From positions 1-55,595 of the IMG/VR virus record IMGVR_UViG_3300004807_000027: 55,595 bases of DNA; one strand, written 5' to 3'. Shown in pieces: positions 1 through 55,595 of the stretch. The stretch's first letter is position 1; every line of letters starts with the position of its first letter. This stretch comes from a virus. Taxonomy: Duplodnaviria > Caudoviricetes. The translations under genes were made by a program, and so were the position numbers. The notes under the pieces were generated by a model. It worked only from the letters and a program-made list of their open reading frames with translations, made no database searches and had not been told where the DNA came from.

Positions 1-2
1 TA

Positions 3-278
3 AGACCGTGGATAACGCTTGTAGGGCATTACGGTTTAACAACTAGAGCTGCCAACTCTACTCAAAATGTTAAAATAAATATAACTTGTGTGTTGTTTGA
101 CAAAAATAATAACAATTCAATAAGAAAAATATATAACTTTACGGGCTGTGCTCCCGTCAGTATGGGTGGTTATGAATACTCTTACGACCAAGACGAGGGC
201 GTAAAAAAATTAAAAGTAAATTTTGTATTTAATAGGTTTAGCATTGACGATGCAAACCCGTCTTCTTTACCTTCCTAA
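3..278 (+). CDS. 5'-truncated tail-tube-fold protein (gp19/gp54-like)
   Basis: Frame is open from the window start (RPWITLVGHYG...IRKIYNFTGCAPVSMGGYEYSYD...LKVNFVFNRF). This pattern is typical of tail-tube C-termini, and the gene precedes baseplate genes. Confidence 0.6.
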   Translation, partial: RPWITLVGHYGLTTRAANSTQNVKINITCVLFDKNNNNSIRKIYNFTGCAPVSMGGYEYSYDQDEGVKKLKVNFVFNRFSIDDANPSSLPS

Positions 279-311
279 AGATTTTTTATAATGCCAGTGT
301 AAGTGTTTAAG

Positions 312-1265
312 ATGGCTTTTATATATGGAGTTAAGCTTACTGGATTTAAGGAAAAGAAATGGATAAATGAGCTACCTTCTAAGCTATATAGAGATCTTGT
401 AAAATCCCTTTATAACGTAGACGATACTGCATTCCTATTACATCTAAATAACGTTATAGAACATATTTGTCCCGGGATATTACATGAAGGCCTTAATGTT
501 ATAGATAAAGTTATACTTCTACTTAATATGCGAGCTATTTGTATTAGTCCGAACCTTGCTTTAGAAGGAGAATGCCCAGTAACCAAAAAAAAATTTAAAA
601 AGGAAATAATGTTAGAAGATATTATTTCTAAAGCGGAAAATGTAACATACGAAAATACTATTAGTCATGAAAACATACTGGTTACACACACTGTTATAAA
701 AGCCCGAGATGAAATAGCCTTTATAGATTTGGCTCCGGATTTAGCGTTTACATATCAGTTGGCATCTTGTATAGATAGTATTGTTATAAATCAAAAGACT
801 CTATACTTTAAAGATTTTAGCTTAGAGGAACGTTTAAAAATTGTAGAAACAATGCCACTGGTTATCACCAAAAAGGTATACGAATCTATACTAGCAACTG
901 AAGAAAGAATAGTGGAGACTAAGCTACTAACAGTCATGTCACCTTATGCTTTAAATGCCCCTGTTGTAGATTTACCTGTCTCAACAAGTCCGGCTGTATC
1001 TTTACAATTTTGTAAATTGTTATTCAACGATGATTTAAATAACTTATACAAAATTAATTTTTGTTTGGTTAATAAAGGTAACTTTTCTGCAGAATATGCA
1101 GATAGCATTACACCTGCAGAGCAAACTGTATACTGGACATATTACATGGAGCAAGCTTCTAAGGAAAAAGAAGCTTACGAGAAAGGAAACAAATCAGGAA
1201 ACGAACCAACATTTGGTGGTCCAAAGCTTGCATCTAACAAGATAACCTCAAGTGAATTCACTTGA
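312..1265 (+). CDS. baseplate hub assembly protein, gp26-like
   Basis: LNVIDKVILLLNMRAICIS..CP motif as in gp26 homologues; C-terminal 'SAEYADSITPAEQTVY' resembles gp51. ATG 312 preferred to GTG 303. Confidence 0.55.
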   Translation: MAFIYGVKLTGFKEKKWINELPSKLYRDLVKSLYNVDDTAFLLHLNNVIEHICPGILHEGLNVIDKVILLLNMRAICISPNLALEGECPVTKKKFKKEIMLEDIISKAENVTYENTISHENILVTHTVIKARDEIAFIDLAPDLAFTYQLASCIDSIVINQKTLYFKDFSLEERLKIVETMPLVITKKVYESILATEERIVETKLLTVMSPYALNAPVVDLPVSTSPAVSLQFCKLLFNDDLNNLYKINFCLVNKGNFSAEYADSITPAEQTVYWTYYMEQASKEKEAYEKGNKSGNEPTFGGPKLASNKITSSEFT

Positions 1266-1296
1266 AAATTAAGTTCTCCACGTAAGTCTTTATATA

Positions 1297-2112
1297 ATGA
1301 ATAATAGTAATAATTTTAACGACATACTGTCAGTATTGGATACAATTAACAAAGAAGTTAATGTACCTGTATTCGTTCCGAGCTTAAATAGAGAGGTTAA
1401 ATTTAAAAGCATTAATACCGGACAGCAAAAAACATTACTAAAAGCAGCTGTCGACAACCCAGTATTTCAAACACGCTTTACTATTGCTCTATATAATTTA
1501 ATACTAGAAAATTGTACTGAAAAGAGTATTATGCCTGCTTTAACTACAATTGATAGTGCAGCAATTGCTATACAACTTCGAGTGTTTACAAATGGAGTAG
1601 ATCATGTTTTACAGCAAAATAATCGCAGATTTAAAGTCAACTTACAGGATATTGTAGACAAGATTAAATCAGTATCTCAAACCAAAGATGACACTATTGT
1701 TAGCGATCCTTTCACCATTAACGTGGGTGCCCCTACATTTATGGAGCAGTTTAATCTTGAAAAGCAACTTAGAGAAAAAACTGTAAATGATCAACAAGTA
1801 ATGTCTGCTCAGTTAACTGAGACTATTGGAGATGCATTTATTGGAGAGGTTTCCAAGTTTATTAAAGAAATTACTGTAACCAAAGACGGTGCCGATCAAC
1901 AGTTTAATTATAAGAATTTGCCTTATACAAAACGTCATGCAGTATTAGAAAAAATACCAACAACCTCTATAAAAGGTGTGTTAAAGTACATGGCAGATTA
2001 CGTTAATATACAGAAGGATTTTCTAACAATTACCGGTACAGATGTTGATACTGGAGAAGTAGTAAACGATTTAGTGTTATTAGTGGATACCACTCTGTTT
2101 ATTATTAGCTAA
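1297..2112 (+). CDS. baseplate hub assembly protein, gp26-like
   Basis: VPSLNREVKFKSINTGQQKTLL and LTTIDSAAIAIQLR match the gp26 N-terminal pattern; synteny. Confidence 0.6.
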   Translation: MNNSNNFNDILSVLDTINKEVNVPVFVPSLNREVKFKSINTGQQKTLLKAAVDNPVFQTRFTIALYNLILENCTEKSIMPALTTIDSAAIAIQLRVFTNGVDHVLQQNNRRFKVNLQDIVDKIKSVSQTKDDTIVSDPFTINVGAPTFMEQFNLEKQLREKTVNDQQVMSAQLTETIGDAFIGEVSKFIKEITVTKDGADQQFNYKNLPYTKRHAVLEKIPTTSIKGVLKYMADYVNIQKDFLTITGTDVDTGEVVNDLVLLVDTTLFIIS

Positions 2113-2149
2113 TAATACTTAAGGTACGTTCTGTACCTAAGTATTTGAT

Positions 2150-5100
2150 ATGGCTAAAGCAACAGGCACAAACAATCCAGATCAAGGATTTCCTACTGAG
2201 CCTACCCGTAAACCTACTGTTTCAAAAGCTAACCCGGATGGTCCTATTCCACAAAAGTGGTTAGATGAGATTTTAAATTCTACTAAGAATCAACCTGCAT
2301 TGTTTGGTAAGGTTGTACAAGCTATTACTAGTTCTTCTACTCAAGTAATATCTCAATTAAAAGCAAACGAAGAAGTACTAAACAATTTAAGTAATGCTAT
2401 TGGAGCAAATTTCGAAGTAACCTTTGTAAATGCGCTTAAAAAATATACAAAAGAATTTCAAGAGAAGGAAGACGATAGAGTATACGATAAGCGTAAGAAA
2501 GAAAAAGACAATCAAAAAGTTAAGGATGATAAAAAGCTTGTTGAAGATTTAGGTAAAACAATTAGTGAATCTGCTACAGGTAAAGCTGCTAAAACAGAAA
2601 TACCACCAGCTACAATTGGTTTACCAGTACATTTACAATCTATTAATGAAGCTGTAATAGTAGCTTTAAAAGGTATATTTGCTCCTCCTGCTCCAAAAGT
2701 GACTGCTCCAGAACCTGGTAAGCCGGGTGGCGGAGCAGAAGTTAATGCTATTACTAGCAAATCACCAGGCTTTTTTGGTAAATTGGGAGAAGGACTAGCA
2801 AAACTAGGTACTCCAGAAGCTCTGAGAGGAGCTGCAACACTTGCTCTATTAGGTGTATCTGTATTGACTGCCGCAAAAGGTTTTCAAGCTTTTGCAACTG
2901 TTACTTGGGAGGGTATGGGTAAAGGGTTTTTAACTCTACTCGGTTTAATAGGTATCACAAAACTACTAGCTTTATCGTCTGTGGAAATGCTAATTGGAGC
3001 TGCAGCAATTACTGCACTAGGTGCAGCTCTATGGCTAGTAGCTAAAGGTTTAGGAGCATTTGCAGCTATTGACTGGTCTTCAATACTTAAAGGTGCGGTT
3101 GCCCTAATAGGCTTAAGTGCATTTGCTGTAGAATTAGGCGCGTTTGCAGAGTTTGCAGTTTTAGGGGCAGCTGCTATAGCTTTATTAGGTATAGCTATGA
3201 TTCCATTTTCCTTAAGTATGATGCTACTTGCTAAAGCACTTGATATGTTTGCTAAAGTAGAATGGGAAAGTATACATAAAGGGGTATTAGCTTTAGCAGG
3301 TTTAGGGGCAGTTGCTACCATGTTATCTCCGTTTGCTGTAATGCTCGGTGTGCTTGGCTTAGCTATGCTACCGTTTAGTTTAGCTATAATGGGCTTAGCT
3401 AAAGGATTGCAAATGTTTGCAGAGGTACAATGGAGCTCTATTTTTAAAGGTATGCTAGCAATAGCTGCTTTAGGAGAAGCTGCTCTATTTTTAGCAGCAG
3501 GCCCACTTGAAGGTTTATTATTATTAGGTCTAGCTTTATTACCGTTTAGTTTAGCTGTAATGGCTCTAGCTAAAGGCTTACAAATGTTTTCTGACGTAGA
3601 GTGGGGTGGTATAATGAAAGGTATATTTGCCTTGACCTTATTTGGTACAGTAGGAGCAGTAATAGGTATACTATCACCGTTATTGCTTGTGTTCGGGCTT
3701 TCATTAATACCTTTTGGTATTGGTATGATGTCTTTGGCTAAAGGTCTACAAATGTTTTCTGACGTAGAGTGGGGTGGTATAATGAAAGGTATATTTGCCT
3801 TAATGCTATTCGGTACGGTGGGGGCGGTTATAGGTATACTATCACCACTACTAGTTATATTTGGTGTCGCTCTAATACCTTTTAGTATTGGAATGATGAC
3901 TTTAGCTAAAAGCCTACAAATGTTTTCTGAAGTTAATATGGCAGGTATTGATCTTGGATTACAAGCATTACGCAAAATAGCCCTTACCGGTTCTTTATTA
4001 GGGGTGTTTGCACCTTTATTAGCTTTATTTGGTGTTGCTTTACTACCGTTTTCACTAGGTTTATATACCCTTGGTAATGCTATTAATTCTCTAGCTAGTG
4101 TAAATTACAAAGGTGTAGATGATGCAATGTTAGCTTTGATTAAACTAGCAGGGATAGGTTCTATACTTGGTATATTATCACCTCTATTAGCCCTATTTGG
4201 TGTTGCTTTACTACCATTTTCATTAGGTTTATATACTTTTGGAATGGCAGTAAACACACTTGCTTCAGTAGGCTTTGAAGGTGTTGATGCCAGTGTAGAT
4301 GCTATAAATAGATTTGCTTCTATAGGTTTAGTAACAATTGCTAAATTAGGTTTGTTAGGTGTAGCGTTAACGCCATTTTCTTTAGGCTTGTATGCTCTTG
4401 GTAAAGCTGCTCAAGCTTTTGGTACAATCAATTTTGGTGCTATAGATAAAGGTATAATATCTTTATTAAGGTTTACTGTTGTAGCAAAACCACTTACTTT
4501 TATTGCTCCGTACTTAATAGCTGCAGCGGCTGGTATGACCATTTTTGGTATAGCAGCGCCGTTATTTGCTTCTGGATTAAATGCAGTTAATGATCCTTTA
4601 GAAAGATTTTCTCGTATCTTACAAGTATTAAATACAGTATCTGCTTTAAACCTTTTTGAACTAAGCGGTGCTGTAGTAGCGTTGGGTGCTTCTTTAATAG
4701 CTCTTAGTGCCCAAAACGCAGTAGCCGGGATCGGTAATTTAGTTAGTGGTTTGTTCTCTAAAGTTAGCGGTTCTAAATCTCCGTTAGATCAACTTATAGC
4801 TATTGGTGAACAAGCAAGCAACATACAACAAGTAGCCGGAAGTATAGGAGCACTAAAAGAAAGCTTAGCTGGGTTTGGAGACATAAAGTTTAGTTTTACT
4901 CCGCTTACTGCTTTTATAGATACTATTAATAAAGTAAGCTTACCTAGAGCAATAGCTCTAGCAACTACATTAAGCGTGGGAGCTGCTGTAACTGCAAGAG
5001 CAACTGAACCAGTACCGGTATCTATTGTATCAACAGAACTAGCTGCAGGTGCAACCAAAGAAGCTAACAATTTAAATAACTTAACTACAGGTGCTTCTAT

Positions 5101-5362
5101 ACCGTACACAGAAAGCCCTATAGACTTTAGAAAGTATAATGATAACTTAGAAAGGGTTGTAGATAGTTTAAACAATTTAGCTAAGGTTATGAAAGCAGAA
5201 AAATCTTCTACAAACCTAGCAGCTAATAATGCAACAACTACTGCTATTAGTAATAATTCAAATATTGTTTTAGGCGGGGGTAGTAATTCAGAAAGAGATA
5301 TACCTTACATTGAGCGTAATAAATATAGGCAAAATATAATGTATACAAGGAGCTTATTATAA
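2150..5362 (+). CDS. tape-measure / baseplate hub protein (gp29 position) with ~56-aa hydrophobic repeats
   Basis: 1070 aa, Ala/Gly/Leu-rich tandem repeats; lies between gp26-like and gp48-like genes. Confidence 0.7.
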   Translation: MAKATGTNNPDQGFPTEPTRKPTVSKANPDGPIPQKWLDEILNSTKNQPALFGKVVQAITSSSTQVISQLKANEEVLNNLSNAIGANFEVTFVNALKKYTKEFQEKEDDRVYDKRKKEKDNQKVKDDKKLVEDLGKTISESATGKAAKTEIPPATIGLPVHLQSINEAVIVALKGIFAPPAPKVTAPEPGKPGGGAEVNAITSKSPGFFGKLGEGLAKLGTPEALRGAATLALLGVSVLTAAKGFQAFATVTWEGMGKGFLTLLGLIGITKLLALSSVEMLIGAAAITALGAALWLVAKGLGAFAAIDWSSILKGAVALIGLSAFAVELGAFAEFAVLGAAAIALLGIAMIPFSLSMMLLAKALDMFAKVEWESIHKGVLALAGLGAVATMLSPFAVMLGVLGLAMLPFSLAIMGLAKGLQMFAEVQWSSIFKGMLAIAALGEAALFLAAGPLEGLLLLGLALLPFSLAVMALAKGLQMFSDVEWGGIMKGIFALTLFGTVGAVIGILSPLLLVFGLSLIPFGIGMMSLAKGLQMFSDVEWGGIMKGIFALMLFGTVGAVIGILSPLLVIFGVALIPFSIGMMTLAKSLQMFSEVNMAGIDLGLQALRKIALTGSLLGVFAPLLALFGVALLPFSLGLYTLGNAINSLASVNYKGVDDAMLALIKLAGIGSILGILSPLLALFGVALLPFSLGLYTFGMAVNTLASVGFEGVDASVDAINRFASIGLVTIAKLGLLGVALTPFSLGLYALGKAAQAFGTINFGAIDKGIISLLRFTVVAKPLTFIAPYLIAAAAGMTIFGIAAPLFASGLNAVNDPLERFSRILQVLNTVSALNLFELSGAVVALGASLIALSAQNAVAGIGNLVSGLFSKVSGSKSPLDQLIAIGEQASNIQQVAGSIGALKESLAGFGDIKFSFTPLTAFIDTINKVSLPRAIALATTLSVGAAVTARATEPVPVSIVSTELAAGATKEANNLNNLTTGASIPYTESPIDFRKYNDNLERVVDSLNNLAKVMKAEKSSTNLAANNATTTAISNNSNIVLGGGSNSERDIPYIERNKYRQNIMYTRSLL
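3579..3801 (+). repeat. 55-bp exact direct repeat at 168-bp period inside the tape-measure-like gene
   Basis: tacaaatgttttctgacgtagagtggggtggtataatgaaaggtatatttgcctt at 3579-3633 and 3747-3801. Confidence 0.9.
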
Positions 5363-5363
5363 T

Positions 5364-6707
5364 ATGGCAACAAATCCAAATCCAAATACCGAGCCGGTAG
5401 TACCTTCTTATACTCCATTATTATGGGATTGGAAAGCTCCGCAAAACAATATTGGAGCATTTAAATTAGTGCCTAAAAGTAATGGTGGGTTAATAAACAT
5501 TTTTGATCAGTTTGATTGGACGTTAACACCCCCTGCAGGTCGTTATAATATACCTAAAGTTATTCTTACAGAATACCGTCAAACACAATCAAGTGAATTG
5601 CGTGGTTATTTGTATGATGCTAGAGGTAAAGTTAGTAATTTAGCTTTAGCTGGTGCAGTAGGAGCAGCTCCTTTAGCAGCTTTTACTAGAGAAGCAGGTT
5701 CTTTAACTAAAACAGTTACAAATCAAGCTGCAGCATATACTACTGATTCAGGTAGCTGGTGGTCTAAAACAGCTACAGGCATATCAAATATAGTTAATAC
5801 TGGTATAGATAAAGGGGTGGGGTTAGTTACTGGTGGAGCAGCTGCAGTACAAAATAAAAGCACAGAAGCTATAACAGATTCTTCAGCTGCTACTAAAGAA
5901 GCTTTAGATCCTTATTATGGTTTGTATGCTACTGAGCTTACAGGCTTTACATATGCTTTTCCATATTATTCAGACACTAATATGATGGACATTAGCAATC
6001 AATGGGGAGATAGCTCTGCATTTAAAAATGCAGCTAGAAAAACCGGTGGTGGTATAGCAAGTATGATTGAAGCATTATCTCCAGACAAAGAAGGAAAAGG
6101 TGGTGGAGATGGTGGTGAAAAGGAAGAAGGGGGTGGAGGTATTAATTTTAAGAAAGTATTCGGTTTTGCTAAAGGGATAAAAGACACTGCAGTTGGAGCA
6201 ACAGAATTGGGGTTAGCATCTACAGCAGGTGCTTTAGTAGCTGAAAAACCAAAAGCATTTACAGGCAGTAGCGCTTCAGATTCTGTAAGAATTAGTTTTT
6301 ACTTATATAACACTTTTGATAACGGCGGTGATGTAAGTAGCTTACAGAGAAATTGGGAGTTTTGTTATATGTTTACATATCAAAACTTACCTAACAGGTT
6401 GGGTATAAATTTATTAGATGCTCCTTGTTTATATTCTATAGATATATCTGGATACAAACATATACCTTTAGCTACACTAGAAGACATTAAAATTAAAAAC
6501 GTGGGTAATGTACGCTTAGTAAACATTACTACTGGAGAAACAGTGGAAGACAGTGGCTCTCAAAATCAATATATTAAAATGATGCCAGAAGCTTATAAAG
6601 TAGAATTTACATTAAAAAGTGTATTAACAAACACCCGTAATCTATTTTTACATAACGCAGACCCAGGTAGAAGTATAAACATAACAGTTCAACTTCCAAC
6701 GAAATAA
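5364..6707 (+). CDS. baseplate tail-tube cap, gp48-like
   Basis: Gly/Ala-rich middle, then a tube-like C-terminus (PCLYSIDISG...PEAYKVEFTLKS); position before gp53. Confidence 0.5.
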   Translation: MATNPNPNTEPVVPSYTPLLWDWKAPQNNIGAFKLVPKSNGGLINIFDQFDWTLTPPAGRYNIPKVILTEYRQTQSSELRGYLYDARGKVSNLALAGAVGAAPLAAFTREAGSLTKTVTNQAAAYTTDSGSWWSKTATGISNIVNTGIDKGVGLVTGGAAAVQNKSTEAITDSSAATKEALDPYYGLYATELTGFTYAFPYYSDTNMMDISNQWGDSSAFKNAARKTGGGIASMIEALSPDKEGKGGGDGGEKEEGGGGINFKKVFGFAKGIKDTAVGATELGLASTAGALVAEKPKAFTGSSASDSVRISFYLYNTFDNGGDVSSLQRNWEFCYMFTYQNLPNRLGINLLDAPCLYSIDISGYKHIPLATLEDIKIKNVGNVRLVNITTGETVEDSGSQNQYIKMMPEAYKVEFTLKSVLTNTRNLFLHNADPGRSINITVQLPTK

Positions 6708-6713
6708 TAGTAC

Positions 6714-7103
6714 ATGGCAACTACAACTACAACAGTTTTATCTTCTACCCCGCAAAAGCAAAACGATATTTCGGCTTTAGCGCAATTAGATAGCTTTAGG
6801 TATGAAAACCTTTTTAATGTGTATCAAGATGTAAATAGTAGATATTTTTATAACATATTATCTAAAGTAAACTTTCCTGCAGATATTTCTGAAGCATATT
6901 ATGATGTATATGTAATACCAGAAAATAACATGCCATATACATACCTTTCCTACAAACTATATGGTACAATAATGCTTTGGTGGCTGGTGTGCGCGGTGAA
7001 TAATATACAAAACCCTGTATATTATTTAACAGCTGGTACTACTATAAAATACTTAAAACCGGAATATGTTCGGTTAATTATAAGTCAAACAAGTAATTCT
7101 TAA
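6714..7103 (+). CDS. gp53: baseplate wedge protein gp53-like (LysM-type)
   Basis: LSYKLYGTIMLWWLVCAVNNIQNP signature. Confidence 0.8.
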   Translation: MATTTTTVLSSTPQKQNDISALAQLDSFRYENLFNVYQDVNSRYFYNILSKVNFPADISEAYYDVYVIPENNMPYTYLSYKLYGTIMLWWLVCAVNNIQNPVYYLTAGTTIKYLKPEYVRLIISQTSNS

Positions 7104-8632
7104 TGGCAAATACATCTCCAAGTAGAATTCGTCTAAATGACCAGACGTATGAGTTTGGTTTGACTCTATTTAATTCTCAAGGGGTATCGTTTCCTATTAA
7201 CACAGGTATATTGGTAAATCTTACTATAGAAGAAGACTCTAGAGAGTGGTACAAAAGAGGTACCCTTACAATAAACAATAAAGAAAACATTATTGAGCGT
7301 AGACCTAACGAGTTTACTAATCCTGATGCTTTGTACAAATTTCGTAACGATGGTAGAGATTTATTATTAATTAATATTAAACCTATTATAGATGATAGTA
7401 GTCAACAAGTAGGATTTGATCCGTTTCCTGATCCAGGTTGGCATTTAAGTTATTTGTGTTCTATATATGACGTAGAAGATATACCTGGTGAAAATTTAAC
7501 AGATAAAAATATAAAACTTTATTTTTGGGAATATGATTATCAGCTCTTCTTAGAGTCAACCACTGCTAACTGGAACACTAATAATGTATTATATAATTAT
7601 TTTCCAGAACTAAATGGTCTTTCTAGTACCCTAGACGATGCTACAAGACAGGTACCTACTGGCTATGCAATTAGAAGTTTAATAGAAAACACTTTAAATG
7701 TAAGAAGTAAAGTACAAACTTTTAGTCAGACATGGGACCCAGGGGCTACTACAATATTTTACACCCCGCCTACTAACAATAGCTCTTTAGATGATTTAGA
7801 GTATTTGTTTAACAGACATGTAGCGGGGCAAACATTTGGTTCTATAAAAGGAGATGTACCACTACTATACAGAACACGTTTTGATAAGCAATGGGTGCTG
7901 ACTTCTCTGTCTTCAGAGCTGTCTCTAGCTGTAGACAAAAACGGCGCCGGTCCTTTACAACTAGAACAGTTTTTCATTACTTCTACAACCCCTACCGGAG
8001 TTATAATACCATCTCTTTTTAAGACTCCTCAATCCTCTTCTGGTTCAAGAAACTTAAATCTAGGTGGTACAAGTAATGTGCACAATTATCAGTTTGTTGA
8101 TATGGCAGCTTTAGACAATACGTTTGGTTTAGTTAATGTACCATGTGCAAGCAACACAATAAAAGACAAGTTGTTTAATATTGAAATGGCAGATAATGCC
8201 GTTGATAGTGTTAAGAATTACTTTCAAACAAATTACGTTAATAACTTTAACAACAATAAAAACCCAACGGCTTTATTTTCATTAAATACAAGTAAAACTC
8301 AAAGCTTGGCTTATAAGCATATGTATTCCTATGCTCAATCAAAAGTTGGTAGGTACGCAGATGCAAGAAACATTATTTTAAAAACAGGCTTTTTTTTAAA
8401 TCAGTGTATCAGTTTTAACGTGTCTGGTAGTACTTTACGTAGAGCAAATACCTTTATAGGTATTGATCGTAAGACTGGTTCTGTAGATGCTGATTTCGAT
8501 GAAAAGCTACTCGGTCAATGGTACGTGATTAAAGCAACGCACGTATTCACGCAAGATAGTTATAGAAACTTAGTAACAGCTGTTAAACCACATGCAGATA
8601 AAGATATCCGCATTAATGATAATGTAATATAA
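7103..8632 (+). CDS. baseplate hub protein (gp27/GpD-like)
   Basis: C-terminal LLGQWYVIKATHVFTQDSY motif typical of hub proteins; lies between gp53 and gp5. Confidence 0.55.
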   Translation: MANTSPSRIRLNDQTYEFGLTLFNSQGVSFPINTGILVNLTIEEDSREWYKRGTLTINNKENIIERRPNEFTNPDALYKFRNDGRDLLLINIKPIIDDSSQQVGFDPFPDPGWHLSYLCSIYDVEDIPGENLTDKNIKLYFWEYDYQLFLESTTANWNTNNVLYNYFPELNGLSSTLDDATRQVPTGYAIRSLIENTLNVRSKVQTFSQTWDPGATTIFYTPPTNNSSLDDLEYLFNRHVAGQTFGSIKGDVPLLYRTRFDKQWVLTSLSSELSLAVDKNGAGPLQLEQFFITSTTPTGVIIPSLFKTPQSSSGSRNLNLGGTSNVHNYQFVDMAALDNTFGLVNVPCASNTIKDKLFNIEMADNAVDSVKNYFQTNYVNNFNNNKNPTALFSLNTSKTQSLAYKHMYSYAQSKVGRYADARNIILKTGFFLNQCISFNVSGSTLRRANTFIGIDRKTGSVDADFDEKLLGQWYVIKATHVFTQDSYRNLVTAVKPHADKDIRINDNVI

Positions 8633-8649
8633 CAGTGTAAATAATAACA

Positions 8650-9429
8650 ATGGCCAATACAGTAGTAAGAACATTTGACTTGTATAATACCACCTTTTAT
8701 TGGAATGGTTATACTGTGCCTGGCTTTTCAACACAAATTACAGTAGCTTCAGCATTTTATGTTGCACAGTATTCATCTAACCCGGTAGGCTCTCAAATCG
8801 ACTTCTTTACTTCTTTAACAACCGGTACAGATATAAATCCTGCGTTTAAACTTTACGGAATAACTTTCAGCGATTTACCATATCTTTGGAATCGTTACTG
8901 GTATGATCAAGCAGTATATTATTCCAATCCAGCTGTACTAAGTGCTGTGCAGGTTAGTTTGCCTAGTTATTATGGTTCAATAACAGAATCCATTGGTAGT
9001 TTGTATTATATAAATCAAAACATAGCACCATTTAATAGTATTACAAACCCTCTGTTATTACCAGAAGTATCCACTGCAATACAGAATTTCTACCAGGTAG
9101 CGCTTAATTTATTTGAAACAAACATTGCAGCTATTGGGCCGAACGGAACAGATACGTTTACTAACAATAGTAACCTTATACCAGCCACAACAGATTTGCA
9201 ACGTAGGTACAACTCTACAGCTACTCTTACTCAAGTAGTAAACTCTATGTACCCGGTATTATCAAGCTTTCTTTCTTATAATACTCAAGTTATTGGTAAT
9301 CTCATTACACCTTATTATTGGTCCATTACAATGCCATATGAAAGCCCGGTAGGTAGTGTAAATGTTGATCAGACTAATAGTACTACCGGCAATCAAGTAC
9401 AACTTACAACTATATCATTAAGCGCATAA
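8650..9429 (+). CDS. putative virion structural protein
   Basis: Thr/Ser/Asn/Tyr-rich with few charged residues; late-promoter motif upstream; abuts gp5. Confidence 0.45.
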   Translation: MANTVVRTFDLYNTTFYWNGYTVPGFSTQITVASAFYVAQYSSNPVGSQIDFFTSLTTGTDINPAFKLYGITFSDLPYLWNRYWYDQAVYYSNPAVLSAVQVSLPSYYGSITESIGSLYYINQNIAPFNSITNPLLLPEVSTAIQNFYQVALNLFETNIAAIGPNGTDTFTNNSNLIPATTDLQRRYNSTATLTQVVNSMYPVLSSFLSYNTQVIGNLITPYYWSITMPYESPVGSVNVDQTNSTTGNQVQLTTISLSA

Positions 9430-9430
9430 T

Positions 9431-11482
9431 ATGAAACTTTATAATAGTATATATCTAGGTATAGTAGTACAAAACAATGACCCTGATTATAGAGGCAGAA
9501 TAAAGGTATGGGTACCACATGTTAATGCATCTATATATAATAAGTGGGCAGCTTTAAAGCAAGACCGTACTTTTAAGTTTCCCGGTACTAATATAAATTC
9601 TGATTTAAATTTGGTTTTAGACTCGGTTAAAGACAATTTACCTTGGGCAGAATGTGTGAGTCCAGTGGCTGGTCAAAGTGCTACAGGCTATTATAATGCC
9701 TATGATACCAAAGCAACTGTTTCAGACGCTGCATATCCTTATAGTTTGTCTGGAGCTAATTACTCTAACAACTACCCTCAGTTTAATTTAAATAGCGAAG
9801 GTGTTGGGGAAAAACCTGGCTTTGTATATGAAAAGTACAGTAATAAGTTAACTGATGCTTTTACTAGTACGAGTGTTTACAATACAAATAAAGTCAACCA
9901 AAATGGCGCACAGTACCGTCCTTCCACGTATTCAAATGCCGCAAAGGGTATATTTTCTATACCTAATGTAGGTTCTCATGTGTGGGTGTTTTTTAGAGAT
10001 GGGGTACCGCAATACCCTGTATACATTGGTACATCTTTAGGTCAAGAAGATTTTGCAAGTATTTTTAGTTCGGATGATGGTACATATCAAGACTACCCGC
10101 AAACATTTGAAAACGTTAATAGTAACATAAAGCCAGACAAAGATACTAATACTGTTACCTATCGTAACAAAATGGTATTAAATCAGCGCGGGGCTGCAAT
10201 AGAAATTATTAACACTACTGATAGAGAATCATTTAAAGTTACGCATTTTGCAGGTGGTTTCTTAGAGTTTAATAACAAATATAATTCATTGTTTAGCCCT
10301 AAAAATATACAGTATTTAACTTTAGGTGACAAGTTTGAAACAGTTAACGGTCATAATAACTCTTTTGTGGGTAGAGATTTCGATAATATTATTCAAGGAG
10401 ATTACTTTGTAAAAACCGGTAATTTAAATTCTACTGCAATGAACAATTGGTTAAACGCTTACACGCCAATTGCAGCATTTTTAGCCTTAAATGAAGGCAG
10501 TAAATCAGGAAATCTTACAAGTATAGTGCAAGGACAAGCTCCTTTACTAGCTACAGCAGAAGCTGAACTTGGAGAGGGCGGTAACTATATAGAAACAATT
10601 AGTAAACATAAATTAGTTAATGTTGGATTAGTATTTAATAACTTTGCAAGTACTCGGTACAATTACGTACCCAAAACAGTATCTGAATTTAGAAACGCTA
10701 ATTCTACAGGCACAACAATACTAACTGCTGCAATTCCTGCTATAGAATACACTTATATAGATGATATGCCTGGTGGTAATTATACTGTTACTGCTGGTAA
10801 TCGTTATAGTCTATTAGTAGGTGCAAACGGGGTAGACATTAAAACTACAGGGCCAGTTAATGTTGGTGGTTCTATATTAGCAGTAGCCGGTAAGCAAGTT
10901 AATATTGCTTCTAGTGATGATACTAATATTGATGGTGGTACTAATCTTTCTGTTATAGCTAATATAATAGCAATAAGAACCCGCGCTCAGGAACAAGTGC
11001 TTATAGATGATAATTTAGGTATAAGTAAAAATGTTATTATTGGTGGTGGAGCATATATTAACGGAGAAACTTTCCTACAACATGTAACTGCTCCTTACGA
11101 ATTTCAATCAACTGAAACAACTAAGATACAAGCTACAAATGGTACTTGGTCTACAAGTTCGGGAGATGCCCCAAGTAATATAGTGGGTACAATAACAATT
11201 GACCCTACAGGTTCTGGTAATGCACAGCGTGGCACTTCTTACCAAGTTAAATTGGATATAAATGCTGGTACGCTTACTATTAATCAACCACATAATCACG
11301 TGTTTAAAAACTTACCATTAACATTAGTAGGTAATGCTGGAGCAGTAAGCACTGCTGCTGAAGTACTTAATGGCGGAAGTACGTCACAACCTGCTTCTTC
11401 ACCAGATCAAACTTATACATCTCCAAAATATTATAGTCCAACAGAAGCAGTATTTCCAACTTATAACGGACCTGGTACTTGA
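9431..11482 (+). CDS. gp5: baseplate central spike, gp5/VgrG-like (OB fold + beta-helix)
   Basis: YLGIVVQNNDPDYRGRIKVWVP, LPWA, PNVGSHVWVFFRDG..YPVYIG OB-fold motifs; beta-helical repeats; C-terminal HNH. Confidence 0.8.
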   Translation: MKLYNSIYLGIVVQNNDPDYRGRIKVWVPHVNASIYNKWAALKQDRTFKFPGTNINSDLNLVLDSVKDNLPWAECVSPVAGQSATGYYNAYDTKATVSDAAYPYSLSGANYSNNYPQFNLNSEGVGEKPGFVYEKYSNKLTDAFTSTSVYNTNKVNQNGAQYRPSTYSNAAKGIFSIPNVGSHVWVFFRDGVPQYPVYIGTSLGQEDFASIFSSDDGTYQDYPQTFENVNSNIKPDKDTNTVTYRNKMVLNQRGAAIEIINTTDRESFKVTHFAGGFLEFNNKYNSLFSPKNIQYLTLGDKFETVNGHNNSFVGRDFDNIIQGDYFVKTGNLNSTAMNNWLNAYTPIAAFLALNEGSKSGNLTSIVQGQAPLLATAEAELGEGGNYIETISKHKLVNVGLVFNNFASTRYNYVPKTVSEFRNANSTGTTILTAAIPAIEYTYIDDMPGGNYTVTAGNRYSLLVGANGVDIKTTGPVNVGGSILAVAGKQVNIASSDDTNIDGGTNLSVIANIIAIRTRAQEQVLIDDNLGISKNVIIGGGAYINGETFLQHVTAPYEFQSTETTKIQATNGTWSTSSGDAPSNIVGTITIDPTGSGNAQRGTSYQVKLDINAGTLTINQPHNHVFKNLPLTLVGNAGAVSTAAEVLNGGSTSQPASSPDQTYTSPKYYSPTEAVFPTYNGPGT

Positions 11483-11488
11483 GTTAAC

Positions 11489-11516
11489 TTGATTTAACTG
11501 TAAATTCTTCTATAAT
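11489..11516 (+). promoter_or_regulatory. sigma70-like promoter TTGATT-N16-TATAAT
   Basis: Near-consensus hexamers; -10 ends 6 nt before ATG 11523. Confidence 0.7.
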
Positions 11517-11522
11517 ATCATT

Positions 11523-12782
11523 ATGGAAGAAACTATTTTTATCCAGATTGCTGCGTATAGAGATCCAGAACTTATACCCACTGTAAAGGATTGTATTGCA
11601 AAAGCAGCAAAACCTGAACGTTTACATTTCTGTATTGGGTGGCAGCATACAGAAGAAGAACGTATTGACGAGATTAAAGACTTACCAAATATAAAAATAG
11701 TAGATGTACACTATTTAGACACTAAAGGTGCTTGTTGGATAAGAAGAAAAATACAAGACCAATACGACGGAGAAACATATACTTTACAGTTAGATTCTCA
11801 TCATAGGTTTATACAGGATTGGGATGAAGAGTGCATTAAAATGCTTAAAAGTTTAAAGAACAAAAAAGTAAAAAAACCACTCTTGACCGCCTATCTTACC
11901 AGTTATGAACCAAGTAACGATCCAGACGGTAGATTACATGCCCCTTGGCAAATTAATTATGATAGATTTATGCCAGAAGGGCCTGTATTTTTACGCCCAT
12001 CCGAATTAAAGAACTGGGAACAATTAGTAGCTCCTGCACCAGCTCGTGGCTTGTCGGCTCATTTTATTTTTACGTACGGTAAGTGGTGTAAAGAAGTACC
12101 ATATGATCCGGAGTTATATTTTCATGGGGAAGAAATATCATTAGCTGTACGTTCTTACACACACGGTTACGATTTATTTCATCCTCATAAAATATTAATG
12201 TGGCATCAATATACAAGAGCAGGTCAAAAAAAGCACTGGGACGACTCTAAAAATTGGGATGAATTGAATAAAATTAGTTACAAAAGAGTAAAAATACTAT
12301 TCGGGGTTGATGAAGAAGATCCAAAACAAATAGATTTTAAAGAGTGCGGGTTTGGTAAAGTAAGAACCGTTCAAGACTTTGAGCGCTATGCCGGAGTAGA
12401 GTTTAAAACTCGCAGATTTCACAAGAATACTATTGCAGAAATACTGCCACCTATTAATTGCACTACAGAGGAACAGTTTCAAAGTGAACTTTGCAACAGA
12501 TTTAAGTACTGTATTGATGTTTATAAACCAGAATTTGCAGAAAATGATTACGATTTCTGGTGCGTAGTGTTTAAAGATAAGGATAACAAAGACTTATACC
12601 GAAAAGACGCTGACGTAAGTGAAATTCATACAGTTATGAACTCAGATGCTAATGATAAATTCATTCATATATGGAGAGAATTTGATACTGACGTAAAACC
12701 TGCTAAATGGACAATATGGCCTCACAGCAAATCTAAAGAATGGAATACAAAAGTAATAGAAAACACAATAAATTACCTATGA
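11523..12782 (+). CDS. GT60-like GlcNAc transferase (Skp1-hydroxyproline GlcNAc-T family)
   Basis: TIFIQIAAYRD, LQLDSHHRF..WD, PYDP..YFHGEEI, SYTHGYDLFHP motifs. Confidence 0.85.
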   Translation: MEETIFIQIAAYRDPELIPTVKDCIAKAAKPERLHFCIGWQHTEEERIDEIKDLPNIKIVDVHYLDTKGACWIRRKIQDQYDGETYTLQLDSHHRFIQDWDEECIKMLKSLKNKKVKKPLLTAYLTSYEPSNDPDGRLHAPWQINYDRFMPEGPVFLRPSELKNWEQLVAPAPARGLSAHFIFTYGKWCKEVPYDPELYFHGEEISLAVRSYTHGYDLFHPHKILMWHQYTRAGQKKHWDDSKNWDELNKISYKRVKILFGVDEEDPKQIDFKECGFGKVRTVQDFERYAGVEFKTRRFHKNTIAEILPPINCTTEEQFQSELCNRFKYCIDVYKPEFAENDYDFWCVVFKDKDNKDLYRKDADVSEIHTVMNSDANDKFIHIWREFDTDVKPAKWTIWPHSKSKEWNTKVIENTINYL

Positions 12783-14011
12783 GCGAAACAATTTTTATAC
12801 AAATAGCTTCGTATAGGGACTCTCAATTAGTTCCTACCGTAAAAGACTGCATAGAAAAAGCAAAATACCCAGAAAATTTAGTGTTTTGCATAGCTTGGCA
12901 GCATGATGATGAGGAAAATATCGATGAAATTAAAAAATTACCCAATGTAAAGATAATTGATATACCTTATAAAATGACTTTAGGTACTTGCTGGGCTAGA
13001 AATCAAATACAACAGCATTACAACGGGGAAACCTATACATTTCAACTAGATTCTCACCATCGTTTTGTAGAAAATTGGGATGAAGTATGTATAAAAATGA
13101 TAAAGCAGTTACAAGCTAAGGGACATGCAAAACCTTTACTAACCGGCTATATATCTAGCTTTAATCCAGCTAATGACCCTGCAGAACGTCTTATGGTTCC
13201 TCAAAAAATGAACTTTGACCGGTTTATACCTGAGGGAGCAGTGTTCTTCTCTCAAGCATTTATTGAGAATCCTGAAAAACTAACAGAGCCTATACCGTCT
13301 AGATGGTACTCAGCCCACTTTTGCTTTACCTTAGGTCAGTTCTGTATAGAGGTACAACACGACCCCAACTATTTGTTCCATGGAGAAGAGATTAGCATTG
13401 CAGCTCGTGCATATACTTGGGGGTATGACTTGTTTCACCCGCATGTATTAGTAGCTTGGCACGAATACACGCGTAGTTATAGAAGAAAGTCATGGGATGA
13501 CGACCCTACTTGGTGGAAAAAGAACGAAACCTCTCATAAACGTAACCGTAAGTTGTTTGAAATGGATGGGGAGGTAAAGGATATTGATTTCGGTAAGTAT
13601 GACTTTGGTAAAATACGTACATTACATGATTATGAACAGTATGCTGGTATAAGTTTCAAGTTACGTGGGGTACAACAGTATACTTTAGATGAGAAACTAC
13701 CACCAAACCCACCTGTTGATGATTGGGAAGCATCTATATGCCGTATTTTTAAGCACTGTATTGATATTGGCTTTGATCGTATGCCAGAACCAGATTATGA
13801 CTTCTGGTGTGTAGCGTTTAAAGACAAAGATGGTAAAGATCTATATAGAAAAGACGCGGATAAGGCAGAAATCGATAATTTAAGTAAAGATAAAGATAGA
13901 TACTTTAAAATATGGAGAACTTTTAATACTCCTTCTAAGCCATGTAGCTGGATAGTGTGGCCGCACAGTATAAGTAAGGGATGGTGTGAGCCAATCACCG
14001 GAAATCTATGA
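12779..14011 (+). CDS. GT60-like GlcNAc transferase, tandem paralogue
   Basis: Same motifs (TIFIQIASYRD, QLDSHHRF, FHGEEI); start at the ATGA overlap with the previous stop. Confidence 0.85.
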   Translation: MSETIFIQIASYRDSQLVPTVKDCIEKAKYPENLVFCIAWQHDDEENIDEIKKLPNVKIIDIPYKMTLGTCWARNQIQQHYNGETYTFQLDSHHRFVENWDEVCIKMIKQLQAKGHAKPLLTGYISSFNPANDPAERLMVPQKMNFDRFIPEGAVFFSQAFIENPEKLTEPIPSRWYSAHFCFTLGQFCIEVQHDPNYLFHGEEISIAARAYTWGYDLFHPHVLVAWHEYTRSYRRKSWDDDPTWWKKNETSHKRNRKLFEMDGEVKDIDFGKYDFGKIRTLHDYEQYAGISFKLRGVQQYTLDEKLPPNPPVDDWEASICRIFKHCIDIGFDRMPEPDYDFWCVAFKDKDGKDLYRKDADKAEIDNLSKDKDRYFKIWRTFNTPSKPCSWIVWPHSISKGWCEPITGNL

Positions 14012-14883
14012 AAACTCTCTTTGTAACTTGTTATTATGGTAAACTAGCGGGAACCAAGTTTGGTGGTCGCTCTGGTAGAGAAGAAAACTACCTGCAATCG
14101 TTTGTTTCCTTATCTAAAATGCCAGCAGACTTTGTAATATACACTTCTGCTGAAGAAAAACCTAAGTTAGAGAAATTTATTAAGGAGAATATCACTACCA
14201 ACAATAAAATTACTATAATTGAGTATAATTTAGAGAATTTTGAGTTACATAAGAAAATTAACGGTATTTTAGGTGGTTTTAACAACCTTTTAACCGATAG
14301 ATGCTTTGAAATTCAGTACAATAAGCTGTACTGGTTACAAAACCATATTAACGAAGACTATGATACGATTTATTGGATTGATATGGGTCTTTCTCATCTA
14401 GGCTTGTGGCCACAAAAGTTTACCTTTGGTCATGATTGGTATACAAAACAGTTTTATTTTAATATCTTTAATGAAAAGGTACTTAACAATTTAAATGCAG
14501 CAGTAACAAGTAAAAATAAGATATTTATTATTGCTTTAGATATGATTAAGAATAGAGGCTATCAAGTACCGGAGCTTAAGTACTACGGTTCTAATAGTGA
14601 TAAAGCCGGTCAAATACATGTTGTTGGTGGTTGGTTCGGTGGTCCAAAAGCGCAGCTACAAAAGGTAATAGAAGATTTTAAACTTAAAGCTAATACTATC
14701 TTAAACTCAGGTGTATTATATACAGAAGAACAAGTACTTTCTGTTGTAGCAACAGAACATCCTGAAGATTATATGCCTGAATTGTTTGAAAACTGGTACC
14801 ATGAAGATAGTACTGGTTTTGAACATTACTTAAAAGAGTTTAAAGTCTCTTTCTATCATATATTTGAAAAGTATAATGGATAA
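14008..14883 (+). CDS. HtrL/YibB-like glycosyltransferase
   Basis: YWIDMG, GGWFGG, TEEQV motifs. Confidence 0.6.
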   Translation: MKTLFVTCYYGKLAGTKFGGRSGREENYLQSFVSLSKMPADFVIYTSAEEKPKLEKFIKENITTNNKITIIEYNLENFELHKKINGILGGFNNLLTDRCFEIQYNKLYWLQNHINEDYDTIYWIDMGLSHLGLWPQKFTFGHDWYTKQFYFNIFNEKVLNNLNAAVTSKNKIFIIALDMIKNRGYQVPELKYYGSNSDKAGQIHVVGGWFGGPKAQLQKVIEDFKLKANTILNSGVLYTEEQVLSVVATEHPEDYMPELFENWYHEDSTGFEHYLKEFKVSFYHIFEKYNG

Positions 14884-16477
14884 AAAGTTTATAGTCTCAA
14901 TTTATGGCTCCCACAACGCGGCTATAGCTTTTTACTACGACGGTAAAATAGACGTCTATGAAGTAGAAAGATACCTTAATTACAAGAACTCTGGACTTGC
15001 TCAATACAAGTTCGTGTGGCCTACTGATGTCTATATTGATCTTATTATTAAGGATTACAAACAACGTAATAATATTACAGAGGTACCCGACCTATTAATA
15101 TGGAACAGAACTGATTGCTTACATGATGACGTAAAGCGTATGTTTCATGAAGCAATTGAATCTAAAGAAAAGAAGATGGGGGCATGGCATCACCGGTCTC
15201 ATGCTTCTGGTACCTTCTATCAATCTCCGTTTAATAGTGCTTTAATAGTATCTTTTGACGGTGGCGGGGAAGATGGTTTCTTTAACATTTATACTGCTAC
15301 AAGAGCTGAAGGATGTGTGCCGGTATATGACACAAAAGTAGATCTTGGCTTTGCTTACATGATTATGGGCCAGTACATGAATGACATAAAAATGGAAGGT
15401 TCTTTAAGCGATGGTAATCTTGTGTATTCTGGCAAATTAATGGGGTTAACCGGGTATGGCACTGTTAGACAAGAGTGGATACCTGCTTTTAAAGAGTTTT
15501 ACTACAGTAAACCGGATGGTATTAACTATCAAGAAAAGCTTAAAGAATTGTCAGATAAAACTGGTTTGGCTTTTAATTTGAGTAATCGGTTTAAAGATAA
15601 ACTAGCTTATGATATTGCTGCTACTCATCAGCAAGCTTTTGAAGATATATTCTTTGAAATATTTGATCCTATAGCTAAGCAATACCCGGATTTACCTATT
15701 TGTACAACAGGCGGGTGTGCTCTTAACGTATTACTTAATACTAACATTAAAAAGCGTTATAACCGGGATATGTACGTGGCATCCAACTCTAATGACTGTG
15801 GTCAAGCAATAGGTATGTTGTTTGAGTATATTAAACCAGAATACCAAGTGGATGTATCAAGAAACGGTGTACCTATATTGGATTACGGTTCAATTGGAGA
15901 GTACTTGTATGACCATAGTAATGCATCTGATATTAGTAAGGTTACAATACCTGCTGCAGTGGATTTATTACGTAAAGGAAAAATTATCGGGGTAATGAGA
16001 GGCTTGAGTGAACACGGACCAAGAGCACTAGGCCATAGAAGTATTATATGCGATCCCGGTATAGAGAACATGAAAGACATACTCAATGCTAAAGTAAAAA
16101 ATAGAGAGTGGTATAGACCGTTTGCACCTGTATGTCCAGCAGATACAGCCAACACTTATTTTAATGTTATTGAAAATTCTCCTTATATGTCGTTTGCATT
16201 TGATGTGAGAGAAGAATGGAAAAGTAAGCTAGTATCTGTAACTCATATCGATGGTACAGCTCGAGTGCAAACACTTAAGCAAGAAGAAGATGAGTGGCTA
16301 TATGATCTATTAAAAGCCTTTGGTAAAGAGTCTGGTTATGAAGTACTACTTAATACTAGCTTTAATGTAGCAGGTAAACCTATATTAACTACAGTAAAAG
16401 ATGCCTTTAAAGTATATGACAATACAAAACTTGATTGTCTTATTATTGAAGATAATTTAATTGTAAAACGATTCTAA
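14876..16477 (+). CDS. carbamoyltransferase, NodU/CmcH family
   Basis: HNAA, ERY, HHRSHA, DGGGE, GKLMGL, GGCALN, EHGPRALGHRS, KNREWYRPFAP, HIDGTARVQT, LNTSFN. Confidence 0.93.
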   Translation: MDKKFIVSIYGSHNAAIAFYYDGKIDVYEVERYLNYKNSGLAQYKFVWPTDVYIDLIIKDYKQRNNITEVPDLLIWNRTDCLHDDVKRMFHEAIESKEKKMGAWHHRSHASGTFYQSPFNSALIVSFDGGGEDGFFNIYTATRAEGCVPVYDTKVDLGFAYMIMGQYMNDIKMEGSLSDGNLVYSGKLMGLTGYGTVRQEWIPAFKEFYYSKPDGINYQEKLKELSDKTGLAFNLSNRFKDKLAYDIAATHQQAFEDIFFEIFDPIAKQYPDLPICTTGGCALNVLLNTNIKKRYNRDMYVASNSNDCGQAIGMLFEYIKPEYQVDVSRNGVPILDYGSIGEYLYDHSNASDISKVTIPAAVDLLRKGKIIGVMRGLSEHGPRALGHRSIICDPGIENMKDILNAKVKNREWYRPFAPVCPADTANTYFNVIENSPYMSFAFDVREEWKSKLVSVTHIDGTARVQTLKQEEDEWLYDLLKAFGKESGYEVLLNTSFNVAGKPILTTVKDAFKVYDNTKLDCLIIEDNLIVKRF

Positions 16478-18171
16478 TGAGCAATAATTTAACAGTTGTA
16501 ACAGGTATTTGGGACTTAAGAAGAGATCAAGCCGGAGAGGGCTTCAAAAGACCTTTCCAGCATTATATTGATAACTTTGTAAAGTTCTTACAGACCGATG
16601 TTAATATGGTCATTTATATTGAAAAACAGTATGAACATATTGTTTGGGAAAATAGAAGGGACCATAACACAAGAGTGTTCATTAAAGAGGTTGAAGAATT
16701 TAAAACCAAGTTTGACTTCTACGAACAAATACAAAAAATACGTAAAGATGAAAATTGGTTAAAACAAGCTGATTGGTTACGTAATAGTACTCAAGCAACA
16801 TTAGAGATGTATAACCCTATGGTTATGTCTAAAATGTTTATGGTACACGATGCTGTATGTTATAACCCTTTTAATACAGATTACTTTATATGGATAGATG
16901 GTGGTATAACTAACACCGTACATGCCGGTTATTTTACTCACGATAAAATTCTAAATAAAATACAACCGTATTTAAAGAGCTTTTTATTTTTATCCTTTCC
17001 TTATGAAGGCAATAGCGAAATACACGGTTTTGCTCGAGAAGGAATGAACAAGTTTGCAAAAGCTCAGGAAGTAAAATATGTATGTAGAGCTGGATTGTTT
17101 GGTGGGCATAAAGATGTAATTAAACATGCTAATGGTATGTACTATCACTTGTTACGGATGTCTCTTGAGCAAGGGTACATGGGTACAGAAGAAAGCATCT
17201 TTACTATTATGTCTTATCTAGAACCGGAAGTTTTTAATCGGTTTATGATAGAGGGTAATGGTTTAATTAACTACTTTGCAGAGCAACTTAAAAACGATAA
17301 CATTGTATTAGATAAACCCGAGATAACAGTAAAAACAAAAGAGAACAAAATAGTAGATCTTAACAAGACTATTACTGCTCTTTACATTATAACGTTTAAT
17401 GCCCCAGAGCAATTCCAAACCATAGTAGAAAGTTATTTAACTCAACCTGGCTTTATTACTAATACTAAAAACTATTTGTTAGATAATAGTACGGATTTGG
17501 AAACAACCCCTAGATACTTAGAGTTATGCGAAAAGTATAATTTTACACATATTAAGAAGGAAAACCTTGGTATTTGTGGTGGAAGACAGTTTATTGCAGA
17601 GCATTTCAAAGAAACCAATCACGATTTTTATATCTTTTTAGAAGATGATATGCTCTTAAAAGATAATTCTTTTGAACTATGTGATAACGGCTTCCAAGGT
17701 TATGTACCTAATTTATATAATAAAGTACATAAAATTATGATTGCTAACAATTATGACTTTATTAAGTTTAGCTTTACTGAATTTTACGGTAACAACTCAA
17801 AGCAATGGGCATGGTACAATGTACCTCAAAATCTTAGAGAAAAGTTTTGGCCAGAAAAACCAAACTTACCTACAGAAGGCTTAGATCCAGAATCTCCGGA
17901 AACCAAATTTAACAATATACGTAGTCTTGAAGGGCTGCCGTATGCAGATGGAGAGATATATTACTGCAACTGGCCTCAATTAGTTTCAAGAGAGGGCAAC
18001 CAAAAAATGTTCTTAGATACTACTTGGGTACGTCCATTTGAGCAAACATGGATGTCTCATATGTATCAATTAACAGTTAAAGGATTATTAAGGGGAGCGC
18101 TATTACTAGCCTCCCCTATTAATCATAACAGGTTTAAGTTTTACCCCGGGGATTTGAGGAAAGAGAGTTAA
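16477..18171 (+). CDS. HtrL/YibB-like domain fused to a GT-A (GT2-like) domain
   Basis: N-terminal LTVVTGIWDL, FIWIDGG, GLFGG, GTEESIF; C-terminal LDNS, ENLGICGGR, FLEDD. Confidence 0.65.
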   Translation: MSNNLTVVTGIWDLRRDQAGEGFKRPFQHYIDNFVKFLQTDVNMVIYIEKQYEHIVWENRRDHNTRVFIKEVEEFKTKFDFYEQIQKIRKDENWLKQADWLRNSTQATLEMYNPMVMSKMFMVHDAVCYNPFNTDYFIWIDGGITNTVHAGYFTHDKILNKIQPYLKSFLFLSFPYEGNSEIHGFAREGMNKFAKAQEVKYVCRAGLFGGHKDVIKHANGMYYHLLRMSLEQGYMGTEESIFTIMSYLEPEVFNRFMIEGNGLINYFAEQLKNDNIVLDKPEITVKTKENKIVDLNKTITALYIITFNAPEQFQTIVESYLTQPGFITNTKNYLLDNSTDLETTPRYLELCEKYNFTHIKKENLGICGGRQFIAEHFKETNHDFYIFLEDDMLLKDNSFELCDNGFQGYVPNLYNKVHKIMIANNYDFIKFSFTEFYGNNSKQWAWYNVPQNLREKFWPEKPNLPTEGLDPESPETKFNNIRSLEGLPYADGEIYYCNWPQLVSREGNQKMFLDTTWVRPFEQTWMSHMYQLTVKGLLRGALLLASPINHNRFKFYPGDLRKES

Positions 18172-18280
18172 CTTTCTTTTCCTTTTTGGGCTTATCCTTT
18201 TTAAAGATATTATCCCAATTATCAGCATATACCTGTTGAGATACTGAATATGGGCGTGGTTTTGAACCTTTACCGGACAT
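18134..18280 (-). CDS. 48-aa small basic phage protein (GKGSKPRP...NWDNIF type), absent from the ORF track
   Basis: MSGKGSKPRPYSVSQQVYADNWDNIFKKDKPKKEKKVNSLSSNPRGKT*; ATG lies 1 nt after the upstream stop. Confidence 0.7.
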   Translation of the reverse strand: MSGKGSKPRPYSVSQQVYADNWDNIFKKDKPKKEKKVNSLSSNPRGKT

Positions 18281-18281
18281 A

Positions 18282-18761
18282 TTAGCTTTTTGGTAAAACG
18301 TTATTAGTTGTAACGACTAGTACAGGCTCTTTAGTTTTTACTGATATATTATAAGGCTTAAAGAACTTGTTGCTAACATTTGCTAAAGCTTGACCAATAG
18401 AAGATACAGGATATTTGTTACCTTTCTTAGAAGCATTAAAGTTATATGCACTCTTTTTAATACCATCCATTACAGCAGTCACATCTTCATCTTCTGGTAT
18501 TTGCAAGACCCAGCCAACTAAGTCTTTAGTAATAAGACCGGTGGTATCAGAAACAACAATTACGTATTGCTTTTTTACTTTTGGTGCTTCATCGCCTTCT
18601 GAATCAGTACCGGTATCTTCGGCAACTTCGGATGTTTCATTAAGAGCTACAGTTGCTTCATTTAAAGCAGCAAGCACTTGTTCAATGACTTCTTTATCTT
18701 GAACGATTTGTTCAAGGGCGTGTTTGACCGTATCAAGTTGGACGTATTCTTCTTTGCTCAT
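18282..18761 (-). CDS. hypothetical protein (start MSKEEY)
   Basis: Clean ORF; promoter TTGATT-N16-TAACAT upstream supports the shorter start. Confidence 0.7.
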   Translation of the reverse strand: MSKEEYVQLDTVKHALEQIVQDKEVIEQVLAALNEATVALNETSEVAEDTGTDSEGDEAPKVKKQYVIVVSDTTGLITKDLVGWVLQIPEDEDVTAVMDGIKKSAYNFNASKKGNKYPVSSIGQALANVSNKFFKPYNISVKTKEPVLVVTTNNVLPKS

Positions 18762-18771
18762 ATTGTTGTAT

Positions 18772-18799
18772 ATGTTATATGTTATTTTAAATAAATCAA
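18772..18799 (-). promoter_or_regulatory. sigma70-like promoter TTGATT-N16-TAACAT
   Basis: Same architecture as the promoter at 11489. Confidence 0.55.
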
Positions 18800-18821
18800 G
18801 TAAGTATAGTAAACGAATCTT

Positions 18822-19058
18822 ATGAAATTTCAAGCTTTAATGGAAAACTATGGTATGTTAAAACAGGAAAAAAGACTGTTTTATCCACGTAATTTTAACT
18901 TATCCGAAAAGTTCTTAAAAGCTCTTAAAGAAGAACTTCTATTACAAGAACAATCCGGAATCGTACCAGAGAAGTTTGCACAAAAACTAAACAGAGCTTT
19001 ACAGTTTCATATAACTGAGCATAAAAGTCAAGCTTTAAAAAAGAAGACAGTTGCATAA
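18822..19058 (+). CDS. hypothetical protein
   Basis: ORF preceded by TAAGTA at 18801. Confidence 0.6.
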   Translation: MKFQALMENYGMLKQEKRLFYPRNFNLSEKFLKALKEELLLQEQSGIVPEKFAQKLNRALQFHITEHKSQALKKKTVA

Positions 19059-19082
19059 AGATAAAAGTTTTTAAGTATTTGT

Positions 19083-19700
19083 ATGGCTTTTAAAGACGAC
19101 GGATACGAAACATATCGTAGAATAGTAGATCCTGAAGTACTAGAATTACTATCTAATCAGGTACAGTTGTATCGAGATTGGGTATATGCTACTCAAAAAA
19201 CAGATAAAAACGATAAGTTTGCATTTAAAGATGGTATGGTAGAAAATAGTTTTACTATCAACTCTGACACATCTTTAATAGCAAACGGTACTTTTATATT
19301 TGAAGGTTTATTGCAAATGCTTAAACCTAAGATGGAAAAACTAACAGGCTTAGAGTTATTACCAACTTATGCCTGTTCTCGTATCTATTATCCAGGAGCA
19401 GTAATGGCTAGACATGTTGATAGGCCATCTTGTGAAATATCTGCTACATTATGTGTAGAGCTTAATGGAGATATTTGGCCTATATGGGTACAGAACAAAC
19501 AAAAAACAAACATACCAGTTTACCTTAAAGCTGGTGATATGTTAGTTTATAGAGGCCTGGATATACCTCATTGGCGTAATGCTTATACTGAAGGTACCAA
19601 ACAAATACAGGTCTTTATGCATTATGTAGACAAGAACGGCCCTTATGCTAATTTTGCATACGATGGACGTACACAATTAGGTGTAGCTTACGGTTATTAA
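19083..19700 (+). CDS. 2OG-Fe(II) oxygenase
   Basis: LLPTYACSRIY..G..MARHVDRPSCEIS, GD..VYRG...HWR, QVFMHY. Confidence 0.85.
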   Translation: MAFKDDGYETYRRIVDPEVLELLSNQVQLYRDWVYATQKTDKNDKFAFKDGMVENSFTINSDTSLIANGTFIFEGLLQMLKPKMEKLTGLELLPTYACSRIYYPGAVMARHVDRPSCEISATLCVELNGDIWPIWVQNKQKTNIPVYLKAGDMLVYRGLDIPHWRNAYTEGTKQIQVFMHYVDKNGPYANFAYDGRTQLGVAYGY

Positions 19701-19703
19701 CAA

Positions 19704-19732
19704 TAAAAAACCCCTTACCGAAGTAAGGGGTT
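19704..19732 (-). terminator. intrinsic terminator with cUUCGg tetraloop
   Basis: aaccccttac-TTCG-gtaaggggtt followed by a T-tract on the minus strand; lies between convergent genes. Confidence 0.85.
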
Positions 19733-19755
19733 AATTGTTTAAGTATTTGTATAAC

Positions 19756-20523
19756 TTAGAATTTGTAGGAATAACCTACTGTGTAACCTGTTACTTGAGT
19801 TGCTGAACTTGTAATATCGCCGCGTTGAACGAATAAGTCAGCTTCTAAGCTCTTCCAAGCAAGACCAAGACCTGCATCTGCATACTTCTTGTTTAGCTTA
19901 AGAGCAGCAATTGTTGGTGCGCCTGGATCATTGAAACCAAGACCGAAAGCTGGAACAACTTTTAAGCCATAACCAACACCTAATGGTAGGCGTAGATTTG
20001 CTTCGTAGTTGTTGCTACGATTCTTTGAGTCATTAAGAGCGATGCCATCCCATACAACGGTACCACCAAAGAGCTTACCATCTAATTTAACAAATGGTAA
20101 TGTGTCATTGGATAGTCCACCAACTAAGGTTTCTGTACCTTGAGCGTGACGGAGTTGAGCACCTAATGTAAGGTTAGCAAGACCTGATGTGAAAACGTAA
20201 CCAGCTGTTAAATAAGTACGCTTTAAACCGGAAGCATCTGTGCTTGCAGTTGTAACTGATTTACCAGCTACAGTAGCGGTACTGTATTTCGTTAAACCGT
20301 TATAACGGCTGAACGTTTCAACAGCTAGATCAACGCTATATACATCAAGACCAACACCAGCAGTAATATAATTTGTGCCAGTTACTACGCCTTGTTCAAT
20401 AAGCTTAGAATCAAAACCAGCATTTACGCTAACACCTTTAACAGGTGATAACACTGTCTCTGTTTGAGCAACAGCTGCTGTGGTTAATGATACTAATGCG
20501 AGGAATGTTAATAGTTTCTTCAT
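19756..20523 (-). CDS. outer-membrane beta-barrel (porin-like) protein
   Basis: Sec signal peptide ending AVA-Q, alternating beta-strands, C-terminal YTVGYSYKF BAM signal. Confidence 0.8.
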   Translation of the reverse strand: MKKLLTFLALVSLTTAAVAQTETVLSPVKGVSVNAGFDSKLIEQGVVTGTNYITAGVGLDVYSVDLAVETFSRYNGLTKYSTATVAGKSVTTASTDASGLKRTYLTAGYVFTSGLANLTLGAQLRHAQGTETLVGGLSNDTLPFVKLDGKLFGGTVVWDGIALNDSKNRSNNYEANLRLPLGVGYGLKVVPAFGLGFNDPGAPTIAALKLNKKYADAGLGLAWKSLEADLFVQRGDITSSATQVTGYTVGYSYKF

Positions 20524-20529
20524 ACTCTA

Positions 20530-20537
20530 TATTTATA
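20530..20537 (-). promoter_or_regulatory. T4-type late promoter TATAAATA
   Basis: Exact T4 late consensus 6 nt before the porin ATG. Confidence 0.75.
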
Positions 20538-20591
20538 TATTATTGCCAAAAAATATATACGTTTATTTGTTTTTTTTTGTAAAACGGATTT

Positions 20592-21227
20592 TTATAAAAA
20601 GCTCGGGCCCTTTTGTCCCTGCTTGATTCCCATAACTTTACGCACTAAAAGTTTAACATAGAAATAAATTGTTAAACCAATTGACGGTAATAAAAGTTTA
20701 TTACAGTCACCGATTACTTTGCTTGATCCAATACGATATACTACATTTAGTTTTCTACCTGTTTCGTGCTTAGCTTGGGTCAAATCAACAGTACTAGAAC
20801 TATAATCCTGATCCGACCAGTTATCTACAAGTATATCTGCATTTAACCTATTGCCAGCGCCTTTTAAAGTGCCTCTAATACTAACACTACAACCACCCTT
20901 TACACTAAAAATTTGATTGCCTACACCGGGGGTAGAGTTACCAAACACTCCTTCAAGTACTGCTGAGACTTTATTATTGGCATCTACTGCGTTTTCGCTA
21001 GCTTGATCTACTACTAAACCTGAAAGATTAATAATAGCGCTATCAGCTAATTTAAGAATACTTGCAAAAGAAGTCGGGTTGGAAGGCAAAAATGCCGTAC
21101 TATTATCTGTAGGGGCAGATACCTGTACGATATCTGGACTACCAGCACTTAATGACCAAGCGCATGTGCCTTGAGTGTTGCATGCATACGAAAGATAATT
21201 GATATCTATTGATGTTGATTTGCTCAT
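20592..21227 (-). CDS. hypothetical protein (start MSKSTS), C-terminal hydrophobic segment
   Basis: The longer start would overlap tRNA-Glu; TAAATA at 21236-21241. Confidence 0.65.
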   Translation of the reverse strand: MSKSTSIDINYLSYACNTQGTCAWSLSAGSPDIVQVSAPTDNSTAFLPSNPTSFASILKLADSAIINLSGLVVDQASENAVDANNKVSAVLEGVFGNSTPGVGNQIFSVKGGCSVSIRGTLKGAGNRLNADILVDNWSDQDYSSSTVDLTQAKHETGRKLNVVYRIGSSKVIGDCNKLLLPSIGLTIYFYVKLLVRKVMGIKQGQKGPSFL

Positions 21228-21260
21228 AATAAGATTATTTACTTTAATATTCAAAAAAAA

Positions 21261-21335
21261 TGGTACCCCCACCCGGATTCGAACCGGGATGCCCGCAGTG
21301 AAAGTGCGGTAGACTAACCGTTATCCTATGAGGGC
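21261..21335 (-). tRNA. tRNA-Glu (TTC), copy 1
   Basis: GCCCTCA acceptor, CCGCA-CTTTCAC-TGCGG anticodon arm, GGTTCGAATCC, encoded CCA. Confidence 0.95.
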
Positions 21336-21338
21336 GTG

Positions 21339-21974
21339 TTAAACTGCATCAGCTAACCTAGCAGGCATATCAAAGCATAGCCAGGTGATTAATATAGTTT
21401 TATCACTAGTAATAGGCATATGTCCTTTGTGTACGTATGGAAAACCAGCTGGGTGTATTACAAGAGTACCCTTTTTAGGTTTAACCTTTAAACCTGCATA
21501 TAAAAATTCAGTTTCTCCGCCTTCCTCTACATCGTTTAAATATACTAGTATGGCAAAAAACCTTTTGCAGGATCTATATCCCATTATTTCATGATGCCAA
21601 GCATTGTAGTGACCTTCTCCTTGTTTGTATCTTTGTACTTGTAAAACATCAAATACAGTAGGAGAATTAAAATTATTCATGCCTGACCATTTGTCTTGAT
21701 CAGGAAAGCTCGTTGCATATTTGTTGATATTTGTGTTGAACATATCACAAATTTTATCATTTAAACTTTTAATAGCTGGGGTGTTACTATAATTTAAAAG
21801 GTTTAAATCTATGGAGTTTTTTACGTTTAAATTGTTTGTACCGCGACCGGAAAAGCCTTGATACGTTTCTCCTTCAAGTGCTGCAGTTTCATAAAGTTGC
21901 AATATAGTGTCGCAAAGATCATCTGGAAAGGCATTAGGTATAACCCCAATTGTATCTTGTAATGTTAAGCTCAT
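21339..21974 (-). CDS. 2OG-Fe(II) oxygenase, prolyl-4-hydroxylase-like
   Basis: QRY..G..WHHE, YLNDVEEGGETEF, KPKKG, YVHKG; start MSLTLQ lies 5 nt after TATAAATA. Confidence 0.88.
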   Translation of the reverse strand: MSLTLQDTIGVIPNAFPDDLCDTILQLYETAALEGETYQGFSGRGTNNLNVKNSIDLNLLNYSNTPAIKSLNDKICDMFNTNINKYATSFPDQDKWSGMNNFNSPTVFDVLQVQRYKQGEGHYNAWHHEIMGYRSCKRFFAILVYLNDVEEGGETEFLYAGLKVKPKKGTLVIHPAGFPYVHKGHMPITSDKTILITWLCFDMPARLADAV

Positions 21975-21979
21975 AAATG

Positions 21980-21987
21980 TATTTATA
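21980..21987 (-). promoter_or_regulatory. T4-type late promoter TATAAATA
   Basis: Exact consensus 5 nt before ATG 21974. Confidence 0.75.
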
Positions 21988-22004
21988 GCTGCATTAAGAT
22001 TTGT

Positions 22005-22039
22005 CAATAAAGAACCCAGTATAGTTTTCTATACTGGGT
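22005..22039 (-). terminator. hairpin terminator
   Basis: 11-bp stem acccagtatag/ctatactgggt, 4-nt loop, T-rich tail on the minus strand. Confidence 0.7.
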
Positions 22040-22063
22040 ATTGTTTGCTACTAACTTATAGTA

Positions 22064-22228
22064 TTAAAACAAGTGTTGATGTGGGGCTGAAATAGCGTCT
22101 TTCCACGCTTTTTTAAACCCTACCCAAAACTTTTTAACACTTTTAATGAACTCTGTCTTTGTCTTACTGTTTCCTATCTTATAGTCCTCGTACGCGAGTC
22201 TAACAAGACCACCAACAGCAAGATAACT
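22064..22228 (-). CDS. small protein with N-terminal hydrophobic segment
   Basis: Part of the ORF-track call 22064..22249 (MQVLIVTSYLAVGGLVRLAY...). The full ORF starts at ATG 22249 after an A/C-rich leader and is followed by a terminator. Confidence 0.45.
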   Translation of the reverse strand, partial: SYLAVGGLVRLAYEDYKIGNSKTKTEFIKSVKKFWVGFKKAWKDAISAPHQHLF

Positions 22229-22397
22229 TGTTACGATTAATACTTGCATATGTGTTGTTGTTTTGTTTAGAACCGCAGCCCGGGGGCTTTGGTTGTTATG
22301 CTGGATAATGTCACCAGCACAAATACTTACTCGTTATTTTCATATAATAATGAAAATATCCATAGGAATAAACTATCACTTCTATTTGGATTAAAGA

Positions 22398-22451
22398 TAG
22401 TTGTCCGTCCTGGACTCAAACCAAGAGATCTACTAACTGAGCTACACAACA
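22398..22451 (-). pseudogene. degenerate tRNA remnant lacking the anticodon arm
   Basis: TGTTGTG-TA-GCTCAGTTAGTAGA joined to CTTGG-TTTGAGT-CCAGG-ACGGACA-ACTA: D-arm, T-arm and CCA-like end. Confidence 0.6.
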
Positions 22452-22453
22452 AA

Positions 22454-23050
22454 TTAAAACTTTATCATACTATAAATTAAATTATTAGCCTGTTCTATTG
22501 TTGTAATTCTATTCGTTTTAATTAATTTTCTAATATTTTCAACATAAAGTTTTACATTATTAAAACTCACATTTTTATACATCATTGGTATATGATCTAC
22601 TTTTATACCGTGCTTGTTTAAAATTCTAGTGGTAATCATTTGAGACCACCTGTCAGCAGTATTTTCGATAGAGAGGAGCTTTTTAGCGGCTTCATCGGCT
22701 GATATGTTGTCTAAAAATATATCAGCTGCTATGTCTTCCCCGTACTTTGAATATTGTTTTTGATGAGCTAATTCGTGAAATACAACATACAAAGCATATG
22801 TTATATTCCTATTTAATAAAATTTGAGTATTAATAATACATTTATCATGTTTAGATATACCTAAGGCGCCTCTTAAAGGCTCAAAAGCTATACTGGGACA
22901 TTTAGTGGAAAGTATAACACTTTTTATATCTTCCATAATGTTTTGATATTGCGGAAATGTAATTTGTAAATCAGCAATAAAATTATCTACACCTTCTGTG
23001 GTTTGGTTATCTTGCAGTCTAGCTTCTGTGTAGTATTGCTTAAAATTCAT
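22454..23050 (-). CDS. HExxH metallopeptidase-like protein
   Basis: FHELAH plus downstream ENTAD; start MNFKQYYTEA lies 5 nt after TAAATA. The longer ORF overlaps tRNA and tmRNA. Confidence 0.7.
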   Translation of the reverse strand: MNFKQYYTEARLQDNQTTEGVDNFIADLQITFPQYQNIMEDIKSVILSTKCPSIAFEPLRGALGISKHDKCIINTQILLNRNITYALYVVFHELAHQKQYSKYGEDIAADIFLDNISADEAAKKLLSIENTADRWSQMITTRILNKHGIKVDHIPMMYKNVSFNNVKLYVENIRKLIKTNRITTIEQANNLIYSMIKF

Positions 23051-23061
23051 CATAATATTTA

Positions 23062-23136
23062 TGGTACCCCCACCCGGATTCGAACCGGGATGCCCGCAGT
23101 GAAAGTGCGGTAGACTAACTATTATCCTATGAGGGC
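23062..23136 (-). tRNA. tRNA-Glu (TTC), copy 2 with altered D-loop
   Basis: Identical to copy 1 except the D-loop AACGGTTA>AATAGTTA. Confidence 0.85.
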
Positions 23137-23142
23137 ATAAAG

Positions 23143-23523
23143 TGGTGGACCTGAGGGGAGTTGCACCCCTGTGTTCCGTAACGTTCTTACCAGTTTCTAC
23201 AAGCTTAGCACTATTAATAAAATGTATAACCATAGTGCTGATATACAAGTTGTTTGGTAGTGTTCCTGCTATTCTACTACCATTGAATAGTCAGTCTCGC
23301 TGAATGACGGTTATAATATATAGCGAGAATCTATACTACAACCGATCGCTGATTAAGCAGCGAGTGCGAAGCTTTCGCTAAAGGAAAGAGATTCTTTCAC
23401 AGAAGCTACTGCGTTCTTGAGGCTTTGAATGATGCCGTTTGTTTTTGTGTTAGTTTATAAAGGATCTAACAATCCTGCTTGCTTCTAGTACATCTGCCAC
23501 AGAGTCGAATCTGGTACAGGCCC
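23143..23523 (-). ncRNA. ssrA: tmRNA
   Basis: 5' GGGCCTGTACCAGATTCGAC pairs with 3' CAGGTCC-ACCA with G3:U70; T-arm AGGGG-TGCAACT-CCCCT; internal tag ORF ending FALAA*. Confidence 0.95.
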
Positions 23524-23599
23524 AAAAATGTTGTCAAATAACGTAATATTTATTAAAGTTGATAATTAAAGGTATTATTTAAATAATATATATACCTTT

Positions 23600-24238
23600 A
23601 TGAATATATCAAGAGCAAAACACATGTTAGTTGTAAGCGATTTTATCACTACACTAGAAAGAAATTTTGTTAAAAGCCTTGCTCTTGAAGATAAGTGGTC
23701 AGAAGAAAAAAACAATAGAAATGATGAACAGGGTAGATGGTACCGTTGGAGATCGTTGCAAGATATGTATTTGGGTAAAGAAACGGATTATAGAGCTAAA
23801 TACGTAAAAGAAATACAGGATAGAGCTGTAACGTTAGTACAAGAGCAATTTCCAGAATTAGGTAAGTTAAAGGTCAATTGGTGTGGGGTAAGTGCTCAGA
23901 CTGCACCGTTTGTGTATCACGCAGATTGTGAGTACCCTGAGGTAGAAAGTGAACGAGATTTAGGTATGCCAGAAGCAACAGGTTACAATACGTATAAAAA
24001 ACCAACAAGCAAATGGATACCTAATTATGTACCTACCCGAGTGTATACAAGTGTTATATATTTAAACGACAATTTTAATGGTGGTGAAACCATAATGCCG
24101 GATCATGCTTTTGATGTAAAACCAGTAAACGGTCTTTTATTTGGTTTTCCTTGCGATCGTAACTATATACACGGGGTTAGACCTACTACTAATGGTATTC
24201 GTTATGCTTTTACGTCTTGGTACGAAAAGGACGTTTAA
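23600..24238 (+). CDS. 2OG-Fe(II) oxygenase, prolyl-4-hydroxylase-like
   Basis: HAD, YLNDNFNGGET, HGV....G.RY...SW. Confidence 0.88.
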   Translation: MNISRAKHMLVVSDFITTLERNFVKSLALEDKWSEEKNNRNDEQGRWYRWRSLQDMYLGKETDYRAKYVKEIQDRAVTLVQEQFPELGKLKVNWCGVSAQTAPFVYHADCEYPEVESERDLGMPEATGYNTYKKPTSKWIPNYVPTRVYTSVIYLNDNFNGGETIMPDHAFDVKPVNGLLFGFPCDRNYIHGVRPTTNGIRYAFTSWYEKDV

Positions 24239-24807
24239 ACAGGAAAGATTTCTGTTTGCGCGTTGTAGTAACTAGCTACTACGTATAGTATTATCACGCC
24301 TCTATAGGCTTCTAGTGTTTTTATACGCATCTCTGCTGCAAAGTGACCATCTCCTCTATACACTAACCAGTACCTTAAATTACTTACTGCACTTCTACGT
24401 ACTAAAAATTGAGCTTGATCAATTTTCATTACTGCTATACTTTCTACGTTTTCAATAGTTCTTACACCATTTTTTAACTGTTGACTTACAACAAGCATGT
24501 CGTTACCCGGTACTTGAGTGTGTGGTACCACGAAAGTAAAGTTTTCGTGCATTAAATTATCATCATCTAGGGCATATACCCACTGACCGGTATCTTCTAC
24601 TTTATCATAATAGTGGTTAACACCGGAATGCATTGGCATTCCATCTTCTTTGATTAGCACTGTGGTGTTTTTATAATTCGTTACATCAACGTCTTTTTTA
24701 GTTGTAACAATATACCAATGACACTCTATATTAAGTTTTTCAATAGACTTGTAAATTCTATTCAAAAAAACAGGAGTTCTTGTATAAGCTGTAACAATGT
24801 GAATCAT
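24235..24807 (-). CDS. short GT-A (GT2-like) glycosyltransferase
   Basis: IHIVTAYTR, VYALDDDN, IDQAQF, DGHF, YYN. Confidence 0.65.
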   Translation of the reverse strand: MIHIVTAYTRTPVFLNRIYKSIEKLNIECHWYIVTTKKDVDVTNYKNTTVLIKEDGMPMHSGVNHYYDKVEDTGQWVYALDDDNLMHENFTFVVPHTQVPGNDMLVVSQQLKNGVRTIENVESIAVMKIDQAQFLVRRSAVSNLRYWLVYRGDGHFAAEMRIKTLEAYRGVIILYVVASYYNAQTEIFPV

Positions 24808-24828
24808 AAAACTATTTATTTTTATAAA

Positions 24829-25497
24829 TTATAACTTCCAGCTATCTTTATCATAGTCAAACATAGTAAAAGCTTCTTTAAATTCATTATATATCAACTG
24901 GGCAGTTTCTTCAGTGTAAAACAACCTATAATCCGTATCAGCGCTTAAAAATTGATTATTAACAATGTATTTGTTGTAGTTGTTTAATATAGCAGGAGAT
25001 TTTATATCAATAAAGGGTATTTTTAAAATATCCTCTTTTAAGTTTTCTAATTTAACAAAGTTAGCCTTTATTTTCTTCTTTGTGGTTACAGCTTTAAGAA
25101 TTGTTTCGTAATGAGGGTCATCAAGAAACTTGTAGTTGGCTTTACTAACATAATCTGAAAAATTGGTATTAAATGTGTCAAGGCATCGTTTATCAGTCTT
25201 GCTTAACTCTCTATGCCAATGCCAAAATGACAAGACTCTAGAGTAAGGGTTACGTACATTTAAATATAAACTATAACCTTCTATGTTATCTGGGTAGCAA
25301 AGCGTGTGAGTAGGCATCCATTCAGGACCTATAACTTTACCTTGTTTTTCAAACAATAATGTACCTAAAAATAAACCAACTGACCGTGTACCGTTACGAG
25401 TTGGTAACCACCATATAACTTTATGTTGGTGGGAAATGTTTACATCAGGTAGCACGTTACTCCTTGAATACACACCAACTCCACTCTCCACAAGCAT
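24829..25497 (-). CDS. sulfotransferase (Sulfotransfer_2-like)
   Basis: PTRNGTRSV 5'-PSB-like loop, VRNPYSRVLS, KLENLKED, F..FDY. Confidence 0.7.
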   Translation of the reverse strand: MLVESGVGVYSRSNVLPDVNISHQHKVIWWLPTRNGTRSVGLFLGTLLFEKQGKVIGPEWMPTHTLCYPDNIEGYSLYLNVRNPYSRVLSFWHWHRELSKTDKRCLDTFNTNFSDYVSKANYKFLDDPHYETILKAVTTKKKIKANFVKLENLKEDILKIPFIDIKSPAILNNYNKYIVNNQFLSADTDYRLFYTEETAQLIYNEFKEAFTMFDYDKDSWKL

Positions 25498-26023
25498 ATC
25501 TATCGTCTTTTACCCCAAAGAAGTCTTTTACTGCTCTACGCACATCGTCATCATTAGCGGTGTAGTCGTGTCCAGCTATATGTCCTCCTTTTTTTATTTT
25601 AGGGTACCAAGCATGTAAATCGTGCATTACAGCTTCGTATACATGATTAGCATCAATAAAAACAAAATTTAACGATTCATCTGGAAAACGTTTAGCAGCC
25701 TCTACAGAACTCATTCTTAGAGACTCTACTAAATGATCTACAGGTTTAATGTTTTCTTTGTATAAATGCCAAACAAAATCAATAGGTACACTATCTGGGT
25801 CTTTAAGAGACAGCCCGTCTATAGTATAACGGTCCCATACATCTACTGTTGTTAGTTTGATATTTTTTTTAGAATTAGCTATTTCTACAGCCATATAAGC
25901 TGTAGAAGCACCTTGAAAAGCCCCTACCTCTACAAAGTGCGCATTATCATACCGCTCTACCATATGTGTATAAAGCTTAGGAAAGGTAAACCAACCAGGT
26001 ATTCGGTAATGAAAATGTTCCAT
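25457..26023 (-). CDS. class I SAM methyltransferase (Methyltransf_24-like)
   Basis: VEVGAFQGAST, FVFIDANH.YE, KKGG.IAGHDY. Confidence 0.88.
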   Translation of the reverse strand: MEHFHYRIPGWFTFPKLYTHMVERYDNAHFVEVGAFQGASTAYMAVEIANSKKNIKLTTVDVWDRYTIDGLSLKDPDSVPIDFVWHLYKENIKPVDHLVESLRMSSVEAAKRFPDESLNFVFIDANHVYEAVMHDLHAWYPKIKKGGHIAGHDYTANDDDVRRAVKDFFGVKDDRYACGEWSWCVFKE

Positions 26024-26060
26024 ATACTAATTTACTAATTATTTGTAATATGCAATAAAT

Positions 26061-26137
26061 TGGTCGGAACGGCGGGATTTGAACACGCGTCATCCTGCTC
26101 CCAAAGCAGGCGGTCTACCAGGCTGACCTACATCCCG
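26061..26137 (-). tRNA. tRNA-Pro (TGG)
   Basis: CGGGATG acceptor, CCTGC-TTTGGGA-GCAGG anticodon arm, TTCAAAT loop, CCA; one T-stem mismatch. Confidence 0.92.
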
Positions 26138-26145
26138 AGTAAACT

Positions 26146-26415
26146 TTAAAGTAACTTGGTCTTTTCTTTCTTTACGCTTTTTTTTGTATTTTCTGTTAAA
26201 AGCTTACCAGTAGGAGCAATTAACCCCATAACTTGTTCTATAGTTTCCTGTACTTCCCATGTACCGTGAGGTGGGCAATGTACAAATGTAACTTCTTCTA
26301 CAGTAGCATCTTCTCTAGTTATAATGTTACGGTGCATACTCACAATAAAATCAGTGTTAATAACCACTATTTTGTTTCTGTGAGACGGATTTGCGTTAGT
26401 TAAAGATATGAGCAT
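26146..26415 (-). CDS. FlbD-like protein
   Basis: MLISLT...VVINTDFIVSM...T.V......WEVQETIEQV pattern of the FlbD family. Confidence 0.55.
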   Translation of the reverse strand: MLISLTNANPSHRNKIVVINTDFIVSMHRNIITREDATVEEVTFVHCPPHGTWEVQETIEQVMGLIAPTGKLLTENTKKSVKKEKTKLL

Positions 26416-26454
26416 AATAGTATTTACTTGAGTTTAAAGAGCTTCAACCTGTTA

Positions 26455-26712
26455 TTAAATAGGTACTTTTACTTCGCCTATATTAATAACATTACTGTTT
26501 TTTTGAAATAAAAATACCTTTTTATCTAGACCGTCTTCTGCTTTAAGTTTTTTAGCACTATCAATTGCAGCATTAGAATCGGAATACTTAACAGTGTTAT
26601 CAATATTGCGGCTCCAATTATTATCTTTGCAGTAAAACAGAAACTCTTGTAACACATTTGCTGCATTCATATATCTTACAGAGGTATCGGCTATAATGAA
26701 CTCTGTGTTCAT
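26455..26712 (-). CDS. hypothetical protein
   Basis: ORF coupled to the upstream stop. Confidence 0.6.
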   Translation of the reverse strand: MNTEFIIADTSVRYMNAANVLQEFLFYCKDNNWSRNIDNTVKYSDSNAAIDSAKKLKAEDGLDKKVFLFQKNSNVINIGEVKVPI

Positions 26713-26909
26713 TAACGTATTTGTTGACGTTTTTTAAGATCGTAAACTTGAGTGGTGCCGTCTTTGAGCATTATAGTGGCAGTATCACCACTTATAGATA
26801 CTCCGCCTATACCGGCGGATTTAGCACTTATAGTAAACTTTATTTGACCGGTAAGAGCATCGGTAATGTCTACAGCCCCGTCTTTTTTAATTCTTGCTGA
26901 GTATGCCAT
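26712..26909 (-). CDS. hypothetical protein
   Basis: ORF starts 5 nt after TATAAATA (26915-26922). Confidence 0.65.
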   Translation of the reverse strand: MAYSARIKKDGAVDITDALTGQIKFTISAKSAGIGGVSISGDTATIMLKDGTTQVYDLKKRQQIR

Positions 26910-26917
26910 AATAATAT

Positions 26918-27481
26918 TTATAAGTTAATTACCCTATATAGTTCTTCTAAAGAGTTAATCATTACATCCGCTAAACCAGCTTCAATAATTTCTACATCTA
27001 CGTAGTGGTGGTATTCTGAAGCAAGACTGTGTTCTTTATGTTTATATCCACATTCTACTAATCTTTGTGCTATATAGTTTTCTCGAGTTTCTTGAAAATC
27101 TATATCGCTCTTTTGTACTTTATGAGGTAGTTCAGATATAGCATAAATAGAACCATGCATCATTGCAACAGCTCCTGGCATTATGATACGTTTACCTTTT
27201 GTACCAGTCGCTAATATAAAGGTACCGGTACTTTGAGCATTAGATGGTACTAATATAGCCACATCGCTTTTTAATAGCTTAAAGGTGTTTGCTAAAAAGA
27301 TACCATCTTCAATATTGCCGCCATCAGAGTTTATAATTAAGAGTATATCTTTATTAGATTTTTTATCTAATGCAAATAACTGTTTAGCTATATCTACTGA
27401 ATTAGATTCAGTGACTTCACCACTAAGAAATATTACTCGATCACTTCCAAGCGTTTTAATTGTTTTTCTATTTGTAGGCAT
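26918..27481 (-). CDS. clpP: ClpP-family protease subunit
   Basis: DRVIFLSGEV, IINSDGG, AQSTG (Ser), GTKGKR, MMH (His), GLAD. Confidence 0.88.
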   Translation of the reverse strand: MPTNRKTIKTLGSDRVIFLSGEVTESNSVDIAKQLFALDKKSNKDILLIINSDGGNIEDGIFLANTFKLLKSDVAILVPSNAQSTGTFILATGTKGKRIIMPGAVAMMHGSIYAISELPHKVQKSDIDFQETRENYIAQRLVECGYKHKEHSLASEYHHYVDVEIIEAGLADVMINSLEELYRVINL

Positions 27482-27732
27482 TTGATGTTAATTAAGTTCT
27501 TCTCAACATTTTGAGCAGTTTTAAACTTCATGATAAGGGTATCTGTACGCATATTGACATAGTCTTGTATATCTAAAGGCTTAATGTATCTTAACCCTTC
27601 CTTACCATAAAAGTCTATACCTTTATCTTTACATTTATCAGCAATAATATCTACTGCTTCAAGTAAAGCGCCCCAACGAGCAAATTCGTACATAGTTATT
27701 TTAGTGTCTGGCATTTTTTCTTTAGTTTCCAT
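27433..27732 (-). CDS. hypothetical protein
   Basis: ORF in a tightly packed operon. Confidence 0.6.
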   Translation of the reverse strand: METKEKMPDTKITMYEFARWGALLEAVDIIADKCKDKGIDFYGKEGLRYIKPLDIQDYVNMRTDTLIMKFKTAQNVEKNLINIKCLQIEKQLKRLEVIE

Positions 27733-28150
27733 TTGTTGTCCGGTAAAGGTTTGGTGCAGGTTGATCGTAAATAGGTTCGGTTACAATAGCGGTCTCTGCA
27801 ATTAAATAAACAGAATTTTTTACTTTACAATGTCCACAAGTAAATCGATTTTCTTGCCCTACGCGTACTACTACGTCGTTTTCTCTTTTACAAGAAGCAC
27901 AACCTACTTTAATAGTGTTGAGAGAAAGTATTTCTGCTTCTTTCACCATTAATAGTCTTGTGTCTCGAGCTGCTTTATATTCAAGAAATACATTGAGCAT
28001 ATAAAATGCAACAAATTGTACAATGAATGCTAAACCAGACCACGCAAGAAATGGTTTGCCTAGAAAGTGCGCTATATAACCTACAATTAGAGAAAACGAT
28101 ACCGTTTTAACTAACGATTTAAATAATCTTATTAGTGTCTGTTTCATCAA
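27722..28150 (-). CDS. membrane protein with zinc ribbon
   Basis: Two hydrophobic helices, then CASC...CGHC. Confidence 0.65.
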   Translation of the reverse strand: MMKQTLIRLFKSLVKTVSFSLIVGYIAHFLGKPFLAWSGLAFIVQFVAFYMLNVFLEYKAARDTRLLMVKEAEILSLNTIKVGCASCKRENDVVVRVGQENRFTCGHCKVKNSVYLIAETAIVTEPIYDQPAPNLYRTTNGN

Positions 28151-28165
28151 CTCTATTAAATAGAG

Positions 28166-28600
28166 TTAACGTCTAGGTGCAAGAGAAAATTTGCTTAAAT
28201 TGGCAGCTAGCTTTTTACACTCTACCATTACACCGTTCAGCTTTTTGCGAAACTCATCAAGCTCACTTTGTTTGCCTTTAAATAGGGGCAGTTTTGAAGC
28301 TTCTCTAGATTTGTTTCTTAAGTCTTGAGCCATTAAATAAAGATCAGCTAATTGCTTAACTGAATCCTGAAAAGGGTAAGGTAAAGCTTCTGGTGTATTA
28401 TCTCTAGCTTTTTGATCTCTAAGAGCTTCAATTTTATTCAAAGTAGGTACTGAATCTCTAGCAAATTCATAAGCGCTTGCTGTCTCACTAGATCCATTAG
28501 ATCCGTTAGAGTAATATGACGATTCCTTAAGTGGTAACTTCTTCTTACCTGTAGTAGAAGCTACTTCGTCTAAAAGTTTTTTAGTTTTTCTTTGTTTCAC
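28166..28600 (-). CDS. hypothetical protein
   Basis: GTG start with TAAATA upstream. Confidence 0.6.
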   Translation of the reverse strand: MKQRKTKKLLDEVASTTGKKKLPLKESSYYSNGSNGSSETASAYEFARDSVPTLNKIEALRDQKARDNTPEALPYPFQDSVKQLADLYLMAQDLRNKSREASKLPLFKGKQSELDEFRKKLNGVMVECKKLAANLSKFSLAPRR

Positions 28601-28775
28601 TGCTGGTAATATTTACGGTTCCAACTAGAAATCTGTTACTGCATCTTGGACAAATCCAATGTGCTTCTGTAACTATGTCTTTACCTCTATTTACCTGTAC
28701 AATGCGTGGATGCACTGCAGGTGTACCGCATGTAGTGCAAGTAGATGGACGTGGTACTACTGTATTTTGTAACAT
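28581..28775 (-). CDS. small zinc-ribbon protein
   Basis: CTTC...CPRC; TAAGTA 5 nt before the ATG. Confidence 0.65.
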   Translation of the reverse strand: MLQNTVVPRPSTCTTCGTPAVHPRIVQVNRGKDIVTEAHWICPRCSNRFLVGTVNITSSETKKN

Positions 28776-28783
28776 GTATATAC

Positions 28784-29725
28784 TTACTCAAACCCTTTAA
28801 AATACCCAGTTAATAAATCATCATTAATATTTTTATTAAAGACTGCTTGCCAATCTTTAATTCTGGTGGTTATTGACGGAAATTCAAGATCTTCACATAT
28901 CTGCTTAAATGTTATAAAATCCGGTTTTAACTCTTTTAGTTTCTGTATTTGTTGTTTGTAAAGGTCAATCTCTTCACTATATTGTTCTAAACCGTAAGAA
29001 AGATCCATAAGTTTAAGATTATTGTTTATAATCTCTTCGTGTTCCTTAATAGTACTTTCCAGTTCTAACACACCTTTGTTTTTGTAGTTATTATATGCTT
29101 TAGCTAGTTTAACACCTTTTACTTTACCGTATCCCTCTATACCAGGTATATTATCAGAAGTGTCCCCTACAATAGCCTTATAATAAAGGTATTCTTTAGG
29201 GGTTAAATTAAACTCTTCTTCAAAATTACTAACATCTATTAGCTGCTTTTTGATAGGGTTATAATAGGATATATCCTCTGCAACTAACTGTATAAAGTCT
29301 CTATCAACACTAATAATGATTTTCTTTCCATCAATATTTTTACTTAACCAGCTTATAACGTCATCCGCTTCTAACTTACCAGGGAAAATGTTCCTCACTC
29401 CAAGTGTTTCGGTTAATTTGACAACTCCTTCTGCACTAGCGTAAACATCTTTGTTTCTATCTTGGTCTCTGGTGCCTTTATAAGAACCCTCTGTTAGAGT
29501 GTTTCTAAAATTAGTTTCATTGGTTAGTTTTTTATCCCAAGCAATGTATACATTGTATGCATTAAAATGTTCCACATAAGACTTAACAGTCTTAATAAAC
29601 GTGAACGTGCTACCAACGTTCTCGCCTTTAGAGTTTATTAATAACCGACCGGTATTATTTGCAACCCAGTGAGTACGGTGAAGGGTATTATTCCCGTCGA
29701 TTAAGAGCGTTATTTTTTTGTTCAT
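28784..29725 (-). CDS. rnh: 5'-3' exonuclease / T4-type RNase H (FEN family)
   Basis: LIDGNN, YKGTR, EADD, SVDRDFIQL, GDTSDNIPGI.G.G. Confidence 0.92.
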   Translation of the reverse strand: MNKKITLLIDGNNTLHRTHWVANNTGRLLINSKGENVGSTFTFIKTVKSYVEHFNAYNVYIAWDKKLTNETNFRNTLTEGSYKGTRDQDRNKDVYASAEGVVKLTETLGVRNIFPGKLEADDVISWLSKNIDGKKIIISVDRDFIQLVAEDISYYNPIKKQLIDVSNFEEEFNLTPKEYLYYKAIVGDTSDNIPGIEGYGKVKGVKLAKAYNNYKNKGVLELESTIKEHEEIINNNLKLMDLSYGLEQYSEEIDLYKQQIQKLKELKPDFITFKQICEDLEFPSITTRIKDWQAVFNKNINDDLLTGYFKGFE

Positions 29726-30029
29726 CAGTAGCTTTAAGGTTATATTCTGCTATGCACACATTATATACCTTTTTAGGTAATACATCTACTGGTTCTAAGA
29801 TTTTATTTTGAATACCCCAATCGAAATCTTTTGCAGCAATTTCCCGGATAAACTTATCCGGTAAGGAAAAGAACACCAATTTGTCTTTACCCTTTTTTAC
29901 CCTTACTAACCATTCGCCTTTGTACTTTCCTTCAAGTACCACATATATGCGACGTTGTTCAGGTAAAAATTGTAATTTTAACTTTTTAATTATTGTGTCC
30001 ATACGGGTCTTCCCCGTTAGAATTAGCAA
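29688..30029 (-). CDS. hypothetical protein
   Basis: ORF in operon; the start may be ATG 30002. Confidence 0.55.
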   Translation of the reverse strand: MLILTGKTRMDTIIKKLKLQFLPEQRRIYVVLEGKYKGEWLVRVKKGKDKLVFFSLPDKFIREIAAKDFDWGIQNKILEPVDVLPKKVYNVCIAEYNLKATDEQKNNALNRRE

Positions 30030-30462
30030 CGTTCTGGTTAATCTTATACATTACACGTCTAAAACGTTCTAGTAAAGAATCGTATTCAGCTGTATTGCTT
30101 GCAGATACCATTTCAACAGGATTACCGTTAAGATCGTATCCAATAAGCATAAACTGATTCATATACTCTTTCACTTGAGTTTCTAAGCTTTCAATTTCTT
30201 TTTTCTTTTCTTTAACAAAGGAATTTTTCACTTTTGCAAACTCAAGCTGAGTGTGTCTAATAAGCTCTTCAAACTTCTTTTGATCCATTACTACTGGAGT
30301 CATAGGTGATGGAACGTTTAAGTTTAAAGGACTATTAGGTGCTGGTGCAATAGAGCTACTAGGGGCCGCTGTAGAAGACAAAGAAGAGGTATTAGTTGTA
30401 GAAGAATCTACTTTTTTCTTTTTATTATTCTTACCACCAGTTTTTGTATTTTTAGCGGCCAT
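29986..30462 (-). CDS. hypothetical protein with basic/Ser-Pro N-terminus
   Basis: TAAGTA 6 nt before the ATG. Confidence 0.6.
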   Translation of the reverse strand: MAAKNTKTGGKNNKKKKVDSSTTNTSSLSSTAAPSSSIAPAPNSPLNLNVPSPMTPVVMDQKKFEELIRHTQLEFAKVKNSFVKEKKKEIESLETQVKEYMNQFMLIGYDLNGNPVEMVSASNTAEYDSLLERFRRVMYKINQNVANSNGEDPYGHNN

Positions 30463-30467
30463 TAATA

Positions 30468-31193
30468 TTACTTAGTATCTCGCTCCGCAGAAGCAACAAA
30501 ATCATAAAATTCTTTACGAGTTTGTGGTTCGTTCATAAAATCCCCAGATAACTTAGAAGTAATCATAGCACAACCGTGATGCTTTACACCGCGATGGCAA
30601 GCGCAAGTATGGGTACATTTAAGAATAACTGCTACACCCTGATTGCCTGTGCATAGTTGATCAATAGCTTTATGTATCTGAACCGTTAATCCTTCTTGTA
30701 TTTGAGGACGACGAGCATAATGTTCTACAATACGATTAAGTTTAGAAAGACCAATAACCTGACCGTTTTTATCAGGTATGTAAGCTACATGAGCAACACC
30801 AGTAAAAGATAGGTGATGGTGCGAACACATAGATACAACAGGTATATTCATCTGACTAACAATACCATCATAACCATCTGATGGAAAAGTAGTAATCTTA
30901 GGCGGGCCTTCATAGCAACCTTTAATAAGGTCACATACATATGCTTTAGCTACACGACGAGGTGTATCAGCACTATTGACGTCATTACGCCAATCAATAC
31001 GTAGAGCATCTAGAAATGTTGAATACGCTTCTGCTGCTTTATCAATAATAGCTTTCCTATCTTCTTCTGTAGTAATCATACTACTATTAGCTGTAGGAAG
31101 TGTTGGGTGTTTTACTTCGTTTGACATATTAAAAGATTTTACGGACTTAAACTGTTCGCCCGTGGTATAACTCTGATTTGTTGTTGATTCCAT
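30468..31193 (-). CDS. folE: GTP cyclohydrolase I
   Basis: TPRRVAK, SMCSHH, GLSKLNR, RRPQIQE, H.C...RGV. Confidence 0.95.
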
Positions 31194-31476
31194 ATTTTAC
31201 TAAATAGCTTATTATAACCTCAATTGAGTCGGTTTTCAACTTAAAACGTTCAGGAATATATTGTCCTCCGTCATAAAATTCAAAAAAGGTTTCATCAAAT
31301 AATTCTTTGTGATTAACATAACAAGTACAAAATACAGATGCATTGCCTGGGTCAATCATTACTGTCCAGCTACGTGGATCCGCTTCACTATATGCATCAA
31401 AGATCTTATAGACCACGTAACCAGAATCTTTAAGTCTTTTTATGAAATAGCTTTGTGTTGTTATCTTGTTAGCCAT
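31147..31476 (-). CDS. hypothetical protein
   Basis: ORF coupled to the clamp gene. Confidence 0.6.
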
Positions 31477-32210
31477 TATTTTACTAACCCCGATATAATA
31501 AACTTAAACTCTGTTTCTGGTGTAGTTTTAACGTAAAAAGACATGACCTTGAGTTTAAGATTTATACCTACTCTTGCGTTTTCAAACTTAACACCAGACA
31601 ACACTCTAAAAATATCTAGATTAAACGGTATTACTTGAGATAAAGGTTGACCCTCTACTTTATCTACTACTTTAAGAGATATACTATCTGTATTGTCTGT
31701 TTCTTTATCACCTAATTCACAGTACACTCCGTCAGGTTGACCGTAAAGATAAATTTTATTAGTAGTCGTAGCAAAAGCACTAGCTTTAAGAATTTCTTGT
31801 AGTTTTCTGTAATTAATATCAAAAAACGTATCTAGCTCTAATGCTTCTATTTTTTCCTTTTTTAATGCTACTTTAGGTACAGCTGTATCATCTAAGAAAT
31901 GATACTTAAATTGAGTAGTATTAGACTTATATAAAAGATGATTACTATTTATAGTAAAAGTAATATCATCTTCTTCTATACACTCAATAACACGTAAGAG
32001 TTTTTTAATATCCCCTATGTTAAGGGATTGTTCATTATCTATCCCCGTTACATAATTATACTTACCAAGTAATATGATACTGGTGTCAGGTTTATTACAT
32101 ATAGTGTATAAACCATCTTTAGTAACTTTAATAGATGCGACATCAACGGTTTTACTTACAACATTTAAGAAGTTGTCCGCAAAATCTTTTTTAACCAGTT
32201 TGAGTTCCAT
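31476..32210 (-). CDS. gp45: sliding clamp, gp45-like
   Basis: 244 aa; NIGDIKKLL and FKYHFLD patterns; replication context. Confidence 0.65.
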   Translation of the reverse strand: MELKLVKKDFADNFLNVVSKTVDVASIKVTKDGLYTICNKPDTSIILLGKYNYVTGIDNEQSLNIGDIKKLLRVIECIEEDDITFTINSNHLLYKSNTTQFKYHFLDDTAVPKVALKKEKIEALELDTFFDINYRKLQEILKASAFATTTNKIYLYGQPDGVYCELGDKETDNTDSISLKVVDKVEGQPLSQVIPFNLDIFRVLSGVKFENARVGINLKLKVMSFYVKTTPETEFKFIISGLVK

Positions 32211-32787
32211 TTGCTATCTTCGGTTTTTTTTTATTATTAGATTCGATTAGGGTGTTAACTTTATCGTTTAACATTTTAACTGAAGATTGAAGATTATCAA
32301 TAGCATTCATGATATCTTCGTATTGAACTTTTTTGTTTAAATCAAACTCTAATTGATTAGAATCAGAATATGGTTGAACAATTGCTTGTTCCTGCTGCAC
32401 GGGCGGTGCAACAAACTGAAAATTATTATGCTCTACTTGTTGAGGTGCAGGTTGCTGATAAACAGGTTGTTGAGGCGGTCTTTGCTGTGGTGCTTGTGGT
32501 GGTATCTGCATACCAGCTGCTCTCATAACATTTGAAGGCATAACTTTAGACATATCCACATCCGTTACTTTAAGGCTATCCCCAACAGCGTTCTTTTTAA
32601 TACCGCCTATATCATTAGATACCATCTTGCCAAGCATAGCAATAGCAATCATTTGCTCTTTAGTCAAGCCTTGAGTATTACCGGCTATTCTTTCAGCATC
32701 TGCATCTGACATAGCAGGCGCAGCAGGCCGGTTCATGGCCTGCTGGCGAGCTTGCATAATTTGTTGTCTGCGTTGTTCTTCAGTCAT
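32191..32787 (-). CDS. hypothetical Gln/Pro-rich protein with C-terminal coiled coil
   Basis: ORF between SSB and clamp; contains QLEFDL. Confidence 0.6.
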   Translation of the reverse strand: MTEEQRRQQIMQARQQAMNRPAAPAMSDADAERIAGNTQGLTKEQMIAIAMLGKMVSNDIGGIKKNAVGDSLKVTDVDMSKVMPSNVMRAAGMQIPPQAPQQRPPQQPVYQQPAPQQVEHNNFQFVAPPVQQEQAIVQPYSDSNQLEFDLNKKVQYEDIMNAIDNLQSSVKMLNDKVNTLIESNNKKKPKIANGTQTG

Positions 32788-32792
32788 TTAGC

Positions 32793-33722
32793 TTAGAGGT
32801 TATCTAAACCTTCTAGTATTGCCTTTACCTTATCATCGTTCTCAGTATCTTCAACTGCTACGTGAGCTGGTTTAGCAGTTTGTACTGGTTTAACAGCTGC
32901 TTTAACAGCAATCTTAGGTGCTTCATATGGTACATCATCATCTACATCATTTACTTCTGTAGGGGTAGATGAAGACGTATTGAATTCGTTATTATAAAAG
33001 TGAATATTAAGGAATTCTTGAATTTCATCAGGTGTTTTATGTTCAACCAATGTATTCAGATCATATGTACTATTATAAATTTCAGGAATCTTACTTTCAT
33101 CAAAACCTTCAATAGGTCCTGGAGAAAGGAACTTAGAAGCAGTATATTTTGGATATTTAGGTGCACCTGGCTTATCAGTTACTTGTTCTGCTTTAATACG
33201 GAACGTGCAACCAGTTTCATCTAACTTAAAAATCTTTTCACCGAATTCTTGCGAATCGTCTCCACTAATAGCTGAATTAATAATTTCGTTTAACTGCTTA
33301 CCATAACGAAGAATCTTTACAGTACCGTTATTCTTTGGTTCATTAGGATCTTGAATAACATAAACGTTTACATACCAGTTTTCTTTACGACGAAGACAAG
33401 CTTTAGCTTTTTCTTGATTTTCTTTTGTGCCATCTCTTAAGATCTTAAAATAAGCTTCACTGATTAGGCAGCGTTCATGCCAAGTACTTGGTGATGTAAT
33501 GCTTACATACTTACCATCTCGCTCACTGTTCCAGCCATGATGAAAATAATGTAAAAAGGTCTCTGCAGGGTTGCTAGTGTTAGGTAATAAACGAACTAGG
33601 TAATTACCTGGCTTAGCAATTGAAATGATATTTCTAAAGTTGCTATCTGCATTTTTTGTTTTAGCGCTTTCTAAAGCATTTTTAATGCTTTCGAACATAT
33701 TAGGATTGAATGTAGGTTTCAT
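32793..33722 (-). CDS. gp32: single-stranded DNA-binding protein gp32-like
   Basis: VRLLP, YVNVYVIQDP..P.NNGTVKILRYGKQL, Y..SKF, acidic tail. Confidence 0.9.
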   Translation of the reverse strand: MKPTFNPNMFESIKNALESAKTKNADSNFRNIISIAKPGNYLVRLLPNTSNPAETFLHYFHHGWNSERDGKYVSITSPSTWHERCLISEAYFKILRDGTKENQEKAKACLRRKENWYVNVYVIQDPNEPKNNGTVKILRYGKQLNEIINSAISGDDSQEFGEKIFKLDETGCTFRIKAEQVTDKPGAPKYPKYTASKFLSPGPIEGFDESKIPEIYNSTYDLNTLVEHKTPDEIQEFLNIHFYNNEFNTSSSTPTEVNDVDDDVPYEAPKIAVKAAVKPVQTAKPAHVAVEDTENDDKVKAILEGLDNL

Positions 33723-33728
33723 AATTTT

Positions 33729-33756
33729 ATTTTATTATAGTATATAAGTTAATCAA
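33729..33756 (-). promoter_or_regulatory. sigma70-like promoter TTGATT-N16-TAAAAT
   Basis: -10 lies 6 nt before the SSB ATG. Confidence 0.6.
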
Positions 33757-34390
33757 TATTAATTTTATTAGTTAGTAGTTTGAGACCTTCATCAATTAAG
33801 TTCTTTGCTCTAGTAGAAGTAACTATTCGCATTTTATATTTTGAAATGTTAAAAGCTACATCTTTTAAGTATAGTTCTTTATCTTGAAGGTTAAGTGAGT
33901 TTAAGTTATTTTCGAAAAAAGGCAACTTAATTAACACGTATATATTAATTAATTTGTCTGCATAATCCACAAATGGTCTAAACGTATAGCCCTTTTTGGA
34001 ACTAGCATACTGATTTAAAGTAATCTTTTCATTATAACACGTAACAGCTAGGTACTTTAAGGATTTTTTGATATCCTCTATTTGCCCTTCAGTATCAGGC
34101 GATTCTTCTAGCTTTTGCTTTTGCATTATACTCCAAACAGCTATTGCTTTTTGAGTGGTATAAAAATTAAGAGGAAATAAATCCTCGTCTTTATATATAA
34201 CATACGGAGCTTTAAAAAACTCTTTAGGGTCTATTTGCGGAAACTTTTTAAAAAACAATACTAAACGTGCACATAAGATGCCGTCTGGTGTTTTTTCAAA
34301 GCCTTCAAAGTCTTTACGTGGTTTCCAAGGTTTGTTTTTAGAGCCTCTAGAGACTCCAAGAAACGTATTGTAAACTTCGGGTATGTTCAT
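33749..34390 (-). CDS. hypothetical protein, possibly gp59-like helicase loader
   Basis: Size, basic/aromatic composition and position directly upstream of gp32, as in T4. Confidence 0.4.
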   Translation of the reverse strand: MNIPEVYNTFLGVSRGSKNKPWKPRKDFEGFEKTPDGILCARLVLFFKKFPQIDPKEFFKAPYVIYKDEDLFPLNFYTTQKAIAVWSIMQKQKLEESPDTEGQIEDIKKSLKYLAVTCYNEKITLNQYASSKKGYTFRPFVDYADKLINIYVLIKLPFFENNLNSLNLQDKELYLKDVAFNISKYKMRIVTSTRAKNLIDEGLKLLTNKINID

Positions 34391-34393
34391 TCA

Positions 34394-34690
34394 CTACGAT
34401 TGTAGTACCTCTCGTACAACTTTGCTACGACAAAGGTTAGAATTATGCTTTAAAAATAGCAATATTGCTTCCTTCTCATTATCAATTTGTACCATGCGCA
34501 TAAAAACTTTCTTGTATATTTTGTTTTTAATGATTAAACTAAATACTGCAACGCTATTAAGTTTTTTATTGTGTATAATTGAGCAAAACGAACAAAATTT
34601 AAGAATTTCGTTTTCTATTTCCTCTTCAATTAAAGCCCCCATTGGGGTTTCAAGTACTGCGCTTTCTAATGCTCCAATTACACCAGACAT
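34394..34690 (-). CDS. hypothetical protein
   Basis: ORF coupled to the DHH gene. Confidence 0.55.
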   Translation of the reverse strand: MSGVIGALESAVLETPMGALIEEEIENEILKFCSFCSIIHNKKLNSVAVFSLIIKNKIYKKVFMRMVQIDNEKEAILLFLKHNSNLCRSKVVREVLQS

Positions 34691-35610
34691 TATTGTTGAA
34701 TAGGGGTTAATTGTTTAACGAATTCCATAAAGCCTTCGGTAATCTTACCACCGGCTGCATATTCATGACCACCACCGTCACATAGTTTGTTAGCAAGTTT
34801 AGACAAATCAACAGTACATTCTTTCTTTTTTCTGAAAGAGACGTGAGAACTAGAAGCATTAACAAAAAATACAATATCTGCAGGGAATTTCTTGAGAAGA
34901 TAATCGCACACATCATTAACATACTTATTGCCAGTAGTACCTACAATATAAATAGGTTGCTTACTAATGTTAACATTACCTGAGTACACTTCTAAATTCT
35001 TAATGGTGTTATCTCTACCTGTAATGTGATCTTTAATAATATTAACTTCAAACGTGTTAAAACTATCAAACCCGTTATAAAAGCGTTCTATAAACTTATG
35101 CACTCTAGTCATATCTAAAGTGCGTTGAGTGTTAATAAACAAACAGTTAATGTCGTAAGATTCTTTTAATTTAAACTGATAGCTATCATAATCATCAGCA
35201 AGAGCAATAAGGTACTTTTGTGCAGGTGTTAAAGAATCTTTAAGTAGTGATTTAAAGTGAATATATATTTTCTTAGCGCAAGAAGACGTTTCTACTACAT
35301 CTACGGTAGCGTTTTTATAGTTATGTTTATTGTTTACATGTGTGAGGTGATGATCAATAATAATAGCTTTTTTGTTATCGATTAAGTCAACACAACTACT
35401 TGTATCTAAGTCTAGAAACAAAACATTATCATAATTGTCAAAACTATCATCTTCTAGCCACTTTAAGAACTCTTTTCTAAAAGTACTAACAGTGCAGGCT
35501 TTAAATTTAATGTCTCCTAGCTTTGACTTTAATGCCCAATGCAATATTAACAGACTAGTTGCACCGTCTAGGTCAATATCTGTAAAAACATATATGTTGT
35601 TGGGATTCAC
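34690..35610 (-). CDS. DHH/DHHA1 phosphoesterase
   Basis: DIDLDG, LD, IDHH, SFR, GGGHEYAAG. Confidence 0.9.
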   Translation of the reverse strand: MNPNNIYVFTDIDLDGATSLLILHWALKSKLGDIKFKACTVSTFRKEFLKWLEDDSFDNYDNVLFLDLDTSSCVDLIDNKKAIIIDHHLTHVNNKHNYKNATVDVVETSSCAKKIYIHFKSLLKDSLTPAQKYLIALADDYDSYQFKLKESYDINCLFINTQRTLDMTRVHKFIERFYNGFDSFNTFEVNIIKDHITGRDNTIKNLEVYSGNVNISKQPIYIVGTTGNKYVNDVCDYLLKKFPADIVFFVNASSSHVSFRKKKECTVDLSKLANKLCDGGGHEYAAGGKITEGFMEFVKQLTPIQQ

Positions 35611-35615
35611 AATGG

Positions 35616-36968
35616 TTATTTAACTATCTTAGTAATATTTTCCAGCTTTCTTTCTAAATTCATCATTTCATCTTCATTTGAATTGTTATTGGCATCTTTA
35701 CTGTATTCTTTTTCTACCTTTAAAGATAAAGTGCTATAGTCAATTCTCATTGTTTCTGGTGTGTGTTTAGGTCCAACACGGTTCTTAATACATCCCAAAC
35801 GAATAAGTCCGAGATCTTGATCGCCTTGTTCTTGATGAATAGACCAAACAACATCAGCAGTAAATGCAACACCTAGAGATTCGGATACGTTTTCTAACCC
35901 AGGCTTTTCCATACCATCACGGTTTGTTTGAATTGCACTAACTATAGGCACATTAAAGAAATAAGACAGTGCTCTTAGTTCTTCTGCTGTGTTCTTACCC
36001 TGTTCATAAGAGTTATCACCGCTACTAGCTTTAATTAAACCAAGGTAATCTATTACAAGAATATCCGGTTTAATACCTTTTTTAACTAAAGATTCAAGGT
36101 AAGATTTAATGCCACCGATTGTAATACTCTTTGGTGGGAATTCTTTAATAAGTAGTTTCTGTTTATGAGTATCTGTAACACTCATAAAGAAATTCTCTAA
36201 CGGTTTAATTTGTTGTTGTATTTCCCCAATTGGAATTTTAGATAAATGACTACTAATTCTCTTTGCATACATCATTTCAGGCATTTCAAGAGAAATAAGA
36301 ACAGTGGTAAGACCTCTAGCAGCCATATTAGCTGCAATATTACCTAAAAATATAGACTTACCTACATTAGTCGGTCCTAAGAACAAATACAATGCTCTAC
36401 CACGTTTAGCTAAACCACCACCGATTTTATTATCAATAAAATCCCAGCCTATTGGTATAGTTTCATTAGGTGCACCTAACTCATCAATAATCTTTTGATA
36501 CTGACCGTAAAAGTCTAAACCTACATCACTAACAAGCGATATATTACAAGCTTTTTCAAAAACTTGTAAAAATTTACCGTAATCAGATTTATCGTTAGTT
36601 ACATCTTCTACTATCTTTAATATAGCATTATGTACAGCTTTTTCTTTGAAGTAAACTTCTGTATTATTAATTAACTCTTCAATATTACCTTTATTATCAA
36701 ATTGTTTGTAACTTAATAAGGTATCTTTAAAAAGCTTAACATCTTCCTCTTTAGGAATATATGTTCTGATTTCTGTAACTGTAGGTAAACATTTACGTTT
36801 AGAGTAAAAGTCTTTAATAATATTAATAACAAGTTTATTACCAGGAGATTTAAAGTTCTCTGGTAACAAATGATCAAATATTAAAGAAGTGTAATAAGAG
36901 TTAGTAAGAGCATTGTATGCAATGACGTTCTCAAAAAAATCTGTATTGACTGGTAGTTTACTCTTCAC
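35616..36968 (-). CDS. gp41: replicative helicase gp41/DnaB-like
   Basis: GPTNVGKS, SLEM, IKEFP, IDYL, QTNR, KNR.G. Confidence 0.93.
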   Translation of the reverse strand: MKSKLPVNTDFFENVIAYNALTNSYYTSLIFDHLLPENFKSPGNKLVINIIKDFYSKRKCLPTVTEIRTYIPKEEDVKLFKDTLLSYKQFDNKGNIEELINNTEVYFKEKAVHNAILKIVEDVTNDKSDYGKFLQVFEKACNISLVSDVGLDFYGQYQKIIDELGAPNETIPIGWDFIDNKIGGGLAKRGRALYLFLGPTNVGKSIFLGNIAANMAARGLTTVLISLEMPEMMYAKRISSHLSKIPIGEIQQQIKPLENFFMSVTDTHKQKLLIKEFPPKSITIGGIKSYLESLVKKGIKPDILVIDYLGLIKASSGDNSYEQGKNTAEELRALSYFFNVPIVSAIQTNRDGMEKPGLENVSESLGVAFTADVVWSIHQEQGDQDLGLIRLGCIKNRVGPKHTPETMRIDYSTLSLKVEKEYSKDANNNSNEDEMMNLERKLENITKIVK

Positions 36969-36992
36969 GTAGTTATTATAACCTATTTCATT

Positions 36993-37022
36993 AAAAAAGC
37001 TAAGGTTTCCCTTAGCTTTTTT
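36993..37022 (-). terminator. bidirectional-type intrinsic terminator after uvsX
   Basis: aaaaaagctaagg-GAAA-ccttagctttttt. Confidence 0.85.
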
Positions 37023-37025
37023 TAA

Positions 37026-38174
37026 TTATTCTGTAGTTTCTTCTATTTTAGGCTCATCAATTGTAGGAGCATCTAATGCTCCTCCATAGCGAACCTTTTC
37101 TTTGAGAGTTTCTTCTAACTTTGGAATTACTTTTTCATCCCAAAACTTAGTATCATTCTCCCAAGTTTTAGCATAACCGATTTTCTCTCCGTTAAACTGA
37201 AAGGTTGAACCCGTCTGTTGAATAACACCAAATGCTACAGCCATGTCTTTTAAGCCTGCATAACGACTCAATCCAGTACGGAAGTTGTTATACAATTCAG
37301 CTTTTAAAAACGGTGGTGCAAAACGATTTTTCACTGTCATTGCTGATAGTGTAACGCCGCTTACATTGTGAGCTACTGCAATTGATTCTTCTTCTTCGTT
37401 TTTATCAATTTTTTCGTTTCTAGTCGCAAGCTGAACCAACAAAGAAGCAAGATAAACAGGGCCAGAGCCACCGGACTGTTTTTTAACCAATTCAGGGTAG
37501 AGTGAAGTTGGGTTATCATAAATGTGATTAGTGAAAAGAATAGGTACCCGAGCTTTAGCTGCTTTAAACGTTAAAGCTCGCATCATAGACTTCATTGCTT
37601 TAGCCTTTGTACCCATATCTGCTGCATCCTTACCTTCTGTAACGTCGCGAAGCTCTTTAGCGCTTGCTAAGTTACCAAGACTATCAATAGCTATAATAAC
37701 CTTTAAGTTTGGATCATTAGCTGCAATAATCTTGTCTAAAAATGTAGCGATTTGGTTACGGCAATCCTCTACTGTTTCTACTGGATAGTATTTTAAGCGT
37801 TTAGGGTCAATACCTACACCTTCAGCTGATTGTTTGTCTACAGCTGCTTCAGTATCCCATACCGCAGCAAAATAACCCTTTTTCTGGGCATTAGCAATAA
37901 TCTTATTAACAATAAGAGTCTTGCCTGCTCCCGAAGGACCAGAAAAACCAGTTATTCTACCGACAGGTATACCTTTATAAAGAGAACCGGAAAATATTGC
38001 ATTTAAAGCATAAGAACCGGTATCAATCCAGTCTCCTACAATAGAAAGAGAGTTATCTTCTGATAGCATAGACGCATCTGCATTCAGTGCGTCTACTGCT
38101 TCAAAAATATCTTTTAAAGAAGAAGTCTTGGTTTCTGAAACCTTAGACTCTGCTGTTGATTGTTTACGGGACAT
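37026..38174 (-). CDS. uvsX: RecA-like recombinase UvsX
   Basis: IDTGSYALN, GPSGAGKT, DTE, IDSLG, NH.Y, SGG.G, KNRF. Confidence 0.93.
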   Translation of the reverse strand: MSRKQSTAESKVSETKTSSLKDIFEAVDALNADASMLSEDNSLSIVGDWIDTGSYALNAIFSGSLYKGIPVGRITGFSGPSGAGKTLIVNKIIANAQKKGYFAAVWDTEAAVDKQSAEGVGIDPKRLKYYPVETVEDCRNQIATFLDKIIAANDPNLKVIIAIDSLGNLASAKELRDVTEGKDAADMGTKAKAMKSMMRALTFKAAKARVPILFTNHIYDNPTSLYPELVKKQSGGSGPVYLASLLVQLATRNEKIDKNEEEESIAVAHNVSGVTLSAMTVKNRFAPPFLKAELYNNFRTGLSRYAGLKDMAVAFGVIQQTGSTFQFNGEKIGYAKTWENDTKFWDEKVIPKLEETLKEKVRYGGALDAPTIDEPKIEETTE

Positions 38175-38177
38175 ATA

Positions 38178-38525
38178 TTAGTTACCGTCTGCGTCAAAAA
38201 GCTTAATGGTAGGAGCTGGTTGAGCGTTAGATGGTTTAAACATTTCTGTGTATTGACCAATAAGATTTGGCTCAAGCTCTAAATTAGAAGCAAGAGTAAT
38301 CTGTGTTTTACTAAGTGTCCAAGTTGGAAATGCATCCCTGTCTTTAAAAAACTCTCTAAACATTAAAGGATATAATTGTACTTGTAGTTTCTTTTCTTGT
38401 GTAGGAGCTACGTTAAGAATAGCTGGCTTAGTAATAGTAACACTACTATCATCTTGGCTTACAAATGTAGCAACAATAGTACGTTGAATACTGTCTAGGT
38501 AAACGATAATTTGATCTGGGTTCAT
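38178..38525 (-). CDS. hypothetical protein
   Basis: ORF preceded by TTGATT-N16-TAATAT. Confidence 0.65.
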   Translation of the reverse strand: MNPDQIIVYLDSIQRTIVATFVSQDDSSVTITKPAILNVAPTQEKKLQVQLYPLMFREFFKDRDAFPTWTLSKTQITLASNLELEPNLIGQYTEMFKPSNAQPAPTIKLFDADGN

Positions 38526-38531
38526 ATAGTT

Positions 38532-38559
38532 ATATTAATATAGTTTTTAATTTAATCAA
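38532..38559 (-). promoter_or_regulatory. sigma70-like promoter TTGATT-N16-TAATAT
   Basis: -10 lies 6 nt before ATG 38525. Confidence 0.6.
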
Positions 38560-38561
38560 GG

Positions 38562-39482
38562 TTATTGACGAGGAAACTTAAAGTAAGGTGCTTTTGCGTT
38601 AATAAGATACCTGTTAAGTAGTTTTTTATGGGATGCCCGTGTAGGAACAATATCCCATCCACCACGTCTTGCATAGTAGCAAGTTACCATAAGTTCTTCT
38701 GGTTGTAATAAGTCCCAAAGGCGTTTATAAGCAGCTTCACAAATTTCTTCATGGAAGTGACATTCATTACGGAATGAAACGATCCACTCTAATAAAGATT
38801 GCTCTGTAACTGCTTTATTACCTTTATAATAAATAAAAATATCCCCCGAATCTGGTTGCTTTGTAATCTTACAGTTAGAACGTAATAGAGTACTCATATA
38901 AAAGTGTTGCTCTGTTGATTCAGTTTCGTTAGCTACTAACAGATCAGCATTCTCGTTAAATACGGTAAACTTAATTTTCTCTGCACTTTTAATTTGTTCT
39001 AATGGACGCCAAATATTAGCACTATGATCTGAAAACCAGACTTTTCTATCTGTTTCAGTTTCAGGATCTGTAATTTGAGAATACAATTCTACTTTAACGT
39101 CAGTCTCTAATAATAAAGATAAGTCTTTAGAAGCTGTTTGCTTAATATTTTTAAGTACTTCTTTGGTATTCTTACCCATCTTCTGCATATTAAATGAGTT
39201 CCAGTATAGTTTCATTGACTTAGATTCTACAATGAAATCATTTTCAGCAGAATAAACTACTTTAGCCACGCAAGTAACAGGTAGACCACTATCTGTTAAT
39301 GCACTACATTCATAACCATTCCAAATGTCGTAACCTACAAAGGGTAAGAAACCATTCTTAAGATCAAGGTAAGTACGGTTACGTTGGCGCTCTTCTCGCA
39401 CCAAAATCTCTGGTGTATACGTGGTAGGAGAATCTACTCTCTGTCCAAGTACTTTGTCAATGTTATTAGTATTATAGCTCAT
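38562..39482 (-). CDS. queF: NADPH-dependent 7-cyano-7-deazaguanine (preQ0) reductase, long bimodular type
   Basis: G.DIWN.YE, VESKSMKLY.NS, LRSNC.IT.QPD, FHEE.CE, YARRGG.DI.P.R. Confidence 0.95.
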   Translation of the reverse strand: MSYNTNNIDKVLGQRVDSPTTYTPEILVREERQRNRTYLDLKNGFLPFVGYDIWNGYECSALTDSGLPVTCVAKVVYSAENDFIVESKSMKLYWNSFNMQKMGKNTKEVLKNIKQTASKDLSLLLETDVKVELYSQITDPETETDRKVWFSDHSANIWRPLEQIKSAEKIKFTVFNENADLLVANETESTEQHFYMSTLLRSNCKITKQPDSGDIFIYYKGNKAVTEQSLLEWIVSFRNECHFHEEICEAAYKRLWDLLQPEELMVTCYYARRGGWDIVPTRASHKKLLNRYLINAKAPYFKFPRQ

Positions 39483-40047
39483 TAGTAAAATCTTTTGTTA
39501 TTGTATTAGTTATAATTTTAGTTCTTTCTTCAACTGTTCCCATAACGTAAACGAGTTTATTAGCAGGCATTGAATGATGCTTTAAATAAAAGTCAAACTG
39601 CTTTACAACCCCATCAAAAAACTCTTTACCTGTGCTTCTTTCACCGTCATCTTTAATATCAAGTTCAGGTACAACGTAAAATATTCTATCATAAACCTTT
39701 AGTAATTCTTCGTATACAGATAAAGCAGCTTGATATACTTCTTTATTAACTTGTCCTTTTTCATAAAAATAAGTCGTATATGCAATACCATCTAAAGCAC
39801 CTCTATCTAAAACCCAGTTACCTGGAGTCAATCCATACTCTAAATGTCTAGCCATTACCAAGTATTGAGTTAGAGAAGTACCACCCTCATTAATAGGTAC
39901 ATTCAAGTCTTTTAACCCTCTAGTTAAATTAGTTCTAAAAGAGAAATGATTGTCGTTTAAAAACAAATCTCCCTTTAGAGTTTTTACTAAAGTAGTTTTA
40001 CCTTGTGAATGAGCGCCACAAATTGTAGCTTTATAGTTTGTTCTCAT
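39472..40047 (-). CDS. P-loop nucleotide kinase-like protein (AAA_28 / dNMP-kinase type)
   Basis: GAHSQGKTT, LDRGALD..AY, DDGER. Confidence 0.75.
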   Translation of the reverse strand: MRTNYKATICGAHSQGKTTLVKTLKGDLFLNDNHFSFRTNLTRGLKDLNVPINEGGTSLTQYLVMARHLEYGLTPGNWVLDRGALDGIAYTTYFYEKGQVNKEVYQAALSVYEELLKVYDRIFYVVPELDIKDDGERSTGKEFFDGVVKQFDFYLKHHSMPANKLVYVMGTVEERTKIITNTITKDFTNEL

Positions 40048-40628
40048 AGTTTATTATTTAATAGGCTTTTGCCCATAAAGCCAACCCAATTATCAATTGA
40101 CAGTTTATGTAAATGCTCAATATATAAATCCACGCTTTTAAAATCCGTATAAAGATCTCCAGTACTAAAACGCATTTCAGATACAACTCTACCTGCATCT
40201 ACTTCAGGTATAACTTCATGAATAACATGACCATGTGTGTTATACTTTTTAATGGGATATGTTTGCCATACTTTAGCTTGTGGGTCTTTACCTTTTAATT
40301 CTGGAAATTTAGTTATAAGTCCTGGATGACCGTTATATATCTTAAACTTACCGCAAATTTCCTGTGGTACAATACGAAGAAAACCGTGTAGTGTAATAAC
40401 ATCTGCATGTCTTATAGCTTCTCTATACTCTTCTACAGTCGGCTTATTTGGTAAAAAAATAAACCGATCAAAACATCTCTCAAGAAGGTTAGGGTTAATT
40501 TTATCTAAATCATTAAAACTTTTATTAGTAATAATTGCATCCGGAAAACGACCTATCTTTGTAGATATTTCGTAAATTTCAGATCCACTCTGAGAGAAAA
40601 AGGTTTTCCAGATTAAAGTGCGTTTCAT
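40044..40628 (-). CDS. PurN-like formyltransferase (DpdN-like)
   Basis: FSQSGSE, LHGFLRIV, NGHPG, HEV..EVDAG. Confidence 0.85.
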   Translation of the reverse strand: MKRTLIWKTFFSQSGSEIYEISTKIGRFPDAIITNKSFNDLDKINPNLLERCFDRFIFLPNKPTVEEYREAIRHADVITLHGFLRIVPQEICGKFKIYNGHPGLITKFPELKGKDPQAKVWQTYPIKKYNTHGHVIHEVIPEVDAGRVVSEMRFSTGDLYTDFKSVDLYIEHLHKLSIDNWVGFMGKSLLNNKL

Positions 40629-40855
40629 AGGTTAAGACGGAACCCTATTGTATTATCACTAAAGAAAATAACAAGTGTAAAATCAACAATACCGTGTTTT
40701 ATTAGGTAAGGTTTGACATCAGATAGCTCTCTTACCGGCAACTCTTGATTCTTAATACAATCCCAAAAATAATAATCCCTAATAGTAATATTATCTGCCA
40801 GGAGATGGGGATAGTTAGCATAAACGGAGTTGGTTATAGCTTCTAATGTAGTCAT
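40625..40855 (-). CDS. small hypothetical protein
   Basis: ATGA overlaps on both sides. Confidence 0.65.
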   Translation of the reverse strand: MTTLEAITNSVYANYPHLLADNITIRDYYFWDCIKNQELPVRELSDVKPYLIKHGIVDFTLVIFFSDNTIGFRLNL

Positions 40856-41658
40856 CCATTAACGTAGTTTCTAAACTGTATCAGATTACTTGCAATAATT
40901 CTCTCCTGTATTTCATCTGGTACTACATCTAAAAGATCTACAAGTTTAGTGGATTCTTTCTTCCAATTACCTATTACATCAGAATATCTTACTCTCTTAA
41001 TACCGTGTACAATAGGAGAAGAAGTATCTAGGGTTTCTATCCAATAGTATTGCGGGCTTTGATAAAAGCTAAACTCTCTCGGATGAGCACAACCTAATAA
41101 ATGATGGGGTTTATCTTTATTAATAATACCGTCGTTCATTAACTGTGTTAAAGTCATTACTCTACCCATCATATAAGATACCCACTTGTTAGGGTGAGGG
41201 AATGCTTTAAGATAATAAGAATAGTCAAATGAAATAGCTAATTTGTCTACACCTATTTCTTGATCTAAAGCTACATAACACTTAACTAGTTCCCCATATG
41301 TCTTGCCTTGTACAACTCCAATAGTCTTAGAACTACTAACAAAGTCCCAATCTTTCCATAAGCACTTCTTAGCTGAATCAATAGTACCTTGACAGTCTTC
41401 TAATACATCTGGTATAATGTATTCTGTAGGATTAAGCTTTTGTATCCAGTGAGCATAACGTTTAGGGTCAAAAGATGTACCTAGTTCAAAGATAGAGTTA
41501 TCTAATAAAACGTGTCTACCACCTTTAACACTATCCTCAAAAAACTTGTAATATTGCGGGTGAGTTTCAAAGAGGTGCACGAGTGCATAGCAGTAATCGT
41601 TGTATGTACGAGATATCTCTAACATACTTAAAGGAGATTCGTGTGATATCTTAATCAT
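40852..41658 (-). CDS. TGT-fold guanine transglycosylase-like protein (DpdA3-like)
   Basis: LLDNSIFE, IPDV, GVVQG, HHLLG, LDTSSP motifs of the TGT barrel; context with queF and a formyltransferase. Confidence 0.75.
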   Translation of the reverse strand: MIKISHESPLSMLEISRTYNDYCYALVHLFETHPQYYKFFEDSVKGGRHVLLDNSIFELGTSFDPKRYAHWIQKLNPTEYIIPDVLEDCQGTIDSAKKCLWKDWDFVSSSKTIGVVQGKTYGELVKCYVALDQEIGVDKLAISFDYSYYLKAFPHPNKWVSYMMGRVMTLTQLMNDGIINKDKPHHLLGCAHPREFSFYQSPQYYWIETLDTSSPIVHGIKRVRYSDVIGNWKKESTKLVDLLDVVPDEIQERIIASNLIQFRNYVNG

Positions 41659-44222
41659 GTGAATAAATCAAATAAGTCGGTTTGTGCTTGATTGTTAAGT
41701 TGAGGTAAATGCCAGTTAAGTGCATTATATACAGCTTTTACTGGTGTGACGATGATTGTATTGAACATTTCTTCATAATCAACATGAAAATCGTTTAATT
41801 CTGGTGGAAAGCTTACTGGAAAGCAAAGAGTGTCAATATTGTACTTGTTAGGGGCAATATATATCTTTTTTACCTTACCACCAGACGTAATACGTTCATA
41901 TTTTGTATCCAAATTACGGTGTTTGAGTAATTGATTGTACCAAATAGCGCCTTTTACGTGGTTAGGAGTTCCTTTTGCAATTTTAAACCCTTCCGCTCTT
42001 ACTTCGTGTTTTTCTATATCACTCAACCCACCTCTAATAGCTACATCGTCAATAGAAAGACTTTTAAAGTTTTCGTATACTTCTCTATAAAGAGCATTTG
42101 CTTTGTTTTGATCCTGTATTAGTAGACTGTTCTCAATAACCTTTTTAATTAACTCTTTAGCTTTTTTAGGTGTGGTAGAACGAGCAATTTCAACGCCAAC
42201 ATACTTGAATTTGTTTACATTAGCACCTTCATCATTTAAAACGTGTATAATGTACCGTTTCTTTTCTAGGTATACTCCTACATCACAAATAGATTCTCTC
42301 TTAAAATAGTAACGAGGGTCTGTAGAGTTAAGAGCATCTTTAGCCCACTGTTCAATGTTTTTATTAAGGTATACCCCTAATTCGTCGTCAATAAACTTTA
42401 ACCCCTCTTTATTAACTTTATTGTTAGTTAATATGTCTAGCTTCATTATATCTAATAACGGTTGAATAGTGACGTGAGTACTATCCGTATCGTTATAGAT
42501 TGTTAATGACTTACCAGTATAGCCTAGTTTTTCTTTAGCGTATTGATCAATAATATCAGATGCTTGCTTAACCACCGACTGACCAGTAAGAGTGATGCTA
42601 CCAGCATGATCACTATCACAAATAGGGCTAAACTTATTAGCAAAAACACCGTAGATAGAGTTGAGAAGAATTTTGATGACATGCTGTATGGTGTCAGCTC
42701 GTTCCATATTAAACTTACACGTTTTGTATTCATCTGTATCAGGGGTTAGGTCGCTTAATTTTTTCTTTAAACTAACATATTGGTTTTTGTTTACAATTCG
42801 CTCTTTGTATAAACTATCAATTAAAGAAGGCACTACACCTCTTTTCTTTTGAGTGTAAAGTACATTTGCTTTGGATATAGCGAGCTTCTCTACTTGTACA
42901 AATTGTACAAATTGCTCGTTAGACATTTTAAAGTCTTTTTTATTTGAAGCTAGACGTACTGTAACCCCATTATCATCTTTATTAACTATCTTACCGACCT
43001 TTGTCTCCGGGGATATATTCAGGGTAATGATAGTGCTAGGGTATAGTGAGTTAGCGTCATAACTTACAATTGACTTCTGCAAACCTCTTTCAGGGTCTTT
43101 AACAAATCCACCTGGTACTTCTTCTCTAATTGGTCCTTCAACGAAAGTAGGTATAATCATACCGTGTTTATATGCTTCTAAAGCAACACACCCGGTAACA
43201 ATAGATACTTTACCTAAAGCAGCTTCAAACGACGTTAAACCTTTATAAGCTAACATACGAATGATTTTAAAGAACTGTAATTTCTTTTCCATTCGTACTA
43301 ACAGATCAACGTCTTGTATGTTATAATCAACAAAGTTATTCCAATCGTTAGTAGAAAGAGAGGCTAGGTTGGTAGCATTGATAGCTAGTTTACCTTCTCC
43401 CAGTTCATGTTGTGCTACAAAGTTAAGAGCATAAGACTCTAACAAACCACGCGCAAAACCTCTATATACTTCAAGGTAATCCATTGCTGATACACCATGT
43501 ATGTACCAGCGATCTAATTCTTGACCCTTAACGAAGATACCTTTACGGCACCATAAACTCTTTACAGGAGACAAACGCTTTGATTGCTCTTCACCAAGAA
43601 TATTGTTAATACGATTAATAAGGTAAGGAAAATCGAAAAAGTCCGTGTTCCAACCAGATAATATGTCAGGAAAGTAATCGTTTTCCCAGAACTCTAAAAA
43701 CTTCTCTAACAAATCATACTCGCTAGTGCATTCAGTGTAAACAACGTTCGTACGAGAAGGAGTATAAGGCTTACAACCCCAAGTGTAAAAAGTCTCCGAA
43801 AGATTATCATAAATGGTAATAAGGTTGATAGGGTGTTTTGCATCTTTAGCTTCAGGAAACTCATCTGGTGAATATACTTCGATATCTAAAAAGCATACCT
43901 TTAATGGGTTTATAGAGAATTCAGGCTTCTCATAATCGTTCTTATATGTATCAATAAGAAACTGCTGCTCTACTTGTATGTTATGATAAAGTCTTTTTAT
44001 TGCTCCATCTTGAGCGGCTTTATTGCGTTCAAAGTTACTTTCAAAGACTTTCTTCTTTAACTTTGTATTAAAGATAGAAAGTCCGTCAACAGTATCTGAA
44101 TTAGTTTCTATGTAGAAATAAGGAAGGTGTCGTTGTTTCTTAACAATACGATTACCTTGCTCATCCCACGTAAAAAGATAGCAGTTACTTTCTCTTTGAT
44201 TATAATAAACGTTTCTATACAC
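41655..44222 (-). CDS. gp43: family B DNA polymerase gp43-like
   Basis: DIE, GWN..FFD, YNIQD exonuclease motifs; DANSLYPS, KILLNSIYG, YNDTDS, KKRY. Confidence 0.97.
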   Translation of the reverse strand: MYRNVYYNQRESNCYLFTWDEQGNRIVKKQRHLPYFYIETNSDTVDGLSIFNTKLKKKVFESNFERNKAAQDGAIKRLYHNIQVEQQFLIDTYKNDYEKPEFSINPLKVCFLDIEVYSPDEFPEAKDAKHPINLITIYDNLSETFYTWGCKPYTPSRTNVVYTECTSEYDLLEKFLEFWENDYFPDILSGWNTDFFDFPYLINRINNILGEEQSKRLSPVKSLWCRKGIFVKGQELDRWYIHGVSAMDYLEVYRGFARGLLESYALNFVAQHELGEGKLAINATNLASLSTNDWNNFVDYNIQDVDLLVRMEKKLQFFKIIRMLAYKGLTSFEAALGKVSIVTGCVALEAYKHGMIIPTFVEGPIREEVPGGFVKDPERGLQKSIVSYDANSLYPSTIITLNISPETKVGKIVNKDDNGVTVRLASNKKDFKMSNEQFVQFVQVEKLAISKANVLYTQKKRGVVPSLIDSLYKERIVNKNQYVSLKKKLSDLTPDTDEYKTCKFNMERADTIQHVIKILLNSIYGVFANKFSPICDSDHAGSITLTGQSVVKQASDIIDQYAKEKLGYTGKSLTIYNDTDSTHVTIQPLLDIMKLDILTNNKVNKEGLKFIDDELGVYLNKNIEQWAKDALNSTDPRYYFKRESICDVGVYLEKKRYIIHVLNDEGANVNKFKYVGVEIARSTTPKKAKELIKKVIENSLLIQDQNKANALYREVYENFKSLSIDDVAIRGGLSDIEKHEVRAEGFKIAKGTPNHVKGAIWYNQLLKHRNLDTKYERITSGGKVKKIYIAPNKYNIDTLCFPVSFPPELNDFHVDYEEMFNTIIVTPVKAVYNALNWHLPQLNNQAQTDLFDLFT

Positions 44223-44230
44223 AGCCCATT

Positions 44231-44258
44231 ATTATGGGACCATTTACGAACTTATCAA
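44231..44258 (-). promoter_or_regulatory. sigma70-like promoter TTGATA-N16-CATAAT overlapping a small hairpin
   Basis: Same 16-nt spacer; GTG start 8 nt downstream. Confidence 0.5.
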
Positions 44259-45427
44259 GAGAAATATAGACTACAATACTCATTAATATGGTCTTCTAAC
44301 CAATACTTGCATGCGTTTTTACGGGCAAGATCTGATTCAGTAAGATAGCGCTTACGATCAGACATAACTTTCTTAATAATTTCAATCATTTCTTCACCGG
44401 TATTAAACTTTAACGGTGCATCCTTATAAGGTTCTAAGTTTTGACATACACAAGGTAAGCCTAAAGCCCCGGCTTCAATATGTTTAATATTAGCTTTAGC
44501 AAGATTAAATTTATTATTTTGCAAAGGTGCAATAACAATATTGACGTTTAAAGCATTAAATGTAGAAGGGTAATCCCATATGCGAGTCCAACCTACATAT
44601 TCGATTTCTCCACTTCTGACGTGTTCAGCAAGTTCAGCAGGACATCCGCCCATTAGCACCCATTTAAACTGTTTAAGAGTCTTTTTAATAACATTAACAA
44701 TATCACCAAAGTCGTCTTTTACATCTTTCAAGCCAGCTATATTAAAATGCGTAGGGCTTCCAATATAACCTACTCGTGGTCGACGTTTGTTATCTTCGTA
44801 ATTATCCGAAATCTTACTCTTTACATAGAAACGGTCCATCCAGAACTTAGGCATGTAATTAGGCAATGTAATGCCCCTTACTCCAGACCTTTCTTCGTAG
44901 TATTTTGACATATAATCTGTAGGGGCAGTAATACCATCACAAAGCTGCATAATTTGTATTGCGGTTTTAGCAATGTTAGGATCTGTAAAGGCTTCACGTG
45001 CTTTGTTATAAACTGGAATGTCTTCAGCAAATATAACGTCATCAATTTCGTAATATATCTTAAAGTTATTAGTCTTATTAGATATATTTCTTAAAAACTG
45101 TACAAACTGTAACTGAGTAGGTGTAACTTGTCTTTGTATTCTTACACTTCTTACATCTTGATAGAAGTTTTCCTGCAAAATCATGAAGTTATTGTTATTA
45201 ATAATACCTAATTGATTACCATTAATAATAGCTTCAGGCCAGTGCATTCTCCAGAATCCGCAGCCTTGATGATCTGCAGCATAACTTACTGCACGTTTCA
45301 TATCTTGAGGTATACCTGTAGGCATGCTTACAGGTGTTGGTTGGCTGTTTGCTAACGGGCTACCTATTGTAGGTGCACCGAAAGGTAATTGAGGGGCTCC
45401 GAAGACTCCACCGTTATTAGACATCAT
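44255..45427 (-). CDS. GT-B glycosyltransferase-like protein
   Basis: GCGFWR..WP, QR, YEIDD, G.IGSPTH, IAPL..N.FN.AKANIKHIE. Confidence 0.75.
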   Translation of the reverse strand: MMSNNGGVFGAPQLPFGAPTIGSPLANSQPTPVSMPTGIPQDMKRAVSYAADHQGCGFWRMHWPEAIINGNQLGIINNNNFMILQENFYQDVRSVRIQRQVTPTQLQFVQFLRNISNKTNNFKIYYEIDDVIFAEDIPVYNKAREAFTDPNIAKTAIQIMQLCDGITAPTDYMSKYYEERSGVRGITLPNYMPKFWMDRFYVKSKISDNYEDNKRRPRVGYIGSPTHFNIAGLKDVKDDFGDIVNVIKKTLKQFKWVLMGGCPAELAEHVRSGEIEYVGWTRIWDYPSTFNALNVNIVIAPLQNNKFNLAKANIKHIEAGALGLPCVCQNLEPYKDAPLKFNTGEEMIEIIKKVMSDRKRYLTESDLARKNACKYWLEDHINEYCSLYFS

Positions 45428-47225
45428 AATTGGTTGTTCTAGTTGTTATACCGTTTCTTTTTTCAAGATAAACGATTTCCCCGCCAATACAATACTTTTT
45501 ACTTTCTTTGCGGTGTGAAATAATGTAAATTGATTCATTATAATTATCTACTCGATCTTTAAGAATATCAAGTACTAACTCAATGCCTTTCTCGTCTAAA
45601 GATGAGTCGAGAAGTTCGTCAAACATACTTAAATTAATCCAAACATCTGCTTGTGCTCTACGTATATCTTGAAATGTAAATAGCATTGCAAGGTCAATTG
45701 CTTTACGTTCAGCTCCAGAAAAATTAAAGTAGCTACACTCGCTACCTCTTTCATTAGTAATAGTTTCTTCAAAGTATTCATTAAATGTAACGATACTATT
45801 ACTTTCAAGCTTACGCAAATAAAAGGCTAGTCTTGTATTAAGAACCTGAAGTATTTTCTTTACGATAAACGACTTTACACCTTCTTCTGAAGCAATATAC
45901 TTAGCGGACTCAATAATATCGAGTTTTTCTTGAAAAGCCGTAATGTTCTTTTTTATTTCCTCTTGTCTTGCAGTAATGCCATCGATAATTTCTTGAAAAT
46001 TATTAGAATCATTATTAAGTTGATCTATATCTACAACAAGGGATTGTAACCACTCGTTTAATTGCTTTATACGGTTATTGTTAGATTCTACATCTTTACG
46101 ACGTATTAAAAAGTCGTTTAACTTAGTTTGAGTATCAGTAATAGACTTTTCTATCTTTAAAATACTGTCTCGAGCTTTATCTAAACGTGGGGCTTCCTTA
46201 GCTAGTGTTTCGTTAGCATCTGAAATGTACTTTTCGTACTCAGCTTTGTCTTTTTCGTATTCAATGTTAAGGTTACCACCACAGTGAGGACACTTACTGT
46301 CTGTTTTTTGTAATTTCTTAAGACGTTCTGTATAGAACTTAAGGTTAGCATTTGCTTCTGCAACACTCTTATTAATAGCATCAACTTTCTTATTAAAAGC
46401 TACTTTAGCGTCTTTCCAGTTCTTTAATTCTGTTTCAACCGCTTTTTGAGCTTCTACATCTACAGACTCTAAACTATTGAGTTTTTCTTTTATTACAACT
46501 AGCTCTTGTTCGTTATTCTTTTGACGTTGTAACAGTACTGCTAATCTCTTTTTCTTAGATTCTTCATGTGTATCTTTCTGTTTATTTGCTTCTAATAAAG
46601 AACGAGCTGTTTCATTTAGTTTTGAGTCTTCAATATCTAAACTCTTTTTTACTTCATTGAATTCGGTACGCGCTAACAAAAGCATATTACCAAACACCTC
46701 TAAACCTAAAATACCTTCAATAAATTTACGCTTTTCTACTTTCTTTTGAGCCATAAACGGTATAGTACTGTTTAAGGTCATAATAACAGTATTCTGAAAT
46801 ATTTCAGAAGTAGTACCTATTGTCTTTACAATAAGCTCCGTAGTTTGAGGTATACCAGAACGAGACATATCTACTCCGTTCTCGAAAAAGTAACACTTAG
46901 TAGGATTTATAGTTCTAATTATTTTGTAATTATTAACTGCATCTCCTGTATGAATATCAAAGTCTAGCTCTACTTCACATAAAGCTTCTGGGGCTTGATC
47001 ATTAACAATGTTTTCCTTCTTAAGCTCTCGTATAGAGTTACCGAACAACGCAAAATGCATTGCATCAGCAATAGTAGATTTACCTACTCCATTAGCTCTA
47101 TCAGCTTTATCATAGTTCTTACCGGTAATAATATTTAAACCGGGTTTATAATCAATCTCTACAGGCTTCTTGCCTATAGATAAGAAGTTAAAAGCCTTTA
47201 AGTGCTTAAAGTGTACATAACGCAT
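45417..47225 (-). CDS. gp46: recombination endonuclease ATPase gp46 (SbcC/Rad50-like)
   Basis: NFLSIG, NGVGKST, CPHC hook, FSGAE, DELLDSSLD, ISH. Confidence 0.95.
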   Translation of the reverse strand: MRYVHFKHLKAFNFLSIGKKPVEIDYKPGLNIITGKNYDKADRANGVGKSTIADAMHFALFGNSIRELKKENIVNDQAPEALCEVELDFDIHTGDAVNNYKIIRTINPTKCYFFENGVDMSRSGIPQTTELIVKTIGTTSEIFQNTVIMTLNSTIPFMAQKKVEKRKFIEGILGLEVFGNMLLLARTEFNEVKKSLDIEDSKLNETARSLLEANKQKDTHEESKKKRLAVLLQRQKNNEQELVVIKEKLNSLESVDVEAQKAVETELKNWKDAKVAFNKKVDAINKSVAEANANLKFYTERLKKLQKTDSKCPHCGGNLNIEYEKDKAEYEKYISDANETLAKEAPRLDKARDSILKIEKSITDTQTKLNDFLIRRKDVESNNNRIKQLNEWLQSLVVDIDQLNNDSNNFQEIIDGITARQEEIKKNITAFQEKLDIIESAKYIASEEGVKSFIVKKILQVLNTRLAFYLRKLESNSIVTFNEYFEETITNERGSECSYFNFSGAERKAIDLAMLFTFQDIRRAQADVWINLSMFDELLDSSLDEKGIELVLDILKDRVDNYNESIYIISHRKESKKYCIGGEIVYLEKRNGITTRTTNYDV

Positions 47226-47245
47226 CAGTTATGATTATAGTCTCT

Positions 47246-48004
47246 CTATACGGAAAGCCAGGACCAAGTACTGATATGTTGCATTAATTCCTCTTTGGAC
47301 ATATCAACTATCCTGTTAAATTCCGCTACATTCTTTGTGTAGTTAGGATTGGATTCGTTGCTATTAATGCTTCTACTATGATTTATATGATATAATGGAC
47401 CTTTTACTCTACCTACATTATAACCGAGTTTAACAAAACGACGAAACCTTTCCCAATCTTCTGCACCCCAGGAAATAAAGTTTTCATTTTCCATACCACC
47501 TTTAATAAACACTTTTTTGTTCCATAAAATAGCGCCACCCACAGAATTACTACCAAAATTAGGGTAATTTGCAGGATCTAATTCATCTACATTAAATGTA
47601 TTGTTTAAAGCTTCTCTTGGTATGTTAACAAACAAGCCGCCATAAGGATAAACAAAATCTACATCATTAGATCTTAAGATCTTTACCGCTTTTACTACTT
47701 GTTTAATAGGGAACAAAACATCACAATCATAATTGACTATGTAGTCTGTTCTAGATAAACGCGCCATTTCATTTAAGTAGCGAGTACGATGAAATAGCCC
47801 GTTACCTTCTTCATATATGTGAATAATGCTACTATCCTTAAAGTCTACTAACTTTTTAGGTCCGTTCTCGTAAATGATAATATTAGTATCAAAGTTAGTC
47901 TGTAAATATGATACAATATATTTTAAATTAAACGCTCTATCTTCACTATCAATTCTGATAGGTATATTAAATGTAACGTTTTTTAAATCTATTTTAGTTT
48001 GCAT
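47246..48004 (-). CDS. GT-A glycosyltransferase with galactosyltransferase (GT7-C) motif
   Basis: YDCDV, GGMENENFISWGAED. Confidence 0.8.
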   Translation of the reverse strand: MQTKIDLKNVTFNIPIRIDSEDRAFNLKYIVSYLQTNFDTNIIIYENGPKKLVDFKDSSIIHIYEEGNGLFHRTRYLNEMARLSRTDYIVNYDCDVLFPIKQVVKAVKILRSNDVDFVYPYGGLFVNIPREALNNTFNVDELDPANYPNFGSNSVGGAILWNKKVFIKGGMENENFISWGAEDWERFRRFVKLGYNVGRVKGPLYHINHSRSINSNESNPNYTKNVAEFNRIVDMSKEELMQHISTWSWLSV

Positions 48005-48650
48005 ATTTCCAGTAAGTTGAAAGGGTGTGGTGTATGTTTCTATCTCTTAATAGAAACAAATCGCAAGGTATTTTTTTAATTGGTATACGTTTAGTTTTAA
48101 GCATATGAGTTATTAACTCTTCTCCAGATGTTATTTTAACACCAACTTTAAAATAATTAGTAATATTATCGTAAATCTCTCCGTATAACTTCATATTATT
48201 AGAAGTAGAAAAGTTTAACCAATCAGATATAACTAAAGGATTAGCACATACATTAGGTGAAAACACCCCTTCTGTAAGATTGTACGAAGCAGGATCAAGT
48301 CTAGATTCAAGACCGATATCAAACCGAGTACGTATAACTACATCATATTTGAAGTTATTAGCTAATTCATATTCTGCTAAAAGTCTTAAACTATCTTTAA
48401 TAGAATAAAACATACTAAAATGTATAAAAGCAGCTGGAGAGCATTCTTGTACTTCAGGTGGTACTACTTCTTTTTGAGGTTCTACAAGTATAGCTTTAGG
48501 TTCATACAAGTAACAATCCTTATTGAGAGGTCCTTCCCAAGTATGTATGAATATATCGTAATTGTTAAAGTCTACAAGATTTCTGCGAAGTGTTTCTAAA
48601 CCTTCAACCACAAAACGACTTTGACCTGAAAATGATATAGCTTTTCTCAT
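47994..48650 (-). CDS. putative glycosyltransferase-like protein
   Basis: AISFSGQSR, DIFIHTW, KYDVVIRTRFD motifs seen in polysaccharide-locus proteins. Confidence 0.55.
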   Translation of the reverse strand: MRKAISFSGQSRFVVEGLETLRRNLVDFNNYDIFIHTWEGPLNKDCYLYEPKAILVEPQKEVVPPEVQECSPAAFIHFSMFYSIKDSLRLLAEYELANNFKYDVVIRTRFDIGLESRLDPASYNLTEGVFSPNVCANPLVISDWLNFSTSNNMKLYGEIYDNITNYFKVGVKITSGEELITHMLKTKRIPIKKIPCDLFLLRDRNIHHTLSTYWKYAN

Positions 48651-48967
48651 AAAAGTACTTTATCACTTGGTACTGAAGGCCATTTTACTACGATTAAATC
48701 TACATCGTTTATAATATAAACATCAGATACTTCATTAGGATGATATACAAACATATCTCCTGCTTTTAATATCTTATTATCAATCTTTAAAGCCCCGTTT
48801 ACAATGTATGTTAATTCCGTTACTATTTTATGAGTGTGTAACGGACCTTTATAACCAGCTACATGATGGTGATGAGCCACTTCAAAGAAAGGGTTTTTAA
48901 ATACAGCTGGATTAAAATCTCCAATAAACCAACCGTTGTTGAAATCTTTTATGTTATAAGTGTCCAT
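48647..48967 (-). CDS. cupin-fold protein
   Basis: GWFIGDF.P, H.HK...E, K.PS..DK. Confidence 0.7.
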   Translation of the reverse strand: MDTYNIKDFNNGWFIGDFNPAVFKNPFFEVAHHHHVAGYKGPLHTHKIVTELTYIVNGALKIDNKILKAGDMFVYHPNEVSDVYIINDVDLIVVKWPSVPSDKVLL

Positions 48968-50126
48968 AGCTACTTTCTATCTTTTGTATACGAGCACAAT
49001 GTCTACCGCCTTCAAACGTAGTGCGTTTAAATATACTAATATATTCTACAAGTTTATCTACATTAGTAATACGTGTGGGTATAGAGAAAAAGTTACAGCA
49101 ATTATGTTTAATTGAGTTTTCAGCACTTATTTCATCGTATATTAATGCAGACCTTATACCATCTGTTTTATTAGCTGCAATATTAACAGCTTGCCCGGTA
49201 TAACAAAAGCCAATACCATGAGTACAAGTACCGTTTTTAATAAACGTTATTGCTTGAGATATATAATCAAACTGATCACAGTCTTTATTTGTAAAGCACC
49301 CTAAATCAATGTATTCATAATTAAAAGCACTAAGAATGGTCTTACACCTTTCCTTAAGTTCAAAACCGCTGTGATCACTAGCAAGTGCTATTTTACCTTT
49401 ACCAAAATGGTTTAGCACTCGAGTAGTAAAGAATTTATATTCTTCAGGTGTACCCATAATAAACATCTCGTCAACGTCTTTTATAGTAACCTTTAAACCG
49501 TCTTCTATCATTAAATTGTAAAGAGGAGTAATATAGAACTCATTACGGGTACGCAGATTCTTTTTTATCATTTTTTCTGCATACTTTACAAATACCTTAC
49601 CTGTTTTAAACCCGTATACCCCAACGCATGCATTATTGCTGACTACTTCTTTTTCTGCAGTTAATAATGCATAGTTGTTTGAAGTACCGTCAGTTTTTAC
49701 GTAACTGTAAGCAGGGTTATTGCTTTTAAATGTTAATACATTACCGTCTTCACTAAGATCAAAAGGCTTAAAAATAGGTTTAAAGTGTACGTCTACAGTA
49801 TATATAAAAAGCGGTAAATTATTATTAATGTGCTGCTTAGCTAATAAACAAGTAGAAACACTACCGTCTGTTACTCTATCAATAACTACTATTTGTATAT
49901 CTCTACCGAATTTCTTTCGAAATATTTCATCTACTCCAAAATTATTAATATGATCTTGTCGTAAACAAAATATTAAGTTACATTCAGATGTATCAATAGA
50001 ACTCAATGCCCAGTCAATTAAGTGCTTATCATAAGCAGTAATCATGTACTTTGGTACAACAAATCCTTCATCAACAAAGCGTTGACCACGACCAGCAAGA
50101 GGTACTAAAAGGTTATACTTTTTCAT
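48954..50126 (-). CDS. sugar nucleotidyltransferase fused to RpiB/LacAB isomerase
   Basis: N-terminal PLAGRGQRF...PK, EK, NEFY..P.YN, GTPE; C-terminal SDHSG, CYTG...AANK..IR, FEGGRH. Confidence 0.85.
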   Translation of the reverse strand: MKKYNLLVPLAGRGQRFVDEGFVVPKYMITAYDKHLIDWALSSIDTSECNLIFCLRQDHINNFGVDEIFRKKFGRDIQIVVIDRVTDGSVSTCLLAKQHINNNLPLFIYTVDVHFKPIFKPFDLSEDGNVLTFKSNNPAYSYVKTDGTSNNYALLTAEKEVVSNNACVGVYGFKTGKVFVKYAEKMIKKNLRTRNEFYITPLYNLMIEDGLKVTIKDVDEMFIMGTPEEYKFFTTRVLNHFGKGKIALASDHSGFELKERCKTILSAFNYEYIDLGCFTNKDCDQFDYISQAITFIKNGTCTHGIGFCYTGQAVNIAANKTDGIRSALIYDEISAENSIKHNCCNFFSIPTRITNVDKLVEYISIFKRTTFEGGRHCARIQKIESSYGHL

Positions 50127-50796
50127 TTTTGAAGTGTTTGGTTAACTCATTATGAGCGTTTTGTATTACCTTAGGAAGGTCTCTTGTACTATCAAGTAAT
50201 CCTGCTAATATATATGCGGCAAATTTGTCTCCAGCTCCAAGTACATTAATGTCTGGAACAAGCTCTGCTTCAAAGTAGTATTTCGTACCGCTTTTACTGT
50301 ATAAAATGCTGCCACTTGAGCTGTGTTGCAGTACATTACCTCTTACTGACTTGCAAAGGCTTGATATATTAAGATGATGTGAATCCTCATCTGATATTAG
50401 TAGAAGATCTATATAATCTAAGCTAGAATCATATACATTTAAAGGTGTACCGTTGCAAGTATCAGCTACATTAATGCCGTCTAGTTTTGAAATAAAACTT
50501 CTATCGTGCAACTCATTTAAATACATTATATGATTAATCTTACTAGAATGTATAAAGGGTGATTGAGTTTTTAAAGACAAACGGGATATACTCGTGCGTT
50601 TACATTGTTTAACATCAACCATTATCAATGACTCTCCTATATCAGTAGGTTCTACTTTAACCTTAAAATGAGGATTGATTGTTTTAAGCTGATTCCAAAC
50701 ATTACCTATACATCCCGCAGAAAATCTGTTTTTAAAATCTTCGTATATGTTGTCATAGCTTAGATGCCCGTAAAGTGTTATATCAAAATTTTTCAT
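50113..50796 (-). CDS. PfkB/ribokinase-family kinase (short)
   Basis: NVLGAGDKFAA anion-hole motif. Confidence 0.7.
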   Translation of the reverse strand: MKNFDITLYGHLSYDNIYEDFKNRFSAGCIGNVWNQLKTINPHFKVKVEPTDIGESLIMVDVKQCKRTSISRLSLKTQSPFIHSSKINHIMYLNELHDRSFISKLDGINVADTCNGTPLNVYDSSLDYIDLLLISDEDSHHLNISSLCKSVRGNVLQHSSSGSILYSKSGTKYYFEAELVPDINVLGAGDKFAAYILAGLLDSTRDLPKVIQNAHNELTKHFKNEKV

Positions 50797-51304
50797 TACG
50801 GTCCCATTTAATTAAAACATCCACGGTTGGCTCAAAAACCATACCTTTTAATAAAAAATACTCAAATAGTTTAACAATTACTCCTTCTCCGCCTTTAACT
50901 TCGAGGTCAATTGCAACTTTCTTAACGCTATTGGGAGAATCTGAAGGGCAAAAACTATACCCTACTTGATTCATTATGTTAATATCAAAGACATCATCTC
51001 CAACATATACCATGTCTAAGCTTTCTACATTATAACGAGTCTCAAATTTTGGTATGTAGGTTGCTTTGTCTACCATACCGCCACTATCTCTATTGTTAAA
51101 GAAATCTATGTTTCTGTTATTTGCTACTGCTTCATTAACGTTAGTATCTCCAGAAAGAAACACTATATCCCAGCCATTAGCTTTAAATTGCTTAATAGCT
51201 GTAAAATCCTTATCATTAAAGGTTTTGTATATGCCTTTACCGGTATTATCGTAATACTTTTTACCGTCAGTTAGTACACCATCAACGTCTAAGACTATTA
51301 ACAT
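50783..51304 (-). CDS. KdsC-like HAD phosphatase
   Basis: LDVDGVLTDG, K.F..KD, YVGDDVFD, GGEG. Confidence 0.88.
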   Translation of the reverse strand: MLIVLDVDGVLTDGKKYYDNTGKGIYKTFNDKDFTAIKQFKANGWDIVFLSGDTNVNEAVANNRNIDFFNNRDSGGMVDKATYIPKFETRYNVESLDMVYVGDDVFDINIMNQVGYSFCPSDSPNSVKKVAIDLEVKGGEGVIVKLFEYFLLKGMVFEPTVDVLIKWDRNEKF

Positions 51305-51746
51305 AATCTTTATAATAATATATATTATCAGAACAAATTCCAGCAAAATCTAATAAATGTTCAGATGCAAATGTCCATCTCGGATCCTCTGGCATTACAC
51401 AGATAGCATCTTTATAAGCTTTTTTATATGTCGGGCTTAACCATATAAAACCAGCGGTTGTTACTACAAAATCGTCTTTATCTATACTAAAACAGTTAAC
51501 CGCATAATGCTTAATTTGATTTAAAGCTTCTATATTTTTACAATGTAGCCAAAGGTTATCTTGTGCAATAAACTCAAACTCTACATTATACTGAGGGGCA
51601 TCATGCCCAAGATAAAAATCTTCATCTATGTACCACAAATCTATTTCCACATTAAACCCATGATCTAAACAGTATTTTATTTGATCGGGGTGGTTCTCTT
51701 TATCGGATTTACCATTAAGATTACCTCTATGTGAAATATAACGCAT
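51282..51746 (-). CDS. GDPD/PLC-like phosphodiesterase-fold protein
   Basis: ISHRGN, EN, VEIDLW, LGHD, WLHCKN, GICSD. Confidence 0.7.
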   Translation of the reverse strand: MRYISHRGNLNGKSDKENHPDQIKYCLDHGFNVEIDLWYIDEDFYLGHDAPQYNVEFEFIAQDNLWLHCKNIEALNQIKHYAVNCFSIDKDDFVVTTAGFIWLSPTYKKAYKDAICVMPEDPRWTFASEHLLDFAGICSDNIYYYKDYVNSLRR

Positions 51747-52060
51747 TATTTAAAGTTTTTTCTGTCATCTAATTCTGGTTTGTTCTTTTGCGTCCACATA
51801 GCACCCATAATATTCCATACTACAGCTGATAAATGGTCTTCGTCTTCTTCTCCTGCCCACCATTTAAGTAGATGGCGTTGTGCACTATCATAAAATACAG
51901 AAGTAGTCATGCCGTGCTTCCAGTTATCAAACCCGTACTTTTCACCACCTTTACGGTAATGATCCATCACCTTAATAAGTTCTTGTGTAGGTATTAAACT
52001 CATTCTTGGTTTACCTACATCTGTATCTCTTTGGGCTCCTGTATCAAACTGTCTTTTCAT
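51746..52060 (-). CDS. dATP/dGTP diphosphohydrolase-like (DUF5664-type)
   Basis: F.TGAQRD...GKPRMSLIP, G.EKYG..NW..G, SAQRH, EDHL. Confidence 0.8.
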   Translation of the reverse strand: MKRQFDTGAQRDTDVGKPRMSLIPTQELIKVMDHYRKGGEKYGFDNWKHGMTTSVFYDSAQRHLLKWWAGEEDEDHLSAVVWNIMGAMWTQKNKPELDDRKNFK

Positions 52061-52883
52061 TTTTATTTAAAATATTGTTAAAGATCCAATCTTCGGATAA
52101 AATATAGTTTTGTGCAAGTTTAAAATTCTCTTCTATAGCAGCTTTTTTGCTATTATAAAAGTCTGGTGTACAAGTTTTAAGTTTATCCTTTAAATCATAC
52201 ATATCATTAAATATAACAAAACCATCAATATTAAAAAACTTCTCTATAGATGGGCACCCCCAATAAATCGGAATTGTGCCAGTCATTAAACAATCTATAA
52301 GCTTTTCTGTAAAATAAAAATCCTTCTTACAGTTTTCAATAGCAAAATGAAACCTATAATCTTTAAGTCCCTCAATTTTATTCATTGAGTGTATTATAAA
52401 TTGTTTGTAACTCGGACCAAAAGCATCAATATTCTTACCGGATGCATGTATAATTTGATGTCTTAATTGATGTCCAGGTAATTGATTTTTATTAGATGCA
52501 ATAATAGAAAACATTTTACTTTTTTCATATATTTGCCTTAATTCTACTGGAATCCAGCATCCACCTACAGGATACCATTTAGCATTAGGTAAACTTAAAT
52601 ACTCTTTATCGTGAGTCCATATCTGTTTGTACCTATGGGGGTTATTCTTTACATATTCATAAGCAAACGGGTGTATACCTTGAGGTTCTAATAACCATGC
52701 TATATTACCGTTTTCTAATTGGTAGTCTGTACATATTACGTCTACACCAGGAGGGGCGTCTGACCGATTCCAAATAACATGTTTTGCAATACTAACCGGT
52801 GGTGTAGGGTTATTACTGAATATACAATGTGCAAAATTACTATCTTTAATATAGAGTTCTATTTTATTCATTTTTGTATCCAT
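52044..52883 (-). CDS. GT10-like (alpha-1,3/4-fucosyltransferase family) glycosyltransferase
   Basis: YRFHFAIEN...YFTEKLIDC...GTIPIYWG. Confidence 0.8.
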   Translation of the reverse strand: MDTKMNKIELYIKDSNFAHCIFSNNPTPPVSIAKHVIWNRSDAPPGVDVICTDYQLENGNIAWLLEPQGIHPFAYEYVKNNPHRYKQIWTHDKEYLSLPNAKWYPVGGCWIPVELRQIYEKSKMFSIIASNKNQLPGHQLRHQIIHASGKNIDAFGPSYKQFIIHSMNKIEGLKDYRFHFAIENCKKDFYFTEKLIDCLMTGTIPIYWGCPSIEKFFNIDGFVIFNDMYDLKDKLKTCTPDFYNSKKAAIEENFKLAQNYILSEDWIFNNILNKNEKTV

Positions 52884-53650
52884 CCTTCTACTACTAAGTC
52901 TTTACCATCAGAGGGACCTTTTGAACCAAACCAAAGCTTAGGCATAACAATTACTTTATCAGAATTGTTATTAAGCCAGGCTGCCCACCAAGAAAATGTA
53001 GAATTTGTAATAATATTATTTTTACAAAGTGATATACCTATAAAGTCGTCTATTTGAGTTCTACCTTGTAGAAATAAAACCTTTTTACCGGTACGATTAA
53101 ATAAATCTTTATTTTGTTTACACCAAGGTATATCATCAGAGAATACAATGTAGGTTTTTACTTCTGCGCGTTCTTCTATTTCTTTTTGTGCAGAAAACCA
53201 ATAATCTTGTGGTTGTTGAGGGTGAATATTGGGATAGTTTAAATAATCTCCGCGCCGCACATGTATAGAGCAAGTAGTAGATAAATCTATTTGATTTAAT
53301 ACGTTTTTTACTTCATCTACTAAAGTAGAATTAAATTGAAATACGTCTCTTATTTTATCTTCTACTTTATTAAAGTACTTATCACTCTGAAAATACCCAT
53401 CTAAATAAACAAATGTATTGACCGGTAACTCTACAGGGTTATAATCAAAGCTCTTTTCTTTAACTATAACAGACGGTCCCGGTGCTAAACCTGGTAATTT
53501 ATTAGCAAAATACGTATTGTTCTTCCAGTTAGAAAACCCGTAACGCAAATTATGATCCATTGCTATACCAATAGTGCTAGCAATTAAAAATAGCTGATTA
53601 CCTAAACCATGTCCCTGAGATTTTAATAGACCTATGTGAGATACTTGCAT
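52868..53650 (-). CDS. GT11 alpha-1,2-fucosyltransferase-like
   Basis: GLGNQLF, GYFQS, HVRRGDY, FSDD..WC, NSTFSWWAA. Confidence 0.9.
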   Translation of the reverse strand: MQVSHIGLLKSQGHGLGNQLFLIASTIGIAMDHNLRYGFSNWKNNTYFANKLPGLAPGPSVIVKEKSFDYNPVELPVNTFVYLDGYFQSDKYFNKVEDKIRDVFQFNSTLVDEVKNVLNQIDLSTTCSIHVRRGDYLNYPNIHPQQPQDYWFSAQKEIEERAEVKTYIVFSDDIPWCKQNKDLFNRTGKKVLFLQGRTQIDDFIGISLCKNNIITNSTFSWWAAWLNNNSDKVIVMPKLWFGSKGPSDGKDLVVEGWIQK

Positions 53651-53651
53651 G

Positions 53652-54467
53652 TTATTTGTTTAGGTTAATTACATTTTTAGTATATATTGTTTTCAAGGCA
53701 CTTAACACCTTTTCTAAAGGAGTATCAGTATTTTCTACAGCAGATTTGCCGTGTACCTTTCTGTAGTAATTAGCCCCGTCTATCATGTTCTTAGTCCATT
53801 TCTCAGTATGTGTTATAGAACTGTTTTGTATTGAACCGGGTATCTCTTTAAGCATTTCATCACTGCCTTCTACGTCTGGAAACCACCAAAAAGCTGGCAT
53901 ATAACCACCTTTAATAATTCTTTGACATAATTCTACATGTTCCCATGCATTTTTAAAATACGGATCGTGATAACCAACACTCTCTATAACACTCGGGTGA
54001 AAATAAGAGAATGCCCCAACGCAATGCTGGTTAAGAGCAACCTTTATACCTTTTGGATATTCTACTATATATCTTGGTCTAGGTGATTTATAATCTGGTG
54101 TTCTATTAGCAGGTCCGTGATAACCAAAGTTTAAATGAAATACACCAGAACCTAAAGCTGTATCAATGTATTTTTGCCAAACATCTGGAGTCTGAACTAA
54201 AATGTCATTTTCAATAAGAAATATATGGTCACATTTCCTATTCATAAGAACATTCATTGCTCTATTTTTAGCAACACCAACCGTTTGATAGGGTGGTCTA
54301 TTATTCATTATTTCAATACCTTCTGGTAATGTACCGTCAGGAATCTTAATACCATCATTAATAAGAATAATATCTGTTAATGGGCCTTTGTTTGCAAGTA
54401 AACTCTGTACACATTGTTTTGTGTATTCTAATCTATCGCATGCTATAACGGCTACTCCTATTTTCAT
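53652..54467 (-). CDS. GT2 glycosyltransferase
   Basis: INDG, GVAKN, FLIEND, VGYHD..F...EH. Confidence 0.8.
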   Translation of the reverse strand: MKIGVAVIACDRLEYTKQCVQSLLANKGPLTDIILINDGIKIPDGTLPEGIEIMNNRPPYQTVGVAKNRAMNVLMNRKCDHIFLIENDILVQTPDVWQKYIDTALGSGVFHLNFGYHGPANRTPDYKSPRPRYIVEYPKGIKVALNQHCVGAFSYFHPSVIESVGYHDPYFKNAWEHVELCQRIIKGGYMPAFWWFPDVEGSDEMLKEIPGSIQNSSITHTEKWTKNMIDGANYYRKVHGKSAVENTDTPLEKVLSALKTIYTKNVINLNK

Positions 54468-55519
54468 GTTAAAGAATGGGCTTTATGATATAAATCGTTA
54501 ATGTAAGACTTTACTTTATCTTTATGCTTAATTTCAAGTAAATCAATGAATTCTGATATAGAATTTTCTACACTTATATTAAAGTCTTTTGTGTTTGCTT
54601 CTTCTATATTGAGTTTAGAGTTTTCATTATAATCATATTCAATAGCAAATTCAACCGGCTTGATAGAATTGAGCTTTTTTACCATCTTATCTACGACTTC
54701 CGGTTCTAATGGTGTATCGATGTAGAACTTAATTATATTTCCTTTAATAAGAGTCTTAAGTTCCTCTACAGTGTACTTACCACCTGCAATCTCTTTGTAC
54801 GTTATCTTATTATGTTGTGGGGATATAGTATTTTCAATAAAATCATACCCTAACGTATCAAGATCTAGTATGTATAGTCCCTTTTTAGTATTGTAATCTC
54901 CCCAGTCTTGTTGATATGGTGAACCAGCATAAAGAATAGTACGGTCTTCATATTTGCGTTCTTCTCTATGATGAAAATGACCTGAAACAGTGAGTTTTGC
55001 TCTACTAGTAAGATCGGTTGTTTTTAAACCGTTAGTACACACTTTGAAAGCATTCATCTTAAAACTATTAATTTCAAAATGCCCTACGATTAAATCGCAT
55101 ACGGGTACTTCTTCTATTTCTTGCCCCCACGGACAGAAAGCTATTTTCGTTTTCTTATAATCAAATACAAACAACCTATCAATAACAGTAATATTAGTCC
55201 ATCCTTTGAGAATAGAAACAGAATTAACATTAGAATTATCTTTATAATAAGCATCATGATTGCCAACAGTAATGATAATATTAAAGTCGATAAACTCCCT
55301 AAAAATATCATTAACAATATGAAGAGTATTAACAGCAATATCATTTCTATCATGGAATATATCTCCTGGTATAATTATATCTTTTATATTACGTTGTCTA
55401 AATTGATCTGCAGCCCACTTAGCATGATCCATCGCAATCTTATGCCATGTCTCGCTATTACGATGTACACCATAATGCGGGTCAGAAAAAATACCTACTT
55501 TAGAATTATGAATTTTCAT
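54464..55519 (-). CDS. gp47: recombination endonuclease nuclease subunit gp47 (SbcD/Mre11-like)
   Basis: SDPH.G, GD.F..R, GNHD, GHFE, SGHFH, GSP; start MKIHN. Confidence 0.93.
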   Translation of the reverse strand: MKIHNSKVGIFSDPHYGVHRNSETWHKIAMDHAKWAADQFRQRNIKDIIIPGDIFHDRNDIAVNTLHIVNDIFREFIDFNIIITVGNHDAYYKDNSNVNSVSILKGWTNITVIDRLFVFDYKKTKIAFCPWGQEIEEVPVCDLIVGHFEINSFKMNAFKVCTNGLKTTDLTSRAKLTVSGHFHHREERKYEDRTILYAGSPYQQDWGDYNTKKGLYILDLDTLGYDFIENTISPQHNKITYKEIAGGKYTVEELKTLIKGNIIKFYIDTPLEPEVVDKMVKKLNSIKPVEFAIEYDYNENSKLNIEEANTKDFNISVENSISEFIDLLEIKHKDKVKSYINDLYHKAHSLT

Positions 55520-55595
55520 TATTACGTTTATTTGGATTAACAGGGTCATCTACACCTACCTGTGGTCCAATTACACTATAAACTTCTTCTTGATA
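55506..55595 (-). CDS. C-terminal end of an upstream gene; by T4 synteny possibly late sigma factor gp55
   Basis: Open frame YQEEVYSVIGPQVGVDDPVNPNKRNNENS* whose stop overlaps the gp47 start. Identity rests on synteny only. Confidence 0.4.
   Translation of the reverse strand, partial: YQEEVYSVIGPQVGVDDPVNPNKRNNENS

Follow-up and report, generated by a model that had tools for sequence, protein, structure and literature searches.

The 55,595-nt stretch analysed here (the window; IMG/VR fragment IMGVR_UViG_3300004807_000027, rated 26% complete) comes from an uncultured, freshwater, T4-like phage and encodes that phage's version of the already known DpdA3/DpdN 7-deazaguanine system. By analogy with phages whose DNA has been characterised, the full chemistry is very probably in place, including virion DNA that carries fdPreQ1 at essentially all dG positions and resists restriction. 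A kinase conserved beside DpdA3, together with nearby nucleotide hydrolases, is a better cue to the route than adjacency to polB, and leaves base exchange before and after DNA synthesis about even.

A translationally coupled block in a T4-like replication module

As the sequence-only reading had claimed, six overlapping genes run out of polB on the minus strand: the family B (T4 gp43-type) polymerase PolB, first gene of the run (41655–44222, 855 aa); a TGT-fold, DpdA3-type guanine transglycosylase (40852–41658, 268 aa); ORF76, a small conserved protein (40625–40855); a PurN-like, DpdN-type formyltransferase, the predicted preQ1 N-formylase (40044–40628, 194 aa); a P-loop kinase with a deoxynucleoside/thymidylate-kinase fold (39472–40047, 191 aa); and a bimodular QueF, the nitrile reductase that converts preQ0 to preQ1 (38562–39482, 306 aa). 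A 4-nt ATGA overlap is present at each of the PolB/DpdA3, DpdA3/ORF76, ORF76/DpdN and DpdN/kinase junctions, and an 11-nt overlap at the kinase/QueF junction; the run is a translationally coupled block inside the replication module. This module (gp32, UvsX-like RecA, Rad50/Mre11 and gp43-type PolB) is T4-like, in agreement with the earlier assignment of the phage. PolB matches PF00136 (79 bits), PF03104 (68 bits) and phrog_262 (E 1.8e-188), and its best cultured-phage matches are cyanomyovirus gp43 proteins at about 30–31% identity.

The conserved ORF115 (38178–38525, minus strand; no Pfam or NCBIfam match) lies between QueF and UvsX, is kept downstream of the cassette in loci that reach that far, including the variant without DpdN and QueF, and possibly belongs to the same transcription unit. 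A 13-bp palindromic hairpin with T/A runs just past UvsX (36993–37022) is a tentative feature and a possible end of this unit. Ahead of PolB, a gap of 32 nt contains a tentative promoter-like site (44231–44258, minus strand; 10/12 consensus matches), which is weak because such sites occur in the region at chance level (36 observed vs 38.7 expected).

We kept 80 related IMG/VR loci, which are largely one clade, many near-identical and not independent, and counted downstream content in the 38 with at least 3.8 kb beyond DpdA3. DpdN, kinase and QueF follow in the window's order in 36 of these 38; the other two (L073 and L075) have lost both DpdN and QueF and retain the kinase beside DpdA3, so that the kinase is present in 38/38 and DpdN and QueF occur together or not at all. 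ORF76 is found in 30/38, the variant without DpdN and QueF among them. The arrangement is not due to chance. Its description as polymerase-coupled is real within the clade: of 64 loci that reach at least 2.7 kb upstream of DpdA3, 58 have PolB as the next gene on that side. Adjacency to a polymerase gene is not diagnostic of a nucleotide-level route, because DpdA1 phages share it: dpdA adjoins clamp and polymerase genes in 9g, Iggy and BcepGomr, of which 9g and Iggy are reported to be partially modified. Family A or family C polymerases neighbour DpdA3 in other phages.

The cassette enzymes match those of a phage with fdPreQ1 DNA

No Pfam or NCBIfam model matches the TGT-like protein or ORF76, and a PHROG search with ORF76 was likewise without a match. 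The comparison of 40852–41658 with structures and profiles that had been proposed shows that this protein, though of TGT fold, is of the DpdA3 type and no tRNA TGT. Firstly, the protein is 48.9% identical to the 'DpdA' of the cultured Flavobacterium phage immuto over 100% coverage, 42.6% identical to CP220-group proteins and, distantly, 25% identical to that of phiST; secondly, the best 50 Foldseek matches of its AF2 model (pLDDT 88.8) are TGT/ArcTGT throughout (E 2e-8), and it superposes on tRNA-guanine transglycosylases with VIA Z 17.0–17.5 over ~230 residues (rmsd 3.0–3.3); thirdly, profile-profile comparison with TGT and DpdA1/2 (Prob 86%, E 5e-6) places D53 on the Asp of the TGT D-S-G-G motif. 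D53, D211 and H186-L188-G189 are invariant across all DpdA3 lineages. At 268 aa the protein is ~100 residues shorter than E. coli Tgt (375 aa). TGT enzymes carry a zinc site; DpdA3 has two isolated invariant cysteines (C127, C190) and no conserved Cys cluster able to form one. Two of four longer homologues are DpdA3::QueF fusions, which ties preQ1 supply to DpdA3.

The formyltransferase is orthologous to the protein already named DpdN: it is 43–46% identical to immuto DpdN, at the same position, and its N99-x-H101-P102 and D144, invariant in 9/9 sequences, align with N-I-H-P and L-D-G-G of E. coli PurN. It scores 27.2 bits against PF00551 (cut-off 26.1) and 30.5 bits against the PurN model TIGR00639 (cut-off 150). 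QueF matches QueF_N (92.6 bits), QueF (70.3 bits) and TIGR03138 (219 bits, under its 293 cut-off), and its Cys204, E-S-K-S-x-K-L-Y and H-F-H-E-E line up with E. coli QueF. FolE/QueD/QueE/QueC had been named as the makers of preQ0; FolE, the GTP cyclohydrolase I of the first step, is encoded in the window (30468–31193, minus strand; PF01227 162.5 bits; 59% identity to immuto FolE), but QueD, QueE and QueC were not found there, searches of this 26%-complete fragment for QueC, PTPS/QueD and radical-SAM proteins returning nothing.

Immuto shares the order DpdA3, small ORF, DpdN, AAA_28 kinase and bimodular QueF, with FolE nearby, at identities to the window of 49% (DpdA3), 43% (DpdN), 34% (kinase), 42% (QueF) and 59% (FolE). 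Whereas overlapping codons join the window's block to an upstream family B polymerase, immuto has a family A polymerase three genes downstream; its nucleotide hydrolase is of the PRA-PH/MazG type, two genes upstream, rather than of the PF18909 type 10 kb off; and its 50-aa small ORF, 19% identical to ORF76, is not recognisably homologous. Immuto DNA has lost the dG peak and contains 345,000 fdPreQ1 per 10^6 nt, and only fdPreQ1, with no dPreQ1, was reported as detected (Cui 2023, PMC10516641). Because DpdA3 is 49% identical, the gene order is the same and immuto DNA is published as fully fdPreQ1, fdPreQ1 is the likely product in the window phage, assigned by homology at 43–49% identity. The sequence-only reading associated DpdA3 and DpdN with fdPreQ1 in a Flavobacterium phage, correctly according to the same paper, which reports full dG substitution in DpdA3 phages. 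Replacement of "much" of the dG is probably an understatement: as in immuto, CP220 and phiST, all of it is likely to be exchanged.

The predicted chemistry would begin with conversion of GTP to preQ0 by FolE and by QueD, QueE and QueC, the last three expected either in the three quarters of the genome that the fragment lacks or from the host. QueF would then reduce preQ0 to preQ1, DpdA3 would put the 7-deazaguanine base in place of guanine on C1' of the deoxyribose, and DpdN would formylate the aminomethyl group, with 10-formyl-tetrahydrofolate as donor by analogy with PurN.

A small kinase accompanies DpdA3 in every lineage examined

The window kinase (AAA_28, 36.5 bits; phrog_2107 'thymidylate kinase', E 2.4e-20) has the Walker A motif GAHSQGKT and invariant D81-R82 and R137. 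The top 50 structural matches of its AF2 model (pLDDT 87.3) comprise only small-molecule nucleoside/nucleotide kinases (Z 14.4–16.1, ~175 residues, rmsd ~3), the closest being the NadR ribosylnicotinamide kinase domain, human deoxyguanosine kinase, dCK, thymidylate kinases and dAK. Among 50,697 phage records, strong homologues (E 1e-14 or better) are confined to 18, of which 14 are from Campylobacter phages and four from immuto; in these records they stand solely beside DpdA3, ~50 nt downstream wherever coordinates were compared.

In each of the seven lineages examined, DpdA3 has a small P-loop kinase next to it; the Pfam match of this kinase is clear in five and weak in two. Besides the window clade, the clear matches are those of immuto (AAA_28, 50.6 bits), CP220 (gp057, AAA_28 48.3 bits; also gp055, HD plus AAA_33), phiST (AAA_18, 29.8 bits, cut-off 29.4) and the phiST relative L086 (AAA_18, 33.8 bits); the weak ones are BSTP12_039 (Walker A present, dNK E 0.013) and the protein of a second relative, L088 (AAA_18, 26.4 bits, below cut-off). 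These kinases come from different subfamilies, so their pairing with DpdA3 arose more than once. The kinase goes unmentioned in the main text of Cui 2023 (NAR, PMC10516641).

The CP220 group (Campylobacter Firehammervirus), in whose DNA dADG takes the place of all dG (Crippen 2019, as given in Cui 2023 and Hutinet 2019), resembles the window in that DpdA3 (43% identity) is followed at once by a homologous AAA_28 kinase (32–34% identity). Unlike the window, it has no QueF or DpdN adjacent to DpdA3, carries the HD-domain/AAA_33 kinase fusion directly upstream, and makes a different base. In Cellulophaga phage phiST, with dG fully replaced by 7-deazaguanine (dDG; Cui 2023, PMC10516641), DpdA3 is flanked by the AAA_18 protein and a MazG-like pyrophosphatase; in its relatives L086 and L088 the neighbourhood further includes a phosphoribosyltransferase, a dUTPase-like protein and a family C polymerase. 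PhiST differs from the window in kinase subfamily and base and in lacking QueF and DpdN. CGPG_00066 is stated in that paper to have no homologues in other 7-deazaguanine phages.

By contrast, a kinase adjoins dpdA in 0/5 DpdA1/DpdA2 control phages (9g, Iggy, BcepGomr, Dp-1 and the Rosebush-like Calamitous); the DpdA2 phage Calamitous has a ParB-like gene there instead. These phages share base exchange by the TGT superfamily and encode FolE, QueD, QueE and QueC, often with dpdA beside clamp and polymerase genes, but their DpdA proteins are longer (306–346 aa by annotated coordinates). Their replacement is partial, up to 27% in 9g (Hutinet 2019), about 16.5% in Iggy (published abstract) and 0.1–30% in DpdA1 systems generally (Cui 2023, PMC10516641).

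In 5/7 lineages a nucleotide hydrolase is encoded near DpdA3, each time of a different, unrelated family: PF18909 in the window, PRA-PH/MazG-like in immuto, HD in CP220, MazG in phiST and dCTP-deaminase/dUTPase-like in L086. Their proximity counts for little, since MazG, HD and dUTPase-like genes are common in phages. The window's dATP/dGTP diphosphohydrolase-like protein (51746–52060, minus strand; PF18909 82.1 bits over the full profile length; phrog_801 'dATP/dGTP pyrophosphohydrolase', E 1.3e-23), 10 kb from the cassette, is a candidate remover of the dGTP pool and supplier of dGMP. Its gene recurs ~7.5 kb upstream of DpdA3 in 10 of the 34 loci with enough flank, and a PF18909 search of immuto, CP220, BSTP12 and phiST found 0/4 (the positive control worked).

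Base exchange before or after DNA synthesis

That all DpdA3 lineages examined, but none of the five controls, have a kinase next to the transglycosylase gene, with hydrolases nearby, revives the idea that the modified base is built at nucleotide level. We give an even chance to a pre-replicative route in which the exchange uses a free deoxyguanosine nucleotide or nucleoside rather than DNA. The PF18909 protein would remove dGTP and yield dGMP, DpdA3 would exchange the base on the free nucleotide or nucleoside, the dNK/TMPK-fold kinase would rephosphorylate the product, host NDP kinase would finish the triphosphate, and PolB would incorporate it; we infer each of the DpdA3 substrate, the kinase substrate and the timing of formylation. 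The modified-dGTP idea is not new, having been proposed for Campylobacter phages by Crippen 2019 (per Hutinet 2019), and ADG nucleoside was reported in the cytoplasm of CP220-infected cells (Cui 2023, PMC10516641).

Several observations run counter to this route: replication and nucleotide-metabolism genes cluster in phages anyway; the kinase could serve general dNMP supply or salvage of released guanine; the kinase call lies below Pfam thresholds in 2/7 lineages; and the PF18909 gene is distant and sporadic, as counted above.

The same fdPreQ1 product could instead arise post-replicatively, as published, and we put this at somewhat below an even chance. PolB would make G-DNA, in which DpdA3 would then exchange guanine for preQ1 or formyl-preQ1, and DpdN would formylate either dPreQ1 within DNA or the base while still free. 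The replication module would then simply also contain the kinase and the dGTP diphosphohydrolase-like protein, as ordinary nucleotide-supply or guanine-salvage genes. DpdA3 has the conserved Asp pair of a superfamily whose characterised members all act on polynucleotides, PF18909 is not universal among DpdA3 phages, and the phosphoribosyltransferase genes close to DpdA3 in immuto and L086 fit a guanine-salvage loop, although either route needs one. The presence of DpdA in every such phage has been read as a sign of post-replicative insertion (Cui 2023, PMC10516641), and insertion of preQ0 into DNA has been ascribed to bacterial DpdA (PMC10164549). However, insertion into DNA leaves unexplained the kinases of different subfamilies at DpdA3 and their absence from the controls, the retention of the kinase after loss of DpdN and QueF, why this subfamily alone achieves 100% replacement, and the failure of the authors' tests of DpdA3 in E. 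coli, which yielded no modified DNA (Cui 2023, PMC10516641); nor does it fit easily with a DpdA3 so short and without the zinc-site cysteines.

Other products of the cassette

An active cassette that makes a base other than fdPreQ1 is improbable. Such a base might be plain dPreQ1, the PurN-like protein then having some other task in one-carbon or purine metabolism; alternatively, the neighbouring glycosyl- and methyltransferases might derivatise the base further. The low PF00551 and TIGR00639 scores do not fix the DpdN substrate, the activity of immuto DpdN is graded only 'potential' (Cui 2023, PMC10516641), and the interval from Rad50 to PolB holds a conserved GT1-like gene, with a sugar-metabolism island beyond. 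Against this, the synteny with immuto, where fdPreQ1 but no dPreQ1 was reported, is gene for gene; the DpdN residues that align with the catalytic positions of PurN do not vary; gain and loss of DpdN go together with those of QueF, which would follow if DpdN used what QueF makes; and the GT1-like gene is independent of preQ1, since the variant that lacks QueF and DpdN retains it at 83% identity.

Queuosine is carried by tRNAs with a G-U-N anticodon. That RNA, not DNA, is modified, a queuosine-precursor pathway and tRNA transglycosylase tuning host or phage tRNAs, is suggested by QueF and FolE being queuosine-pathway enzymes and by the tRNA-guanine transglycosylase fold, but is highly implausible, as the TGT-like protein matches no Pfam or NCBIfam TGT model and groups with DpdA3 of three phages published as having fully substituted DNA, the window's three tRNAs (Glu(TTC) twice and Pro(TGG)) lack such an anticodon, and queuosine synthesis has no step for a formyltransferase.

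Relation to other complete base replacements

The T4 hmC pathway uses gp56 dCTPase, gp42 dCMP hydroxymethylase, gp1 dNMP kinase and gp43 polymerase, and Z-genome phages use MazZ, PurZ and DatZ. To our knowledge, every mechanistically resolved complete phage base replacement, as in these two cases, goes via the dNTP pool. Unlike those systems, the window has as its base modifier a transglycosylase-fold protein without precedent for nucleotide substrates: we know of no member of the TGT/DpdA superfamily that acts on a mononucleotide or nucleoside, all characterised members acting on tRNA or DNA. If replacement in the window phage is pre-replicative, it would mirror the T4 and Z-genome logic, in which the canonical dNTP is taken to the monophosphate, the base is modified, and a phage kinase and a phage polymerase follow; the PF18909 gene, the base-exchange enzyme, the dNK/TMPK-fold kinase and the gp43-type PolB would be the counterparts of the T4 steps.

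The cassette belongs to the replication module of a T4-like phage

The window is the 55,595-base sequence of an IMG/VR viral contig, with a G+C content of about 34% and a completeness rating of 26%. Six overlapping genes lie on its minus strand. PolB (41655-44222), assigned by Pfam, NCBIfam and PHROGs, is followed by DpdA3 (268 aa, 40852-41658), which falls in no curated family and was recognized by similarity and a structure model; ORF76 (40625-40855), likewise in no curated family; the formyltransferase DpdN (194 aa, 40044-40628; Formyl_trans_N at 27.2 bits with a cut-off of 26.1); a P-loop kinase (191 aa, 39472-40047; AAA_28 and phrog_2107, 'thymidylate kinase'); and QueF (38562-39482), with both QueF domains. 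ATGA overlaps join the genes at four junctions and an 11-nt overlap joins the kinase to QueF, while gaps of 32 nt ahead of PolB and 36 nt after QueF bound the run. The genes around the cassette, which encode Rad50- and Mre11-like proteins, a UvsX-like RecA, a DnaB-type helicase, gp32, a clamp-like protein and a 5'-3' exonuclease, make up a T4-like module for replication and recombination. The closest cultured-phage matches of PolB are T4-like gp43 proteins of cyanomyoviruses and of Sinorhizobium and Pseudomonas phages, at only ~30-31% identity, and megablast gave no match for the operon among 50,697 phage records. The sequence-only reading had described a six-gene overlapping run out of polB in a T4-like phage; the ORF coordinates and overlaps confirm the run, and the surrounding module and gp43-type PolB matches bear out the T4-like assignment.

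The same genes occur in the same order in Flavobacterium phage immuto: DpdA3, a 50-aa ORF, a 'phosphoribosylglycinamide formyltransferase', a 'thymidylate kinase' and QueF. Identities between window and immuto are 49% for DpdA3, 43% for DpdN, 34% for the kinase, 42% for QueF and 59% for FolE (30468-31193 in the window). The recognition of a 7-deazaguanine cassette from the sequence was thus real and correct, and the finding is not a new system: it adds to the published DpdA3/DpdN system for formyl-preQ1 (fdPreQ1) a freshwater member that is uncultured and appears to be abundant.

Family models and an ESM Atlas look-up returned no family and no usable match for ORF76, a predicted complex of ORF76 with DpdA3 scored 0.01 (mark 0.32), which speaks neither for nor against an interaction, and homology of ORF76 to the 50-aa ORF of immuto was dropped, the identity being only 19%. 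A promoter scan was at chance level (36 sites found, 38.7 +/- 5.7 expected), which leaves one site and one hairpin as tentative. The hairpin (36993-37022), a perfect 13-bp stem with flanking A and T runs directly after UvsX, resembles a bidirectional terminator and may, tentatively, end a PolB-to-UvsX unit.

Upstream of PolB on the minus strand (44255-54467) is a sugar/glycosyltransferase island. Between Rad50 and PolB it has a GT1-like gene of 390 aa, conserved in related loci at 55-83% identity; its other genes encode a GT2/GT7C-like protein, an RpiB/LacAB fusion of 390 aa, a PfkB-like kinase, a HAD hydrolase, GT10- and GT11-like proteins of fucosyltransferase type and a further GT2. Past the helicase gene, on its downstream side towards gp32, is a DHH/DHHA1 phosphoesterase (34690-35610), with a ClpP-like protease (26918-27481) and a Methyltransf_24 methyltransferase (25457-26023) further downstream. 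Three tRNA genes are also present on the minus strand (21261-21335, 23062-23136 and 26061-26137), two for tRNA-Glu(TTC) and one for tRNA-Pro(TGG).

The TGT-fold protein is a DpdA3

The DpdA3 subfamily was defined from immuto, the Campylobacter CP220 group, Cellulophaga phage phiST and relatives in Bacillus phages (Cui 2023, PMC10516641). Over its whole length the window protein is 48.9% identical to immuto YP_010114477; it matches a hypothetical protein of the CP220 group at 42.6% over 99%, phiST CGPG_00065 at 25% over 72%, and some Bacillus phage proteins likewise at ~25%. It also matches phrog_19058 (E 1.2e-50). An AlphaFold (AF2) model built from 18 homologues reached a pLDDT of 88.8 and a pTM of 0.87, and its 50 best Foldseek matches in the PDB were all tRNA-guanine or archaeosine TGTs (E from 2e-8). 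VIA comparison of the model gave Z scores of 17.0-17.5 over about 230 residues at an rmsd of 3.0-3.3, led by 1iq8_A (Z 17.5, 231 residues aligned, rmsd 3.0) and including the Z. mobilis TGT (Z 17.2, 230 residues, rmsd 3.2).

Nine residues (D53, D84, T92, R166, H186, L188, G189, D211 and N258) are invariant through all DpdA3 lineages in an alignment of 16 sequences, and Q117-G118 are nearly so. Aligning the DpdA3 profile with E. coli Tgt and five DpdA1/2 proteins by hhalign (Prob 86%, E 5.4e-6) paired D53 with the Asp of the L-T-D-S-G-G motif of E. coli Tgt, and D211 with the conserved D-S-S in the consensus of the DpdA1/2 proteins. A weaker alignment (E 0.014) paired I-G-V-V-Q-G-K of DpdA3 with F-G-I-I-Q-G-S of E. 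coli Tgt, and K-P-H-H-L-L-G-C with K-P-R-Y-L-M-G-V-G. In TGT, the residues aligned in these comparisons are the catalytic and base-binding ones.

Three features set the protein apart from a tRNA TGT. Searches of Pfam and NCBIfam, including the curated TGT models, gave no match at E up to 0.01, and a search of PDB sequences with the 18-homologue profile gave nothing at E up to 10. The C-terminal zinc site of TGT consists of three Cys and one His; among the 18 close homologues only two Cys, C127 and C190, are invariant, both of them isolated, and no Cys is invariant through all lineages, so that a conserved Cys cluster able to form such a site is lacking. Finally, at 268 aa the protein is ~100 residues shorter than E. 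coli Tgt (375 aa). It is therefore a DpdA3-type TGT-fold enzyme and not a canonical tRNA-guanine transglycosylase (PF01702), and the structure and profile comparisons of 40852-41658 with TGT and DpdA1/2 uphold what its sequence had first suggested. Whole-protein charge and pI were discarded as a proxy for DNA binding, since they do not discriminate (pI 4.9-7.1 for DpdA3 proteins, 6.0 for E. coli Tgt).

No ParB-like domain of the kind found in DpdB-type partners was detected with Pfam in the 40 window proteins scanned. The partner of the window DpdA3 is instead a kinase of dNK/TMPK fold, unlike the ParB-like partner of bacterial Dpd and DpdA2-type systems. In Mycobacterium phage Calamitous (L095:1-1829) and a Fusobacterium phage, a DpdA2-type dpdA adjoins a ParB-like gene, a pair that recalls bacterial DpdA/DpdB and contrasts with DpdA3 and the kinase beside it.

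DpdN and QueF point to formyl-preQ1

The window DpdN is 43% (tblastn) or 46% (alignment) identical to its immuto counterpart and in both phages sits between DpdA3 and the kinase. Residues N99, H101, P102 and D144 are invariant in 9/9 sequences including E. coli PurN, where the Asn, His and Asp are catalytic. An N-terminal S-x-S-G-S-E loop aligns with the S-G-N-G-S-N loop of PurN, which binds the 5'-phosphate of the PurN substrate; the DpdN loop would fit a phosphorylated substrate and is in this way a further, weak hint at a nucleotide-level route. QueF is bimodular (PF14819 at 92.6 bits, PF14489 at 70.3 bits; TIGR03138 at 219 bits, under its cut-off of 293) and shares with E. coli QueF an invariant C204, E86-S87-K88-S89-x-K91-L92-Y93 and F243-H244-E245. 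C204 corresponds to the Cys that forms the thioimide.

In immuto DNA the dG peak is gone and 345,000 fdPreQ1 per 10^6 nucleotides were reported; the immuto formyltransferase, YP_010114479.1, was named DpdN and proposed, without demonstration, as the formylase (Cui 2023, PMC10516641). The system is known from a single family of cultured phages and from three uncultured sequences, and the presence of the whole FolE-to-QueF pathway in the same phage was used as a criterion together with DpdN (Cui 2023, PMC10516641). Of that pathway the window encodes FolE and QueF. Searches of the window for QueC, QueD and radical-SAM QueE gave nothing, which is unsurprising for about 26% of a genome. By homology, the base that replaces dG in this phage is most likely fdPreQ1.

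DpdA3 and the kinase form the core of the cassette

DpdA3 relatives are numerous. Counted as 90%-identity clusters at E up to 1e-5 in a metagenome protein collection, they comprise 3,863 clusters of 3,987 candidates scored, none of them named. From an IMG/VR scan we kept the best 80 of 200 relatives as loci; they are largely one clade with many near-identical members, so that the counts which follow describe a lineage and not independent events. Among these, 38 loci had at least 3.8 kb downstream of DpdA3, arranged as ORF76-DpdN-kinase-QueF (28 loci), DpdN-kinase-QueF (8) or ORF76-kinase only (2). The kinase is thus present in 38/38, and DpdN and QueF occur together in 36/38 and are both absent from the other two. 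PolB lies directly upstream of DpdA3 in 58/64 loci, while the other six branch off separately and, like immuto, have FolE in the upstream position. PolB and DpdA3, which overlap in other loci, are separated in L045 and L055 by an insert of ~785 nt that may be a mobile ORF.

The two loci without DpdN and QueF constitute a natural variant (L073:10001-13100 and L075:1193-4292) in which PolB, a DpdA3 of 59% identity, ORF76 and the kinase are followed by ORF115, the gene that otherwise lies between QueF and UvsX, and by UvsX. Because this variant lacks QueF and DpdN and keeps both DpdA3 and the kinase, it shows that DpdA3 and the kinase are the core, to which QueF and DpdN are added and determine the final chemistry; the kinase belongs with DpdA3 and not with formyl-preQ1 chemistry. 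The variant should carry another 7-deazaguanine.

Of four longer DpdA3 homologues, two (P0121, 531 aa, and P0123, 568 aa) are DpdA3::QueF fusions with an N-terminal DpdA3 and a C-terminal bimodular QueF. The remaining two are P0124 (586 aa), which has an extension, and P0122, which bears a NUMOD3 homing-endonuclease motif. No IMG/VR loci were found for the Bacillus-phage type of DpdA3 or for fusion P0121.

A nucleoside- or nucleotide-type kinase accompanies DpdA3 across lineages

The AF2 model of the kinase (pLDDT 87.3) matched only small-molecule nucleoside and nucleotide kinases among its 50 best VIA hits (Z 14.4-16.1; Foldseek E from 1e-6), including the ribosylnicotinamide kinase domain of NadR, human deoxyguanosine kinase, dCK, thymidylate kinases, dAK and Dm-dNK. 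The Walker A P-loop (G11-x4-G16-K17-T18), D81-R82 and R137, the lid Arg, are invariant in 10/10 sequences. The model thus predicts a deoxynucleoside or (d)NMP kinase fold (dNK, TMPK, NadR-RNK). A polynucleotide kinase role in healing DNA ends was provisionally set aside, no such enzyme appearing among the 50 best structural matches.

Strong homologues among the 50,697 phage records were confined to 14 Campylobacter and 4 immuto records, adjoining DpdA3. Weak homologues (E 1e-4 to 1e-3), annotated as thymidylate kinase, occur in thirty Streptomyces phages of ~131-136 kb; several adjoin a methyltransferase, and none of the thirty appeared in the DpdA3 search. More distant DpdA3 lineages have kinases of other families. 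An AAA_18 protein lies by DpdA3 in phiST (29.8 bits, borderline) and in the phiST-like loci L086 (33.8 bits) and L088 (26.4 bits, under the cut-off), and in L088 (L088:3489-11486) a DNA ligase gene separates the two. The neighbour of DpdA3 in Bacillus phage BSTP12 is a Walker-A protein with a weak dNK match. CP220 has, in addition to its kinase, an HD-domain/AAA_33 fusion directly upstream of DpdA3. Five DpdA1/2 control phages had no kinase annotated near dpdA, and among the unannotated neighbours of dpdA in these controls we found a match to a kinase family in 0/8 and a Walker A motif in 0/10. Across lineages, a nucleoside- or nucleotide-type kinase is inseparable from DpdA3, although its families differ and the matches in L088 and BSTP12 are weak. 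The main text of the report on immuto does not contain the word 'kinase' (Cui 2023, PMC10516641).

Base exchange before or after replication

For the Campylobacter phages a modified-dGTP route had been proposed, with undetected deoxyribosyltransferases not excluded (Hutinet 2019); it was replaced by 'post-replication' once DpdA3 had been found (Cui 2023, PMC10516641). The sequence-only reading had the base probably made at nucleotide level and then incorporated by the phage PolB, and took the operon behind polB as its cue. That cue fails: in the DpdA1 phages 9g, Iggy and BcepGomr, dpdA likewise lies one to four genes from clamp and polymerase genes, and we dropped polymerase adjacency as evidence. 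In Dp-1, dpdA is just upstream of dnaN. The polymerase beside DpdA3 varies: it is of family B in the window, of family A in both immuto and BSTP12, and of family C in both L086 and L088.

Other observations argue for a pre-replicative exchange at nucleotide level, to which we give an even chance. A nucleoside or nucleotide kinase has been recruited repeatedly and non-orthologously, even if its role might be general supply or the salvage of guanine. In 5/7 lineages nucleotide hydrolases, from five families unrelated to each other, are found near DpdA3: a PF18909 protein in the window (51746-52060, 82.1 bits), a PRA-PH/MazG-like protein in immuto, an HD protein in CP220, MazG in phiST and a dCTP-deaminase/dUTPase-like protein in L086. 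In the last of these (L086:4043-11427), a phosphoribosyltransferase and the dCTP-deaminase/dUTPase-like gene precede a 304-aa AAA_18 protein, DpdA3, two ORFs and a Pol III alpha-type polymerase; a phosphoribosyltransferase is also present in immuto. Such hydrolase families are, however, common in phages, and the PF18909 protein, which had no phmmer match in the PDB, lies 10 kb from the cassette, occurs in 10/34 related loci with enough flank and is absent from immuto, CP220, BSTP12 and phiST (0/4, with the positive control detected), which rules it out as a universal DpdA3 partner. Pre-replicative exchange also fits the report of a free ADG nucleoside, the unsuccessful trials of DpdA3 in E. 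coli, and the complete replacement of dG described for DpdA3 phages (Cui 2023, PMC10516641); a pathway of this kind would account for 100% replacement being reached by DpdA3 phages alone. An argument against it is that no enzyme with a TGT fold is known to use a free nucleotide.

In the mechanism that we propose, a hydrolase would destroy dGTP, DpdA3 would work not on DNA but on free deoxyguanosine, as nucleotide or nucleoside, and exchange its base, and the dedicated dNK/TMPK-fold kinase and the phage polymerase would complete a 7-deaza-dGTP pathway. QueF and DpdN of the window clade would then have the free base or the nucleotide as their substrate. We suggest, tentatively and at slightly less than an even chance, that DpdA3 is the first TGT-fold base exchanger on free deoxyguanosine nucleotide or nucleoside, and that fdPreQ1-dNTP is the true polymerase substrate in this clade. 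Post-replicative insertion, the published view, we consider only slightly less likely than the pre-replicative route. A different product, or RNA as the target, we consider improbable.

Implications

The added value of the window is comparative: it exposes the core of DpdA3 and kinase, and it makes pre- versus post-replicative insertion directly testable. The pre-replicative route, if true, would be a new reaction class for the TGT superfamily and an enzymatic source of 7-substituted 7-deaza-dNTPs, which are useful reagents.

The cassette is a fixed part of the replication module in a large uncultured T4-like lineage, and it recurs in lakes and other fresh waters. Operon sequence was present, at 87-97% of sampled words, in 20 runs from 18 studies (2012-2020), all labelled freshwater, lake water or freshwater sediment metagenome. 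Together with the 3,863 DpdA3-related clusters, these runs suggest that fully G-substituted DNA may be common in lakes, with consequences for escape from restriction and CRISPR, for sequencing bias and for the reading of such viromes.
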